A DNA stretch of 64,000 bases from Alphaproteobacteria bacterium. Its GTDB lineage: Bacteria > Pseudomonadota > Alphaproteobacteria > RF32 > CAG-239. A program made the translations under genes and the position numbers. The stretch is from assembly GCA_017635595.1 (NCBI GenBank), contig JAGBLF010000023.1, forward strand, positions 8,398-72,397, given 5' to 3'. Below the pieces are notes generated by a model. It did no database searches. It saw only the letters and a program-made list of their open reading frames with translations, and was not told the DNA's origin. Below are positions 1 to 64,000 of the stretch, piece by piece (positions within the stretch are counted from its first letter, which is position 1; every line of letters begins with the position of its first letter).

Positions 1-8
1 TGCTCGGT

Positions 9-1616
9 TTGGTCGCGCAGGCTAAAGGAATCCACGCCGAAGCCGCAAACTATTTTTATAAAGCGGCACAAAACGCCCCGAAACATTTCCCGATTTTTTT
101 CAATTTAGCCGTATCTTTGGGCGCACTCGGCAAGTATCTGGAGGCCACCGAGGCTTATCAAAAAGTTCTGCAGCTCAAACCCGATTGCAAAGAGGCTTAC
201 TACGGTTTAGGCAATATTTGTTGGCAGCAGAACAATACCGATAAAGCCGCCGAATATTTCCAAAAAGCAATTGAGATTGATAACGAATACCTTGAAGCTA
301 AAACAAATTTAGCCGAAATTACCGATAACACCGCACAACTCGAACAAATCGCCGAAAACAATGTGCAAGCCCTCTATTATCTCGGTCGGCGCGCTTTTGT
401 TACCAAAGACTATGCCAAAGCTGCAGACTATTTAAGCAAAGCCGATTCGCTGTCCGAGGATGATGAAATAAAATCCATGCTCGGCGAGGCTCTTTTGGCT
501 ACCGGCGACAAAGAAAATGCGCTAAAACTTTTCTATCAGGCAAACATCATTAATCCGCATAATTTGACCGCGCTCATCAACATTGCCGATTTGGAAGCCG
601 AAGTCCGCAATTTCAAAGAAGCCGAAAAGTTCTATAAAAAAGCCATCGAAGTCGATTTTAACAACTTACGCGCCCATGCCAACTATGCTGAAATGCTGAC
701 CAAAAACAAACGTCTGTTGGAAGCCTTGGAAGAATACCGAGCCGCAGTTATTATTTCACCGGAAACACCGGAATTGCTATATAATTTATCACTGATTTTG
801 AAAAATCTCGAAGAATACGAACAGGCTCTCGATTTAATGTTTCACGCCTTTTATATGGCACCCGAGCACACCGATTGGAGCTTAAATTTAGCCGAAACCA
901 TTATTTTATTTAATCAAAAAGCGCCGGAAAAAGCTAAAAAAATCAGCGAAAACTGGTATGAAAAAATGCCGGAAAACATTGTTACGCAGCACTTATGGTC
1001 GGTATTAAACGGACAGCCGAGTAAGGTCGAAAAAGAGTATAACCGGCTTTTGTTTAACACCTTTGCCCCTACCTACGAACAAACCTTGCAAAATATTGAA
1101 TACAAAGTCATTGATAAAATTGCCGAGTTATATACCCCGCTTAAAGGTAAAATCCTCGATTTGGGTTGCGGCACCGGACTTACCGCCGACAAATTACACA
1201 CTGCCGACAATGAATTTACCGGTATCGACATTTCGGAAAATATGCTGAAAATCGCCGAACTTAAAGGAACATATAAAGAGCTCAAACAAGCCGATTTAAC
1301 CGAATATTTGCAAACATCTGCCGATAAATATGACACAATTCTGGCGGCCGACGTTTTTTGCTATTTCGGAGATTTGACCGATATTTTCAAATTGTGCCAC
1401 CCGACAGAGCTGATTTTTTCAGTCGAAAGTGACAGCAGTATCGAAACTTTTGAGGTTCAACCCAACGGACGCTATAAGCACAATCCGCTTTATATTCGCG
1501 AATTACTAACCGCCGCCGGCTATACGCAAATCGACATCACCGAAACCGTTTTACGGAAGGAGCAAGGGATCGAGGTCTTGGGCTGCCTTTTGCGCTGCCT
1601 CACGCTCGGCCGCTAA
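9..1616 (+). CDS. TPR-repeat protein fused to a C-terminal SAM-dependent methyltransferase domain (5' end truncated by window edge)
   Basis: Multiple TPR-like helical repeats (AYYGLGN, YYLGRRAF, ...). C-terminal glycine-rich SAM-binding motif ILDLGCGTGL. The ORF reads in from the window start. Confidence 0.6.
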   Translation: MVAQAKGIHAEAANYFYKAAQNAPKHFPIFFNLAVSLGALGKYLEATEAYQKVLQLKPDCKEAYYGLGNICWQQNNTDKAAEYFQKAIEIDNEYLEAKTNLAEITDNTAQLEQIAENNVQALYYLGRRAFVTKDYAKAADYLSKADSLSEDDEIKSMLGEALLATGDKENALKLFYQANIINPHNLTALINIADLEAEVRNFKEAEKFYKKAIEVDFNNLRAHANYAEMLTKNKRLLEALEEYRAAVIISPETPELLYNLSLILKNLEEYEQALDLMFHAFYMAPEHTDWSLNLAETIILFNQKAPEKAKKISENWYEKMPENIVTQHLWSVLNGQPSKVEKEYNRLLFNTFAPTYEQTLQNIEYKVIDKIAELYTPLKGKILDLGCGTGLTADKLHTADNEFTGIDISENMLKIAELKGTYKELKQADLTEYLQTSADKYDTILAADVFCYFGDLTDIFKLCHPTELIFSVESDSSIETFEVQPNGRYKHNPLYIRELLTAAGYTQIDITETVLRKEQGIEVLGCLLRCLTLGR

Positions 1617-3365
1617 TCTTTCGGTTTCCCGACGAGCCGCATTGGCGCGCGCTTCATCACTCATATTACGCTTAACCTTATATAAATAAACATTCGGATT
1701 ATCTTTGTGTTTCAGCGGCTTAAGCCATTCAGGCAAATCTTTACCCGTTAAAACGTACGCATAAAACTTTTTGCGATTTTTTGCCGGTTCGGCAAAATAT
1801 TTTTCATCATAATTTGCCGGTAAGAAAATATAATCAATCTTATGTTTGTTAAGCAATTTCCAGACTTCTTTTATGTTTTCCGATTTCCAGATTTTATCGG
1901 CCGCAATAATTCCGGCACGATTTATTCTGTCGGCTGTTGCCACAACATTATGGCTGGTATACCATAAAATAAGCGAACCGTATATACTATCAGACAGCAC
2001 CGTACCTTTTCGATAATGCATCAGTGCACTGACGTCGGTCGCTAAAGCTGGTGACATCGTTTTCAAACCGTAGTCGCGTGCCGCCAGCGGTAAATATTTC
2101 AGGCCTGCAAATTCAACACACAAAAACAACACCGATATCAGAACAAACCCGGAGGACGGTCTTTGCCACCGTTCATAAACTTTTTGGAACAGTAAAGATA
2201 TAATGATAACCGCCAGCATCGCTATCAGCAACATCGACCCCAAATCGAAATAGTGTTGAGCCGTAAAGGCACTGAGCAATATAAACAGCGGTACCATAAC
2301 TTTATTACGATAGCGATATACAAACAGCAAATATACCCCCGTAACAACAGCCAGTACCGGATACAAATACATTATCCATTCCGTTGTTTTTTCAAAAGCC
2401 ATACGATTAGCCAATAAATCTGCCAATTCTTTATCTCGATAGGTGCCGGCAATAGCCGTCAATTGTGTTCCGAACATAAGATAAACGGCTCCAGCCGCTA
2501 CCGGAACAAAACACAGAAAAGCCGCAATTTTACGACTTGCATTATGTAATGGCAGACAATTGAAAATATTGATAATCACAAAAAACACCCACGCCATAAC
2601 AACATGATAAAGCGAAAGTCTTGTCAGTAACACAACCTTATATCCGCCATAAGGCGGGTTAACAAACCAGAACAACGATACAAAACCGGCAAAAACTCCG
2701 AAGAATATCAGTAAATCTGTTGTTGAAATCCGGCTCATAAACCATCCAATCATCAGAGCCAGCAATAAAATATGCACAAAAAACAGTCCTTCCGGATTAA
2801 TCCAGCACATCAAAGCACAGGCTAATCCCATAAATACTAACGGTAGCTGCCTTTTAGAAGAATCATAACTCCACCAACTTACCACCAGCAGCAGTACCGG
2901 CAACAATAAAAAAATCTCAGGTGATGCAAATGCAAAATCAGGATAAATTTGTTTTTGCACCAACAAAAGCAAAATAGCCGAAAAGCGTGAAGCCGGCGAT
3001 AAAGTACTGTTTGTCCCGAAAATAAAAATAAAAAGCAACAACAGTGTACAAACAAAAGTTGTCGCAATTCCCGTCATCAAAACGCGTACGACCAGATCGC
3101 CGTAATCATTGAAAAACAGTGAGTTTCCAAACCACAAAAGATCAACCGCACGATTTCCGCTGATAACAGAACCGGTCGGATAATTTATTTGTTCAAACAG
3201 CCTTTCACTCCATGAAAAATTAACCAGAAGATCCTTAAAACGTATCGCCTGAGTGTAGTAGTCAATATTAGCATAAATACCCGAGAAGCCCTGGTATTGA
3301 ATTACCATAATCAAGCCAATTACGGCACTCCACAACAAAAATTCCAAAAATCGTCCGATTCTCAT
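1551..3365 (-). CDS. Polytopic membrane protein (>=10 predicted TM helices) with soluble C-terminal domain and coiled-coil tail; possibly a PMT/ArnT-like glycosyltransferase
   Basis: Long hydrophobic helices throughout. The most likely start is the internal ATG at 3365, preceded by AAAGGA (protein MRIGRFLEF...). The C-terminal 66 nt overlap the convergent TPR-MT gene. Confidence 0.4.
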   Translation of the reverse strand: MRIGRFLEFLLWSAVIGLIMVIQYQGFSGIYANIDYYTQAIRFKDLLVNFSWSERLFEQINYPTGSVISGNRAVDLLWFGNSLFFNDYGDLVVRVLMTGIATTFVCTLLLLFIFIFGTNSTLSPASRFSAILLLLVQKQIYPDFAFASPEIFLLLPVLLLVVSWWSYDSSKRQLPLVFMGLACALMCWINPEGLFFVHILLLALMIGWFMSRISTTDLLIFFGVFAGFVSLFWFVNPPYGGYKVVLLTRLSLYHVVMAWVFFVIINIFNCLPLHNASRKIAAFLCFVPVAAGAVYLMFGTQLTAIAGTYRDKELADLLANRMAFEKTTEWIMYLYPVLAVVTGVYLLFVYRYRNKVMVPLFILLSAFTAQHYFDLGSMLLIAMLAVIIISLLFQKVYERWQRPSSGFVLISVLFLCVEFAGLKYLPLAARDYGLKTMSPALATDVSALMHYRKGTVLSDSIYGSLILWYTSHNVVATADRINRAGIIAADKIWKSENIKEVWKLLNKHKIDYIFLPANYDEKYFAEPAKNRKKFYAYVLTGKDLPEWLKPLKHKDNPNVYLYKVKRNMSDEARANAARRETERLAAEREAAQKAAQDLDPLLLP

Positions 3366-3423
3366 TATTTTCCTTTCGCTAGAATATATCTTTGATTTAA
3401 CATAAGATATATTATCTGACAAG

Positions 3424-3458
3424 AAAAAAGCTGAACTTTTGCAAGTTCAGCTTTTTTT
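3424..3458 (-). terminator. Rho-independent terminator hairpin (AAAAAAGCTGAACTTTTGCAAGTTCAGCTTTTTTT)
   Basis: Perfect 10-bp stem flanked by A and T runs, immediately 3' of the large minus-strand gene 3478-6150. Confidence 0.55.
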
Positions 3459-3477
3459 GCATTAAAAGGTATGGCCG

Positions 3478-6150
3478 TTAATAATCACTTCTGCCGCCGC
3501 TCTTAGGCGTAACAACTCTGGTTGTACCGGAAAGAGGTTTGGTTTCACCAGGCTTCGTACCTTGAAGCGACTTCGGATCATTTACATCGTTAGAGCCATG
3601 ATCCGTTGCGGTTGTACCGAGAGATATGTTATCCGTGACTTCAGCCTGATCAGCCTGAGCATCAACAGCTGTAACTTTTTCAACCTTAACATGATCAAAC
3701 GAGCCATCTTCACGAACAGTAGTAGCCGGCGGTTGGTCAGTAACATCCGGTGCCTTTGGAGCAATAGGTTTACCCCTGATGAAATGAATATCATCGCAAC
3801 CATCACGATCCATAACATTGTTAGTTACACCAATATTCCAGCCCTCACCTTTATACTGACCATTAGACATGGTTTCATCAAAGAACTGTTTGATTCTGGT
3901 TCCATCAACCTCTTTAACAGCTTTACCGCAGTTAATCATTTTATAAAGGTCTTGGAACGCTTTAACGGTTTTTTCATCACCATGACAACGCGGCAAGCAT
4001 TCGACACCAGGTTCTACCGGTTTTGTCATCCCTTTATCATAGAAAAATTCGTGATTTCCGTTAGCATAAACTTCCTGACCATTCGGGTCCCAAAAACGTG
4101 CGATTAATCCGCCATGGCCATCCGGTCTGGCTTTAGCTAAAGACAAAATACGAGATGCTTCCCACATAGTCTCTTCCGTAGTCATCGGCGATCCATCCGG
4201 ATGTACAAAGAGTTCCGGATGAGCTGCCTGAGCATTAGCTGCATTCAGATAGGTTTCATCAAAATTACCGATATGCATCGGCGTAACTTCGGTATGAATA
4301 TATTCCCATTGTCTATGCGTAATTCCCATCGCTGCCTTATCATATTCGGTCGGGATGGCGACAGAAGAAGGTTCCGGCGCAACTTCTGCACCAACAACCG
4401 GCGCATCTGTAACGTTACCAGCCGTACCATAATCATGCATCCACGGCGCCGTATCATTTTGATGGTTTTGCAGATAGTCGGCCAAAGTATACTCACCATT
4501 ATGCATGAACGGTCCATGATTGCCGGTCGGTGCAACATCGGCCATTCCCGGATGAGCAGAAGCATTAGCTACAGCGCCTGAAACGGCAAACGCTTCTACT
4601 GCACTGGTCAACAAAGCCGTCCAAGCTAAGCCGGTCTTAGCACCTTCCAATCTGGCCTTGTCTTCTGCACTTTGTGTTTTCTCAAACCGTTTTTCGGCCT
4701 TACGCTTGTTGTAATATGCATTGGCATTTCCGCCTAAAACACGTACTAAACCGGTACCAAAACGTGCCATAGACATAGCATTGGTTGCAGCTGCTTCTGC
4801 AGTCTTTGTGCCGATATTGGCAGCACCAATTACTGACGGTGCTAAAGCCCCGAGAATGCCGGCGCAAGCAACACTGATACCTGTTGAAAACTTCCAACTG
4901 TCATTAAAGTCTTTCTTTTCCTCCGGATTGGCATGAATATCCATCCAAGCCTTTTTCATACCTTTCCAACCTTTCCATTCATTTTTCAATGCAGGATAAT
5001 AAGATTGTTCAAATTCCGTATTCAACTGAGCATTCAATTGATCGAAAGCCTTCGATTTTTTATTCTGCAAAGTCTTTAACTCATTATCCGAGAACTGCTT
5101 AGATTTAATAAATTTTGCAAAAGCAACATCTTTACGCAACTCGGTATTACGTTTTCTGTTCAAATTCCACAACGGTGTAGAGGCTGCGGTATAAACAGCA
5201 TAGCCTGCAGCCGCACCCAAAGCAACCGGCGCCGAAGCAAACGCTGTTGCAGCCATCACGCCGGTAGTTACCGCCGTTGTAATCCATTGTGTCGGATTCG
5301 TTTTCATATCTTGAACCAAACCATCTTTCAATGCCTCACGATGCTCTTTATTGAACATAGTAATGAAACTCTTCAGCTTGTTCTTTATTTTATCCGCAGA
5401 CTTAGCTAAACCGCAATTTTTTAATTTGGCAATTTTATCTTTAATAGACAGAATTGAACTGGAGATAGCGTCGATAATGTGACCTTTTTTAATGGTAACT
5501 TTCGCACCGCTCATATATCTTTGAGCAGCCGCATGTGACTTCTTTGCCGCTGTCTTTTCATCGTCTTTCACATCTATTGCCGATGCAACGACTGCTGCTG
5601 CAGTTTTTGTATTGAAATATCGCTCAATATCATCCAACAGCGATTCTCTTTGTTCATCTTTGTTTTTACGCGAAAAATTCTTATCGTCTGCATACATTGC
5701 CCCAACTTCCTGCATGGAAATCGTCATTAAAGAAGACAATAATTTGTGAGAAGCCTCCGCTTCGACCTTTTCGCCGGCATCATCTACAATTTCAACCTGT
5801 TCATCAGCCTTTTGAACAATACCATCAAGATGCTTTTTCACTTCTTTTTCTTTATAGATACTGTCAATTGTATTCAAATTTTCAACAATTTGATTATCAA
5901 TCGCTTCAACAACTTCTTGATCGACAATCGTTTCATCCGGACGCAAAACATCTTGTCTGCTCTTATCCAACAGGATATCATAATCAAATTCAGATCCTGT
6001 CAGTTGCTTCCATTCGGCAGCTTTTTGCGAATATTCTTCAAAATTAAAATCCTGCTTGGCAATAACGTTTCTGAAATATTCCTTCAGGCGTTCCATTTGC
6101 AGTTTTGCTCTTTTTGCTTCTAACTCACTGTTAGTTGTTTTATTTACCAT
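3478..6150 (-). CDS. Large (~890 aa) hypothetical protein: N-terminal coiled-coil/acidic region, two glycine-zipper hydrophobic segments, and a Cys/His-containing C-terminal domain of unknown function; candidate secreted effector or toxin
   Basis: Start assigned to the ATG at 6150 (MVNKTTNSELEA), preceded by AAAAGGAG. Hydrophobic segments WITTAVTTGVMAATAFASAPVALGAAAGYAVY and ISVACAGILGALAPSVIGAANIG. C-terminal ~350 aa has no recognisable family motif (CLPRCHGDEK, HGGLIARFWDPNGQEVY). Confidence 0.5.
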   Translation of the reverse strand: MVNKTTNSELEAKRAKLQMERLKEYFRNVIAKQDFNFEEYSQKAAEWKQLTGSEFDYDILLDKSRQDVLRPDETIVDQEVVEAIDNQIVENLNTIDSIYKEKEVKKHLDGIVQKADEQVEIVDDAGEKVEAEASHKLLSSLMTISMQEVGAMYADDKNFSRKNKDEQRESLLDDIERYFNTKTAAAVVASAIDVKDDEKTAAKKSHAAAQRYMSGAKVTIKKGHIIDAISSSILSIKDKIAKLKNCGLAKSADKIKNKLKSFITMFNKEHREALKDGLVQDMKTNPTQWITTAVTTGVMAATAFASAPVALGAAAGYAVYTAASTPLWNLNRKRNTELRKDVAFAKFIKSKQFSDNELKTLQNKKSKAFDQLNAQLNTEFEQSYYPALKNEWKGWKGMKKAWMDIHANPEEKKDFNDSWKFSTGISVACAGILGALAPSVIGAANIGTKTAEAAATNAMSMARFGTGLVRVLGGNANAYYNKRKAEKRFEKTQSAEDKARLEGAKTGLAWTALLTSAVEAFAVSGAVANASAHPGMADVAPTGNHGPFMHNGEYTLADYLQNHQNDTAPWMHDYGTAGNVTDAPVVGAEVAPEPSSVAIPTEYDKAAMGITHRQWEYIHTEVTPMHIGNFDETYLNAANAQAAHPELFVHPDGSPMTTEETMWEASRILSLAKARPDGHGGLIARFWDPNGQEVYANGNHEFFYDKGMTKPVEPGVECLPRCHGDEKTVKAFQDLYKMINCGKAVKEVDGTRIKQFFDETMSNGQYKGEGWNIGVTNNVMDRDGCDDIHFIRGKPIAPKAPDVTDQPPATTVREDGSFDHVKVEKVTAVDAQADQAEVTDNISLGTTATDHGSNDVNDPKSLQGTKPGETKPLSGTTRVVTPKSGGRSDY

Positions 6151-6415
6151 TATATAAACTCCTTTTAATGCATATTCTCTCAAATGATGCTTGACTATAC
6201 ACCAATTTTTACTCTTTTGCAATACTTTTTTGTCAAAAAAACGCGTTTTTTTATATATTTTTATCATTTTTTATTTAAAAAGGCCGTAAAACCTTACTAC
6301 TGATTCTTTTGTATAAAATTTGTCATTTTTTTCAAATATTATCGAGAATTTATAAAAAAATTACTTGCACCGATGACTTTACTATATTATAACCGCAAAA
6401 AAAGGATTTATTGGC

Positions 6416-7498
6416 ATGAAAGTAGACATTTTCGATTTTGATTTAGATAAAGAGCTTATTGCTAAAACGCCGGCGAATCCGCGCGATCATTCGCGTCTGT
6501 TGGATTTATCCGAAGAAGACTCCGTTTCCGACAGATATTTTTATGATTTGCCGAAAATCTTGCGCCCCGATGACATTATGGTATTTAACGATACAAAAGT
6601 TATTCCGGCGCGCTTGTACGGCCAGCGCGGTGAAGCTTTGGTTGAAGTTACTTTATATCATCCCGATGACGGAATCCGTTGGTGGTCATTTATTAAAAAC
6701 TCAAAACGACTCCATGTCGGCGACATCATTCACTTTTATACGGCCGAAATCTCCGCCGATGCTTCTGATTTTTCGGCCGAGGTTATACAAAAAGACTCCG
6801 AAGACGGAACTTTAATTAAATTTACCTGCAATCCGGATGAATTAAATAAAAAACTCGAAACATACGGTGCCATGCCTTTACCGCCGTACATTAAACGCGA
6901 CAAACCATTGCCGGGATTATGGAATCCGTATAACGATAAAGAAAATTATCAAACCGTTTATGCCAAACATGACGGCGCGGTTGCCGCTCCGACGGCCGGT
7001 TTACACTTTACCGACAGATTACTTAAAGAAATCGATGATCTGGGCATAAAACGCGTTTTCTTAACACTCCACGTCGGTGCAGGTACTTTTTTGCCGGTAA
7101 AAACCGATGACACCGAAAATCATAAAATGCATGCCGAATACGGCGTTATTACGCGTGAAGCCTGTGATATTATCAATAATGCCAAGAAAAACGGTCAGCG
7201 CATCATCGCCGTCGGCACAACTTCTGTCCGCTTATTGGAAAGCGCCGCCGATGAACAAGGGATTTTGCACCCGTTTTGCGGTGAAACCGATATTTTTATT
7301 ACACCCGGTTATAAATTCAAAATCATCGACATGATAATCACCAACTTTCATCTGCCTAAATCAACCTTATTTATGCTGATTTGCGCCATCGGCGGCACCG
7401 ACAGAATGAAGGCGGCCTACAAACACGCTGTTGAAAGCAAATACCGTTTTTATTCATACGGCGACAGCTCGATAATCAAATGTATAAATAAAATTTAA
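6416..7498 (+). CDS. queA: S-adenosylmethionine:tRNA ribosyltransferase-isomerase
   Basis: Full-length match to the QueA family (MKVDIFDFDL..., GLHFTDRLL, ...HLPKSTLFML). RBS AAGGA upstream. Confidence 0.9.
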   Translation: MKVDIFDFDLDKELIAKTPANPRDHSRLLDLSEEDSVSDRYFYDLPKILRPDDIMVFNDTKVIPARLYGQRGEALVEVTLYHPDDGIRWWSFIKNSKRLHVGDIIHFYTAEISADASDFSAEVIQKDSEDGTLIKFTCNPDELNKKLETYGAMPLPPYIKRDKPLPGLWNPYNDKENYQTVYAKHDGAVAAPTAGLHFTDRLLKEIDDLGIKRVFLTLHVGAGTFLPVKTDDTENHKMHAEYGVITREACDIINNAKKNGQRIIAVGTTSVRLLESAADEQGILHPFCGETDIFITPGYKFKIIDMIITNFHLPKSTLFMLICAIGGTDRMKAAYKHAVESKYRFYSYGDSSIIKCINKI

Positions 7499-7506
7499 AC
7501 GCTTTT

Positions 7507-8712
7507 ATGTTACCTTTACTCTCGGTAAAGGAGAGGATTGTGCTTATTCGAAAGTTTAACAGCATAAAATACATTTTTTCGACCATTCGCGGTTCTTTTA
7601 TACCGTCAATGTTGCTTTTGAGTACATTGGTATTTTTTTATGCACAACAACCTTTTGAATTTCCGTCGGCAGCACTGTTGCATTATTTGTTTTTGGGTAT
7701 ATCGTGTTTCTCGTTGACTTTACTGTATACAGCCAATCAGGCTAAACCTTTTTTCACAATTTTACTCTCTTTAACGGCCTATCTGATTATCAATCACTTA
7801 AAAATGCAATACGGAGTTGCTTTTACCGCAACACCGGAATTTCAATGTTTATGTTTTGCCTTACCGATTAATCTGTTTATTTTACACATGTTACCGCAAA
7901 CAAAACTGTCTGCCGATGCCGGAAAATATACATTGTTGGTTCTGTTGGCCGAGGCGACCTTTTTACAAAACACCTGCGGTCACATGGCGCAGATACCTTA
8001 CATTGAAATCACATTGGAAGCCATACCTTTACAAGCCGGTGCCGTTTGGTGTGTATTCTTATTTTTAATTTTAATCACCGTTTGTTTAAAAAATACAGTG
8101 CTCAACACCGGGCAGTTTTATGCCGGTATTTGTATTATGATGGAATTAATTTATGCCGATTCGACATCCGGCTTGGTGGCATTTTCTTTCGGCTCGGCAC
8201 TGATTCTGCTGTCCGCGGTTATTATAGACCTTTACAAGCGCTATCATTATGACCATCTGGAATTTGTCGGCAGTAAAAATGCTTATTTATCACATGCAGG
8301 CTCAAAATTTCCGTTCAAATACACAATTGCACTGTTCAGCATAGATAACCGCGATAAATTGCTGAAAATTTACGGTGCCAAAAAAGTAGAATCTCTGGAA
8401 CAGATGGTTATTAATAAAATCCGTGAATTACCATACGAGTTGACATTTTATCGCTATAATGATGCCGAATTAATTATGGTTTTCAAAAACGAGGATGCCC
8501 GACACACATACGAATTTGCCGAGAATATCCGCCGCACGATTGCCTCATCAGAATTTATATTCACCTCTCGTAAAAGCTTAAAAATTACAATATCAATCTG
8601 TATTTCCGAAAAAACACGCAAAGACTTGAACGCCTCGGAAGTTACCGACCGCGCTCATAATGCTTTGCATAAAAACTATCGATTTAATTGCAATATCACG
8701 ACAAAGGCTTAG
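7507..8712 (+). CDS. Multi-pass membrane protein with C-terminal degenerate GGDEF-like domain
   Basis: ~7 N-terminal hydrophobic helices. The C-terminal region resembles a diguanylate-cyclase fold, with RYNDAEL in place of RYGGEEF. Confidence 0.4.
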   Translation: MLPLLSVKERIVLIRKFNSIKYIFSTIRGSFIPSMLLLSTLVFFYAQQPFEFPSAALLHYLFLGISCFSLTLLYTANQAKPFFTILLSLTAYLIINHLKMQYGVAFTATPEFQCLCFALPINLFILHMLPQTKLSADAGKYTLLVLLAEATFLQNTCGHMAQIPYIEITLEAIPLQAGAVWCVFLFLILITVCLKNTVLNTGQFYAGICIMMELIYADSTSGLVAFSFGSALILLSAVIIDLYKRYHYDHLEFVGSKNAYLSHAGSKFPFKYTIALFSIDNRDKLLKIYGAKKVESLEQMVINKIRELPYELTFYRYNDAELIMVFKNEDARHTYEFAENIRRTIASSEFIFTSRKSLKITISICISEKTRKDLNASEVTDRAHNALHKNYRFNCNITTKA

Positions 8713-9505
8713 CTTTTTTAGAAATCAGCGGCCGAACCAGCAAATATCCGCCCAGTAAAACTGCCGGTATCGAAAGCAGTTGTCCCATTGTAGTTCCAAG
8801 CATTAAAAAGCCTATTTGCGCATCCGGCTCGCGGAATTGTTCGCCAACCATCCGGACAACGGCATAACCGAGCAAAAATACGCCGGAAACGGTACCTTCA
8901 TTTTCGCGGCAATATTTAAATTTCCACAGCAGATTCAATATACAAAACAGCAATATACCTTCCAAACAAGCCTCATATATTTGTGACGGGTGACGCGGTA
9001 AATAGCCGCCGTTAGGAAAACGTACGGCCCAAGCGACATCGGTCACCCTGCCCCACAACTCATCATTTACAAAATTTGCCAGACGGCCGAAGAATATACC
9101 AATCGGTGTCACGGCAGCCACTAAATCAGTAATTTTCAAAAACGAGAATTTCAATTTGCGCGCCGCCAGCCATAACGCGATAATTACACCGATAATACCG
9201 CCGTGAAAAGACATTCCGCCGTGCCATATTGCAAAAATTTCGAGTGGATTTTGTAAATACTGTTCTTGCCCGTAAAACAAAATATAGCCGAAACGGCCGC
9301 CCAAAATAATACCGAGCGTCACATAAAACACCAAATCTTCCAAATTTTCTTTAGTTAACCCGATATTATATTTTTTTACCCGGCTGCTGACCATCCACCA
9401 ACCGAGTAAAATACCTGCCAAATACGCCATCGAATACCATCGGACCGCCAATGGTCCTATAGAAAATATAACGGGTGATATTTCAGGATATGTCAATCCG
9501 ATCAT
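8696..9505 (-). CDS. lgt: Prolipoprotein diacylglyceryl transferase
   Basis: Lgt signature (MIGLTYPEISPVIFSIGPLAVRWY, WHGGMSFHGG, GRLANFVN). Confidence 0.9.
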   Translation of the reverse strand: MIGLTYPEISPVIFSIGPLAVRWYSMAYLAGILLGWWMVSSRVKKYNIGLTKENLEDLVFYVTLGIILGGRFGYILFYGQEQYLQNPLEIFAIWHGGMSFHGGIIGVIIALWLAARKLKFSFLKITDLVAAVTPIGIFFGRLANFVNDELWGRVTDVAWAVRFPNGGYLPRHPSQIYEACLEGILLFCILNLLWKFKYCRENEGTVSGVFLLGYAVVRMVGEQFREPDAQIGFLMLGTTMGQLLSIPAVLLGGYLLVRPLISKKAKPLS

Positions 9506-9734
9506 TTTGCGTTCCTTTACAATTAATTGCTTAAAAGTATATTAACAAAAAACATATAATCCACACTAAAAAAAATATTATAAACACACATTTTTTTATC
9601 TGTCTGTTTTAACGTCATTTATAAAATTATAAAAAAAATAATATGCAAAAAAGTGGAAAACTTCTTTATATAATTTGTTTTTTTATACCCGAATATGCAA
9701 TTCTTTAGATGTCAATTTTGATAAAGGAATCCTT

Positions 9735-10211
9735 ATGCTCGCTCAACGACTTTACAAATATAATCCGATTGATGATATCGAGTTTTTGTTTGCGCACCAC
9801 AAACACACTTTTGAACGCCGCAATTCTAACGAAGTTGTTGTCGAAATATCCGGCAAATGGGATAATATGCTGCTGTTTTTTGCTTGGGAAGAACAAATGA
9901 ATTGCCTACATATATCCTGTTTAATTAATCTCGAAGCCGAAACAGTCAACCTGCCGAACATATTTGAATTGTTGGCTTTGCTTAATGAGGATTTATGGGT
10001 GGGGTATTTCTCTTATTGGGAAGAAACAAGGATGCCGATTTTTAAGCACTCGGTCTTTATAGATGAAAAAGATTTGAATTTAACCGACAAACTCTCGCAG
10101 ATTCTGAATATTGCCATTACCGAATGTGAACGAGCTTATCCGATTTTCCACGCTGTACTGAAACAAAACATTTCCCCGCGTAAAGCCTTAATGCCTATGG
10201 TTATGATGTAA
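9735..10211 (+). CDS. YbjN-like domain protein (hypothetical)
   Basis: Start moved to the ATG at 9735, preceded by AAAGGA (MLAQRLYKYNP...). Weak resemblance to the YbjN/T3SS-chaperone-like fold. Confidence 0.4.
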   Translation: MLAQRLYKYNPIDDIEFLFAHHKHTFERRNSNEVVVEISGKWDNMLLFFAWEEQMNCLHISCLINLEAETVNLPNIFELLALLNEDLWVGYFSYWEETRMPIFKHSVFIDEKDLNLTDKLSQILNIAITECERAYPIFHAVLKQNISPRKALMPMVMM

Positions 10212-10947
10212 TTTTACGCCACTTGAGGCGGCATTCGGCAAGTTCTTGTCCGCTGTTTTTGTCTTTAATGATGTGTGTGCTTTCATTATCCTGCATATCG
10301 CAATAAACCGCAACCGACTCGCCGTACAAAGCCTCTTTCTTAAAACACACTTCAACAGCTGCAACCGTATGCGACATACGATACGCACTGTCAACACTTT
10401 CACTGGCCCAAAGCAAATAAACGGCATTATTCACATGATTATTGACGTCTATGTCATCAAAGCGAACCTTAAATTCTGTAACAGTTTTACCTTCGGTGGC
10501 TTCAATTTTCGGAAAATCGGTATCAATGGTACGCTCCGGCAGAAACTTATACTCCGGAAAATATTTTTTCAAAAGCACCGGCCGACGAAGTTCATAGTTA
10601 ATCAGAACCCACTGACTACTGGCTTTTACGATATCATTTCCTTGACTGTCTTTAATAACAAAGTCACGTATGGCTCCCCAGAGCTTTCCCGTAGCCGGCC
10701 ACGTTTCAATGGTAATGTGCTCGTCTATTTTAGGCAATCTGGTAATTTGAATCACATAATTTGAGCCTACCCAGGCTAAATTTTGCTCTCGGCAGGCTTC
10801 AAACCCAAAGCCCAAATACTGCGCATTTTCGACCGCTATATCCTGCAGCCAATTCAATAATGTCAATATGCGCAAAAAGCCATGACAATCGGCTTCATAG
10901 CTTTTTACAACATATTCTTTTTTATATTTTGAAATTTCGGTAACCAT
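10201..10947 (-). CDS. Acyl-ACP thioesterase (double hot-dog fold)
   Basis: KEYVVKSYEADCHGFLRILTLLNWLQDIAVENA and the second-half motifs are typical of the FatA/B-type acyl-ACP thioesterase family. The upstream GTG-extended ORF would overlap the SLT gene, so the internal ATG at 10947 is preferred. Confidence 0.6.
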   Translation of the reverse strand: MVTEISKYKKEYVVKSYEADCHGFLRILTLLNWLQDIAVENAQYLGFGFEACREQNLAWVGSNYVIQITRLPKIDEHITIETWPATGKLWGAIRDFVIKDSQGNDIVKASSQWVLINYELRRPVLLKKYFPEYKFLPERTIDTDFPKIEATEGKTVTEFKVRFDDIDVNNHVNNAVYLLWASESVDSAYRMSHTVAAVEVCFKKEALYGESVAVYCDMQDNESTHIIKDKNSGQELAECRLKWRKITS

Positions 10948-10951
10948 TGAG

Positions 10952-11560
10952 TTAAAACAACTCTTTACCTTGTGACAAACCGGCAACTTTATAAGTCTCA
11001 AAACGTCGTTCCAAACGTTTGGTATAAATTTCACCTTCTATCGGATTACCGGAATGGTAGCGTTTAGCGGCCTTTCTCCAGTTATTACCGCTCTTTGAAT
11101 ACAGCGAGCGCAAAAATTTAGCGCCGTATTTCAGATTTTGCTCCGGATCAATCGCTTCATCTACCGAAGAAAAGGCCTGACCGTGATATTTCAAATTAAT
11201 CTGCATACAGCCGACATCAATGCTAGTCACACCTTCAGCCTGATATTTTTTCACTGCCGCGATAGCTTCTTCTTTAGACGGAAAGTAATAACCTTTCCCG
11301 TTAACATTGATTGTCCAAGGCCAAGCAACGTACATATTTTGTAAGTTATCCCATTTGCCGCTCTCAACTGCAGAAATAGTTTGCAGCAAATCATAATTAA
11401 CGCCAAATTCGACACCGGCTTTTTTTGCGGCTACCGAACAAAGAGCACTACCAATCATTTGCTCTTTTACTGGCAAAATGTCAGTTTCCTCATTAGCATA
11501 AATAGCATTGCTGAACAGCACCAGAGCACTGACAAGTGTTAAACTGAATTTATTAAACAC
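10952..11560 (-). CDS. Secreted lysozyme-like / lytic transglycosylase (SLT domain)
   Basis: N-terminal signal peptide. Catalytic-Glu motif LLQTISAVESGKW and AWPWTINVNGKGYYF are typical of SLT-domain transglycosylases. Confidence 0.6.
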   Translation of the reverse strand: MFNKFSLTLVSALVLFSNAIYANEETDILPVKEQMIGSALCSVAAKKAGVEFGVNYDLLQTISAVESGKWDNLQNMYVAWPWTINVNGKGYYFPSKEEAIAAVKKYQAEGVTSIDVGCMQINLKYHGQAFSSVDEAIDPEQNLKYGAKFLRSLYSKSGNNWRKAAKRYHSGNPIEGEIYTKRLERRFETYKVAGLSQGKELF

Positions 11561-11859
11561 GACGACGTGTCACCCTACAATACCGCTGACCGACAATGCG
11601 TTTCCCATCTTTTAAGAATTTCCACACATCTTGCAACTCAATGCCGCCAAATCATGCGGTGTTAACCCTGTTTAAGCGAATTTTAAAAATAATTAACAAT
11701 TCCTTAAACATGGAGTCATATAGCACGGCTTTTTCAAAAAATCCAGTAAAAAGAGTCTTTTATTCCATATTTTAGCCGAAAAATTTGTGTAACTAATTGT
11801 TTTTCATACATTTATTAATTTAAAAAAAATCCGTTTTCAGAGTAACTTTATAATAAAAC

Positions 11860-11887
11860 TTGAAATTTCTTTGAAAACATATATAAT
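11860..11887 (+). promoter_or_regulatory. Sigma70-like promoter (TTGAAA-16-TATAAT) for ssrA
   Basis: -35 TTGAAA at 11860-11865, -10 TATAAT at 11882-11887, about 8 nt before the predicted tmRNA precursor start. Confidence 0.4.
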
Positions 11888-11894
11888 GTTTAAC

Positions 11895-12150
11895 GTCAAG
11901 TAATTGACTGTGACACCAGAGACCTTATGAAATAGGTACATTGGACCCGGGGGCAGTACCCGGCACCTCCACCATTTACGGGGGTGAGTCAGGTTTGACA
12001 GTGTATAGTAAAGATATGTGTTGTGTCCGGCAAGACACCACCGTTATCGGTTCAAAATAAATGAATGCAAATGATAATTTTGCACCGGTTGCCGTAGCTG
12101 CTTAAGCAAAAGCAACAAACTTTAATCCTTTGCGCTTTGGTTAGCACAAA
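11895..12150 (+). ncRNA. ssrA: Two-piece (circularly permuted) tmRNA gene: acceptor piece ending ...CACCUCCACCA (~11974), coding piece starting GGGGGUG (11980) with tag ORF 12067-12105
   Basis: ...CCGGCACCTCCACCA is followed 5 nt later by GGGGGTGAGTCAGGTTTGACAG, which resembles the tmRNA 5' end GGGGCUGAUUCUGGAUUCGAC. The two segments form the acceptor stem GGGGGUG/CACCUCC. The internal reading frame GCA AAT GAT AAT TTT GCA CCG GTT GCC GTA GCT GCT TAA gives ANDNFAPVAVAA*, a canonical alphaproteobacterial proteolysis tag. Confidence 0.7.
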
Positions 12151-12202
12151 GTGGGGAATGAGCCACCCAGCAACAGAACGGCTCATTTTACATACAGCGA
12201 GA

Positions 12203-12670
12203 ATGACAATGGTTAAATATATTGATGAAATGAACTATGATGAATTGGTGGAAAAATCTCTGCGCAATGTGGTCTATTATGCCTTAAAAATTGTTGAAGA
12301 ACAGGGGTTGCCGGGTGAGAATCATTTTTACATTACCTTTCGCACCGATTTTCCGGGAACAATAATTTCCAAAAACCTTAAAATTCAGTATCCGGAAAGT
12401 ATGACCATCGTTTTACAAAACCAGTTTGAAAACTTAACCGTTCGCCACAACAGTTTTTCGGTTGATTTGAGCTTCGGCGGTATTCCTCAGACAATTACGG
12501 TTCCGTATGATGCCATCACTTATTTTGCCGATCCGTACGCCAAATTCGGCCTGAGTTTTGAACCGGAAAATTATGAAGCCAGTATTGCTGAACCGCATGC
12601 CCAAATTATTCCGGCCGAAACCGCAAACAAAGCCGAGGTTATATCCATCGACAGCTATTTGAAAAAATAA
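12203..12670 (+). CDS. sspB: ClpXP adaptor SspB (alpha-type)
   Basis: MVKYIDEMNYDELVEKSLRNVVYYALKIV..., sitting immediately downstream of ssrA as in Caulobacter. The ORF-track start at 12137 runs into the tmRNA and is rejected in favour of the internal Met. Confidence 0.6.
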   Translation: MTMVKYIDEMNYDELVEKSLRNVVYYALKIVEEQGLPGENHFYITFRTDFPGTIISKNLKIQYPESMTIVLQNQFENLTVRHNSFSVDLSFGGIPQTITVPYDAITYFADPYAKFGLSFEPENYEASIAEPHAQIIPAETANKAEVISIDSYLKK

Positions 12671-12891
12671 TGATAAAAATTTCCGTACTAATTGCCAACA
12701 AACATGCCACAAGCATCAGCTTGGAAGAAGAGTTTTATACGGAATTACTGGCAATAGCTTCTGCGCAAAACCTGAGCTTAAATCAGCTCATCACACTGAT
12801 AGACAGCAACCGCACGCAGCCAAATTTATCAAGTGCGGTCAGAATTTATATTTTGAATTACTATAAACAAAAATCAGCCGCGCCAAAATGA
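12670..12891 (+). CDS. Small putative ribbon-helix-helix DNA-binding protein
   Basis: 73 aa. A beta-strand (SISLEEEFYTELL) followed by a helix resembles the RHH arrangement. Translationally coupled to the sspB stop. Confidence 0.3.
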   Translation: MIKISVLIANKHATSISLEEEFYTELLAIASAQNLSLNQLITLIDSNRTQPNLSSAVRIYILNYYKQKSAAPK

Positions 12892-14310
12892 TTTTGACAA
12901 TAAGACCAAAATCGTTATAATTTCCAACCGACCGAGCAACATGGCAAAGCACAGAATTGCTTTAATTTCATCGGCAAAAAAAGCATAATTACCGGACGGA
13001 CCGATAACATCTACCGCACCTACACCGACATTGGTAATACACGCCGAGACACAGGCTATCGCCGTTTTAAAGTCAATGCCGCAAGCGCTGACCGCCAAAG
13101 TTAAGCCGACCAAACAGATAATAAACGAAAACATATAAACAAACACGGACATTGTTACTTTTTCCGACATATTTATCGAGCCGATTTTGAGCGGCACAAC
13201 CCGATACGGATCAATAGCCGAGATAATATATTTGCGCAAGAAGGCATAAACGACCTGCCAACGCAAAATCTTTATGGATCCGCCGGTCGAACCGGTACAG
13301 CCGCCAATCATAGATAAAAACAAAACAGTTGCCACTGTCCACCCGCCCCATTGCGTGTAATCAACATTACTCAAACCGGTTGTCGTTACAACGGCCGTTA
13401 CCGTAAAAATTCCGTATCGAACAGCCTCCAACAACGATTGATCGGACACAAAGTACAAATACGAGCAGAAAAACAAACTGAGCCAACCAAGCGTTTTCAA
13501 AAAAACGGCAACCTGTTTATTACGATCAGCTTCCATACGCCGCCACAGCAAAATATAAAAGGTCATCGGTATAGCACCGCAAATCATAAAAACGATTATT
13601 GCTGCGTCAACCAGCGCACTGTTAAAAGCGCCGACAGAAGCGTTTTTGGTTGAAAATCCACCGGTACCGATAGCCGACATGGCGTGATTAACGGCATCAA
13701 ACCACCCCATGCCGCAAGCAAATAATACCCCGGTTGCGATTCCCGTTAAGGCTAGGTACACAAACACGATACGCTTGGCAATATAGCTGAATTTAGGCAT
13801 AAATTTATCATTTGAATCCGAATTTTCGTGCTGAAAGATCTGCATACCACCGATACCTAAAAACGGTAACAATGCCACTGCGAAAATGACGACACCCAAA
13901 CCGCCGATATAGTTCAAAAGCGAGCGCCACAGCAATACAGAATGCGGTAAACTTTCGACATCGGTCATAATCGTTGCACCGGTGCCGGTAATTCCGGATG
14001 TTGCCTCAAAAACCGCATCCGTAATACTCGGAACACTATGGTGTAAAACAAACGGCACTGCCGAAAACAAGCAAACAACAAGCCAGCTCATACCGGTAAT
14101 CAAAAAGCCTTGTTTAAGCGTAATACGCTCAATTTTTGTATAGCTGGAAAGAAAAAGTGCCACCCCGAAAAACATGGTAATCAGCGAAGATACGATAAAC
14201 GGCGTGCCCAACTTTGACGTTTCCGAAATATCAAATCCGGCCGGTACAAGCATAACCAGTCCTAAAATACATAAGACATAGCCGCTTATCATAAATGTTG
14301 ATTGCCACAT
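12874..14310 (-). CDS. trkH: TrkH/KtrB-family potassium uptake protein
   Basis: Repeated M-P-M pore modules and conserved TrkH glycine motifs (GFSTKNASVGAFNSALVDAAIIVFMICGAIP). Confidence 0.85.
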   Translation of the reverse strand: MWQSTFMISGYVLCILGLVMLVPAGFDISETSKLGTPFIVSSLITMFFGVALFLSSYTKIERITLKQGFLITGMSWLVVCLFSAVPFVLHHSVPSITDAVFEATSGITGTGATIMTDVESLPHSVLLWRSLLNYIGGLGVVIFAVALLPFLGIGGMQIFQHENSDSNDKFMPKFSYIAKRIVFVYLALTGIATGVLFACGMGWFDAVNHAMSAIGTGGFSTKNASVGAFNSALVDAAIIVFMICGAIPMTFYILLWRRMEADRNKQVAVFLKTLGWLSLFFCSYLYFVSDQSLLEAVRYGIFTVTAVVTTTGLSNVDYTQWGGWTVATVLFLSMIGGCTGSTGGSIKILRWQVVYAFLRKYIISAIDPYRVVPLKIGSINMSEKVTMSVFVYMFSFIICLVGLTLAVSACGIDFKTAIACVSACITNVGVGAVDVIGPSGNYAFFADEIKAILCFAMLLGRLEIITILVLLSKSFWRG

Positions 14311-14323
14311 GATGTTTCCTTTA

Positions 14324-15241
14324 TTATTTCAGGGCAACATTAGCGGCCAGATTCTGATCGACCATAGCTTTATTAATGAACACATCACCCACAAAGCACA
14401 AAGCCGTCGCACTTTGTGTCTGCACGGTATACGCAACAATATCGCAACGGATTTTACGTCCCTCGGTCAAAGATGTTAAATAAGCTCTTGCCTGTTCTTC
14501 ATCATAATGACGAGGATCAGTATAAATACCGTAAAGATAAATATATGTATTATTGATATACAAATCATTTGCCTTAACAACATCGGCAACATCAAACAAT
14601 ACTTCAGGGGCATCTACATAGGCCAAATCCTGATTTTTAAGTTTTTGATAGTATTGAGATAAATCACCGACTTCCGGCATAACATCCGCATCAACCTCTG
14701 CCGTTTCATTTGAAACCGGCGCGTTAAGTGCCATATTTACGGCAGCAACAGCCGTATCATTTTTACGTTCCTGAGTTTCATTTTTCAGTTTTTCAAAAGC
14801 TTTCATATTTTCAATCGCGGAATTTTTGGCTTTTTTCTTCGGTTGATACTTGGCTTTCTTAAATTGTGCGACATTCCACGACACAAAACGCGGCTCATTA
14901 TCTTCCTTATCTGCCGCAACCGGTGCCGATGCACCGCCCGGTATTATGCCCTGAATTTTTTGCTTAACCGATGTAATTTTAGAATCAACCTTGGTTTTAG
15001 CTTCATCTTTAATTTCAGCTATTTTCTTTGTCGGCAGCTTTTCTTGATACCAATTCCAAACCTCGTAAATTTTCACGCCCTGAAACATCGGGACGGCAAC
15101 GGCAACTGCCAATAAAAGTAATGTTACAAATAAAATCTGCCAAAACTTGCGGAACGGAAAAGTAATAAACATAACAAATCTATGCACCCATCCGAGCAAT
15201 CCGCTGATACGCATTTCAGCCCATTCGCTTTTTCCTGCCAT
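14324..15241 (-). CDS. Membrane-anchored protein with C-terminal SNase (thermonuclease)-like domain
   Basis: N-terminal TM. The C-terminal segment YINNTYIYLYGIYTDP...GRKIRCDIVAYTV...DQNLAANVALK resembles SNase motifs (GID-PE, YGR.LA.V, N..LV..GLA). Co-operonic with metG (3-nt overlap). Confidence 0.35.
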   Translation of the reverse strand: MAGKSEWAEMRISGLLGWVHRFVMFITFPFRKFWQILFVTLLLLAVAVAVPMFQGVKIYEVWNWYQEKLPTKKIAEIKDEAKTKVDSKITSVKQKIQGIIPGGASAPVAADKEDNEPRFVSWNVAQFKKAKYQPKKKAKNSAIENMKAFEKLKNETQERKNDTAVAAVNMALNAPVSNETAEVDADVMPEVGDLSQYYQKLKNQDLAYVDAPEVLFDVADVVKANDLYINNTYIYLYGIYTDPRHYDEEQARAYLTSLTEGRKIRCDIVAYTVQTQSATALCFVGDVFINKAMVDQNLAANVALK

Positions 15242-15243
15242 TG

Positions 15244-16935
15244 CTAACCTCCGTATTTTTGTTGCATTTCAGCCGTTTTTTCCGGTGTAATTCTTTCAAA
15301 CAAAGCCTCACCGGTTTCAAATGGTGTTCCGGGTTTAAGAAAAGAGATTTCTTTTTCGATATCAAAGTCTTTAAGCGAAGGCATATCATTTGCCGTCAGG
15401 TTAAACTTAGCCATTATTTTGGCAGCCGTATCCGGCATTAACGGTGCCGACAAAACAGCATAGATGCGAACTAAGTTCAAACACAAACGCAAAATAGTTG
15501 CCGCACGTTTTTCATCGGTTTTAATCACCGACCACGGTTCGGTCGTTGAGATATAGTTGTTGCCTTCGACCCAAATTGCACGCAATTCATTGACGGCTTT
15601 ACGAAATTCCAAATCATTCATATACTTGAAATAATCTTTTACGCGTTGTTGTAAAGTTTTAATCAATTCTTTATCAACATCTTCCAAATCGCCGCCTTCC
15701 GGTACGACACTACCGAGTTTAGAGGCCGTCATTTTCATCACACGTTGGGCAAAATTACCCAACACGCCATTCAAATCTTTATTAATTGTGCCGACAAAGC
15801 TGTCAAACGTAAATGAAGAATCCGAACCTTCCGGCGCATTAGCCATCAGCCAATAGCGCCAATAATCGGCCGGAAATTCTTTAACGGCGTCATCGGCGAA
15901 TATACCGCGATGTTCCGATTTTGAAAATTTACCGCCTTCAAAAGTCAGATAGCTCATACCTTTTAAGTAATCGACCTTTGTCCAATTTTCACCGGTACCG
16001 AGCATGGTTGCCGGAAATGTAATGGAGTGGTACGGCACATTATCTTTACCCATAAATTCGACATAGCGAACATTTGCGGCATCCAACCACCAGTCTTTCC
16101 AATTTCTTTCTTCCGGCTTAGCATCGGACCATTGCTTGGAAATGCCGATATAACCGATTGGTGCATCAAACCAAACATAAAAAACTTTATCCTCAAAGCC
16201 TTCTTTATTTACCGGAAATCCCCACTTCAAATCGCGGGTAATGCAACGTGGCTGCAAGCCTTCTTTAAGCCATTTTTTAGCAATGGAATAAGCCACATCC
16301 GGCCAAAAAGCCTCTTTAGTTTTAAGCCATTCGGCCAATTTACCTTCAATTTTCGGCAAATTTAAAAACAGATGTTTGGTTTCACGAACTTCCAAATTAG
16401 TGCTGCCCGAAATTGTGCTGTGGGCATTAATCAAATCGGTCGGTTCAAGAACTTTTGTGCAATTTTCACACTGATCACCGCGTGCTTTTTCATAACCGCA
16501 GTGCGGACATGTGCCGGTAATAAAGCGATCGGCCAAAAACATTTTATCATCAACCGAATAAATCTGTTTCATAGTTTTTTCGGTAATAAAACCGTTTTTA
16601 TCGAGTTGTTCGAAAATATGGTATGTAATTTCTTTATTTTGTTCGCTTGAAGTACGTCCGAAATAGTCGAATGACAAATTAAAATCTTTATAAGTTTGGG
16701 CGTGACGAGCATGATATTTATCGCAATATTCCTGTACCGGCATATTTTCTTTCAAAGCACCTACTTCGGAAGCCGTACCGTGTTCATCGGTACCGCAGAT
16801 ATACAAAACCTCATTACCCGACATTCGCATATAACGGGCATAAACATCTGACGGCAACAAACAGCCGACCATATGTCCCAAATGCGGAACGCCGTTAATA
16901 TACGGTAATGCTGAAGTAATTAAGATTTTAGACAT
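15244..16935 (-). CDS. metG: Methionyl-tRNA synthetase
   Basis: Class I HIGH motif PYINGVPHLGH, KMSKS region and zinc knuckle CPHCGYEKARGDQCENC. Confidence 0.92.
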   Translation of the reverse strand: MSKILITSALPYINGVPHLGHMVGCLLPSDVYARYMRMSGNEVLYICGTDEHGTASEVGALKENMPVQEYCDKYHARHAQTYKDFNLSFDYFGRTSSEQNKEITYHIFEQLDKNGFITEKTMKQIYSVDDKMFLADRFITGTCPHCGYEKARGDQCENCTKVLEPTDLINAHSTISGSTNLEVRETKHLFLNLPKIEGKLAEWLKTKEAFWPDVAYSIAKKWLKEGLQPRCITRDLKWGFPVNKEGFEDKVFYVWFDAPIGYIGISKQWSDAKPEERNWKDWWLDAANVRYVEFMGKDNVPYHSITFPATMLGTGENWTKVDYLKGMSYLTFEGGKFSKSEHRGIFADDAVKEFPADYWRYWLMANAPEGSDSSFTFDSFVGTINKDLNGVLGNFAQRVMKMTASKLGSVVPEGGDLEDVDKELIKTLQQRVKDYFKYMNDLEFRKAVNELRAIWVEGNNYISTTEPWSVIKTDEKRAATILRLCLNLVRIYAVLSAPLMPDTAAKIMAKFNLTANDMPSLKDFDIEKEISFLKPGTPFETGEALFERITPEKTAEMQQKYGG

Positions 16936-17043
16936 ATCAAATAAACTCCCTTCGTTTAATTTACAACTGGTTGAAGTTTACAATATTTTATTTAATTCGC
17001 AACAAAAAAAGAATGGTTAAATAAGGATTTTGCACAGACTTTG

Positions 17044-17934
17044 CTATATAATTTCCGGTAGACGAATGTTTTGTGCCAAATTTATCACCGCACTGCTGAC
17101 ATCATCGGCAACGGCGGCAAAATCTTCATTAGGGCACAGCTTATCTTCATCGGCATACAAAGCGCGGTTAATTTCAAGCTGCAAAGTATAAATCTGCCGG
17201 CGCGGTTGACAGTAATTAAAAGTAATATAGGCGCCGGAATACGGACAGTTAAATTCAACGTTATAATTTCTGTCCCAAAATTGGCGGGCAAAGAAATCAC
17301 TCATTTCCTGCGGGCAGCTTTGACTAAACAAATTGCCCAGACAAATATCGATACCCGACCTGTCATCAATAATCGAACAAATTTTTGACGGCATCGAGTG
17401 ACAATCAAGCACCAAACAAAAACCGAATTTTTTAACGCATTTATTGATAATTTTCTGTAACTCTTTATGATAGACATCATAGAGATTGACTAAACGCTGC
17501 TCAACTTCGTGATAGTCGAGCAAACCTTTATAAATGCACTCACGCAGATAATTAATTCGGTGCACGACACCGAAACCGACACGACAATGTTTATCAAACA
17601 TAACATCCTTATCCTGCGGATAATTATAAAACATTGACGGATCCAATTCCAAACGATCGCGATTAAGGTCAATAAACGTCCGCGTCACCAGCATTTTTAT
17701 CATCGGGATACCGGCATTAATTGCGTTTTCAAGCAGCGCATCAACAAGTATATCTTCATTCCGGCGCAGTGTTTTTTCATCACAGGTAACCTGCTCTAAA
17801 AACTCCGGCGGAAAAAATGTCCCGCTGTGCGGTATAGACAGTATCAACGGATACATCGGCTTATCCGTGTTAAAAACATCAAACACGGGAATTTTGGTAT
17901 AATCAACCTTAAAATCCAATTTATTTTCTGCCAT
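17044..17934 (-). CDS. N-formylglutamate amidohydrolase-family protein
   Basis: Family motifs LSIPHSGTFFPPEF and DLNRDR. Start moved to MAENKLDF (ATG 17934), since the upstream extension is basic and low-complexity. Confidence 0.55.
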   Translation of the reverse strand: MAENKLDFKVDYTKIPVFDVFNTDKPMYPLILSIPHSGTFFPPEFLEQVTCDEKTLRRNEDILVDALLENAINAGIPMIKMLVTRTFIDLNRDRLELDPSMFYNYPQDKDVMFDKHCRVGFGVVHRINYLRECIYKGLLDYHEVEQRLVNLYDVYHKELQKIINKCVKKFGFCLVLDCHSMPSKICSIIDDRSGIDICLGNLFSQSCPQEMSDFFARQFWDRNYNVEFNCPYSGAYITFNYCQPRRQIYTLQLEINRALYADEDKLCPNEDFAAVADDVSSAVINLAQNIRLPEII

Positions 17935-18616
17935 ATTCCCCTGCTTTTCTTCTTTTAGCTGCTGACTTATTATTCGACTTGCGCACCGCAGTTTCTGTAC
18001 TGCGTTTCGGTGCGGCTTTTGCGGCTTGCAAACGTGCTGCCCGTTTTCTCTTGGTAGATTTTTTCTCAACCGACCAGCCGAATTTGCCGATTTGTTTGCC
18101 TAAAGCATAATAAAATCCGTGGGCATAAGCCAATAAACCGGCTTTACTTAAATCTAAGGCCTGTGCCTCGTTAAGATATGTATCATCAATATCGACAGCC
18201 ACGACTTCGGCCAAAAACATATCGTGTGTTCCGTAAGATTTTATTTCTTTAACGCGACATTCAAGAGAAATCGGTGCTTCCAAAACTTGCGGTGCCGAAA
18301 CTTTATCGCATGGTGCCGGCGTTATTTTTGCCAAAGTAAATTTATCGACTTGTCTGCCGCTTTTGACACCGCATAAATCAACCGCTTTTGCCAACTTTAC
18401 CGTCGGTACGTTAATCACAAATTCTTTTGTTTCTCTTATAAGCTGATTGCTGTAACGCGATGGTCTTATAGACACATAGGTTAGTGTCGGCTCCGTACAC
18501 ACTATACCCGTCCAGGCCGCCGTCATAACGTTCGGTTTATCCGTTGTACCGCACGAAATAAGCGCCGGTGGCAGCGGTGCCAACATTGTTCCCGATTTCC
18601 ACGTTACTTTAGCCAT
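17921..18616 (-). CDS. Flavin-reductase-like (FMN-binding split-barrel) domain protein with Lys/Ala-rich histone-H1-like C-terminal tail
   Basis: Flavin_Reduct-like core (MAKVTWKSG...ISCGTTDKPNVMTAAWTG). The C-terminal ~50 aa, KKSTKRKRAARLQAAKAAPKRSTETAVRKSNNKSAAKRRKAGEYGRK, is strongly basic. Confidence 0.5.
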   Translation of the reverse strand: MAKVTWKSGTMLAPLPPALISCGTTDKPNVMTAAWTGIVCTEPTLTYVSIRPSRYSNQLIRETKEFVINVPTVKLAKAVDLCGVKSGRQVDKFTLAKITPAPCDKVSAPQVLEAPISLECRVKEIKSYGTHDMFLAEVVAVDIDDTYLNEAQALDLSKAGLLAYAHGFYYALGKQIGKFGWSVEKKSTKRKRAARLQAAKAAPKRSTETAVRKSNNKSAAKRRKAGEYGRK

Positions 18617-18783
18617 GACATACTCTGTAATATTAAAAAACAAGTCGAGTATACACATTAAATTCGGTTTCGTCAAGTCCTGCACTTCATCACCGACATT
18701 GAACACAAATAATAGTCTGATAAGTTGTAAAATATCGTTGTAAAAAATCCGTAACCGACTAATCTGACCGTAGGAGAAAATAA

Positions 18784-19032
18784 ATGAAAGAAATTGATTT
18801 CAGCAAAATAACTTTTGAAGACGCACTTATACAACTTGAAAGTATTGTCCGTGAGTTGGAAAGCGGCCGCATTAAACTTGATGATGCCGTTGAAGCTTAC
18901 GAAAAAGCCGTCAGTTTAAAAAAATTCTGTGAAGAAAAATTGAAAGCCGCTCAGCTGAAAATTGAAAAAATTAATATTTCTCCGGATGGTGAAATATCAA
19001 CTGAACCCCTTGATAAAATTGAAGAAAACTAA
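18784..19032 (+). CDS. xseB: Exodeoxyribonuclease VII small subunit
   Basis: FEDALIQLESIVRELESGRIKLDDAVEAYEKAVSLKKFCEEKL is canonical XseB. RBS GGAGAAAATAAATG. Confidence 0.85.
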   Translation: MKEIDFSKITFEDALIQLESIVRELESGRIKLDDAVEAYEKAVSLKKFCEEKLKAAQLKIEKINISPDGEISTEPLDKIEEN

Positions 19033-19928
19033 TGATAGATATTAAAACCGAACTTTCTGAATTTTCCAAAAAATTCAATACGGATTTGGCTACTTGTTTT
19101 CCTTTACCGGACGGTGCCGAAAAACGTGTGATTGAGGCCATGGCTTATTCGGTTATGAATGGCGGCAAGCGGTTACGCCCGTACTTGGTTTGCGAATGCG
19201 CCGGCCTGTTTGGGGTTGACTATAAAACAGCTTTTCCGGCCGCCGCTTCACTTGAAATGCTGCATTCATACTCCCTGATTCATGATGACCTGCCGGCTAT
19301 GGATAATGATGATTTGCGCCGCGGTAAACCGACCTGCCATAAAAAATTTGATGAAGCCACTGCCATTTTAGCCGGAGATGGTTTATTGACTTATGCCTTT
19401 GAATATTTATCACACAGTCTCGAAATCGCACCGGATGTCCGCTTGACTTTAATTCAGTTACTGTCTTCGGCCGCCGGAGCGTTCGGCGGCATGGTCAGCG
19501 GCCAAACGCTTGATATTTATGCTGTGCCGACAGGTTCCGTTCAAGCCGATGAGGATATCATCTCACGCTTAGAACAAATGAAAACCGGACGTCTGCTGCG
19601 TTATGCCTGTGAAGCCGGAGCCGTTTTGGGTAAGGCTTCGGTTCAAGAAAGACAAATTTTGATATCGTATGCCCGCAAAATCGGTCAAGCCTTCCAAATT
19701 GCCGACGACATTCTCGACCGTGAAGGTGATCAAAAAATTGTCGGAAAAACACTGCATAAAGACGATTCGCAAAACAAATTTACCTTTGTATCATATTACG
19801 GTATTAAACCGGCACGTGAAAAAGCCCAAAAGTTAATAAATTCCGCTATTGAAGAGATATCATATTTTGGCGCTAAAGCCGCAAATTTGCAGAATCTCGC
19901 CCGCTACATAATCGAACGCAATTATTAA
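19032..19928 (+). CDS. ispA: Farnesyl-diphosphate (polyprenyl) synthase
   Basis: First and second Asp-rich motifs (LIHDDLPAMDNDDLRRGKPTCH, QIADDILD). Translationally coupled to xseB. Confidence 0.85.
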   Translation: MIDIKTELSEFSKKFNTDLATCFPLPDGAEKRVIEAMAYSVMNGGKRLRPYLVCECAGLFGVDYKTAFPAAASLEMLHSYSLIHDDLPAMDNDDLRRGKPTCHKKFDEATAILAGDGLLTYAFEYLSHSLEIAPDVRLTLIQLLSSAAGAFGGMVSGQTLDIYAVPTGSVQADEDIISRLEQMKTGRLLRYACEAGAVLGKASVQERQILISYARKIGQAFQIADDILDREGDQKIVGKTLHKDDSQNKFTFVSYYGIKPAREKAQKLINSAIEEISYFGAKAANLQNLARYIIERNY

Positions 19929-20000
19929 TAAAATTGTTGCATTTGTGTTAAAAATATGCTATATTTTACTCATAAGATATAATTATGAAGGAGGTGGAAT

Positions 20001-20405
20001 ATGGCTGAAGCAAAAAAAATAACTTTAGGACAGAAATTCCTTGAAGCACTTCAAGCTGCCTCAAAATCAAAAGAGCAGCTATTGCAGTTAGCCGACATCG
20101 CCATTAAGATGTCTCCATCTCATCGAACCCTTGCTGATCGCAAGCTTCCTGACGACATAACAGCGGTAAAAATGTGTGCTGCACCGGCAGAATTCAACGC
20201 TCGTCGAGGGAAAGACTTATCGACCGACGGTATGCTGTTGATAATTATGACGGCGTATTCAAAACATCCTAAAGGTTCTCCGAAAAACTTTAAGGAAGAT
20301 TTTAAAAAGGCTTATCCTGCCGAATACGGTGTCGAAAAAACACAAAAAAAGGATTTTTCTTTGCTCAAGGGCATTGTTCCGCGGTCAGGAAATTATACCT
20401 TATAA
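20001..20405 (+). CDS. Hypothetical protein
   Basis: Strong RBS GAAGGAGGTGGAATATG, followed by a terminator. No recognisable motif. Confidence 0.5.
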   Translation: MAEAKKITLGQKFLEALQAASKSKEQLLQLADIAIKMSPSHRTLADRKLPDDITAVKMCAAPAEFNARRGKDLSTDGMLLIIMTAYSKHPKGSPKNFKEDFKKAYPAEYGVEKTQKKDFSLLKGIVPRSGNYTL

Positions 20406-20432
20406 TTCAACCTTCATTTTGGCTTCTCCTTG

Positions 20433-20464
20433 CCCGCCGTTTTCCCCTAACGGCGGGTTTTTTA
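20433..20464 (+). terminator. Rho-independent terminator (CCCGCCGTTTTCCCCTAACGGCGGGTTTTTT)
   Basis: GC-rich 7-bp stem plus T-run after the 20001-20405 ORF. Confidence 0.6.
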
Positions 20465-20530
20465 TAAAAAAATATTGATTATTCCCAGAAATATTTTATT
20501 GTACAAGCATAATATCAGAAGGAGAATACC

Positions 20531-21124
20531 ATGTTACTTTTCAGTGTTGCGCTTATTTTAGGTATATTTTACGTTTTACCGTCTTATGCCAATCCGGCCT
20601 GTGCCGTATGCACCGTCGGTGTTGCCGTCGGCTTGGAAGTTGCCCGTAATTTGGGCGTTGATGACGGCGTTATTGCCATTTGGGCAGGCGCAATGTTGGC
20701 TTTGATCGGCTATTGGACGATTTTATGGTTTGATAAAAAAGGCTGGAATTTCAAATTCCGTAATACTTTATTGATGATTTTATCCTTGTCTATGATTGCC
20801 GGCGTTTACATTAAAGATTTAACCTATACGCCGAAACCTATTTTAATTTTTTATATGGATCCGTTTTTATTTTGCACAATATGCGGCGCTTTAATTTTGA
20901 TTTATTCATCGGTGTTCTACCAGTGGATGAAAGCCAGAAACGGCGGGCACGCCCACTTTCCGTTTGAAAAGGTCGTTTTACCTATTGCCGCTTTGACAAT
21001 TGCCGGTTATGTTGCCGATTATTTGCAAATTTGCCAACCGAGCGAAGAAGCAACGATGGAACAAGTCCAAAATGCCATTCCGGCAGACGGCTCCGATATT
21101 TATGATTTCAGTCACAAAGATTAA
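20531..21124 (+). CDS. Hypothetical integral membrane protein (5-6 TM)
   Basis: RBS AGAAGGAGAATACCATG. Multiple hydrophobic helices. Confidence 0.5.
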   Translation: MLLFSVALILGIFYVLPSYANPACAVCTVGVAVGLEVARNLGVDDGVIAIWAGAMLALIGYWTILWFDKKGWNFKFRNTLLMILSLSMIAGVYIKDLTYTPKPILIFYMDPFLFCTICGALILIYSSVFYQWMKARNGGHAHFPFEKVVLPIAALTIAGYVADYLQICQPSEEATMEQVQNAIPADGSDIYDFSHKD

Positions 21125-22230
21125 ACTTCGTCGGTATGAACCAGTAAAGATGAGCTGACCAGCAATATAATGATTGTCGGTGCGAATGCCGCCAGCCATA
21201 TCGGAATATATCCGTTCAAGCCGAACGCAAAAACAACTTGCGATAAAAAGTAAAATGAAAAGCCGGTCGCAATACTTATAACAACACGCCACATAACAGC
21301 CGAACCGCGCAACGTATTTTGCAGCATAAATACGGCGGCCAGCATTAACATACCGACCAGTAAAAACGGCGTTGCCAATAAGTTTAAAAACCGCATCCAG
21401 TGCTGACGCGCCGAAAAGCCTGCTTTTTCATAAAAATGGATGGTATCGGGCAATTGCCAAAAAGAAATAGCTTCCGGCTCAATAAAGTTTTCTCTGATAC
21501 GCTGAATATCTATGGTTGTTTCATAAGCATAATCCGACATTTCCTCAACCGGTTTACCGCCGATTAAAACTTTAACATCCTTAAGATGAAAAATGTTACC
21601 GTCCAGTGTGGCAAAATAGGCGACATAACTTTTTTGAATCTGCGAATTTTGATTCAACTCAGTAATGCTGACATCACGCATCCACACAACATCATCATCT
21701 TCCTGACGCAATGTTTTGGCTTGAATAAGCAAAATTTTGTCATCCTGAACCGCTTCCCGTATCCACAAACCTTTACTTGAAAACAGCATAGCATTCGGAT
21801 TGCGGGTATCAAAGCGGTAATCCAAAATTTCATGCCACTCAAACAGCTTTGAAGATATCGGATTTAATATGGTGATGTTGGCGATACCCAGCAGAAAAAC
21901 GGCTATTGTCAGCGGTTTTAAAAAGCCGAAAATAGACACGCCGGCTGTTCTTATTATCACAAATTCGTTATTTTTACTGAGTTTCCAAAATGTAATCATT
22001 GCCGCCACCATAACGACAAACGGCACAACAACCTCGATATTGCGTGAAATGCGCGTTACGGCAAGCTGCACGGCAAACCATAAAGTTACATCATCGCGGC
22101 CGGAGATTTTGCGCAGCGACTCGACCATGTCAAACATCATAATAATGCCGACAATGGCAAAAAATACCATAAAGAAATTTGCAAGCACCTGCCGCGTAAC
22201 ATAGCGGCTTAAAATATCAAAAATTTTCAT
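21121..22230 (-). CDS. LptF/LptG-family LPS export permease
   Basis: YjgP/YjgQ architecture: N-terminal TM cluster (MKIFDILSRYVTRQVLANFFMVFFAIVGIIMMFD), periplasmic beta-jellyroll region, C-terminal 3 TM. Confidence 0.7.
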   Translation of the reverse strand: MKIFDILSRYVTRQVLANFFMVFFAIVGIIMMFDMVESLRKISGRDDVTLWFAVQLAVTRISRNIEVVVPFVVMVAAMITFWKLSKNNEFVIIRTAGVSIFGFLKPLTIAVFLLGIANITILNPISSKLFEWHEILDYRFDTRNPNAMLFSSKGLWIREAVQDDKILLIQAKTLRQEDDDVVWMRDVSITELNQNSQIQKSYVAYFATLDGNIFHLKDVKVLIGGKPVEEMSDYAYETTIDIQRIRENFIEPEAISFWQLPDTIHFYEKAGFSARQHWMRFLNLLATPFLLVGMLMLAAVFMLQNTLRGSAVMWRVVISIATGFSFYFLSQVVFAFGLNGYIPIWLAAFAPTIIILLVSSSLLVHTDEV

Positions 22231-23174
22231 TCTGCGCCCTGCTCTGCTTGATTAAAAAACGGATCGGACAAGTAGCGTTCGATGCTGTCCGGCAAAACAA
22301 CAACAATATTTTTATCGCTCATTTCTTCGCGGGCGGCTAAGTTGATGGCACCAACCAAAGCTGCCGCCGCTGAAACACCGACAGGCAATCCCTCGGTACG
22401 AGCCACAGTTTTAGTCATTTCCAAGGCATCCTGACTCGACACCTTAAACACTTCGTCAACCAGTTCAGGCTTATACAAAGGCGGAACAAAACCGGCACCT
22501 ATTCCGCCGATACGGTGCGATCCTTTTTCACCGCCGCTTAACACCGGACTTTCGGCCGGTTCCACGGCCATAACATACAAATCCGGATTACAAGATTTCA
22601 ACGTTGAAGCAATACCCGTAATTGTTCCTGCCGTACCGACACCGCAAACAACGGCATCAACCGCACCGTCGGTATCTTCCATAATTTCAACAGCCGTTGT
22701 CAACTGATGAGCTTCGACATTTGCCGGATTGGCAAACTGCTTAAATTCGATTATATTATTCGAACGTTCTTTTAATATTTCCACTTTGTGCAGTGCGCCT
22801 GCCATACCTTCGGCTGCCGGTGTTAACAAAACTTCGGCACCGAACTGACGAATGAGCGCAATTTTTTCTTTTGCCATGTTTTCCGGCATAACAATAACCA
22901 ATTTATAACCGCGGGCAGCGCAAAAAGCCGCCAAGCCGACTCCCGTATTGCCGGATGTTGCTTCTATAAACACCGTATCTTCGTTGATTTGAGAAAACGG
23001 CGCTTTATTAATCATATTGAGGGCGACACGGTCTTTAACCGAAAATACCGGATTATAAAACTCGCATTTAGCAATTAAATTGCCTTTAAGTTCAAAATTT
23101 TGCATAATCTTATGCAATTTTACCAAAGGCGTATGGCCCACCAAATCCTCGATTGAATTATAAATTTTAAGCAT
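22227..23174 (-). CDS. cysK: Cysteine synthase (PLP-dependent, CysK/CysM family)
   Basis: PLP-lysine motif NPVFSVKDRVALNMI, glycine loop GNTGVGLA, TGGT loop (GVGTAGTITG). Confidence 0.85.
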   Translation of the reverse strand: MLKIYNSIEDLVGHTPLVKLHKIMQNFELKGNLIAKCEFYNPVFSVKDRVALNMINKAPFSQINEDTVFIEATSGNTGVGLAAFCAARGYKLVIVMPENMAKEKIALIRQFGAEVLLTPAAEGMAGALHKVEILKERSNNIIEFKQFANPANVEAHQLTTAVEIMEDTDGAVDAVVCGVGTAGTITGIASTLKSCNPDLYVMAVEPAESPVLSGGEKGSHRIGGIGAGFVPPLYKPELVDEVFKVSSQDALEMTKTVARTEGLPVGVSAAAALVGAINLAAREEMSDKNIVVVLPDSIERYLSDPFFNQAEQGAE

Positions 23175-23583
23175 TGTCTTTTACTCTTACCAATATATTT
23201 TTAAACCCGCTTTTTTGCGTCCCATCCAACTGTATTTTATTAACTAAAATATCTTTAACAGAGCACCATTTAAGCGGTATATCGTTTAAATTGGCATCTT
23301 CAACCACATACACGCTGTAAAATTGAATTTCTTTAATTGCCGTATTGTTTTCCAAAATATATGAAGTAATAAAGAAATCCGTCGTCGGTGCGACATCCAG
23401 AGACACATCGTCATCAGTCGGAAAAGAATATAGACCGCTGATTCTGTCATATTGACATACAACTTTATCACCGCTTTTTATGACAATATACACACGCTGC
23501 CGAACATAAGCTTTATCGGTATCGAGATATTTAAAATTACCTAATTTGTCATAAAACGGTTGTTTACCCATTTTTAGCCTCAT
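23167..23583 (-). CDS. Hypothetical protein (operonic between gmk and cysK)
   Basis: Overlaps both neighbours by 8-20 nt. No recognisable motif. Confidence 0.45.
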   Translation of the reverse strand: MRLKMGKQPFYDKLGNFKYLDTDKAYVRQRVYIVIKSGDKVVCQYDRISGLYSFPTDDDVSLDVAPTTDFFITSYILENNTAIKEIQFYSVYVVEDANLNDIPLKWCSVKDILVNKIQLDGTQKSGFKNILVRVKDNA

Positions 23584-24229
23584 TCATAAGCTTTTGTGTA
23601 AATTCTGTCAAACCGGCCATCTGACGAACACGTTTCATACGTTCGGCCGAAAAGATTTGCTGAATGGTATCTACCGCCTGTTCCGGATTATCACATATCA
23701 CCACATAATCATATTCAACCCAGTGCTGCATTTTATCGGCAAGTAGTGCCATACGCTTATTGATAATCTCCTGACTGTCGGTATGACGGCCCTCCAAACG
23801 GCGGCGCAATTCTTTAATCGACGGCGGCAACAGATAGATTGAAACAACATCATCCGGCGCTTTTTCTTTCATTTGGCGCAAACCGACCCAGTCCATATCA
23901 AAGACAACATCTTGCCCTATATTGATAAAGCTGTCCACTTCCGAACGTAATGTACCGTAGCGATTACCATATTGCGAATCAACTTTTTCATAAAAAGCAT
24001 CTTCGGCAACATATTTATCGTATTGTTCATCGGTAACATAGAAATAATCGACACCGTCGACTTCTCCTTCGCGTTTAGCCCGCGTTGTAACGGATACTGA
24101 AAATTTCAAGTTACTATCACATGCTAAAAGTCTTTTAATAACCGTTGTTTTACCCGTACCGGAAGGAGCCTCGATCACAAACATAACACCGCGGCGGACA
24201 GTTCTTAAACGTTGGATAATATCAGACAT
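23564..24229 (-). CDS. gmk: Guanylate kinase
   Basis: P-loop APSGTGKTT and guanylate-kinase signature region (TTRAKREGEVDGVDYFYV). Confidence 0.9.
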   Translation of the reverse strand: MSDIIQRLRTVRRGVMFVIEAPSGTGKTTVIKRLLACDSNLKFSVSVTTRAKREGEVDGVDYFYVTDEQYDKYVAEDAFYEKVDSQYGNRYGTLRSEVDSFINIGQDVVFDMDWVGLRQMKEKAPDDVVSIYLLPPSIKELRRRLEGRHTDSQEIINKRMALLADKMQHWVEYDYVVICDNPEQAVDTIQQIFSAERMKRVRQMAGLTEFTQKLMNEAKNG

Positions 24230-24321
24230 ATCTTTCCTCTTGTAAAATAAACCCTTTCGTATTATAAACTAAAATAATTGAAGATTACAACCATTAAAAA
24301 GCACTTATCGGGGATTTTTTT

Positions 24322-25080
24322 ATGACAGAAAAAGTAAGTATCTTAATCACGGGCGCCTCATCGGGTATCGGTGAAGCTTTAGCTTTGTATTATGCAAAAA
24401 ACGGAGCAACCGATTTATTTTTAAGCGGCCGCAATGCCGAGCGTTTGGAACAGGTGGCCGAACGCTGCCGCCAAACCGGTGTGACTGTTTACCCGAAACA
24501 GATAAACGTAACTGACCGCGCCGCCATGTGTGAATGGATTGCGCAATGCGAAAAGACAGCTCCGCTGAATATTGTTTTTGCCAATGCCGGCGTTTCGACC
24601 GGTGAAGAAAGCACCGAAAATGCCTACAACACTTTTGAAACCAATGTTATGGGGGTTATTAACACAATTCACCCGGTTATGGATATCTTCAAAAGTCGGC
24701 AAGACGGCCGCAAAGTTATAGCCATAACTTCATCAATTGCCGGTTACCACGGTTTGCCGTCGTGTCCGTCATACAGCGCCACAAAAGCCTGCACCAAAGC
24801 TTATGGCGAAGCCTTACGCGGCAGTTTAAAACCTTTCGGAATTCAGGTCAGCGTTATTTGTCCGGGATTTGTTAAATCACGTATTACCGATAAAAACACT
24901 TGTCCGATGCCGTTTTTCATGTCGGCGGAAAAAGCGGCACAAATTATTGCCGAACGGATTGATAAGAATATCGGTCTGATAACTTTTCCGTGGCCGATGC
25001 GCTTAGGAGTCTGGGCACTTTCGATTTTGCCTAATCGATTGACCGATTGGATTTATGCTTCCTTACCGCATAAAGTATAA
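24322..25080 (+). CDS. Short-chain dehydrogenase/reductase (SDR) family oxidoreductase
   Basis: TGASSGIG Rossmann motif, NAG motif and YSATK catalytic motif. Confidence 0.8.
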   Translation: MTEKVSILITGASSGIGEALALYYAKNGATDLFLSGRNAERLEQVAERCRQTGVTVYPKQINVTDRAAMCEWIAQCEKTAPLNIVFANAGVSTGEESTENAYNTFETNVMGVINTIHPVMDIFKSRQDGRKVIAITSSIAGYHGLPSCPSYSATKACTKAYGEALRGSLKPFGIQVSVICPGFVKSRITDKNTCPMPFFMSAEKAAQIIAERIDKNIGLITFPWPMRLGVWALSILPNRLTDWIYASLPHKV

Positions 25081-25108
25081 AAAATGCCCGAGTTGTTCGG
25101 GCATTTTT
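25081..25108. terminator. Bidirectional Rho-independent terminator (AAAATGCCCGAGTTGTTCGGGCATTTTT)
   Basis: Perfect hairpin flanked by A and T runs, between the convergent SDR and 25116-25829 genes. Confidence 0.55.
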
Positions 25109-25115
25109 CAAAAAA

Positions 25116-25829
25116 TCAATCGCCGTCATACATTTTCATTTTACGGCGCATAACTTCAATAACGTCTTCCGTTCTTCCTAAATTTTCCATATCGGCCAGC
25201 TTATTTTGACGTCTGCGCTCGGCGGCGATGACATTTTCTCGCTCTTCACAAAGACGTTCTTCCCCTGCGCTTTTAGCTTCTTGTTTTTCTTTTTGTACCG
25301 GTGTTGGAGCGGACAGCAAATCCTGATGTTTTTCAGCAAAACTCTGCCTTCTTCTTTTCTCGCGTAATTCAAAGGCTTCTTCATCGGTTAGTCGGCGACT
25401 ACCGCCGTTGAATCGGCGATTACGCTCAATTTTCAGATGTTCTTTATAGGATTCGACTTCAGGCACATTCATAATGTATCCGAGAGTAGACGATTTACCT
25501 TCGGCACGCATTTGTTTAAATGTTTGCAAAATCTGAGGTTCAATCCGCTCGCACATGCGCATATATGACTCATATTCCAAAGTTCCTTTCGGTGCATGAA
25601 AACCTTGTGAAAAATCAATTTCCGGATCATGCCAGCCGTTTTCTTTCAAAAACACGGAACCGACACCATAATCCACCAATGTTTCGCCGGACAATTTCAT
25701 CCGGCTGTAAAACATCATTTCATGTGTTACACCTAATTTATTGGCATCTGTCGGCGCAATATCTATAAAAATTTCGTCAGAGTGCTCTAATTGTGAACAA
25801 ATAACTCTATAAATTTTATTTTCTTCCAT
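25116..25829 (-). CDS. Hypothetical protein, paralog A of a tandem pair (conserved N-terminal E-N-x-I-Y-R-V-x-C-S domain, charged Arg/Glu-rich tail)
   Basis: Begins MEENKIYRVICSQ..., compared with MVADENIYRVVCSR... in the neighbour. The internal Met at 25829 abuts the stop of paralog B at 25831. Confidence 0.45.
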   Translation of the reverse strand: MEENKIYRVICSQLEHSDEIFIDIAPTDANKLGVTHEMMFYSRMKLSGETLVDYGVGSVFLKENGWHDPEIDFSQGFHAPKGTLEYESYMRMCERIEPQILQTFKQMRAEGKSSTLGYIMNVPEVESYKEHLKIERNRRFNGGSRRLTDEEAFELREKRRRQSFAEKHQDLLSAPTPVQKEKQEAKSAGEERLCEERENVIAAERRRQNKLADMENLGRTEDVIEVMRRKMKMYDGD

Positions 25830-25830
25830 T

Positions 25831-26382
25831 TCAACGCTCACAGTCTTTATATTGATTCCAACGCATTTTTTGAATCGGATCAATATGATCATTTTGATAT
25901 CTTATTTTTTTATCTTCTTCAAGTTTTTTATGTCTTTCGAGATCTTCTTTTGCTTTAAAAACACGTTCCTCGGCCGCCGATTTCGGATAATCCTGCTCGG
26001 TTGCAGAGACATAAACCCCGTAATTATTATCCAAATCATAGCGTGAAATGGTTGTCACAACGCCATCAGCCTTCATTTGAGCGAATTTTTCTTTAATCAT
26101 TATTTCCATTTTAGGGAACACTGTTTTATCATACGGCCAATAATCTGTCAGCAAAAAATAATCTTTTTTTGCCAAAAACTCTATCTTCGGCTCAGCTGAA
26201 TCCGGTCTGTCATATAAGAAAATTGCACCGGCAACATCCTCGGCATGGCTATTCAGGCGTTTTCTTGTATCCATAACAAGTTGATGAATTGCCCACTTTG
26301 CGGGAATAATATCGATATAATATTTGCCATCATAGCTATCACGCGAGCAAACAACGCGATATATATTTTCATCAGCAACCAT
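25831..26382 (-). CDS. Hypothetical protein, paralog B of a tandem pair
   Basis: Shares its N-terminal ~140-aa domain with the adjacent gene. Lys/Glu-rich tail. Confidence 0.45.
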   Translation of the reverse strand: MVADENIYRVVCSRDSYDGKYYIDIIPAKWAIHQLVMDTRKRLNSHAEDVAGAIFLYDRPDSAEPKIEFLAKKDYFLLTDYWPYDKTVFPKMEIMIKEKFAQMKADGVVTTISRYDLDNNYGVYVSATEQDYPKSAAEERVFKAKEDLERHKKLEEDKKIRYQNDHIDPIQKMRWNQYKDCER

Positions 26383-26480
26383 TTTAATCTCCTTGACAAA
26401 AAAATATACTATAAAAATCCCCCGTTGTCTATAAAAAAACTTGCATTTTATAAAAAAATATCATAAAAAGGCTAAGCATT

Positions 26481-26572
26481 GGTGAGATGGCAGAGTGGTC
26501 GAATGCGGTTGACTCGAAATCAATTGTACGTTTTACCGCGTACCTAGGGTTCGAATCCCTATCTCACCGCCA
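26481..26572 (+). tRNA. tRNA-Ser (anticodon CGA), class II with long variable arm, encoded CCA
   Basis: Acceptor GGTGAGA/TCTCACC. Anticodon stem GTTGA/TCAAT with loop CTCGAAA. Variable-arm hairpin GTACG-TTTTACC-CGTAC. T-arm TAGGG-TTCGAAT-CCCTA. Discriminator G followed by CCA. Confidence 0.85.
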
Positions 26573-26612
26573 ATAACAGTAAAGGGCACCTTCGGGTGTC
26601 CTTTACTGTTAT
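26573..26612 (+). terminator. Hairpin terminator after tRNA-Ser (AACAGTAAAGGGCACCTTCGGGTGTCCTTTACTGTT)
   Basis: Long inverted repeat directly 3' of the tRNA. Confidence 0.5.
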
Positions 26613-26796
26613 CCGTTGGCTCAGAAGATTTGAATCATAGGTACGCGAAGTACCTAGGGCCGGAGGAACAAAAACAACCTCAAAATGTTGTTTTTGGACG
26701 ACGGGCGAAGGTTGCTTTTGAGCAAGCCAGCGTCAGCGACGCACAGCGAAAAACAGCAACCGAGTGACCGAGACAACACTCAAGTGTTGCAAGAAG

Positions 26797-26821
26797 AATC
26801 CCTATCTCACCGCCAATAACA
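26797..26821 (+). repeat. Direct repeat of the tRNA-Ser 3' end (AATCCCTATCTCACCGCCAATAACA), att-like copy 2
   Basis: 25/25 identical to 26554-26578. Preceded by a divergent partial tRNA copy (GTACGCGAAGTACCTAGGG) and a ~140-nt insertion rich in hairpins. Confidence 0.55.
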
Positions 26822-26968
26822 AAAGAGCGCCTTATGGCGCTTTTTTTTGTTATTGTTGGTCGATGGGTTCGAACCCTAGAGGATGGGTTCGACGACAAGC
26901 GAAAGGCAGACGTAAGTATGCCGGTCGGCCGTAGCCGATGAGCGCCGGCGCACGGAGTGAAACGGAGT

Positions 26969-26986
26969 AATCCCTATCTCACCGCC
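26969..26986 (+). repeat. Direct repeat of the tRNA-Ser 3' end (AATCCCTATCTCACCGCC), att-like copy 3
   Basis: 18/18 identical to the tRNA T-arm/acceptor 3' half. Preceded by a GGGTTCGA fragment, then an ~85-nt insertion. Confidence 0.5.
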
Positions 26987-27001
26987 TGTACAGTGCGTCA
27001 A

Positions 27002-28198
27002 TCAAATCTTAAAAACTTCTTTATCATCATGCAGTTCTACATTATCAAACACCTCTTTGAACTGCTTGGGAAAGAAAGTATGTATCGGCACGATTCTCTT
27101 CGGATTTATGGCTAAAGCAAATTTTTGCAATGTCGGAATATCCGCATGACCGGAAGTATGAATATCATACATCGGTACATTTTTTTCCTTCATTAAATCC
27201 AACCGTTCTTGATACAACTCTTTGTAGCCGTCCCACATAGAATAGATAAAGGAAGCATTTTCGTTAACAAGCGAACTGCTTTTTAAGATATTGAAAATCA
27301 GTCCGCCGAACATAATCACATATTTAGATGGATTTTGCTCTATCATCTCTTTGGTTATATTATGCGGTGCCGTACTATCTGTTGCAAACTTTTTTATATC
27401 CGGCCATTTAAGACTCGGCAAATGTTCGTTATTTAGCACCATCAAGATATGCCCGGTGTAACCGCTTATAACTAAAGTTCTACCACTTTTCTTTGCTGCC
27501 CTGTAAATGGTAACGATACGGTCAATATTTTGTGAGGAGCTTTGAATAAAGGCTACGCTTTTGGTTTTCTTAAATACCTTTTCAAATTCTGCCTCAAGAG
27601 ATGCCTCAGACGGATATTTTGTTGACTGTTCACGACCAAGACAAGAGCCTTCCATCATCAAAACATCAATATCTTTGGGAGGATTTTTGATAAAACCGTC
27701 AAATAATTTGCCCTTGCGCCCATGGGCACGAAAGTCCCCGCTGTAAAACAAGCGTTTACCGTCGGCCTCTATCAAAAAGGCGTATGCTCCGTATGCGGAA
27801 TGGTCAACCAGATATGGCGTTATGGTAAACGGACCGATAGAAAAAGAAGTTTTATCATCAAAAATATGTATATTACCGAAAGCAAAGGCATTGGGAAGAT
27901 TGTGCTTTACACATACATCCATGATATCGGCAGTTGCCTGGCTCATATAAACCGGGATGCTGTTATCAATATGCAAACCTAAGCCATAATGATCTTGGTG
28001 CGGATGAGAAATAAGAATTCCCAATAAATCATCAGTTTTATTTTTCAATCCCTTAATATCGGGTAATAAATTAGCATTATTTTCTTCGGCATCCAATGGT
28101 AGTCCTAAATCAATAATCAAACGTTCGCCGGAACTGGCAGTTAATTCCACAGCCGAACCGCCGATTTGATTTGCCCCTCTCTTAATACAAGCTTTCAT
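27002..28198 (-). CDS. MBL-fold metallo-hydrolase of the beta-CASP nuclease family
   Basis: MBL motifs: D (IIDLG), HxHxDH (ISHPHQDHYG), H (VDHSAYG), D (YSGDFRAHG). Beta-CASP motifs A (LMMEGS), B (SGYTGH), C (DIHTSGHA). Start overlaps the upstream gene's stop (ATGA coupling). Confidence 0.7.
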   Translation of the reverse strand: MKACIKRGANQIGGSAVELTASSGERLIIDLGLPLDAEENNANLLPDIKGLKNKTDDLLGILISHPHQDHYGLGLHIDNSIPVYMSQATADIMDVCVKHNLPNAFAFGNIHIFDDKTSFSIGPFTITPYLVDHSAYGAYAFLIEADGKRLFYSGDFRAHGRKGKLFDGFIKNPPKDIDVLMMEGSCLGREQSTKYPSEASLEAEFEKVFKKTKSVAFIQSSSQNIDRIVTIYRAAKKSGRTLVISGYTGHILMVLNNEHLPSLKWPDIKKFATDSTAPHNITKEMIEQNPSKYVIMFGGLIFNILKSSSLVNENASFIYSMWDGYKELYQERLDLMKEKNVPMYDIHTSGHADIPTLQKFALAINPKRIVPIHTFFPKQFKEVFDNVELHDDKEVFKI

Positions 28199-29079
28199 TT
28201 ACAACTCTTTTTTTGTAAATAATCATAAACATTTTCAAGCAAAATCATATCTTTTCTAAACAGTCTGTCATCATCTTCTAAAAAGACGAAGTTTGATATC
28301 AACAAATCTTTTCTTTCGATTACATCTTTTAACTGCCGCATCAAACTGCCTGATTTAAAAGGATAGTGAGACATTGCAAAAATATATTCCGGTTTAATTT
28401 CTGGCGAAAAATTAATATCTTTTCCAAACTTTAGCAGTCCTAAGTGACTGAGCTGTTCTACAACTTTTTGCATATCCGTCAAGAAATCGGTATTATAATA
28501 AAGCTCTATAAAATCAACAGCCTTCTTGTAATGACCTTTTATACCCGAATCATTATCACCACCGCCCACAGAAGTATATCCTTCTTTCAGTTCAATAAAA
28601 GCTAAACCCAAGTTCTTTTGATCTGTCATGTAAACGGCCAACGCATCAAAACGCGTTTTACCGTCTTGAGTATATTCAACATCGAAAACTTGATAATCGG
28701 TATCCTTTTCCTTGTTATCGCACACAAGTTTTTGTTGTGTTACTTTTTCGCCCAGATTACCGCGGTTATAATTATCCAGAAAAACTTTAGCCTTTTCAAA
28801 ATAACCTTTCCAATTTCCTCCGAAATCAGTTAATGAGATCGGATAGTTCTTAACACCTTTATAACCAAAATAATTGCCGTTAACAATTGGGGCTGACTGC
28901 GGTAATATTTTTAAAATTTGCAATGTTTTATAATAAACCGTGACATATTTTCCGCGCAAAAACATAACTAATTGCGGGTCGTTTTTTACACAATCGACAA
29001 TTTCATGCAAATCTCCATTCGCTTGTAATCTCTTCAAAAAATTTTCAGATATTTGCCTTTTATTCATAATCAACGCCAC
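28195..29079 (-). CDS. Hypothetical protein with putative PD-(D/E)xK nuclease-like core
   Basis: ...VFDVEYTQDGKTRFDALAVYMTDQKNLGLAFIELKEG... gives an E / D / E-L-K spacing consistent with restriction-endonuclease-fold motifs I-III. The assignment is weak and based on motifs only. Confidence 0.35.
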   Translation of the reverse strand: MALIMNKRQISENFLKRLQANGDLHEIVDCVKNDPQLVMFLRGKYVTVYYKTLQILKILPQSAPIVNGNYFGYKGVKNYPISLTDFGGNWKGYFEKAKVFLDNYNRGNLGEKVTQQKLVCDNKEKDTDYQVFDVEYTQDGKTRFDALAVYMTDQKNLGLAFIELKEGYTSVGGGDNDSGIKGHYKKAVDFIELYYNTDFLTDMQKVVEQLSHLGLLKFGKDINFSPEIKPEYIFAMSHYPFKSGSLMRQLKDVIERKDLLISNFVFLEDDDRLFRKDMILLENVYDYLQKKSCK

Positions 29080-29088
29080 TACTTACTT

Positions 29089-30051
29089 TTATTCTTTTTC
29101 ATCGTACCAATCTTCCGGTTTAATAACTTTAACGTGTTTACCCCATGTATACAAATGCCAATCCATTTCCATGCGACCGCCGGCACGGAATTTAACCGTC
29201 AACGTTCCATCCGGATTTTTAACAGTTTCCTGCTGCGGATGAAACTCATATTGCGCGGCTTCGGCGGCAGTTTCGGCATCAAACAACCATTCAACATCGA
29301 AAGGCCGTTCATGAAAAGCCCCAAATGCTTCCATTGCATATTGTTTCAAATCAAAATCCGCCACCATCTGAAACGGCTGTCCCAAAATCTCGACTTTTTC
29401 AATGTTGCTCAAAATAAAATTGCGCACCTCATTGCCGGCATATCCGTCACTGTGTCGCGCCACCAGATAGTGATTGCGTTCGCCATACAGAAAGCCGTAC
29501 GGATCCAGCGTATTATAACTGTATTTTCCGCTGTTTTTATTATAATATTTAATGCGGATTTGATGACATTCCAAAATAGCGCGGCGAATAGTTTCTAAAA
29601 TTTCATCATTTATTTTCAGCTTCGGACCGGCACGACAAATAAATCCTTCGGCTTCCAATAAGGCCTCGGCATCCGGTTCAATACGCCGATATACATCAGG
29701 TTTAATGTTAGCCCTTATTTTAGCAATCAATTTTTGCAAAACATCTTTTTTACCCTGCATTTGTTTTTTATCAAACATTGTTACCGCTGTTTCCAAAACC
29801 GAGAGTTCCTCGGCCGAAAACTGAATAAAATCTTTTAACGTTCCCTGCGGAATATACCACCGTTTAGTATTGTTTTCACCGACAATTTCTTCGGTTTGCG
29901 GAAAACGTTCCAAAATCATATTGCGCATACGCTCGGCCGTTCGACGTGATACGGCAAAATTTTGCATAATATCGTTCAACGAAACGCCCTCACGGTTCGA
30001 TTGCATTAAAATCGCTAATTCGAGTAAATCATGTGTTTTTTCATAAACCAT
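29089..30051 (-). CDS. HTH-WYL-WCX transcriptional regulator (BrxR/CapW/PafBC-like)
   Basis: N-terminal HTH (VSLNDIMQNFAVSRRTAERMRNMI). Central WYL domain (IRIKYYN...YGFLYGERNHYLVARHSDGYAGNEVRNFILSNIEKVEILG). C-terminal WCX-like extension. Confidence 0.75.
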   Translation of the reverse strand: MVYEKTHDLLELAILMQSNREGVSLNDIMQNFAVSRRTAERMRNMILERFPQTEEIVGENNTKRWYIPQGTLKDFIQFSAEELSVLETAVTMFDKKQMQGKKDVLQKLIAKIRANIKPDVYRRIEPDAEALLEAEGFICRAGPKLKINDEILETIRRAILECHQIRIKYYNKNSGKYSYNTLDPYGFLYGERNHYLVARHSDGYAGNEVRNFILSNIEKVEILGQPFQMVADFDLKQYAMEAFGAFHERPFDVEWLFDAETAAEAAQYEFHPQQETVKNPDGTLTVKFRAGGRMEMDWHLYTWGKHVKVIKPEDWYDEKE

Positions 30052-30122
30052 TACTATCCTCCGCTCATATTACCTGCTCATTTTATTATAATCTGCCAGC
30101 CATCGTCAAGAAGTAAAAATCA

Positions 30123-32207
30123 TTAAATAAAACCAATATGGTGTTCAACCGGCATTTTATTTTGTTGTTCCTGCTCAAGCATTTTGATCAGCTCATCTTT
30201 ATCCGATAGGCAGCCGATAATTTCCGCTTTGTCATGCACAACAACAAAATCGCCCGGAGTCAGTGTTGCCAAATGCGATAAATCGACGTTTTGAAAATTG
30301 AAGAAATGCTCAAAACAACGACTGCGCTGATTTGGCGTCAGATAATCGTATTTCACCTTAAAAGTAAAGCGTCGCAAAGAGGCTTTATCCAGCTTATCCA
30401 TCAAGTTTGTCGTGCAGACAAACGGATATTGGTGCTGCTCCATCTGTGTCAGCATTTCATTAACCTGTGTAACTTCCCAATTGCGAAATGCCCCGTTCCG
30501 ATCTTGCAAAAAGCTGTCCGCCTCATCAAAAATCAGCAAAGCGCCACGTTCTTTGGCTTCCTCGAAAGCCTCGGCGATTCGGTGTTCGGTTTCACCGACA
30601 TACGGACCGATTAAATCGGAGCATTTTTTCTTTAATACCGGCAAATTCAACTGCTCGCCCAAATATTGAGCAAAGGCAGACTTTCCGGTACCTGAAGCCC
30701 CGTATAAACACAGCGAGAAATTCATTTTACCTAAAGCTGTTATTTTATCGGCAAATGTTGTTAAATTCACATCGGTATTGAGCAGTTCCGGATTAAAGGC
30801 AATTTTTTGCAACTTTCTTTCTTCTTTAACTTTGTGACCGTTATTATAAACCTGTTGCAAAACATCCAAAGTCTGTTCGACTTCCGACAATCCGCCACCG
30901 ATAAGTTTGACCGATTTGACAGCCGAGGCAATAAATGCCGGCGATAACGAATATTTGGCGGCAAACTTTTTAGCTGTTGCGGCATCTGCCGGCAAATTGT
31001 TGGCTTGCAAACTTTTTTGCCACATCTCCTCGCGTACCGTTTTCTTCGGGCGCGTAAAGTTTAAGGCATAAGTAAAGCGCCGCAAATATGCCTTATCTAC
31101 ACGACGGATATTATTGACAATCCAGATAATCGGTTGGCGATTTGTTTCCAAAAGGCGATTTACCCTGATTTTTGTAGCACTCTTGTTTTTCTTGCAACCG
31201 AAAAAGTAGTCATCTTCTTCCAGCACATCATCTGCTTCATCGAGCAAAAGAACAACATCTTTATCCTTTTGCAAAATCATTTGCGTACGCAAAAGTTGGG
31301 CAAATCGGTTTGTATCGGCTTCTTCTTCCACCACCGTAAACGGGTTCTCGCCAACGGCATATAATGAGGCGGCAACTTCGGCCGTCAGGGTCTTGGCAAA
31401 TTCGGTCTTACCTGTTCCCGGCTCGCCGTATAATAAGATGTTAATGCCTTTTGTTTTCTTGGTTTTGGCCGCCTGCATAATGTTTTTTACCACATCAATT
31501 TGCTCGATATGCTTAAAATCCTGCCATTGCAGAGCCGGTGCGCAAGGCGTACCGACCAAAAACGAACGAATATCGTCGATACTGTCAAATTTTTGAAAAT
31601 AAAATCTTTTTGTTAAGCGCGAAATATCAACATCGCCGTCATAGTCGGTTTCCATAAGTCCGAGTCGATTTAAGGCACAATCTTGTTTGCACATCTTAAA
31701 AAGCGTGTCCGGTTTAATATTCAAAAACACGGCCCGGTCATAAATCGTCATGTCGCCGTGTGACTTAAAATCATATAAAATACTGCGAAATAAGCTGTCA
31801 CATTTTTCGCGAATAACGAAACCCAAAAACTCTTTTTCTTCATCTTTTAAGGCAAACAATTGTTGCAAATAAAGCAGATTTCTCTCCAAATGCCCTATTT
31901 TGTAATGCCGAACGGCCAACGCTGTTTTAGCAAGGTCCTCGGCAAATTTTTTAACCAAAAGCCGCGCATCTTTTTTATGACGTTTGGCATAGTCGGCTAA
32001 ATTGAAATCCATATCATCTTTGCCGACTTTATCGGGCTTAATTTTGCACGGACAGTCAAAATAGTTGTCGCACTTTTCATCTAACCATTCACAAGTATTT
32101 TTTAAATTTTGCCGAACGTAAACCTGGTTATTCAGTACATTAAGTACATAAGACAGTATCTTTTGCTTTTCGAAATTTTCAGACATTGTGTTTTCCTCCA
32201 TATTCAA
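30123..32207 (-). CDS. Tandem AAA+ ATPase (two classic AAA modules) with ~250-aa Cys-rich N-terminal domain
   Basis: Walker A GEPGTGKT and GASGTGKS. Walker B LLLDEADD and LIFDEADS. Second-region-of-homology arginines in both modules (VNNIRRVDKAYLRRFT; CTTNLMDKLDKASLRRFT). N-terminal CEWLDEKCDNYFDCPC cluster. Confidence 0.75.
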   Translation of the reverse strand: MNMEENTMSENFEKQKILSYVLNVLNNQVYVRQNLKNTCEWLDEKCDNYFDCPCKIKPDKVGKDDMDFNLADYAKRHKKDARLLVKKFAEDLAKTALAVRHYKIGHLERNLLYLQQLFALKDEEKEFLGFVIREKCDSLFRSILYDFKSHGDMTIYDRAVFLNIKPDTLFKMCKQDCALNRLGLMETDYDGDVDISRLTKRFYFQKFDSIDDIRSFLVGTPCAPALQWQDFKHIEQIDVVKNIMQAAKTKKTKGINILLYGEPGTGKTEFAKTLTAEVAASLYAVGENPFTVVEEEADTNRFAQLLRTQMILQKDKDVVLLLDEADDVLEEDDYFFGCKKNKSATKIRVNRLLETNRQPIIWIVNNIRRVDKAYLRRFTYALNFTRPKKTVREEMWQKSLQANNLPADAATAKKFAAKYSLSPAFIASAVKSVKLIGGGLSEVEQTLDVLQQVYNNGHKVKEERKLQKIAFNPELLNTDVNLTTFADKITALGKMNFSLCLYGASGTGKSAFAQYLGEQLNLPVLKKKCSDLIGPYVGETEHRIAEAFEEAKERGALLIFDEADSFLQDRNGAFRNWEVTQVNEMLTQMEQHQYPFVCTTNLMDKLDKASLRRFTFKVKYDYLTPNQRSRCFEHFFNFQNVDLSHLATLTPGDFVVVHDKAEIIGCLSDKDELIKMLEQEQQNKMPVEHHIGFI

Positions 32208-32260
32208 ACAGAAGATAACAAATGACTACAGCAAATTATGTCATATTATAAAAAGGAAAA

Positions 32261-33310
32261 TCAATTTTCTTTTTGCAAAAAATTTTCGCCGATATACTCA
32301 ACTAAATCGAGAACAGCAAGCAATTCCGTAATCACACGGTTTTCGGCTCGCGGATTGTCCAAAGGCCTAAATAAACCGCTAAATTCAAACATTGCATTTT
32401 TTTCCGATGTTTCGGCGGCAAAAACGACATTGTTATCAAAAAAAGCTGCCTTAATATTTCCCGTCCCGAACGCAGCCTTCATCTTATAAAATTTTTCCAT
32501 AAAAACAGGTGTTAATAACCGCCTCGCCAACAACTGATTTGAAGTATGAATTTTGTATTTCTTTTCAAAACCGATACTTTCGGTCTTCACACTTTGCAAG
32601 TAATGAAACCAAAAAATCAATACTTCAAGTCCTAAAAGACAGACTGAAAGAATCCCCATTCCTATCAGTTCACTGATACTGATACGGTCACGAAAATTAT
32701 AAAGGCACACCATACTGAGCAATACCGACACAAGCCCAAAAGAAAAACCGCGTATAAATAAATCAGATTTAGGCGTAATTATGGTAGATGACTTAAAATC
32801 TTGTCCGGTTTTAATATGCAAGACTATTCCATTAAATGCGACTTCTCGCGATCCTCTATGAGGCGTATACAAATTCAACTCTGAAGCATTGAAAGATATC
32901 CCTTTGCAAATTCCGTCAAAACAATCATCTGCTTCAATTTCGGTGAAAAAACCAAATAAATGGCTGTAATTTAAAACAGTCTCATCGCATAACTTGTCAG
33001 CTCTTTTGAGCTGCGGAAACAATGCCAATATTTTATCCAAACATTGCTTTTTCATATACTTTTTAAAAGCATAGTCATACCATATAGGCAGAATAACCAT
33101 CACCGCGATAAGGCCGATGATTGCCAAGATGCATATTGACGACAGATCATCTGATTTTTGTGCGCACATAGCTTCTAAGCGAAAAAACAAAGCGACTACG
33201 GCAAAACAAAATCCCTCAAAAAGAATAACTTGATTTAGCCGCCGCCGACGTTCAGGTTCGTAATCTCTTAAAATTTCAAATGCCGAGTTTTTGATATTTA
33301 TGTATGTCAT
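32261..33310 (-). CDS. Hypothetical membrane protein (2 TM + soluble domain + 2 TM + soluble C-terminal domain)
   Basis: Start moved to ATG 33310 (MTYINIKNSAF...), preceded by AAAGGGA. Hydrophobic pairs around residues 35-75 and 225-265. Confidence 0.4.
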   Translation of the reverse strand: MTYINIKNSAFEILRDYEPERRRRLNQVILFEGFCFAVVALFFRLEAMCAQKSDDLSSICILAIIGLIAVMVILPIWYDYAFKKYMKKQCLDKILALFPQLKRADKLCDETVLNYSHLFGFFTEIEADDCFDGICKGISFNASELNLYTPHRGSREVAFNGIVLHIKTGQDFKSSTIITPKSDLFIRGFSFGLVSVLLSMVCLYNFRDRISISELIGMGILSVCLLGLEVLIFWFHYLQSVKTESIGFEKKYKIHTSNQLLARRLLTPVFMEKFYKMKAAFGTGNIKAAFFDNNVVFAAETSEKNAMFEFSGLFRPLDNPRAENRVITELLAVLDLVEYIGENFLQKEN

Positions 33311-33431
33311 TACCAGATTCCCTTTTAGGAAAATCATAAAATGCACCGATAATAAAATCAATACATTTTTGTTTACAAAACCGGATAAGAATGTTACAAT
33401 ATCACTGTACGTGCAAAAAAGGAGAAGCATT

Positions 33432-33605
33432 ATGGATTTGGGCGGTTTAGATATAACAACAATCGGATTAGGATTTTTGGGCTTACTGATTGCTTTTGCC
33501 TTTTTGAAGTTTTTAATTAAGCTGCCGTTTTACATTATGACGTTCGGCATTTTGGGCGCACTGGCTTACGCCGCTTACACTTATTTACTGCCGTTACTCA
33601 AATAA
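33432..33605 (+). CDS. Small (57 aa) two-TM membrane protein
   Basis: RBS AAAAGGAGAAGCATTATG. MDLGGLDITTIGLGFLGLLIAFAFLKFLIKLPFYIMTFGILGALAYAAY. The ORF-track upstream extension lacks an RBS. Confidence 0.4.
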   Translation: MDLGGLDITTIGLGFLGLLIAFAFLKFLIKLPFYIMTFGILGALAYAAYTYLLPLLK

Positions 33606-33607
33606 AG

Positions 33608-33928
33608 TTAAATTCGCGTTTGGAAATAGTACGCAACACTGTCTTCCAAATATTTTAAAATTCGATTGTAGTTTTCGGGAATATTTGTAATCTTAAACGA
33701 ATCATTTTTATCAAAATGGTACATAAAACATTTTAGGACTTGCCCGTAAATAAAATTGATTTCACGGGCCGCTTCGGATACCTCGATTTTTTCGTCTGCC
33801 GCTTGCCGAACAGCATCATACAGCTGCTTAAACGCCTCTCTGTGAAATTGCTGTTTATGCTGCAAATAATCGAGAAAAGAGCCTTCTTTGCCCTCAAAAT
33901 TACTTTTTAAAATATCTTGCGCACTCAT
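33608..33928 (-). CDS. Hypothetical protein (106 aa)
   Basis: Intact ORF with no recognisable motif. Confidence 0.4.
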   Translation of the reverse strand: MSAQDILKSNFEGKEGSFLDYLQHKQQFHREAFKQLYDAVRQAADEKIEVSEAAREINFIYGQVLKCFMYHFDKNDSFKITNIPENYNRILKYLEDSVAYYFQTRI

Positions 33929-34049
33929 CTTAAAAATTCCAAATCACACATATCCATAAAACAGACTTTTCAAAAAATCGTTAATATACATATTGTATTT
34001 CTTATGAAATATAGTATGATATATTAAAGAAAGCAAAGGAAAAATTAAA

Positions 34050-34430
34050 ATGATTGTTCGTATTGTTCTCGGAGTTATTCTCGGTTTCTTGCTGGTAGCC
34101 TACTTTCCGCTTGTTATAAGAGTATTACCGTACTTATTACCAATAGCTATTCTCGGCATAGCTTTTATATTTTTGCGCTCAGCACCGATGCTTGCCGAAC
34201 CGCTCAGCTACGGATTACTGGCTGTACTCTTATGTTATGTGATATTTTTGCTGTGGCGATACAAAACACAGGTTAAAAACGTATTAACCAAAAAAGAAAA
34301 AATACCTAATCTGCCGGTTATTAACATCAAAGGACATCCGCAATTAAGCGCTCTTATCACAATGACTGCCTACACTCTCGGACTGACTTTTGTATTGTAC
34401 TTAATTATATTGCTGATTTACGTCAAATAA
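34050..34430 (+). CDS. Hypothetical membrane protein (4 TM, 126 aa)
   Basis: RBS AAAGGAAAAATTAAAATG. Four hydrophobic helices. Confidence 0.45.
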   Translation: MIVRIVLGVILGFLLVAYFPLVIRVLPYLLPIAILGIAFIFLRSAPMLAEPLSYGLLAVLLCYVIFLLWRYKTQVKNVLTKKEKIPNLPVINIKGHPQLSALITMTAYTLGLTFVLYLIILLIYVK

Positions 34431-34521
34431 TATTACTTTCGTCATATTTACATTATATTAAAAATATGGCACTATGTTTTATGTGATTATACATAACGAC
34501 TCTTATTTTGGAGAAAGACAA

Positions 34522-35487
34522 ATGTTAAATTTAACTAAGCAAGGTCTCTCGGCAGATTCTGAGGTTCTGAGCCTTAATTCAAATTCCGTTTTTGCTGATA
34601 ACAAAAAAAGTCATCCTTGCGAAAGCGAGGATCTCGACCGAATCATTTTAAGCAGCCGAGATTCTCGAGCCTGCGGCTCAAGAATGACAGGTAAAAATAT
34701 TGGCTCAAGAATGGCAGGTAAAAATATTGGCTCAAGAATGACAGTAAAATGTGAGAGCGGCCTTCTTTCGATATGTGCTGCAGATGCGCCGCAATTTTCG
34801 AGTGCCGTGTACAACAGAGGTACACAAGCGAGAAAGTTGCAAGCAGGTGCCACACAGAGCGGCCGCAGCATGATTGAAATGCTCGGTGTACTGGCCATTA
34901 TCGGTGTGCTGTCGGTGGGCGGTATTGCCGGCTATTCGAAAGCCATGATGCAATACAAAATAAACAAGACTGTCGATCAAATATCCCAAATTGTCGGTAA
35001 TGTTAGGACATTGTATGCAAGTCAAAAAAACTATAAAGGATTATCTTGTTCTAGTGAACCTACAAAATGTCATACGTTGATCAAAAAGGCACATCTTGTA
35101 CCGGATGAACTATGGAACAGTGATGGAACTAGCCTTGAAAATGCTTTTGGAGGGACATTAACGGTAAATGTCGGCTCAAAAAAATCATCTTATGATGACA
35201 AAGCTTTTGGGGTTGATTTATATAATCTTCCCGAAGAGGCATGTATGGCATTGTCTACTTATGACTGGGGCTCTGGTTCTTCTTCCGGTTTAATTGCAAT
35301 CAGTGTAAATCATGGAACTGTACTTGAAATAGATAGTTATTCTGTTGGTTGTGCAGGCACATCTTCTGATGGTAAAGCCATCGCCTGTCCGAATGGTGCA
35401 ACCGTTTCAATTCCTATGCCTATTAATATTGCAGCTACGGCTTGTCAAACAGGAGATAGTAATACAGTTTCACTTAAGTTCTATTAA
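34522..35487 (+). CDS. Membrane protein with type-IV-pilin-like N-terminal segment (G-RSMIEMLGVLAIIGVLSVGGIAGY, Glu at +5) and Cys-containing C-terminal domain; N-terminal region carries 9-aa tandem repeats. Alternative: processed prepilin starting at TTG 34837
   Basis: RBS GGAGAAAGACAAATG at 34522. The hydrophobic helix matches the prepilin methylation-motif spacing. The C-terminal Cys pairs resemble a pilin disulfide loop. The translation start is uncertain. Confidence 0.4.
   Translation: MLNLTKQGLSADSEVLSLNSNSVFADNKKSHPCESEDLDRIILSSRDSRACGSRMTGKNIGSRMAGKNIGSRMTVKCESGLLSICAADAPQFSSAVYNRGTQARKLQAGATQSGRSMIEMLGVLAIIGVLSVGGIAGYSKAMMQYKINKTVDQISQIVGNVRTLYASQKNYKGLSCSSEPTKCHTLIKKAHLVPDELWNSDGTSLENAFGGTLTVNVGSKKSSYDDKAFGVDLYNLPEEACMALSTYDWGSGSSSGLIAISVNHGTVLEIDSYSVGCAGTSSDGKAIACPNGATVSIPMPINIAATACQTGDSNTVSLKFY
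34675..34744 (+). repeat. 27-bp tandem repeat x2.6 (GGCTCAAGAATGRCAGGTAAAAATATT), in-frame (encodes GSRM[T/A]GKNI)
   Basis: Three near-identical adjacent units read directly from the sequence. Confidence 0.8.
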
Positions 35488-35508
35488 ACGGATTTATCTT
35501 TTATCAAA

Positions 35509-35535
35509 GCGCCGCCTGTAAAGGTGGCGTTTTTT
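35509..35535 (+). terminator. Putative terminator (GCGCCGCCTGTAAAGGTGGCGTTTTTT)
   Basis: Imperfect GC-rich stem followed by a T-run after the pilin-like gene. Confidence 0.4.
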
Positions 35536-35539
35536 AAAT

Positions 35540-35910
35540 TGTTGTCGTTTTGCAGTCAGTACAGTGTTGAAAAAAACTCGGATAATGTGTCTAGTACGAA
35601 GAAACCTCTCTTGCGCAGTGTACAAAACAGTACATAAGGCAACCGGCACGACACAAAAAAACTCGGATAGCATGCGTTAATACGACGTAAGCCTTTTCTC
35701 GCCGTGTACAAAATAGTACATAAGGCAACCGGCACGGCATAAAAAAACTCGGATAGCGTGCGTTAATACGACGTAAGCCTTTTCTCGCCGTGTACAAAAA
35801 GGGTACATAAGGCAACCGGCACGGCACAAAAAAACTCGGATAACGAGGCTAGTACGCAGAAACCTCTCTTGTGCAGTGTACACAAAGGTACATAAACAAG
35901 AGAGGTTTCA
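35540..35910. repeat. Composite tandem repeat array, ~86-bp period x4: conserved ~53-bp module (GTGTACAAAANAGTACATAAGGCAACCGGCACGRCAYAAAAAAACTCGGATA) alternating with two alternating ~33-bp intervening segments (A, B, B', A'); terminal unit forms a perfect 13-bp hairpin (GAAACCTCTCTTG...CAAGAGAGGTTTC)
   Basis: Read directly from the sequence. The ORF-track proteins 35591-35883 repeat internally because they translate this array. Confidence 0.8.
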
Positions 35911-35935
35911 AGTAATAGACCGTTAGACGAGTTTT

Positions 35936-36946
35936 TTAGAAGTGATCGTCGGAACGCTTGATCAATTCCTCAATATTCTCAGGCGGCCAACCCGGCGTTT
36001 CCATGCCTAAGTGAATACCCATCTTTGCCAAAACTTCTTTGATTTCGTTCAAAGATTTGCGACCGAAGTTCGGCGTACGAAGCATTTCGGCTTCTGTTTT
36101 TTGAACCAAATCACCGATATAAACGATATTATCGTTCTTCAAGCAGTTAGCTGAACGAACCGATAATTCAAGTTCATCAACCTTACGCAACAGGTTTTTG
36201 TTGAACGGTAATTCTTCGCGAACATCCTCGGTTTCACTTTCCGGTTCATCAAAGTTGATAAACGGTTTCAATTGGTCTTGCAAAATGCGAGCTGCATAAG
36301 CAACAGCATCTTCCGGCGTTACAACACCATTGGTTTCAACGACCATTGTTAATTTATCATAATCGGTAATTTGACCGACACGGGTATTTTCAACTTTGTA
36401 AGAAACCTTTTTAACCGGGGAATAAATCGCGTCAACGGCAATCAAGCCAATCGGAGAATCGGCTGACGTGCTGTTAGCGGCCGGAACATAACCTTTACCG
36501 GTTGTTACTGTTAATTCCATACGAATTTTTGCACCGGCATCCAACGTGCAGATGATATGATCCGGATTCATAATTTCAACATCATGACCGGTTTCAATCA
36601 TAGCAGCCGTAACCGTACAAGGACCTTCAGCCTTCAAGGTTAAAGTCTTTGTCATTTCGGTATGAACGGAAACTGCCAATTCCTTAATGTTCAAAACGAT
36701 ATCGGTAACATCTTCTCTGACGCCCGGAATAACGGAAAATTCGTGCAGGACACCGTCAATTTTAATAGCTGAAACAGCACCGCCTTGTAATGAAGATAAT
36801 AAAACTCTTCTCAAAGCATTACCTAAAGTAAGGCCAAAGCCTCTCTCTAAAGGTTCAACCACAATTTTAGCTTTATTCGAACCGTCTTCTTGAGACACAT
36901 CGAGCTTTGTTGGTTTAATAAGTTCTTGCCAATTCTTTTGAATCAC
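35936..36946 (-). CDS. rpoA: DNA-directed RNA polymerase subunit alpha
   Basis: Full RpoA NTD/CTD conservation ([17 protein letters not shown]...). The likely start is the internal GTG ([12 protein letters not shown]) preceded by AAAGGA. The ORF-track TTG extension adds 18 unsupported residues. Confidence 0.9.
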
Positions 36947-37036
36947 GGGTTTTGTCCTTTTGTTAAAAGTTATATATGCATATATTTGAAAACGCGGCAA
37001 CAGGCCTTAATAAAGGCCTGCACCACAAAAAGTAAA

Positions 37037-37432
37037 TTAGACGCGGCGTCTTTTTCTTAAGCGGCAACCATTGTGCGGAATCGGAGTTACATCGCGAATG
37101 GATGTAATTGTAAAACCGACAACTTGCAACGCTCTGATAGCGGATTCTCTTCCCGAACCCGGACCCTTAACTTCGACTTCCAGAGTCTTCATACCGTTTT
37201 CCTGAGCCTTTTTACCGGCATCTTCTGCAGCAACTTGTGCAGCATACGGTGTAGATTTTCTGGAGCCTTTGAAGCCCTGAGCACCGGCAGTTGCCCAAGA
37301 AACAGTATTACCTTGAGCATCTGTAATTGTAATTCTTGTATTGTTAAAAGAAGAATCGATGTGAGCCACACCTGAAGTAATATTCTTTTTTTCTTTTCTC
37401 TTTTTTTGAATTGTTGCTTTAGCCATTTGCAC
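37037..37432 (-). CDS. rpsK: 30S ribosomal protein S11
   Basis: [18 protein letters not shown]...[11 protein letters not shown] is canonical S11. GTG start. Confidence 0.9.
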
Positions 37433-37441
37433 TTACCTCAC

Positions 37442-37810
37442 TTATTTCTTCTTGTTAGCAATGGTCTTGCGTTTACCTTTACGGGTACGAGCATTTTGTT
37501 TTGTGCTCTGACCGCGAACAGGCAGACCCTTACGATGTCTTAAACCACGGTAGCAACCTAAATCCATCAATCTTTTAATGTTGGTACCGACTTCACGACG
37601 AAGTTCACCTTCAACTAAGTAACCGCTGTCGATTACTTCACGAATCTTCATGATTTCTTCATCAGAGAGTTGATTAACACGACGGTTCATATCAATCCCC
37701 GATTTTGCGCAAATATCTTGAGCAGACTTTCTACCAATGCCGAAGATATAAGTCAGTGCGACTTCAATTCTCTTGGCGCTTGGAATGTTTACACCAGCTA
37801 TACGAGCCAA
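37442..37810 (-). CDS. rpsM: 30S ribosomal protein S13
   Basis: [10 protein letters not shown]...[15 protein letters not shown]. Confidence 0.9.
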
Positions 37811-48574: not shown

Positions 48575-48578
48575 TTAA

Positions 48579-48935
48579 TTACTCCCCACGCTCTGAAACA
48601 ACAACAGTCATTGAAGAAAACGGCTTTAAAATTCTGGCGCTTCTTCCGCGACCGCGTGCACTCATACGTTTCATAACAATGCCTTTACCGACATAAGCTT
48701 CGCTTACAACGAGCTTGTCAATATTCAGGCCGTGATTATTTTCAGCATTAGAAATTGCAGATTGCAACAAACCTAACGCTACTTTTGCGATTCTCTTCTT
48801 AGAAAAGCTTAATTCGGCTACTGCTTTTTCAGCACCTAAACCGCGAATAGTTTGAGCAACTAAGTTCAATTTACGCGGGCTGGTACGAATTGAGCGGCAA
48901 ACAGCCATTGCTTGTTTTGCATTATTCTTAGCCAT
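48579..48935 (-). CDS. rplV: 50S ribosomal protein L22
   Basis: [15 protein letters not shown]... Confidence 0.9.
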
Positions 48936-48937
48936 AA

Positions 48938-49219
48938 TTAACCTCTCTTCGCTGTTTCTTTAGTATGGCCCAAGAATGTACGTGTCGGAGCAAATTCACC
49001 GAATTTGTGACCAACCATATCTTCCGTAACCAATACCGGAATAAACTTGTGACCATTGTGAACGCCGAATGTCAAACCGACAAATTGCGGCAACATTGTT
49101 GAACGGCGAGACCAAATTTTAATCACTTCATTACGACTAGAATTTCTAGCAGCTTCAGCTTTCTTCAAGAGATAGCTATCAACAAAAGGTCCTTTCCATA
49201 CAGAACGAGTCATTAGCAT
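48938..49219 (-). CDS. rpsS: 30S ribosomal protein S19
   Basis: [10 protein letters not shown]...[16 protein letters not shown]. Confidence 0.92.
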
Positions 49220-49228
49220 TTCTCCTTA

Positions 49229-50062
49229 TTAATTCTTGTTATCATGACGAGATCTCATAATAAAGCGATCTGTCTTCTTGTTAGAACGTGTCTTGGCACC
49301 CTTAGTCGGTTTGCCCCATGGTGTAACCGGATGACGACCGCCGGATGTGCGACCTTCACCACCACCTAACGGGTGATCAACCGGGTTCATAGCAACACCG
49401 CGTGTTACCGGACGTTTACCCATCCAACGTTTGCGGCCGGCTTTACCGAAGGAAACGTTTTGATTATCAGGGTTAGATACGGCACCAACGGTAGCCAAGC
49501 ATTCCTCACGAACGATTCTTAACTCGCCGGAGTTTAATTTTAATTGAACATAACCGGCATCTTTACCGACAACTTGAGCATAGCAACCGGCCGAACGGAC
49601 TAATTGACCGCCCTTGCCTGCGCGCAATTCAACGTTGTGTACGATTGTACCAACCGGCATATTCTTCAAAGGCATAGCATTACCCGGCTTAATATCAGCT
49701 CTGTCAGCTGAAATGATTTTATCGCCGGCTTTCAGTCTTTGCGGAGCCAAAATGTATGATTTGATACCGTCACTGTAGCTTACTAAAGCGATGAAAGCCG
49801 TACGGTTCGGATCATATTCGATTCTCTCGACTGTTGCCTCTACATCAAATTTATTACGTTTGAAGTCGATAATACGATAGCTGCGTTTATGACCGCCACC
49901 GATACGACGACTTGTTACGTGTCCAAAATTATCACGCCCACCTGTTTTGCTTAAACCTTTGGTTAAGCTCTTTTCAGGCTTGCCCTTGTATAACTCGCTT
50001 TTATCAACGAGAATCAGTTGGCGACGTCCTGCAGATGTGGGCTTATAAGTATTCAAAGCCAT
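49229..50062 (-). CDS. rplB: 50S ribosomal protein L2
   Basis: [15 protein letters not shown]... Confidence 0.92.
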
Positions 50063-50064
50063 GA

Positions 50065-50379
50065 TTAAATTCCTGTTGTAACATCAATGTTTTGACCATC
50101 GGCAAGAGTAATGATAGCCTTTTTGAAGTCAGAACGTTTGCCTTCATGACCTCTGAAGCTTTTTACCTTACCAAATTGTTTAATGGTATTTACCTTCTCT
50201 ACTTTTACGTTAAAGATGGCTTCTACGGCAGATTTAACATCATTTTTCGTAGCTGATAAAGGTACAATGAAGACCACTTTTCCAGCTTCGGATGAAACCA
50301 TAGATTTTTCGGTAATTACCGGACGAACCAATGTATCATACATTGCTGCAGTTACATTGTTTGATTTGCTCTTAGCCAT
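50065..50379 (-). CDS. rplW: 50S ribosomal protein L23
   Basis: [11 protein letters not shown]... Confidence 0.9.
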
Positions 50380-51016
50380 TTAATCTCTCCTCTAAGCAAC
50401 TTACTGCATCTTTTGTTAATACCAATTTGTCCTTTCTTAAGATGTCATAAACATTAGCACCGATTGAAGGTAATACATCTACACCTGCAATATTACGGCT
50501 TGCCAATGCAAAATTGACATCAACTTCCTTACCGTCAATGAATAAGCAGTTTGACAATCCGCAAGCAGCCAATTTGTTTTTCAAATCTTTTGTTTTCGGA
50601 TCAGACAGCTTTGCCTCATCAATGATGATAAGATTACCCTCTTTCGCTTTAGCGGAAAGAGCCGTTTTCAGACCGAGTCTTCTAAATTTTTTAGTCAGAT
50701 CGAAAGAATGATCTCTTACAACCGGACCAAATACAACGCCGCCTTTTCTGAATTGAGCGCCCTTACGAGAACCCTGACGTGCATTACCCGAACCTTTTTG
50801 TTTGAACGGTTTTGCTGCTGTCAGAGCTACATCGGAACGACCTTTGGTAGCGTGATTACCGCTTTGTAATTTAGCCAACTGCCATGTTACAACGCGTTGT
50901 AAAATATCAGCGCGAACTTCCAAACCGAAAATCGATTCGTTCAGCTCAATTGTGCCAACATTTTTATTTTCTAAATTTAAGATGTCCTGTTTCATTTTAT
51001 TTTCCTTAAACTTCAT
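50372..51016 (-). CDS. rplD: 50S ribosomal protein L4
   Basis: KPFKQKGSGNARQGS... Confidence 0.9.
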   Translation of the reverse strand: MKFKENKMKQDILNLENKNVGTIELNESIFGLEVRADILQRVVTWQLAKLQSGNHATKGRSDVALTAAKPFKQKGSGNARQGSRKGAQFRKGGVVFGPVVRDHSFDLTKKFRRLGLKTALSAKAKEGNLIIIDEAKLSDPKTKDLKNKLAACGLSNCLFIDGKEVDVNFALASRNIAGVDVLPSIGANVYDILRKDKLVLTKDAVSCLEERLNG

Positions 51017-51735
51017 TATGCATTTTCAACTGGAGCTTCAGTTGTTGCAACAGGTTCATCAACTTTTTTCAATCCGGCAGGCATCGGAAGTGCAACTGTT
51101 GCAGGCTTTTTAACGGCATCGGTAATTCTTACCCATGCGTTTTCACTGCCCGGAACACCGCCTTTAACCATAATCAAGCCTCTGTCGGCATCAATGGAAA
51201 CAACCTTCAAGTTTTGAACGGTTACACGTTCGCTACCCATATGGCCGGCCATCTTCTTACCTTTGAAGACTTTACCCGGATCTTGTCTTTGTCCTGTAGA
51301 ACCGTGAGAACGGTGAGAAATTGATACACCGTGCGTTGCTTCCAAACCGGCAAAGTTGTGACGCTTCATTACACCGGCAAAGCCTTTACCGATGGAGGTA
51401 GCGCAAACATCAACATACTGACCGGCAACAAAGTGTTCTACAGATAATTCTGCACCGACAGATAATAAGCAATCTTCAGAAACTCTGAATTCACCTAATT
51501 TTTTCTTCGGTTCAACTTTAGCCTTAGCAAAATATCCCTTTAACGGTTTGCTTACGTTTTTGGCTTTAATGGCACCTGTACCTAATTGTACAGCATTATA
51601 GCCGTCTTTTTCGGCAGTTTTAACATTAACTACCTGCAATCCTTCAACACTCAGAACAGTAACAGGAACATGAGTTCCATCTGCCTGAAAAATGCGGGAC
51701 ATTCCCAATTTTTTTGCGATTAGACCCGTACGCAT
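51016..51735 (-). CDS. rplC: 50S ribosomal protein L3
   Basis: [16 protein letters not shown]... Confidence 0.92.
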
Positions 51736-51797
51736 TATTATTTTTTCCTTTTCTTAATAGGTTGACAAGCTTTTAGAGCCGCCAACATTAATTGTTA

Positions 51798-52106
51798 TTA
51801 TAATTTAATTTCAACATTTACACCGGCAGCCAAATCAAGCTTCATTAAAGCATCAACAGTCTGCGGAGTCGGATCAACGATATCCAAAAGTCTTTTGTGA
51901 GTACGGATTTCGAACTGCTCACGAGACTTTTTATCTACGTGCGGAGAACGGTTTACCGTAAACTTTTCGATTTTATTTGGAAGAGGAATCGGGCCTCTTA
52001 CATTAGCGCCTGTTCTTTTGGCAGTATGAACGATCTCTGCAGTAGAAAGATCCAACAATCTGTGATCAAAAGCCTTCAGGCGGATTCTAATATTTTGTGT
52101 ATCCAT
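51798..52106 (-). CDS. rpsJ: 30S ribosomal protein S10
   Basis: [19 protein letters not shown]... Start at ATG 52106, preceded by AGGAAAAG. The ORF-track N-terminal extension is not supported. Confidence 0.92.
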
Positions 52107-52511
52107 CTTAACACTTTTCCTATAACTAAACGGCAAAAACCACCTAATGGTAATCAATGCCATCTAAAATTTGTTAAACCACGCAAACACTTTCGCAACA
52201 AAGGTTTGCACTATATTTTATATTTGCTTCGCTGCGAGGTAAACCCTCTCAAAACAATTGTTGTAGCGCGCTTATAACATAACAGAAAATTAAATGCAAG
52301 CAAAAAATTCATATTTTTTTAAGAAAGGACAAATTTTTTTATTTGAGTCAATCACGAGTCTAAATTTTACTCTAAACCGCAGAAATGAGCCGATGCGATT
52401 CATACCAAAATCACGTATTTAATAAGATTATTCATTTTTTATTAAACTTTTGAGTTGCATTTTATATTTTGTTAGTATATAAGTACATAAAAAAACAACC
52501 GAATATATAAA

Positions 52512-52784
52512 ATGACGACATTTATCAATAAAGTAATTACCGTAAACAACAAAAAAACCAGTATGCGGCTGACCGTTCTTGAATGGAATATATTGGATTC
52601 GATTTGCCGTAATGAAAAAATCCGTCGCAAGACATTATTTGATCTTGTTGAACAAAACCGCTGTAACAACATCGGCTTAACGCCTGCTGTGCGTTTGTTC
52701 AGTTTGATGTATGTTTATACCTTCGGTAATCGCTTCACCGGTACAAACGATATATACAAAATTCTTAAATGCTTAAAAAAATAA
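52512..52784 (+). CDS. Small hypothetical protein, possibly ribbon-helix-helix DNA-binding
   Basis: 90 aa. A beta-strand (SMRLTVLEWNILDSICR) followed by a helix. A sigma70-like promoter lies upstream in the AT-rich spacer. Confidence 0.3.
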   Translation: MTTFINKVITVNNKKTSMRLTVLEWNILDSICRNEKIRRKTLFDLVEQNRCNNIGLTPAVRLFSLMYVYTFGNRFTGTNDIYKILKCLKK

Positions 52785-52801
52785 AGTTCCGAAATGGAAC
52801 C

Positions 52802-53536
52802 TTATACGCGTTCAAATTCAAAAAACACCGGTCTGCGACCTTCACGCACCGCTTTCCGCTGATACTTAGTCTCGAACCAATCGGCAGGCGGATTGCGCCA
52901 ATCATCCGATGTTTTTGCCGTCCACTTAAAATCAATATTTTGATGCATGGTATCCAGTGTCCATTTTTTATAAATCGGATGATCCGTAGCAATTTGCAAA
53001 ATACCGCCTTTTTTGATAATGCGCGCCAATTCACGCAAGTTATCAGGATTTACAAACCGACGGTTGGCATGACGTGTCTTCGGCCATGGGTCAGGAAACA
53101 GTAAAAATACCTTATCAAACGATGCTGCCGGCAAAGATGAAAACAATAAACGAACATCATCATCAAACACGCGCACGTTATCAACACGCCCTTCACTCAG
53201 AGATATATCCGTTTTCAAATCGTCATCATTGCCCTCTTTAACACCTGTCAACAAGCTGAGCAAATTAGCAACACCGTTTTTATAAACCTCAACTCCGATA
53301 AAGCCGTTTTCCGGTTGGCTCTTGGCAAGACCTGCCAAATGGTCACCGTCACCGAAACCTATTTCCAAACAATATTTTTGCTTAGCCTCAGCAAAACAAT
53401 TTTCCAATTTTAAATTATCTTTGGGTTTAATTAGAATACGAGGCAAAAAGTTATCTAAAAGAAAACTTTTTGCCTTGTGAATAGTGCGTCCCTGACGGCG
53501 TCCGAAAAACTTTGGTTTGTCTTGCAAATTAATCAT
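52802..53536 (-). CDS. trmB: tRNA (guanine-N7)-methyltransferase
   Basis: FFGRRQGR...LEIGFGDGDHL...FPDPWPK are TrmB hallmarks. Start placed at MINLQDKPKFFGRRQGR. Confidence 0.8.
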   Translation of the reverse strand: MINLQDKPKFFGRRQGRTIHKAKSFLLDNFLPRILIKPKDNLKLENCFAEAKQKYCLEIGFGDGDHLAGLAKSQPENGFIGVEVYKNGVANLLSLLTGVKEGNDDDLKTDISLSEGRVDNVRVFDDDVRLLFSSLPAASFDKVFLLFPDPWPKTRHANRRFVNPDNLRELARIIKKGGILQIATDHPIYKKWTLDTMHQNIDFKWTAKTSDDWRNPPADWFETKYQRKAVREGRRPVFFEFERV

Positions 53537-54032
53537 CGTCCTGATCTTCTTCATCAACTCTTGCCAAACCGGCAGTTGATTTTGACAGTGCAACGATTAA
53601 GTTAAACAGATTCTTGGCGACCGTGCGGTTTGGGATTTTATAATAGGCCCGAACCAGCTCAAGCGTTTCAGCTTTTTTCATCGGATCTTCGTCCAAACTA
53701 CGACGCCCTTCTTCCATGTAGTAGCCGTCTTCACCGGCATTAAGCATACGCGGACTTTGCTGAGCAACCGCAGCATCCATATCTTCAAAGAAGAAGCCCA
53801 TCGGAACTTCCAAAACGCGGCTGATATCCCACAAGCGGCTGGCGCCCACACGGTTCATACCTTTTTCGTACTTTTGAACTTGTTGGAATGTTAACCCGAG
53901 CATTTTAGCCATCTGCTGCTGCGTAATGTGCAAAATCGTACGGCGCAAACGGATTCTTTTACCAACATGCACATCTACCGGATTCGGCTCATTATCATCA
54001 ATGCGACCTCTGATAGAATTTTTTAGTCTCAT
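53529..54032 (-). CDS. XRE-family helix-turn-helix transcriptional regulator with acidic C-terminal tail
   Basis: HTH_XRE (IRLRRTILHITQQQMAKMLGLTFQQVQKYEKGMNRVGASRLWDISRVLEVPMGFFF). Start at ATG 54032, preceded by GAGGTG. Overlaps the trmB start. Confidence 0.65.
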   Translation of the reverse strand: MRLKNSIRGRIDDNEPNPVDVHVGKRIRLRRTILHITQQQMAKMLGLTFQQVQKYEKGMNRVGASRLWDISRVLEVPMGFFFEDMDAAVAQQSPRMLNAGEDGYYMEEGRRSLDEDPMKKAETLELVRAYYKIPNRTVAKNLFNLIVALSKSTAGLARVDEEDQDDD

Positions 54033-54255
54033 ATTACACCTCAAAATATATAGTTCTTTTAATGATATAGAATCAACATTAAAAATTGTCAATCGAAAAT
54101 TCGTACTAATGCCTGTTTTTTCGGATAATTTACCAAAATAAACATGACATAAAGTATATATATTATTATATAGTTATTCAAAACCTTTTTATTTAATAAA
54201 TTTTAAGACATACTGCTTAAACTGAATGCAAAAATAATTTAGTAAGGAGCAAAAA

Positions 54256-54570
54256 ATGAAAAAAATTTTACTTATTACCGCAATTTTAGCCCTCGGAGCC
54301 TGTTCTAATTTATCATCTTTTATGCCGTCATCATCAAGCAACGGAGAAACTTCCGGCGTTCGCGGCAAGATGCAGTCATGTATGTTAGCTGAAGCTCAAA
54401 GCCGTCTGCAAGCAGGTACATTGTTTAATGATACTGTTACGGCTACCGCAAAAGACATAGCCGGAACATGTGCTAAAAAATTGGCTCTGTCTTCTATGGG
54501 CATCAGCGAAGAAACTCAAAAGTCGGCCGAATCCATTATTACAAATTTGCGTAATATGTCGGCTCAATAG
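54256..54570 (+). CDS. Small lipoprotein (lipobox LALGAC)
   Basis: RBS AAGGAGCAAAAAATG. Signal peptide with lipobox Cys. Terminator follows. Confidence 0.5.
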   Translation: MKKILLITAILALGACSNLSSFMPSSSSNGETSGVRGKMQSCMLAEAQSRLQAGTLFNDTVTATAKDIAGTCAKKLALSSMGISEETQKSAESIITNLRNMSAQ

Positions 54571-54575
54571 TCATA

Positions 54576-54612
54576 ATACCGCATATAGCTAAGGCAATAT
54601 GCGGTATTATTA
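54576..54612 (+). terminator. Rho-independent terminator (ATACCGCATATAGCTAAGGCAATATGCGGTATTATT)
   Basis: 11-bp perfect stem. Confidence 0.5.
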
Positions 54613-54726
54613 TACCTATATACATATTATTAGATGTATTTTAAATATTTGATTTAAAAATAGTTGCTTTTATATATTTTCTGTTATATACTTTCTAAAT
54701 AACATAGGACTTTAGAAAGGAACTAA

Positions 54727-54864
54727 ATGACTGAAAATACAAATAAATATATGTTTGCTTGTCTTTCATTTATTATTTTGGCATATTTGATACACAAAAC
54801 AACCGTATTTTTGCTTTGGCACTTATCACTGCAATACATCGCCCTTCCTTATTTTTTAAATTAA
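54727..54864 (+). CDS. Possible small hydrophobic peptide (45 aa)
   Basis: RBS AAAGGAACTAAATG. MTENTNKYMFACLSFIILAYLIHKTTVFLLWHLSLQYIALPYFLN. Below the ORF-track length cutoff and speculative. Confidence 0.2.
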   Translation: MTENTNKYMFACLSFIILAYLIHKTTVFLLWHLSLQYIALPYFLN

Positions 54865-54922
54865 CAATAATGTAAAAATTTCTTTACATTTAAATTTTAA
54901 TCGCTATGATGACCATAATTTC

Positions 54923-54997
54923 AGTTCCGTGGTGAAACGGTTATCACGTATCCTTGACATGGATGAGTCGGCAGTTCAACTCTGCCCGGGACTACCA
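54923..54997 (+). tRNA. tRNA-Val (anticodon GAC), encoded CCA
   Basis: Acceptor AGTTCCG/CGGGACT. D-arm GTGA-AACGGTTA-TCAC. Anticodon stem TATCC/GGATG with loop TTGACAT. Variable loop AGTC. T-arm GGCAG-TTCAACT-CTGCC. Discriminator A plus CCA. Confidence 0.85.
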
Positions 54998-55100
54998 TTT
55001 TTCCCGTACATTACATTTCATTAAAATACTTCCGATTGGCATAATCGTCAATTGAAGAATATCTGCAACATTTTTGAACTTTACCATCCGGATACCGAGT

Positions 55101-55146
55101 AACAAAGAAACCTCTCTTATCGGCTGATAGGAGAGGTTTCTTTGTT
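55101..55146 (-). terminator. Long perfect hairpin (AACAAAGAAACCTCTC-TTATCGGCTGATAG-GAGAGGTTTCTTTGTT), terminator for the 55148-55549 gene; stem shares GAAACCTCTC with the 35.5-35.9 kb repeat units
   Basis: 16-bp perfect inverted repeat read directly from the sequence. Confidence 0.55.
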
Positions 55147-55147
55147 A

Positions 55148-55549
55148 TTATAAAGTTGTAACGGGAAGAATAAACAACATTCGACGACGTCCTTCTGCTT
55201 CTTCACCGCGCACCCAATATTCTCTGCTAAGGTTTCCGGTAACCAAACAGTCTCCGCGATCACATGCAAGCAATTGCATATTAACAGTTTCCAGATGACG
55301 TTCCAACATATCCAACTGTTTGCCTGTGGGGAGCGCATGCTTCAATTTTTCGCAAAAAGCCATGGCTGTTTCAAAGGTTACGGGATACCGTAGTAAAGAA
55401 TCTAAATCCAAGTAGAATCTTTTATTTAAGAGGATTCCTTTTTCCAATCCGTTTCGAGATGAAGATGAAAGCTCATTGTTTTTGAGCAAAAAACATCCCG
55501 CCATGCCGTTCTTGTCAATCGGCATTTTTTTAGATTTCGACTGTTTCAT
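55148..55549 (-). CDS. Hypothetical protein (133 aa)
   Basis: Intact ORF followed by a strong terminator. No recognisable motif. Confidence 0.4.
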   Translation of the reverse strand: MKQSKSKKMPIDKNGMAGCFLLKNNELSSSSRNGLEKGILLNKRFYLDLDSLLRYPVTFETAMAFCEKLKHALPTGKQLDMLERHLETVNMQLLACDRGDCLVTGNLSREYWVRGEEAEGRRRMLFILPVTTL

Positions 55550-55679
55550 ATGCTTATCTTAAAAATTGTTCGAATAATTAGTTTATTGCGGGCATTGTTA
55601 TTATGAAATTACTTGTTTGTCAACATAAAAAAATAAGCCCCGATAAAAATATCAGAGCTTATTATTTATTGTATAATCT

Positions 55680-57212
55680 CTATCTTCCGCGACTGCCGCC
55701 TCGAGGCAGATTAACGTTATTTCTTCTGCCGCCTGACGTTGCTTTCTTCTGAATTTTAACATTTCTTTCAACCGTCGTTTTTACTTTAGGCTTAATCACC
55801 GGCTTCGGCGATAAACGCATAACGGCATTTTTATACTCCGGTCTGTCCGGATTACGGTTCTGAGCCAATTTGTAATTCATCAACGCACGATCTTTATCGC
55901 CTTTTTGTTCATAAGCCAGACCGGCATTATAATTTGCCGCGGCATAAAATTCGGTTTCACCGGTATTTAATACTTTTCGGCATTCGGCAATACAATCGTC
56001 ATAATGTCCGAGATGATATTGGGTTATCGCCATATCGTTGTGAATATCCGCACCGTCAAACCCCTGATTTACAATACCCTGTAAAATTGCCAAGGTTCCT
56101 TCATAATCGGCAGAGGCATATTTTTCCATAGCTTTCTGATAGTCTTTATCGGCTTTAACTTCGGCATAATTTGCTGTTTGCGAATCATATTTGAGCAGAG
56201 CGTCTCGTGTATCGGCATCTTTAATTTCACTATTGATTATCTGGCGTACACTGCGCCCGCCTTTCGGCATATACTGTGTAATTTGGCGACATACTTTATC
56301 GGCTGGCGCCAGATTTCCCCGTGCTAAACCGTTGCGCATTTCTTCACATACGGCTGGATTAAGTTGAGTAACCGAAGTAACGTAATATGTATTGCCCTTG
56401 GAATTAATACCCTTTTTGACTTTCAGTTCGCCCATTTTACTGACATACCCGTTATGATTAAGATAAAACAGAGCTTCACTGGCATCCCTTTTAATTATAC
56501 CGTCTCTGAATTTAGCACCCGGTTGAAAACACATAATCTTATAAGCACACTTAACCGGATTTCTATAATTATCATGAACGTAACTGCAAACTTCAAGCCC
56601 GTACTTTTCACTGTTATATACACGAGAATATAATGCGGCAAACTCATTAATCTTTAATTCGCACCCTTTAAGTCTGTTATACATCGCCTTATAAATACGC
56701 CCGCCTTCACGATAGCGGCACCAACCGTCTGCAAGCTGTAACGCTTTATCCCCCGTTACTCTGAGTTTTTTATGCTGACGGGCATATTTACTTGTGGCAA
56801 CCCATCTCGAACTATAAGGATTTCCGTCAGCCGGATACCAGTAGCTTCCTAATCCGATGGTATTGCTGACTTTGCCTCCGTTATCCGAATAGGCATTCAA
56901 AACCAAAACTTCAGTCGGAAACATTGTAAGTTGCGCCAAAGGCAACGCATCTTCGTACAATTGTTTAAAACTGGCTTCATCGGTAATTTTGTAAGTTTTT
57001 GACAGTTTTTTGTTAAGCTCAGCCAACTCTTTCTTGGCTTGATAATCACTGTCTGAAAAATATTTTTGTGCAGCAAAGCGGCCCAAAAATCCGGTACCGA
57101 TTAATGCAGCTGTACCAAAAATTAACGCATTGTCGCGAATTTTGTCTATTATCCCGCTGCCGGGGTGTGATTTATCCTTTTTTCCTTTGTTAGGATATTT
57201 ACTATCAGCCAT
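55680..57212 (-). CDS. Membrane-anchored protein with central domain of unknown function and C-terminal TPR repeats plus basic tail
   Basis: N-terminal TM (ALIFGTAALIGTGFLGRFAA). TPR-like repeats (ITQYHLGHYDDCIAECRKVL, YNAGLAYEQKGDKDRALMNY). Gly/Arg-rich C-terminus. Confidence 0.45.
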   Translation of the reverse strand: MADSKYPNKGKKDKSHPGSGIIDKIRDNALIFGTAALIGTGFLGRFAAQKYFSDSDYQAKKELAELNKKLSKTYKITDEASFKQLYEDALPLAQLTMFPTEVLVLNAYSDNGGKVSNTIGLGSYWYPADGNPYSSRWVATSKYARQHKKLRVTGDKALQLADGWCRYREGGRIYKAMYNRLKGCELKINEFAALYSRVYNSEKYGLEVCSYVHDNYRNPVKCAYKIMCFQPGAKFRDGIIKRDASEALFYLNHNGYVSKMGELKVKKGINSKGNTYYVTSVTQLNPAVCEEMRNGLARGNLAPADKVCRQITQYMPKGGRSVRQIINSEIKDADTRDALLKYDSQTANYAEVKADKDYQKAMEKYASADYEGTLAILQGIVNQGFDGADIHNDMAITQYHLGHYDDCIAECRKVLNTGETEFYAAANYNAGLAYEQKGDKDRALMNYKLAQNRNPDRPEYKNAVMRLSPKPVIKPKVKTTVERNVKIQKKATSGGRRNNVNLPRGGSRGR

Positions 57213-57542
57213 ATTCTTCTCCTTCCGGACACATTATAGACTAAAATTAGTCAAAAATCAACATCTATTTTCAGTATTAAGATTTTTTTGATTGCACATT
57301 ACAACCGTTTGGATTATATTTTCTTTCACTTTTAACATTATTACATTTTAGAGCTTATGAACTTCCTTCAAAAACTTTTTCTCGCACAGAGAAAGAGTTT
57401 TTTTGATAAGAAGAACATTCTGCTTCAAATATATCTCTTTCTCCTTTGCATATTTCAAATTTTTTATTGCTTTTTTATGAATTTGAGTATGATTATAAAG
57501 AAAAGGATTTTGTTCAAAATTTATAACGTAAGGAATACGATA

Positions 57543-58235
57543 ATGAAAAAATATTTATGGCTGTTAATTTCATTTTTGATGATAGGTTTAACTGCATGCG
57601 GTAAAGAAGAACAAAGTGAAAAGGCACCGGAACGCGTCGGTATGGATACATCCGAGTATGATATTGAAGATGAAATTATCTATGTTAAAGTCTTAACCAA
57701 CACGCGACAATATATCGAAGAACAAATTTCCAAAGGCAATAAAGCTAACGGCTTGTTGCGCACGGCAACAGTTTACGGCAATATTGATTTGCTCAGTATC
57801 AAACAAGAGGTTATCAATCGTTTTAATGATGTTTCTCATAAAAATGATGAAGACCGAACATTATATGTCAGCGAGCCTTTTTTCGAAGCTGTCGGCAAAC
57901 TGAACCCTCAACACACCGATTATATTGATGCGCTGATTTTTCATAGCATTTTTAATCCGCAGCTGCAATTACCCGCAAATGAGAATCTCACTAAAGAACT
58001 TGAGGTTCTCGGTTTGGAAATAGCCGTTACACGTGCCGATGTTCCGTATTGGTTTACTGAAATTCGCAAATGTGTCGATAAAAAAATCGATACATCCAAA
58101 ATTAAATCGGCTGAAGATATTCCGGGAAACTCCTACGATATTATCAATGCTTGCTCTGACAATTATAACAGAGTAATTGAAGCAGAAACCGCGGCAATTT
58201 ACACCGATTTCAGCAATAAAGTCAAAAGCAAATAA
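57543..58235 (+). CDS. Lipoprotein (lipobox LTAC), hypothetical
   Basis: RBS AAGGAATACGATAATG. MKKYLWLLISFLMIGLTACGKEE. The ORF-track upstream extension lacks support. Confidence 0.55.
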   Translation: MKKYLWLLISFLMIGLTACGKEEQSEKAPERVGMDTSEYDIEDEIIYVKVLTNTRQYIEEQISKGNKANGLLRTATVYGNIDLLSIKQEVINRFNDVSHKNDEDRTLYVSEPFFEAVGKLNPQHTDYIDALIFHSIFNPQLQLPANENLTKELEVLGLEIAVTRADVPYWFTEIRKCVDKKIDTSKIKSAEDIPGNSYDIINACSDNYNRVIEAETAAIYTDFSNKVKSK

Positions 58236-58241
58236 TCTATT

Positions 58242-59528
58242 TCAGTATTGCTTCAAATCGTGTTGCCATCCCTTGGCAGCACGGTTTATTTTATCATCGT
58301 ATTTTGTTTTTATATCAGCCGGAAATGCAATTTTGCCGCATACAACCGATTTACCGGCTCTTCGGATTTCGGGAATCTCCCAAGCCTTATTTTCCAATTT
58401 ATAACGTGCCAAATCGGCAAACAAGCGCGCTTCCATATAGTCACCAAAAGCCGATTGCTTAACTTTCGGCACCGCCTTAAATCGATTTTGCAAATTCTTA
58501 AATAACGCAACGTGCTCCGGCAAAACATACCCTTCTCCCGCCAGTAAATCTTCAAAACTTCTGCGTACAATCGGGTTTTTCCACCCGCCGCCGAACAATA
58601 TTATTTGTGGAGGCAATATTATATCTTGCGGCACCAAAGCCAAAGCCTGTACGGCAATATAAGCTGCAAAATATTCAAACGTATGCACCGTATCGGCAAA
58701 ATTCAAATGACAATTTGCCGCCGCGGTAAATATTTCTTCTTTGTGGTAATATGCCGGATCACCCGATTTAGGTAAAGGGGTTTCATAATATGCGCGCCCG
58801 ATATCAAACAATGTTTGCAACAACTCTTTATTCAGTTCACCTGAATTGCCGAACATTCCGTCTCTATCAAAAGACTCATCCGTATAGCGGCGAATGTAAT
58901 TATCGATATATTCGTTAAAAGGGCCGGCATCGGCGCCCAACAGAGCCTTACCGTTTGATATAATCGCAAAATTCGACGTATTGCCGCCATTATAGTAACA
59001 CCCGTCTCCCTCGGTTGCGGCAATATGTGCATTATGCGGCGGCACCAGCGGTGCACCGTCAAAACCGGCTATCAGCGGATCGGAACGAAAGTCATATACG
59101 ACCGGAATCCCGGTTAAATCGGCAAGCATCTGACCGGACCCGATTTGCAATGTATACGGCTCACTACCGTCATTTTTTGCCTTTGACGGCGGATTATGGT
59201 CTAATGTTTTTCCGTGGAACCCGATGGCATCTATCGTTTTTTTATCGATATTGTTAACGGCACACATTTCATTGATACAATCGGCAATTTGCCGAATATA
59301 CATATCATGAATTTCCGAAAACGCGGCAATATCTTCTATTTCGGCTTTTGTTTTATTATAAACCGATGTGCGCAATTCTTCGACACGCTCCTGCATATCC
59401 TTTGAATACGGTTTGGTATAGGTGCAAATATCCTTCATCATATCACCTTTGAATTCGGTTAAAACCAAATCAATCGCATCCATCGAATTGCCTGTCATAT
59501 TGCCGATAATTTTGTATGATTTTACCAT
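58242..59528 (-). CDS. anmK: Anhydro-N-acetylmuramic acid kinase
   Basis: IIGNMTGNSMDAIDLVL resembles the AnmK N-terminus IGVMSGTSLDGVD. ASKH-fold ATPase motifs downstream. Confidence 0.65.
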   Translation of the reverse strand: MVKSYKIIGNMTGNSMDAIDLVLTEFKGDMMKDICTYTKPYSKDMQERVEELRTSVYNKTKAEIEDIAAFSEIHDMYIRQIADCINEMCAVNNIDKKTIDAIGFHGKTLDHNPPSKAKNDGSEPYTLQIGSGQMLADLTGIPVVYDFRSDPLIAGFDGAPLVPPHNAHIAATEGDGCYYNGGNTSNFAIISNGKALLGADAGPFNEYIDNYIRRYTDESFDRDGMFGNSGELNKELLQTLFDIGRAYYETPLPKSGDPAYYHKEEIFTAAANCHLNFADTVHTFEYFAAYIAVQALALVPQDIILPPQIILFGGGWKNPIVRRSFEDLLAGEGYVLPEHVALFKNLQNRFKAVPKVKQSAFGDYMEARLFADLARYKLENKAWEIPEIRRAGKSVVCGKIAFPADIKTKYDDKINRAAKGWQHDLKQY

Positions 59529-59540
59529 TATTTTCCCCAT

Positions 59541-59569
59541 AAAAAAGCAGAGGATTTAAAATCCTCCGC
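59541..59569 (-). terminator. Rho-independent terminator (GCGGAGGATTTTAAATCCTCTGC-TTTTTT on minus strand) after the flotillin gene
   Basis: Perfect 9-bp stem plus U-run. Confidence 0.6.
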
Positions 59570-59577
59570 CCACTTTT

Positions 59578-60975
59578 TTATTCTTTAGTCTTTTTCTCTT
59601 TTTTACCGACGACTTTGTCGATAACCTGTTGTCCGATAGGGCTTTGTGCCATTGTTTCGAACATACCGGCCAAATTCAACCCGCCTTGCGGCGAAAAGAC
59701 ATCGGCGACCTTAGACACACCCGACGGTATGGTATTTGCCATTGTGTTAATTTTAATATCGGCATTACCCAAGTTTTTAGCTTGTTCAATACCGACTTCA
59801 CACAAAGCTTTGATTTGTTCCAAACGAACCAAATAGTCTTGATAACCTTGATTCTCACCTATTTCCTTAGCCAACGTGATTTGCGCATTAACCGGTGCCA
59901 ATTCCATTTGCTTTTTGGCTTCGGCTTCGGCTTTACCTTTAGCTTCGATAGCTTGAGCTTCTTTCAAACCTTTGCTCAATTCGGCCTCGGCTTTCAATTC
60001 GATTTGTCGTTTATCGGCCTCGGCGCGCAATTCGACTTGTGCTTTGACGGCTTCTGCGTTCTTAACCGCAACTTCTTTATTTTGTTCAGCCAAAATAATA
60101 TTGGCTTCTTTATCGATTTCGGCTTTTTTAACCTGAGTGACTTTTTGAACTTCCATTTCTTTTTCTGCAGTTACTTTTGCCTGTTCTTTAACGGCTTGTT
60201 TTGCCCGTTCGTCTGCCAAACCGACTTCTCGTTGAACTGTTGCCTTTTTCATGCCGACTTGCTGATTAGCTTCTTCTTGCTTTAAATCGACATCCTGAGC
60301 GGCCTGAATTTCGGCTTCGCGTGCTTTTTTCATATTAGCGGCAACTTCCGAACGCGACTGCATTTCGATTTCGGATGATTTTTTTGCCATAATATTACCG
60401 ATAACTTCAGAATCTTTGGCATCACGAACATCCATCAACTCGATATTCTTCACCGGCTCAACACCCCAATTACCGAGCTGTTCTTTAACCATTTCTGTAA
60501 ACCTCGAACCGTAAATAGCACGCTCACCCATAATATCTTCAAGCTCGGCATTGGCCATAATGGAACGTACCGCACCGCGTACAATGTCGGTAATTTGATT
60601 TTTTAATTCGGAAAAATCACTGATTCGCGCCGCCGCCGTATTAGAATCCGAAATACGGAAAAACGCTTTAACATCAACAACAAAAGGCAAACGCCCTTTA
60701 TCATAAGCCTCATAGGCAACCAATGTGACATCAAAAACAGAAATAGGCAAAGTTGTTCGTGTAACACCGATATAAGGGATACATGCCGGAAATTCATAAT
60801 ATACATTTCCTCTGTTTTCCTTGGAGCCTTTACCGTAAGAAATTGTTTCTTTACCGCGTTGAATAATATGCACCTCATTAGTCGGCACAACGCGACGTAA
60901 ACTGAATACCCAAAAAGCCAAAACGACAATAACTGTCGCTAACACAACCAAGGCAATGATAACATTTTCTCCCAT
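59578..60975 (-). CDS. Flotillin-like SPFH/band-7 domain protein with long coiled coil
   Basis: N-terminal TM, SPFH domain, then a long Ala/Glu/Lys-rich heptad region (EAQAIEAKGKAEAEAKKQ). Start at ATG 60975, preceded by GGGAGG. Confidence 0.75.
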   Translation of the reverse strand: MGENVIIALVVLATVIVVLAFWVFSLRRVVPTNEVHIIQRGKETISYGKGSKENRGNVYYEFPACIPYIGVTRTTLPISVFDVTLVAYEAYDKGRLPFVVDVKAFFRISDSNTAAARISDFSELKNQITDIVRGAVRSIMANAELEDIMGERAIYGSRFTEMVKEQLGNWGVEPVKNIELMDVRDAKDSEVIGNIMAKKSSEIEMQSRSEVAANMKKAREAEIQAAQDVDLKQEEANQQVGMKKATVQREVGLADERAKQAVKEQAKVTAEKEMEVQKVTQVKKAEIDKEANIILAEQNKEVAVKNAEAVKAQVELRAEADKRQIELKAEAELSKGLKEAQAIEAKGKAEAEAKKQMELAPVNAQITLAKEIGENQGYQDYLVRLEQIKALCEVGIEQAKNLGNADIKINTMANTIPSGVSKVADVFSPQGGLNLAGMFETMAQSPIGQQVIDKVVGKKEKKTKE

Positions 60976-61081
60976 AATAACCTCCCGGAAAATAAATTTA
61001 TAATATATATCGCATTCATGATACACAATCGGCACCAAATGTAAAGAGATATTGCATATTTTTAATATACACGGTGTTCAA

Positions 61082-62242
61082 TTAATCCACTTTATTACTT
61101 AATCCGCGCTCGCCAAAGAAAAATCGTAAAAACTCTTTATCAATATCATACAGCGTTTCAATATTTTTTACCGATTCACACTCGTTGACTTTGTGAATAG
61201 TCCCGTTAGTCAGGCCGTATTCGACAACCGGACAATAATTTTTCACAAAGCGGGCATCTGATGTCCCGCCGGCGGTTGAATAAGCCGGTTCTTTACCGGT
61301 ATGCTCGGCAATAATTTTTTGCAAAGCTTTTATATTATCATCTATCGGAGATAAAAATGATTCGCCGATGTACTCCGGTGTAACGTCAAATTTCCCCTCC
61401 GTCTGGCTGATATGTCTGTTACACCAAGCTTCAATATCTTTGTAAGTATGCTCCGAATTAAAACGAATATCAATCGTCGCTTTCGCCGTATTCGGCACAA
61501 CATTTGTCGCACCGTTACCGACATCAAAGGTCGTGATATGCAGTGTTGAAGGACCGAAAAATTTATTACCCGCATCAAGCGTATCATTTTGCATAGCATA
61601 CAGCAAATTAATCAAATTGTGCGCGGCATTACTTTCGGCCGGTGCATAGGCGGTATGCCCGCTCTGCCCGTATGATGTAATATGTAATACGAAATCACCG
61701 CGCCGACCCACTTTAATTTCATCACCCATCGTTTTCGGATTTGACGGTTCTCCGACCAAAGCAAAATCAAAAATTTCACCTTCATTATGTAATTGTTCCA
61801 AAATGCACCGCGTACCCTCGACAACAGGTTCCTCCTCATCACCTGAAAAAATCATGGTTATTTTACCGGCAAATTTATTGCCACTGATAAAGTCCTTGCA
61901 AGCCTCAATAAAACATGCCGCACCGCCTTTCATATCGGCAATACCGCGTCCATACAAAACGCCGTCTTTAATAATGGCATCAAACGGCGGTTGTTGCCAT
62001 TCGGTTTCAGCTCCGGCAGGCACCACATCAATATGTCCGGCAAACAGTAAATGCGGATGCCCTTCTCCGTAAGCGGCACACAGATTGACAACCTTATTAC
62101 CGTTATTTTCATACGTCAGTGTGCGCGTTTTAAAACCGCACTGTTCCGAATAATCTTTCAAAAAGCTGATAATCTCTTGCGTATTGCCTGTAAAACTCGG
62201 AAAACGAACCAATTTTTGGCACAAATCTATTACTTCGGACAT
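61082..62242 (-). CDS. dapE: M20-family peptidase, succinyl-diaminopimelate desuccinylase-like
   Basis: Metal-binding motifs AGHIDVVP, GRGIADMKGG, GDEE. Start at ATG 62242, preceded by GGAGGA. Confidence 0.7.
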   Translation of the reverse strand: MSEVIDLCQKLVRFPSFTGNTQEIISFLKDYSEQCGFKTRTLTYENNGNKVVNLCAAYGEGHPHLLFAGHIDVVPAGAETEWQQPPFDAIIKDGVLYGRGIADMKGGAACFIEACKDFISGNKFAGKITMIFSGDEEEPVVEGTRCILEQLHNEGEIFDFALVGEPSNPKTMGDEIKVGRRGDFVLHITSYGQSGHTAYAPAESNAAHNLINLLYAMQNDTLDAGNKFFGPSTLHITTFDVGNGATNVVPNTAKATIDIRFNSEHTYKDIEAWCNRHISQTEGKFDVTPEYIGESFLSPIDDNIKALQKIIAEHTGKEPAYSTAGGTSDARFVKNYCPVVEYGLTNGTIHKVNECESVKNIETLYDIDKEFLRFFFGERGLSNKVD

Positions 62243-62488
62243 ATTTCCTCCAATCCTTGCCATTATACAGTGTAAATTTTATTTGACAATTCTGAATTTA
62301 ACAGTAATATCAAAAAAGTTTTGAAAGATGAAAATGATGAAGTTAGAATTTATTCATATTGATTTTGTTCGCAATATTTTTTTGCGACGATGACTTGTGT
62401 TTCAATAAAAAAAGAATACTTAAACATCATCACATTAAAAGTTAAAAATCCGTTTTGCGGGTTCTGGCAGAAACACGAGGAAATGAAA

Positions 62489-63262
62489 ATGAATAACGAC
62501 GACTTAATACTTAAAAAATTAGATATCACCGACTTAAAAAGCTTAATCGATTTGCAAGATAAAATCATCTCCGATTTAAAAGTTGATGAGCAACACTTTA
62601 TTTTACATCGGACGGCCAGTGACTTTTTAAACGCGCTCGAGAGTAAATCGATGTATGTGTTCGGTCTCTACGACGGTGACAGACTTGTTTCGCAATCTAT
62701 TTTATCTTTGCCGCACGATAACGACCACCGCGAGATTTCCGAATTTTTAAGTGATACCCCTAACTCCGAATTGGCTGTCTATAAAGCTGTTTTGGTTGAT
62801 CCCGAATACCGCGGACGCGGCTTAATGAAACGGATGCTGCGCACTCGTGAAGAAGCCGCTATTTTGAACGGCCGCCATATTGCCATTACCCAAATTGCCG
62901 CCGATAATCCGGCCAGTTGGATTAACGCGCTGCGTTACGGCATGCAAATTACCAAAGTCGGCTTTGATCCGGAAGACAATGCCGAAGTAATTTATTTACA
63001 AAAACGCCTCGACGGTAAGGTCGACCCGAAAATCGATATGGAACAGGAATATGCCATGTCGCTCGGTAACGATATTCATCATCAGGTGCCTATTTTGTTC
63101 AACAAAATGCAAAAACTGTCGGCCGAAGGTTGGATTGCAACCGATATCAAAGTTGCTGACGACGGATTTAAGTTAATATGGCATCCGAAAGAAGAAGCGC
63201 AGAGAAATCACAAACAAATTAAAGTTCCGTTGCGCCGTGCAGCCCATTTAGAACTTTCGTAG
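62489..63262 (+). CDS. GNAT-family N-acetyltransferase-like protein
   Basis: Acetyl-CoA-binding-like motif VDPEYRGRGLMKRML. Start at the second ATG after GAGGAA. Confidence 0.45.
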   Translation: MNNDDLILKKLDITDLKSLIDLQDKIISDLKVDEQHFILHRTASDFLNALESKSMYVFGLYDGDRLVSQSILSLPHDNDHREISEFLSDTPNSELAVYKAVLVDPEYRGRGLMKRMLRTREEAAILNGRHIAITQIAADNPASWINALRYGMQITKVGFDPEDNAEVIYLQKRLDGKVDPKIDMEQEYAMSLGNDIHHQVPILFNKMQKLSAEGWIATDIKVADDGFKLIWHPKEEAQRNHKQIKVPLRRAAHLELS

Positions 63263-63438
63263 TCTGATTAATTCCACATAGATATTAATTTTTAGGAATT
63301 TCCTATATACAAAATCTGACTCTTTTTGCATTTACTACTTATGGTACGCAAAATTTTATCAGACAAAAAAGTTGACAAACGAATATTTTATTTGTAAGAT
63401 GGTATAAATCTTCAAATTATTAACCATAATTTACTATT

Positions 63439-63831
63439 ATGAAACATTCATTATTTAACTGTGTAGGTATCATAATTATGTCATGGATAGCCTGCGCCGC
63501 GTGTTCCGCTATTGAAGAAGATTTCGGAACTTTCGGAACTTACAGTATCAAATCCGCCAGTCAGACAGAAATTCACTTTTTCCATCTGACGACGTGCCCT
63601 CGAAGCAACAGTGCTAAAAGCTACATTAACGAGAATTACCCTGGCCTGAAGGTCAAGTACATTGACATCAGCGACGATCAAGGAGAAGCTTTACTCAATG
63701 TCGCCCGAAAAGAGTATAAACTCGGAAATTACATCAGCACACCACTGATCTGTTGCGGTGATACCTGCATTCAAGGATGGGATGTCGAGCAACAACAACA
63801 GTTTGATGACTGCGTACAGCGTTATCGATAA
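63439..63831 (+). CDS. Secreted Cys-containing protein, possible thioredoxin/glutaredoxin-like fold
   Basis: Signal peptide. TCPRS and CCGDTC motifs. Terminator follows. Confidence 0.35.
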   Translation: MKHSLFNCVGIIIMSWIACAACSAIEEDFGTFGTYSIKSASQTEIHFFHLTTCPRSNSAKSYINENYPGLKVKYIDISDDQGEALLNVARKEYKLGNYISTPLICCGDTCIQGWDVEQQQQFDDCVQRYR

Positions 63832-63862
63832 ATAAGCACACAAACCATCTACTGAATCCATA

Positions 63863-63889
63863 AAAAAACTCCCGCAAAGGGAGTTTTTT
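63863..63889 (+). terminator. Rho-independent terminator (AAAAAACTCCCGCAAAGGGAGTTTTTT)
   Basis: Perfect hairpin plus T-run. Confidence 0.55.
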
Positions 63890-64000
63890 AATTCGTGTAA
63901 CATGATCAATTCTGCTGTCGCAACCAATTTCGGAAGGCTTCATCAGTCATGTCATCAAGATCAACACTGCTTCGGTGACCGATATCCGAACCCTCATCTG

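Follow-up and report, generated by a model that had tools for sequence, protein, structure and literature searches.

MBL-fold DNases are proven defence effectors (PMC12642450), as in the protease-activated Avs2/Avs4-MBL and HamMAB anti-phage nucleases (PMC12642450, PMC13069673). These enzymes belong to another MBL clade, are not described as beta-CASP, and are made as zymogens that a neighbouring protease cleaves. In contrast, the locus that we describe here has no protease, and its MBL has a nuclease partner and an AAA+ ATPase accessory. The partner shares its restriction-endonuclease fold and D...ExK site with Shedu SduA, Hachiman HamA, Can2/Card1 and type IV restriction enzymes.

Two groups of described WYL regulators are relevant to the locus. 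DriD, from the SOS-independent DNA-damage response of Caulobacter crescentus, is an ssDNA-binding activator of the nuclease gene bapE (PMC9186387, PMC13004042), and it also activates recA, recJ and dnaG (PMC9186387). BrxR and CapW repress defence operons, among them those of BREX and CBASS, and CapW-type WYL repressors sense ssDNA too (PMC11662680). Classic AAA+ remodellers are attached to defence effectors in ietAS (IetA ATPase and IetS protease), and in CBASS, where the remodeller is TRIP13. We searched PADLOC v2 and the literature and found no named system like the one below, with no PADLOC match for the MBL or its partner, in agreement with the initial annotation, which had recognised no named defence system. 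The gene set is undescribed and horizontally shuffled.

Layout of the locus

The gene set comes from an uncultured gut alphaproteobacterium, where it adjoins a serine tRNA gene within the 64-kb stretch of DNA that we analysed (the window). All five annotated open reading frames (5/5) were recovered on the minus strand at their original coordinates. The features of the locus are:

26481..26572, plus strand: tRNA-Ser(cga) (ARAGORN, Rfam tRNA)
26797..26986, plus strand: two extra exact copies of the tRNA 3' end, at 26797-26814 and 26969-26986
27002..28198, minus strand: beta-CASP MBL-fold nuclease, 398 aa (Pfam, PDB, AF2/Foldseek, motif alignment)
28195..29079, minus strand: PD-(D/E)xK-fold partner, 294-aa ORF (alignment and structure model)
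29089..30051, minus strand: HTH-WYL-WCX transcription regulator, DriD family (Pfam WYL and WCX, PDB DriD matches)
30080..30109, minus strand: sigma-70-like promoter, TTGACG-18-TAAAAT, in the 72 bp that separate the WYL gene from the AAA+ gene upstream
30123..32207, minus strand: tandem classic-clade AAA+ ATPase, 694-aa ORF (two Pfam AAA domains, phrog_10401)
32226..32246, minus strand: candidate operator of the DriD type, degenerate, ATATGACATAATTTGCTGTAG, shortly before the AAA+ start
32261..33310, minus strand: DUF3137 membrane protein, neighbour gene (Pfam DUF3137, hydropathy)

The partner and MBL ORFs share a 4-nt overlap, and the two genes are translationally coupled. Based on alignment with homologues, the partner likely starts at the ATG at 29067, not at 29079, and gene callers place the AAA+ start at 32186, giving 687 aa instead of 694.

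The five genes had been proposed to form one unit. Four of them recur together in other genomes, which argues for a functional unit, but the DUF3137 gene falls outside it. Its product matches Pfam DUF3137 at 1.2e-20 and has four hydrophobic segments by hydropathy analysis, in keeping with its annotation as a 4-TM protein. No homologue was found among the 98 loci compared, so we class it as a neighbour and not a conserved component.

A predicted two-gene nuclease core

The MBL matches Pfam Lactamase_B_2 at 1.8e-12 and RMMBL weakly, and its metal-binding and beta-CASP motif residues (D30, H65xH67xD69H70, H133, D155, E183, H347 and H373) do not vary across 14 homologues. PDB 2az4, the structure of the uncharacterised protein EF2904, matches it over its full length at 2e-17. 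The AF2 model (pLDDT 89) has the beta-CASP fold, with Foldseek TM scores of 0.80-0.82 to 2az4 and about 0.76 to RNase J. Because the MBL and beta-CASP fold and all motifs are common to RNase J and EF2904 (TM 0.76-0.82), we would expect hydrolysis to be two-metal-ion, and action is probably 5'->3' exonucleolytic or endonucleolytic. The catalytic core is RNase J/EF2904-like, but the RNase J C-terminal domain is absent and the protein scores far under the NCBIfam RNase J subfamily cutoff (72 bits versus 400). Unlike RNase J and EF2904, the MBL has an obligate PD-(D/E)xK partner, encoded separately or fused to it.

The 294-aa partner had no match in any profile library searched. Its assignment as a PD-(D/E)xK protein was nevertheless correct, in that the structure model has this fold, and E111, D145 and E163-L-K165 are invariant in the homologue alignment. 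Before the nuclease core lie about 100 aa that form a fast-evolving N-terminal alpha/beta domain. Catalytic residues are invariant in both members of the pair, indicating that both active sites are intact.

The pair is accessory and mobile. We found it at 386 loci among 185,579 species genomes, spanning many bacterial phyla as well as archaea, while viral contigs gave only 8 relatives in 2.9 million. A partner of about 300 aa directly adjoins the MBL in every genomic context examined, both gene orders are seen across bacteria, archaea and plasmids, and there are natural partner-MBL fusions (proteins P0127 and P0228). In 80 GTDB loci, which are best matches and phylogenetically clustered, a partner of the same family (family A) is adjacent to the MBL in 38, again in both orders; other loci have different partners (about 300-350 aa), which include a Pfam PDDEXK_4 protein and one with a D...ELK motif. 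The pair is often present without the WYL or AAA+ gene. Judging from these comparisons, the conserved core is two genes only, encoding the ~300-aa PD-(D/E)xK-fold protein and the 398-aa beta-CASP MBL.

DNA identity with loci L021 (91%) and L019 (90%) is confined exactly to the MBL ORF, and the MBL proteins are 92-93% identical while the partners are only 39-44% identical. This abrupt loss of identity at the ORF edges points to cassette exchange at the pair. Plasmid-borne pairs lie near R-M, GIY-YIG and AddAB-like genes. Other neighbours include DISARM, SLFN/AlbA, NERD-UvrD, GmrSD, SRA-HNH and HsdM genes, along with integrases and serine recombinases. Overall the neighbourhoods are heterogeneous, some being plainly chromosomal (beside rsmB, ogt, tyrS or holA).

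The WYL regulator and DNA damage

Pfam confirmed the HTH-WYL-WCX organisation of the regulator, with HTH_11 weak. The initial annotation likened it to BrxR and CapW, a reading that does not hold: no BrxR or CapW structure matches at E<=0.01 in the PDB search, whereas DriD entries 9pfq and 8tp8 match residues 2-314 with E about 1e-49 to 3e-49, and PADLOC yields matches to generic WYL models only. Within the N-terminal HTH region, it has the stretch RRTAERMR in common with DriD without a change. By sequence, the protein is homologous over its full length to DriD of Caulobacter, a DNA-damage regulator activated by ssDNA, and shares the HTH-3HB-WYL-WCX architecture with it. With BrxR and CapW it has in common the wHTH-WYL-WCX architecture and a position beside nuclease or defence genes, and we count as a likeness the ligand-controlled transcription of toxic effectors (for CapW, the ligand is ssDNA).

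In related loci, a DriD-type palindrome, ATAYGAC-N7-GTCRTAT, is found at promoters of AAA+, partner and MBL genes. It is of the same 7-N7-7 type as the DriD operator, and the boxes match the Caulobacter sites printed in PMC13004042. There are 21 such boxes in 288 kb versus about 1.8 expected, and 9/21 AAA+ genes have one versus a background of 0.04 per 350 bp. Within the window there is only a degenerate box before the AAA+ gene and none convincing before the WYL-partner-MBL genes. The former, ATATGACATAATTTGCTGTAG, has 3 mismatches to the palindrome and is identical at 16/21 positions to the L028/L029 box, with a PWM score (9.7) that is not significant alone. The promoter upstream of the WYL gene scores 10/12, joint-best in the region, and overlaps a very degenerate box-like 7-7-7 element at 30091-30111 (5 mismatches, not significant). 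In L003, L006 and L019, boxes precede the pair even though no WYL gene is adjacent, which suggests that a genomic DriD may regulate it in trans. DriD likewise switches on a nuclease gene, bapE. In contrast to DriD, the regulator here sits in a mobile cassette beside genes presumably under its control, is sometimes present in two copies per locus, and has only degenerate boxes in the window.

The main alternative to a defence system, which we regard as possible but somewhat unlikely, is a DNA-damage-response module in a DriD-type regulon, in which the ssDNA-bound WYL protein would activate a damage-induced nuclease pair. The pair might process ends and remove lesions or cross-links by SNM1/Apollo-like beta-CASP chemistry, or, like BapE, it might cut up the chromosome when damage is severe, with the AAA+ unfoldase clearing proteins stuck on DNA. 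The full-length kinship with DriD including the identical HTH stretch, the match of the boxes to Caulobacter sites, the boxes before pairs that have no adjacent WYL gene, and the activation by DriD of recA, recJ, dnaG and bapE (PMC9186387) all fit such a module, as do the occurrence of AddAB-like, RtcB, HAD-PNKP and RNase_T neighbours and of Apollo/SNM1 among the weak PDB matches of the MBL. The DriD link to the DNA-damage response also weakens the earlier statement that the cluster lacks a housekeeping rationale. However, the pair has a patchy, HGT-like distribution that extends to archaea and plasmids, its partner gene is swapped in cassette fashion, one locus (L028) has duplicated cassettes, and many pairs have neither box nor WYL gene. 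The frequent R-M, GmrSD and DISARM neighbours suit conflict systems better than core repair.

The tRNA-Ser gene and its 3'-end copies

The 3' end of tRNA-Ser(cga) faces the MBL stop. The 18-nt core AATCCCTATCTCACCGCC occurs in three exact copies, at 26554, 26797 and 26969, where 0.03 would be expected, and nowhere else in the 64 kb, including beyond 33.4 kb, where we looked for a distal copy. The att-like copies that had been noted are therefore real, but every one falls in the interval from the tRNA to the MBL stop, so the cluster is not bracketed by them. Those at 26797-26814 and 26969-26986 close short scar-like segments, the last ending 16 bp before the MBL stop. L019 and L022 contain DNA with 73-78% identity to the scar-like segment, and one extra tRNA 3'-end copy is present in L003 and L022 as well. 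A tRNA-Ser gene lies beyond the MBL stop in seven related loci (L003, L012, L022, L024, L025, L027 and L040), in some of which other elements are inserted between the pair and the tRNA. The arrangement looks fairly stable rather than variable, and because the space between tRNA and MBL has taken up other elements in relatives, the pair looks like a resident flank of the hotspot.

The cluster was initially taken for cargo of an island integrated at the tRNA-Ser 3' end, which we now consider unlikely. In its favour, there are three 3'-end copies, the module is always on the 3' side of the tRNA, a serine-recombinase element uses the tRNA-Ser site in L022, L024 and L025, and the upstream neighbours of the pair vary between species. 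Set against this, besides the placement of the copies, there is no integrase in the 24-36 kb region of the window, no copy on the far side in the window or in L012 or L027, and a GC content (0.34-0.42) inside the window range of 0.32-0.47. The absence of an integrase and a distal att copy, and the tRNA-Ser adjacency in seven loci with interposed elements, leave the cargo claim doubtful.

The AAA+ ATPase and the four-gene unit

As annotated, the ATPase has two Pfam AAA domains in tandem, but the Cys cluster of its N-terminal region, which is helical and about 230 aa long, is not conserved in homologues. phrog_10401 matches the protein over its full length at 5e-88, both domains have invariant Walker A and B motifs, the D2 pore loop reads YVGE(T/S)E, and the best PDB matches are NVL, VAT and p97. 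The protein is a tandem classic AAA+ of the protein-unfoldase type. Its D2 resembles IetA (PADLOC, 1.7e-34) and its D1 resembles TRIP13 (2.6e-20), but these matches span single AAA domains only and the NCBIfam IteA score is 110 versus a cutoff of 510. It differs from both in being tandem and in its N-terminal region, and the locus has neither an IetS protease nor a HORMA partner.

AAA+ homologues adjoin MBL and WYL genes in other phyla. Loci in which the MBL is flanked by WYL and AAA+ homologues come from gut Alphaproteobacteria (L028-L039), Bacteroidales (L042), Pseudomonadales (L067) and Desulfobulbus (L062), and AAA+-WYL pairs accompany other nucleic-acid enzymes as well. Given that the AAA+ and WYL genes are missing from most pair loci, the four-gene unit is facultative. 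It is improbable, in our view, that the partner-MBL, AAA+-WYL and DUF3137 modules are independent and met by accident at a tRNA-flanking hotspot. The pair does stand alone in most loci, plasmids and L103 carry AAA+-WYL but no MBL, only the locus of this organism has DUF3137, and the WYL gene has its own promoter-like site. However, AAA+ and WYL homologues directly adjoin the MBL family in at least 4 unrelated phyla, which is very unlikely by chance since both families are rare, and the same operator type precedes AAA+ genes and nuclease operons.

Housekeeping RNA processing by the MBL, as an RNase J paralogue or tRNA-maturation factor with incidental tRNA-Ser adjacency, is very improbable: although RNase J cores are the closest characterised structures, a weak RMMBL motif is present, JGI annotates homologues as ribonuclease J and the tRNA-Ser adjacency is kept in seven related loci, the MBL misses the 400-bit cutoff at 72 bits, lacks the C-terminal domain, occurs in only about 0.2% of species genomes, always has a restriction-endonuclease-fold partner to which it is sometimes fused, and is found on plasmids and in defence-rich islands.

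Proposed function

Most probably, these genes make up an inducible nuclease system of the defence or DNA-damage type. We give roughly even chances to its being an accessory, horizontally exchanged nuclease cassette that destroys invading or own nucleic acid, and from its context a defence role is plausible. That the closest characterised relatives of the MBL are ribonucleases counts against this reading, as do the heterogeneous neighbourhoods, the fairly stable tRNA-Ser adjacency, the weak operator evidence in the window and the facultative nature of the four-gene unit; the substrate of the pair may be DNA or RNA.

Under this proposal, the core would be a two-subunit enzyme in which the beta-CASP MBL and the PD-(D/E)xK endonuclease presumably form a complex. 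We infer that ssDNA arising when phages or plasmids replicate, or at DNA breaks, would act as the trigger by binding the WYL domain, and that the regulator would then alter transcription, in either direction, at DriD-type palindromic boxes before the AAA+ gene and the nuclease operon. The PD-(D/E)xK subunit would recognise the target and nick or cut it, and from the new 5' end the MBL subunit would degrade it. The AAA+ ATPase may remodel a protein partner, either licensing or disassembling the nuclease complex or stripping protein off the target. Overall, the invading nucleic acid would be destroyed, or else that of the host cell itself, in the manner of abortive infection.

A gene cluster beside tRNA-Ser

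Five co-directional genes lie on the minus strand next to a tRNA-Ser gene, a layout that the initial annotation had read from the sequence and that was borne out by an ORF scan, ARAGORN and profile libraries.

Genes of the cluster and the neighbouring tRNA
26481-26572, plus strand, tRNA-Ser(cga), from ARAGORN
27002-28198, minus strand, MBL (beta-CASP nuclease), 398 aa, from the ORF scan
28195-29079, minus strand, PD-(D/E)xK-fold partner, 294 aa, from the ORF scan
29089-30051, minus strand, WYL regulator, 320 aa, from the ORF scan
30123-32207, minus strand, tandem AAA+ ATPase, 694 aa, from the ORF scan
32261-33430, minus strand, DUF3137 protein, 349 aa as called, with its start at 33310

Domains were confirmed with Pfam, NCBIfam, PADLOC and PHROGs. 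In these libraries the MBL matches Lactamase_B_2 and weakly RMMBL, the regulator carries a weak HTH_11 followed by WYL and WCX, and the ATPase has two AAA domains (Pfam AAA, 1.4e-36 in two stretches), while the DUF3137 membrane protein has four hydrophobic segments. The deposited gene call for the partner begins later than the start of the 294-aa ORF. The GC content of the cluster (0.34-0.42) is inside the range of the window (0.32-0.47). A 44-bp imperfect palindrome at 29938-29981 falls within the WYL coding region and was judged to be chance. The DUF3137 gene had been counted as a component of the system, and this did not hold up: neither it nor a 106-aa ORF has a homologue among 98 related loci.

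The MBL and its partner form a two-nuclease module

The MBL was expected to have all of its catalytic motifs, and it does. MBL motifs 1-4 (D, HxHxDH, H, D) and beta-CASP motifs A-C (D/E, H, H) are present, and none of the motif residues (D30, H65/H67/D69/H70, H133, D155, E183, H347, H373) varies among 14 homologues of 46-85% identity. An AF2 model (pLDDT 89) has the MBL fold with an inserted beta-CASP domain, and Foldseek places this model closest to 2az4 (TM 0.80-0.82), then RNase J (~0.76) and CPSF73 (~0.7). By sequence, the best solved relative is likewise 2az4, the uncharacterised E. faecalis protein EF2904, which matches over the full length, and the catalytic cores of RNase J rank after it. 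The family is large, with more than 7,400 clusters at 90% identity, and none of its named members has an annotation beyond "MBL fold metallo-hydrolase", "hypothetical protein" or "ribonuclease J". The MBLs known from defence systems are protease-activated zymogens of a different clade. We rejected a phage origin for the MBL, which has 8 IMG/VR loci among 2.9 million viral contigs and five distant matches in GenBank phages; the AAA+ protein has one phage match.

The 294-aa partner has no match to curated families in Pfam, NCBIfam, PADLOC or PHROGs, and no sequence match in the PDB. Its close relatives amount to only four clusters in 5.8 billion sequences, and a profile built from these four clusters collected 1256 representatives, mostly of ~300 aa. 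The suggestion that it is a PD-(D/E)xK protein is supported by the invariant residues E111, D145 and E163-L-K165 and by the predicted fold, an alpha-beta-beta-beta-alpha-beta core with the conserved D...(D/E)xK. The core is preceded by an N-terminal alpha/beta domain of ~100 aa that weakly resembles YjbR/YdhG-type folds. When family A, the partner family of the window, was compared by hhalign with other partner clusters, cluster 4 gave a clear match (98%) and cluster 6 a suggestive one (69%). The match to cluster 2 was not significant (4.6%), even though it falls on the D...ELK motif, and we therefore do not claim that cluster 2 is homologous to family A.

In every context that we read, a gene of ~300-326 aa with no Pfam match abuts or overlaps an MBL gene of ~398 aa. 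Scanning one genome per GTDB species gave 386 loci, spread over many bacterial phyla, Bathyarchaeia and Crenarchaeota. Among the best 80 of these, a family A partner is adjacent in 38, and the order is partner-MBL in gut Alphaproteobacteria and MBL-partner elsewhere. The remaining loci of the 80 have other partners of ~300-350 aa, one of them a Pfam PDDEXK_4 protein, and one alternative partner cluster has the D...ELK motif with a profile match that is not significant. The two genes are also found naturally fused, in homologues of 702 aa (P0127) and 683 aa (P0228). The pair is a module of two nucleases whose active sites are intact and whose genes are conserved as neighbours or fused.

The distribution of the pair is mobile and patchy, and there is an instance of cassette exchange. 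On Ochrobactrum and Rhizobium plasmids it lies near R-M, GIY-YIG and AddAB-like genes. Two MAGs, one from roe-deer reticulum and one from horse faeces, encode MBL proteins with 92-93% identity to that of the window, yet the partners share only 39-44%, and DNA similarity of 90-91% is limited to the MBL ORF (27004-28198) and is gone on either side. Over all pairs, the identity of the partners correlates with that of the MBLs (r = 0.88) and is lower, and the window partner is an outlier. Given that the DNA identity is confined to the MBL ORF and that the partner is divergent, we infer that one gene of the pair was exchanged recently, with breakpoints at the ORF boundaries. If the cassette is functional, a partner swapped so sharply around a nearly unchanged MBL gene suggests a mechanism for swapping specificity, which would be worth studying.

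The AAA+ ATPase and WYL regulator are facultative companions

A DriD-type regulator and a tandem AAA+ protein are recurrently linked to the pair, and the four-gene unit is facultative. In gut Alphaproteobacteria (related loci L028-L039) AAA+ and WYL homologues both adjoin the MBL family in varying arrangements. A Bacteroidales MAG has AAA+-MBL-WYL followed by two GmrSD genes, a Pseudomonadales MAG has MBL-AAA+, and Desulfobulbus has an SNF2/PLD helicase, AAA+, partner and MBL. In a further operon, AAA+-HAD/PNKP-240 aa-MBL, the first gene is a more distant AAA+ homologue, the MBL is of the same family and the WYL gene is divergent; DUF2779, GmrSD, SRA-HNH, an integrase and HsdM surround it. In L028 two AAA+/WYL cassettes stand side by side (2132-12857) with DriD-type boxes at the promoters of each, one of them AAA+-PDDEXK_4 (395 aa)-WYL and the other a WYL gene divergent from an MBL, together with a family-B partner and AAA+. 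AAA+-WYL also occurs without the MBL, with DUF2779 and DUF6994, or, on Rhodobacterales plasmids, with ADP-ribosylglycohydrolase, HEPN and AddAB-like genes. A Methylomonas plasmid has AAA+ and RtcB, with a PD-(D/E)xK protein and a WYL gene a few kb off.

An AddB-like PD-(D/E)XK protein (~850 aa) and a UvrD-helicase (~1070 aa) recur beside AAA+-WYL-ADP-ribosylglycohydrolase(-HEPN) on Leisingera and Fuscovulum plasmids (L105 and L106), and the same two genes adjoin the MBL pair on an Ochrobactrum plasmid (L099), which hints at a larger shared neighbourhood.

The AAA+ protein has the features of the classic clade, namely Walker A and B, a pore loop and arginine fingers. Walker A and B are invariant in both modules, with GEPGTGKT and DEAD in D1 and G(V/A)SGTGKS, FDEADS, a YVG pore loop and LRRF in D2; the D2 pore loop reads YVGE(T/S)E, as in Vps4, katanin and FtsH. 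With this pore loop, the protein looks like a protein unfoldase rather than a DNA motor. The Cys cluster that had been described at its N-terminus is absent from homologues, and we dropped it as a feature. The ietAS system was also rejected, with an IetA equivalog score of 110 bits against a cutoff of 510 and no protease gene in the cluster.

The WYL regulator is DriD-like, and related loci share a DriD-type operator

The WYL protein had been likened to BrxR and CapW, the WYL repressors of defence operons. A PDB sequence search returned instead DriD, the Caulobacter DNA-damage regulator, with its relatives and PafBC, and no BrxR or CapW entry at E<=0.01. The match to DriD (PDB 9pfq, 8tp8) has an E-value of 3e-49 over residues 2-314 with a shared domain order, and the two proteins share the stretch RRTAERMR, letter for letter, in the N-terminal HTH region. 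The WYL domain of DriD binds ssDNA, and from a 20-bp palindrome DriD activates didA, bapE (a nuclease), recA, recJ and dnaG (PMC9186387; PMC13004042).

We searched for the DriD box with the pattern ATACGAC-N7-GTCG(C/T)AT, taken from the printed DriD promoter sequences (PMC13004042). The related loci contain 21 sites with at most two mismatches in 288 kb, where ~1.8 are expected. With a slightly looser pattern and three mismatches, a site stands at the start of 9/21 AAA+ genes and 8/22 WYL genes, against a background of 0.04 per 350 bp. L019-L021 have near-perfect boxes (no mismatches in L020 and L021) 46-49 bp ahead of the partner gene, and further boxes lie 38 bp (L006) and 137 bp (L003) upstream of it. 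No intact WYL gene adjoins the pair in L003, L006 or L019; the last has only a truncated WYL ORF, downstream of the MBL. DriD-type boxes are also found in Bacteroidales and Methylomonas loci.

Within the window the operator evidence is weak. The strict pattern has no sites in the cluster. The candidate box ATATGACATAATTTGCTGTAG at 32226-32246, just upstream of the AAA+ start, has three mismatches and is identical to the L028/L029 box at 16/21 positions, and its PWM score is below the shuffle mean. Ahead of the WYL gene, the gap contains a good sigma-70-like promoter (TTGACG-18-TAAAAT), and the only box-like element that this promoter overlaps has five mismatches. The highest-scoring PWM site of the window, at 60921, is inside a flotillin-like ORF and was dropped.

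A probable integration hotspot at tRNA-Ser beside the pair

Two further exact copies of the last 18 nt of tRNA-Ser stand at 26797 and 26969, and the 64 kb hold no others (0.03 expected). These copies had been described as att-like. The three copies in all are confined to the interval from the tRNA to the MBL stop and do not bracket the cluster; a check for a distal copy beyond 33.4 kb was run and found none in the window, and L012 and L027 have none on the side of the pair away from the tRNA. No integrase was found between positions 24 and 36 kb of the window. With repeats only on the tRNA side and no integrase, a tRNA-integrated genomic island is not supported.

Related loci, too, have a tRNA-Ser beyond the MBL stop. 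L012 and L027 have a tRNA-Ser(cga) at a distance of 80 bp, and L040 has a tRNA-Ser(gga) at ~280 bp. In L003 the gene between the MBL and tRNA-Ser(cga) (7625-12049) encodes a 1474-aa protein with sacsin-like (SACS) and NOV_C domains, which may be another defence-type gene at the same hotspot. In L022, L024 and L025 an ~8.4-kb element separates the two. This element (L022 11209-19000; also in L008-L011) encodes a 232-aa protein, Bflower_2, a ParB-N6_N4 methyltransferase, DUF5681, a TerL-like Terminase_6C, DUF2924 and a large serine recombinase, and is reminiscent of a phage satellite or the remnant of a prophage. Most simply, the 3' end of the tRNA would be a hotspot for integration, with the pair as the resident gene set on its far flank.

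An extra tRNA-end copy is also present in L003 and L022. Segments of ~150-225 nt, each closed by a tRNA-Ser 3'-end copy, are conserved at 73-78% in other species, and have the look of pseudo-tRNA or att scars, or of a small non-autonomous unit. An Rfam scan of the tRNA-MBL spacer returned only the tRNA and sub-threshold noise.

Segments closed by a tRNA-Ser 3'-end copy
26573-26986, window
15419-15571, L019
19599-19801, L022
12151, L003

On the 5' side of tRNA-Ser, two adjacent minus-strand ORFs (25116-26382; 258 and 183 aa) without a Pfam or PHROGs match have N-terminal stretches that are alike by eye (...IYRV(I/V)CS...). On the other side of the cluster, rplQ is absent after rpoA (35936-36946, minus strand), and the region downstream of rpoA (window 33608-36946) has 86-nt repeats, a type IV pilin gene, a 126-aa hydrophobic ORF and the 106-aa ORF. 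The gap from the PilS/bundlin-type pilin gene to the rpoA stop (35592-35935) consists of four tandem repeats of ~86 nt that share 62-100% identity with the reference copy, and the pilin gene (34474-35487; PilS/Bundlin domains) has 27-nt tandem repeats at 34675-34755 in its N-terminal extension. Everything from rpoA to gmk may belong to one variable region. An exact look-up of the rpoA protein for strains without the island returned the same organism only.

Possible function of the module

The combination had been put forward as none of the named defence systems, and we agree. PADLOC-DB v2.0.0 has no family for the MBL, the partner or DUF3137 and gives generic WYL and AAA matches only, and we found no description in the full-text literature that combines beta-CASP/MBL with PD-(D/E)xK, WYL and AAA+. 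We rate the cluster as belonging with WYL-controlled, ATPase-assisted nuclease cassettes.

The context in which relatives of the pair and of the AAA+ gene occur includes DISARM, SLFN/AlbA, NERD-UvrD, GmrSD, SRA-HNH and R-M genes, integrases and plasmids. Part of this comes from a neighbour survey of 129 proteins without a matched control, which is therefore used qualitatively only. A role in conflict or defence is favoured by this genomic context, and we give it about an even chance of being right. A more specific form of it, which we propose tentatively and with more doubt than confidence, is an unnamed immune system widespread in bacteria, archaea and plasmids, in which an ssDNA-sensing DriD-type WYL regulator would switch on a heteromeric beta-CASP/PD-(D/E)xK nuclease, the rapidly swapped PD-(D/E)xK subunit would give target specificity, and the tandem AAA+ unfoldase would license the complex. 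The two nucleases would form a complex, ssDNA would control expression, the PD-(D/E)xK subunit would select or nick the target, the beta-CASP subunit would degrade it, and the AAA+ protein may remodel a protein partner.

The module could also be a damage-response nuclease, of a repair type or a suicide type like BapE. The DriD link makes this a serious rival, which we think less likely than a role in conflict or defence. That the MBL is RNase J itself (TIGR00649 / RnjA) was rejected, at 72 bits against a cutoff of 400, over profile positions 21-252 only, and with 398 aa and no C-terminal dimerisation domain against ~550 aa for RNase J; a housekeeping RNase role for the MBL is likewise unlikely.

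If functional, the module would be a new effector architecture among inducible nucleic-acid-degrading systems, in which an RNase J-like beta-CASP nuclease is obligately paired, and sometimes fused, with a restriction-fold nuclease. Since the MBL family is large and its members are generically annotated, a functional assignment would allow many annotations to be corrected. The module would also connect mobile nuclease cassettes with the DriD branch of WYL regulators; this branch has so far been studied mainly as a DNA-damage activator in Caulobacter, and the conserved operator offers a directly testable regulon. If the immune reading is true, a Caulobacter DNA-damage regulator family and its operator would have been co-opted for anti-phage defence, or would be ancestrally shared with it.

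Follow-up and report, generated by a model that had tools for sequence, protein, structure and literature searches.

The non-coding array that abuts the rpoA stop codon in the DNA analysed here (a stretch of 64,000 nucleotides, hereafter the window) is one member of a previously undescribed family of palindromic repeats in uncultured gut and rumen Alphaproteobacteria. We read the array as the operon-end structure of the rpoA unit, that is, as a predicted and probably bidirectional terminator and 3' hairpin in a mosaic repeat of the REP, BOX and TRIT kind, and we put the probability of this reading at roughly 55%. The functional part would be the complete element nearest to rpoA.

Lying at 35570-35937 on the plus strand, the array consists of four head-to-tail units of 85-87 bp each. 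TRF returned a period of 86 with 3.2-3.8 copies and scores of 379-400 at 35570-35895, and a repeat finder gave four copies at spacings of 86, 87 and 85, in agreement with the initial annotation, which had described a composite ~86-bp tandem array of four units and was also correct in the order A-B-B'-A' of its variable segments. Within the array GTACATAAGGCAACCGGCACG occurs three times against none expected, AAAAAAACTCGGATA four times, and GTGTACA-N5-7-GTACATAA four times against none expected, frequencies unmatched by shuffled sequence. Because the same four-unit array was assembled independently in three ENA metagenomes with identical RpoA (in one case with two SNPs), an assembly artefact was ruled out. 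The features of the locus are the following.

34870..35487, plus strand: type IV pilin-like gene converging on rpoA, with GRS and then MIEMLGVLAIIGVLS... (Pfam Bundlin, PilS); 34870 is the start of the mature part of the protein, the true start codon being uncertain
about 35545..35569, minus strand: probable decayed remnant of a fifth unit, gcagtcagtacagtgttg resembling GCAGTGTACA..CAGTACA with internal deletions, as read from the sequence
35570..35654, minus strand: unit 1, A type, a distal half-unit of which only the apical part matches covariance model R1 (26.7 bits)
35655..35740, minus strand: unit 2, a B-type half-unit with stem arm GTAAGCCTTTTCTC, folding no better than shuffles (z -0.5 and -1.3)
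35741..35827, minus strand: unit 3, a B'-type half-unit (repeat finder and sequence comparison)
35828..35937, minus strand: unit 4 and the right arm, together the complete element (inverted repeats, folding and model R1)
35936..36946, minus strand: rpoA, 336 aa, with a GTG-type start giving MIQKNWQ (Pfam RNA_pol_L, RNA_pol_A_bac and RNA_pol_A_CTD, by exact-protein look-up)

The pilin-like gene has a small terminator hairpin of its own at 35508-35535, and sub-threshold matches to terminator-bearing sRNA models extend over 35448-35541 on the plus strand. The genome is about 40% GC and carries an alpha-type tmRNA.

Three of the four units are incomplete. In each of them only the distal half is present (outer arm, a single stem arm, apical hairpin), and the place of the complementary arm is taken by a 17-nt linker (GGCAACCGGCACGGCAC); unit 1, for example, comprises an outer arm, the A stem arm, the apical hairpin and a 17-nt linker relic (35638-35654), without a complementary arm. 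The complement of the unit 2 stem arm is missing from the array and present in two loci of the family, L002 and L029. It follows from this anatomy that the variable '33-bp segments' A-B-B'-A' are the stem arms of two element types, and that the '53-bp module' is a composite of apical hairpin, linker and the outer arm of the next unit. That module had been reported as conserved in all four units, which needs correction: its AAGGCAACCGGCACG part is found in three only, the fourth having the complementary stem arm instead. Likewise, of the units thought to form hairpins, only the last does so, since an internal unit folded alone is indistinguishable from shuffled sequence (z -0.5 and -1.3). A CRISPR-like array was rejected, since what would be its spacers are recurring stem arms (A, B, B', A'); there is also no cas context in the window's ORF list.

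The unit proximal to rpoA is the sole complete element, a three-tier hairpin of ~115 nt and about 45 bp. Its outer stem pairs 35829-35845 with 35921-35937 (arms that are inverted repeats of 15-17 nt, 87-88% complementary), its variable inner stem pairs 35859-35872 with 35896-35909, and its apical stem pairs TGTAC at 35877-35881 with GTACA at 35888-35892. The inner stem is the perfect terminal hairpin of the initial annotation, with 14 bp rather than 13. The hairpin base holds the rpoA stop codon (TAA, 35936-35938), which is the last triplet of the array region and whose last two bases are paired within the stem; rpoA itself lies on the minus strand with the array against its stop codon, and the element extends to 35937 rather than ending at 35910. 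In the rpoA sense the tiers follow the order stop codon and A-run, outer, middle, 14-bp inner stem, apical hairpin and U7, reading UAA-AAAACUCGUCUAACGG..GAAACCUCUCUUGU-UUAUGUAC-loop-GUACAC-UGC-ACAAGAGAGGUUUC..CGUUAUCCGAG-U7, where CUCGUCUAACGG and CGUUAUCCGAG make up the outer stem. The apical hairpin UUAUGUAC-loop-GUACAC is conserved, and the 14-bp inner stem is free in sequence and always complementary. The element folds with a dG of -46 kcal/mol (z -8.8) on the minus strand, which is the rpoA sense, and of -52.8 kcal/mol (z -10.3) on the plus strand, and it scores 115.8 bits against model R1 at 35823-35945 (minus strand). On one side the complete hairpin is flanked by A6 and on the other by T7.

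That these stems are maintained as pairs is evident from their covariation. In an alignment of complete hairpins 31 of 40 stem pairs have compensatory double changes, as do 25 of 34 in a second alignment, and the outer arms too covary across copies. Paired cells amount to 96.2%, against 30-53% when the partners are slid, and none of 500 shuffles attained the observed covariation values. G.U cells number 14 and A.C cells 10, which is no strand signal, and these counts therefore do not point to selection at the RNA level on one strand.

The repeat is not confined to this array. Two further copies lie in the window.

34750..34875, minus strand: third copy, degenerate, overlapping the leader region of the pilin-like ORF (R1 39.9 bits, E about 5e-8)
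43226..43348, minus strand: second complete copy, diverged, in the rpmD-rplO spacer (R1 84.2 bits)

The rpmD-rplO copy folds with dG values of -41.8 and -50.5 kcal/mol (z -6.4 and -7.2), has the rpmD stop codon TAA at its base followed by a T5 run, and ends 36 nt before the rplO start. Scanning species-representative genomes for an exact 20-mer brought out two loci of the related MAG CAMVHF01. L002 is the rpoA locus orthologous to ours; its units are A-B-B, and it has a B hairpin at the end (GTAAGCCTTTTCTC with GAGAAAAGGCTTAC). L001 is flanked by nusG and ddl, its units are C-B-C, and the hairpin at its end is of C type. A degenerate pattern scan added 37 loci in metagenome contigs. With copies in the window, in a related MAG and in metagenomes, the motif is thus not unique to this locus, and the likeness to REP/MITE-type elements first remarked upon is borne out to the extent that the repeats form a dispersed, hairpin-forming intergenic family. 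Within a single assembly, six copies stand behind six different genes at 90-97% identity, and the family has presumably spread. On the window's plus strand its general architecture is (L-loop-K)n-L-loop-R, with n = 0-3 or more. The inner stem takes more than 10 unrelated sequences, every one of them accompanied by an exact complement, and in some copies the apical dyad TGTAC/GTACA has become TGTAG/CTACA with pairing kept. The density, about 3 loci per 64 kb, led us to reject a DNA-uptake sequence.

The position of the element relative to genes is equally constrained. A long same-sense ORF ends inside the outer stem or a few nt from it in 25 of 34 strong copies, with junctions between stop and stem of the forms TAA followed by AAAACTCG, TAG followed by AAAACTCG, and TGA TG followed by AAACTCG. 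A SECIS or read-through signal was considered and rejected, the stop codons being TAA for the most part and otherwise TAG or TGA. The element always points the same way with respect to the gene it abuts, and its opposite end is always at least 57 nt from a convergent ORF; of the downstream neighbours, 14 converge and 14 are co-directional, the co-directional genes lying at least 220 nt away with one exception. The genes upstream either typically end operons or are housekeeping genes with high expression. The abutted genes are housekeeping genes, many of them at classical operon ends: rpoA, rpoC (twice), rpsA, dnaK (twice), nusG, rpmD, rbfA, thyA, ileS, fabH, a pal/ompA-type gene, gcrA, lptF/G, mscS, a cyclophilin gene, kinases and regulators. 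What follows the stem is less uniform: a T-run of at least 6 directly after it in about 8 of 33 copies (a quarter to a third), TTTCTGAG instead of the T-run in 13 of 33, which is the commonest subfamily and in many cases then carries a small terminator-like hairpin, K', and CCCTTGG in four.

Comparison of the rpoA site across relatives separates what is kept from what is not. RpoA homologues 89-95% identical come from many MAGs of uncultured Alphaproteobacteria, including human-gut (Hadza) samples, and the family hairpin stands directly after the rpoA TAA in all five related clades examined, with a stem that differs from clade to clade and is compensated. A T5-T7 run follows the hairpin in the window, L002, L043, L050 and L055 and is missing from L054 and from the degenerate L045 copy. 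The half-unit architecture varies between clades, although it is always the distal half, T-run included, that is repeated, and among strains whose RpoA is identical the spacer behind rpoA measures 327-711 nt owing to differing unit numbers, one strain (L057) having more half-units than its sisters. With the hairpin kept and the half-units variable, the conserved feature is therefore the complete, stop-codon-proximal hairpin, and the tandem part is a fast-evolving by-product. The gene for ribosomal protein L17, rplQ, is not found downstream of rpoA in any of these five clades; tblastn with an approximate E. coli L17 query gave no match in the window or the family loci, in agreement with the reported absence of rplQ from the window. 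The suggestion that the array occupies the 'rplQ position' holds only in that the array marks the operon end.

The three further 86-bp units are truncated copies, each a distal hairpin half with an apparent decayed K' remnant and lacking independent structure. Unequal recombination or gene conversion between members of the family most likely produced and rearranged them, as suggested by the replacement of a whole array at one locus (C-B-C in L001, A-B-A in L039) and by the presence of duplicated proximal arm remnants. Nested insertion of one element into another was rejected, there being no displaced right arms after the terminal hairpin. The gene-sense strand of linker K, and that strand alone, forms a canonical terminator-like hairpin in other genomes (GCCGGTTGCAGCAATAAGCAGCCGGT, then TTTTC); as RNA it reads GCCGGUUGCAGCAAUAAGCAGCCGGU and then UUUUC, with one G.U pair that would be an A.C mismatch on the opposite strand. 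The window linker shares GCAACCGGCAC with K' and looks like K' minus 19 nt, apparently deleted between CTTA repeats (compare L026). Since K is terminator-like on the gene-sense strand, ancestral arrays may have been runs of predicted terminator modules oriented like the gene upstream of them.

How might such a structure act? Most probably at the RNA level, by termination or stabilisation. The rpoA copy has the hallmark of an intrinsic terminator, a stable hairpin followed by U7, with U6 on the other strand and the next gene convergent; a simple terminator scan missed it, the stem and loop being beyond the limits of that scan. On the rpoA transcript the stable hairpin and U-run would halt RNA polymerase, hold off 3'-5' exonucleases, or both, and, since A6 and T7 flank the hairpin, transcription arriving from the converging pilin-like gene would be stopped likewise, so that the element would serve as a bidirectional insulator. 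A structured-RNA role as the 3' hairpin of the rpoA transcript is plausible. Against an ordinary terminator, the stem is far longer than in usual intrinsic terminators and its base is AU-rich; against a full terminator, the rpmD-rplO copy is intra-operonic, 36 nt before rplO, and would fit an attenuator or stabiliser better. The strong conservation of the apical and internal-loop sequences would be superfluous in a plain terminator and suggests that a protein recognises them, for example a transposase or an RNA-binding factor.

Recognition by a transposase leads to the most serious rival, namely that the repeat is a purely selfish, non-autonomous element (MITE- or REP-like) whose folded DNA is bound by a transposase, such as an HUH or Y1 enzyme with single-stranded hairpins as its substrate. 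Effects on transcripts would then be incidental, and arrays would result from several left ends being usable with one right end. This would account for a dispersed multi-copy family with near-identical copies behind unrelated genes of one genome, for outer arms that amount to 15-17-nt terminal inverted repeats, for conserved apical and internal-loop sequences alongside a stem that need only pair, and for strain-to-strain variation in copy number. The lack of G.U versus A.C strand bias is what constraint at the DNA level predicts, and the exchange of C-B-C (L001) for A-B-A (L039) also agrees with it. Yet of the features of a MITE only the terminal inverted repeats are present: no direct repeat indicative of a target-site duplication flanks any single-copy insertion examined, and similarity to IS ends was not found. 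BLAST of plasmid and phage collections and exact-motif scans of viral contigs gave no match to the element, and therefore no known IS or MITE end, the alternative allowed for in the initial annotation, was matched in those collections. ORF clustering revealed no transposase recurring in 39 loci, and neither a transposase nor a recombinase recurs among about 530 ORFs from 40 sources, where only housekeeping and pilin-like families do so. Moreover, the element occupies the same orthologous post-rpoA site across clades with RpoA 89-95% identical, and its strict orientation and stop-codon anchoring would need an extra explanation. We consider a purely selfish origin unlikely as the whole account, while acknowledging that it is partly compatible with the terminator reading.

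We give less credence to a second alternative, in which the array is a recombination hotspot or cassette-capture site for type IV pilin-like genes, comparable to NIME or integron attC sites, with the half-units as scars of insertion and excision. The window's only pilin-like gene sits between the degenerate copy (34750-34875) and the array, and the orthologous locus L002 keeps the array without a pilin-like gene, while L043 has a different gene there. Pilin-like genes adjoin arrays in 11 of the 37 metagenome loci, supply about 8-9 of the 14 convergent neighbours, and leave leader-start fragments (GGCCTAGGATGAC...) capping the distal end of arrays that lack the gene. They are thus strikingly often the convergent neighbour, and this could, on circumstantial grounds, reflect recombination at the repeats. 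However, the majority of arrays lack a pilin-like neighbour, the indel between the window and L002 has boundaries that do not match repeat units cleanly, no recombinase gene is seen nearby, and accessory genes and repeats may both just accumulate in permissive convergent spacers. With attC the element shares an imperfect palindrome just 3' of a gene, fixed orientation, conserved outer boxes and a sequence-free paired centre. The attC boxes are RYYYAAC (R'') and GTTRRRY (R'); the 5' arm of our element, GTCTAAC, fits the former, but its 3' arm, GTTATCC, does not fit the latter. The family also differs from attC in standing behind core housekeeping genes rather than cassettes, in having no integrase in its loci and in half-units that are not attC-like. 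Equally doubtful, in our estimate, is a combination in which the hairpin would be a strand-specifically targeted, stop-codon-anchored mobile module and at the same time a recombination site exchanging pilin-like cassettes near the ends of housekeeping operons, with the half-units as ordered scars.

Expression of the array as small RNA genes, or as a 3'UTR-derived sRNA with repeated seed modules, seems to us very improbable. Repeated units downstream of a highly expressed gene would suit such a role, as would the units of related genomes, each of which ends in a same-sense terminator-like hairpin, and a stable 3' hairpin fragment could persist in the cell. The internal units are nonetheless unstructured and unlikely to have an sRNA role, the promoter scan found nothing in the array or in related arrays, unit architecture differs between clades, and copy number varies among strains with identical RpoA. 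Nor does any Rfam family match: the scan suggested with the initial annotation returned nothing in the array at the gathering score and, when run permissively, sub-threshold chance matches only. The operator, iteron or partition array proposed at the outset, in which a dimeric DNA-binding protein would occupy TGTAC-N6-GTACA, seems to us scarcely credible. The short dyad does recur four times at a regular ~86-bp spacing, but in every case it caps a ~45-bp hairpin, the remaining tiers of which covary, and some copies have TGTAG...CTACA in its place with pairing kept. Single copies stand dispersed at the stop codons of housekeeping genes unrelated to one another, always in one orientation; the promoter scan shows no promoter nearby, and the gene context is without replication or partition genes.

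The family is new but of a familiar kind, and it differs in sequence and in defining details from REP/BIME, BOX and TRIT repeats, to none of which it belongs. Its closest published analogue in logic is TRIT, the Tuberculosis Rho-independent terminator, 147 conserved and mostly bidirectional palindromic copies of which are reported, only in Mycobacterium, with a very narrow distribution at the stop codon and overlap with the end of the coding sequence; recognition of the conserved stem by a protein factor was inferred by the authors (PMC3152330). Like the present family, TRIT is thus a multi-copy conserved palindrome placed narrowly at stop codons, but it is a short single hairpin of unrelated sequence, without the three tiers, free inner stem and tandem half-units described here. 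In the BOX elements of Streptococcus, boxA-(boxB)n-boxC, the end modules pair and the internal module is variably repeated, with strain-variable copy number, and in the same account the SPRITE repeat resembles a Rho-independent terminator and repeats are over-represented between convergent genes (PMC3049150). The pairing ends and variable tandem internal modules of (L-loop-K)n-L-loop-R are reminiscent of BOX, an analogy with no sequence relationship, since the repeated module of our family is a half-hairpin and linker rather than boxB, and the family is stop-codon anchored in fixed orientation.

With REP and BIME sequences the family shares extragenic palindromes in the 3' UTR that form mosaics with linker motifs. 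REPs are 20-40 nt long and have a conserved 5' GTAG tetranucleotide; within BIMEs their orientation alternates, and RAYT transposases are associated with them. The present element, in contrast, is about 110-120 nt with three stem tiers and fixed orientation, and has no conserved GTAG 5' of the hairpin. Roles described for REPs include termination, a barrier to 3'-5' exonucleases and, within 15 nt of the stop codon, ribosome stalling with trans-translation (PMC5082802). NIME and Correia elements are also mentioned among intergenic repeats (PMC3049150). Together with RIME, they bear no sequence similarity to our family and are built of different units. NIME, RIME and Correia elements (Neisseria, Rhizobium) form mosaic intergenic arrays near surface-protein and pilin loci, make hairpins when transcribed and are thought to be recombination substrates; NIMEs are dRS3 20-mers flanking RS units, and Correia elements have 26-bp terminal inverted repeats and a TA duplication. 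None of these families is known to be anchored at stop codons.

In summary, a large clade of uncultured gut and rumen Alphaproteobacteria has a new structured intergenic repeat family that is supported by covariation, and its hairpin can serve as an operon-end marker when their MAGs are annotated. The odd non-coding block after rpoA is thereby explained as neither a lost rplQ nor a regulatory operator. The copy-number polymorphism makes the array a candidate locus for strain typing, and the association with pilin-like genes is a lead for the study of surface-protein variation. A stop codon within the base of a hairpin, known from the mycobacterial TRIT, now has a counterpart in a lineage unrelated at the level of the phylum. 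'Branded' terminators of this sort may be a solution reached more than once, or else a genomic parasite that recurs, and the question of their recognition factor becomes testable in a second system.

The repeat arrays keep company with genes for type IV pilin-like proteins, which form a multigene family recognised by GRS|M(I/V)EMLGVLAIIGVLS and by the Pfam domains Bundlin and PilS. Genes of this family adjoin arrays in 11 of the 37 metagenome loci, far above expectation, and the sole member in the 64-kb window likewise adjoins the array. The gene is missing at the orthologous site in L002, the rpoA locus of a related MAG, and at that of L043 a different gene takes its place. The family members and the repeats associated with them are as follows.

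Window 34474-35487; L003, L012, L022, L030, L033, L034, L036 and L049-L058: pilin-like family members
Window 34675-34749: 27-bp tandem repeat GGCTCAAGAATGACAGGTAAAAATATT, 2.8 copies
L001 3408-3455; L029 ~274-320; L013, L014 and L016: cap motif in loci besides the window
L012 ~300-400; L022; L030 ~400-500; L054-L058 ~3700-3950: GC-rich palindromic repeats

The 'cap' motif GG(C/T)C(A/T)AG(A/G)ATGAC is part of the 27-bp repeat and also caps the distal ends of arrays, those away from the stop codon, in other loci. The pilin-like genes in L012, L022, L030 and L034 take their ATG and the start of their leader (MTG..GRS|MIEML) from this motif; in the window, the cap-motif ATG shares the frame of the pilin-like ORF, which is open through the degenerate hairpin copy. 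Upstream of pilin-like genes lie further GC-rich palindromic repeats, for example CCAAGGCACCACCCTCTCCC..GGGGCGAGGG..CCCTTGGTGCC and ccaccccgccttcggcacccctccatagaggggaa, and gene callers sometimes render such palindromes as long N-terminal extensions of these genes.

Elsewhere in the window, the covariance model of the hairpin element gave weak matches, one of them directly after rplO. Each is a short hairpin with an A-run on one side and a T-run on the other, and so looks like an ordinary bidirectional-type terminator. This lineage has a broken-up ribosomal-protein gene cluster: non-ribosomal ORFs separate rplO from secY, and in none of the clades examined is rpoA followed by rplQ. In L045-L048, the region upstream of rpsM contains a sufB-type gene, with SufBD Pfam domains, that runs on the opposite strand. 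The window also carries a tmRNA gene.

Window 42674-42724, 55100-55149, 54566-54619, 25073-25113 and 63855-63895: weak hairpin-model matches
Window 41416-42661; L045 1-1429: broken-up ribosomal-protein gene cluster
Window 11856-12187: alphaproteobacterial permuted (two-piece) tmRNA gene (Rfam RF01849, 206 bits)

Some arrays are mosaics, in which a second hairpin repeat family (stem AAGAGAGAAAATT with AATTTTCTCTCTT, apex CACGTAC..GTACG) is interleaved with the standard one; in L049 and L051-L053 the hairpin adjoining the stop codon of rpoA belongs to this second family, not to the standard one. In L010 and L026 each unit carries one copy of the linker module K', which on the gene-sense strand is a canonical terminator-like GC hairpin with a U5 run behind it; the 17-nt linker of the window looks like what a deletion has left of K'.

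L030 ~1150-1230; L034 ~8380-8480; L049-L053 3510-4200: second hairpin family
L010 7431-7563; L026 492-725, gene-sense strand: K' linker repeats
L005, L012, L026 and L033, on the side of the terminal hairpin that faces the stop codon: duplicated proximal-arm remnants

Downstream of rpoA, strains encoding identical RpoA show VNTR-like copy-number variation (L049-L053, L054-L058), with post-rpoA spacers of 327, 493, 586, 694 and 711 nt and extra half-units, the distal halves of the hairpin element, in L057. The stretch that separates the stop codon from the complete hairpin contains duplicated remnants of the proximal outer arm (..TAGACGAGTTT..TAGACGAGTTT..), which suggests that the proximal end of the arrays, too, has undergone replacement repeatedly.
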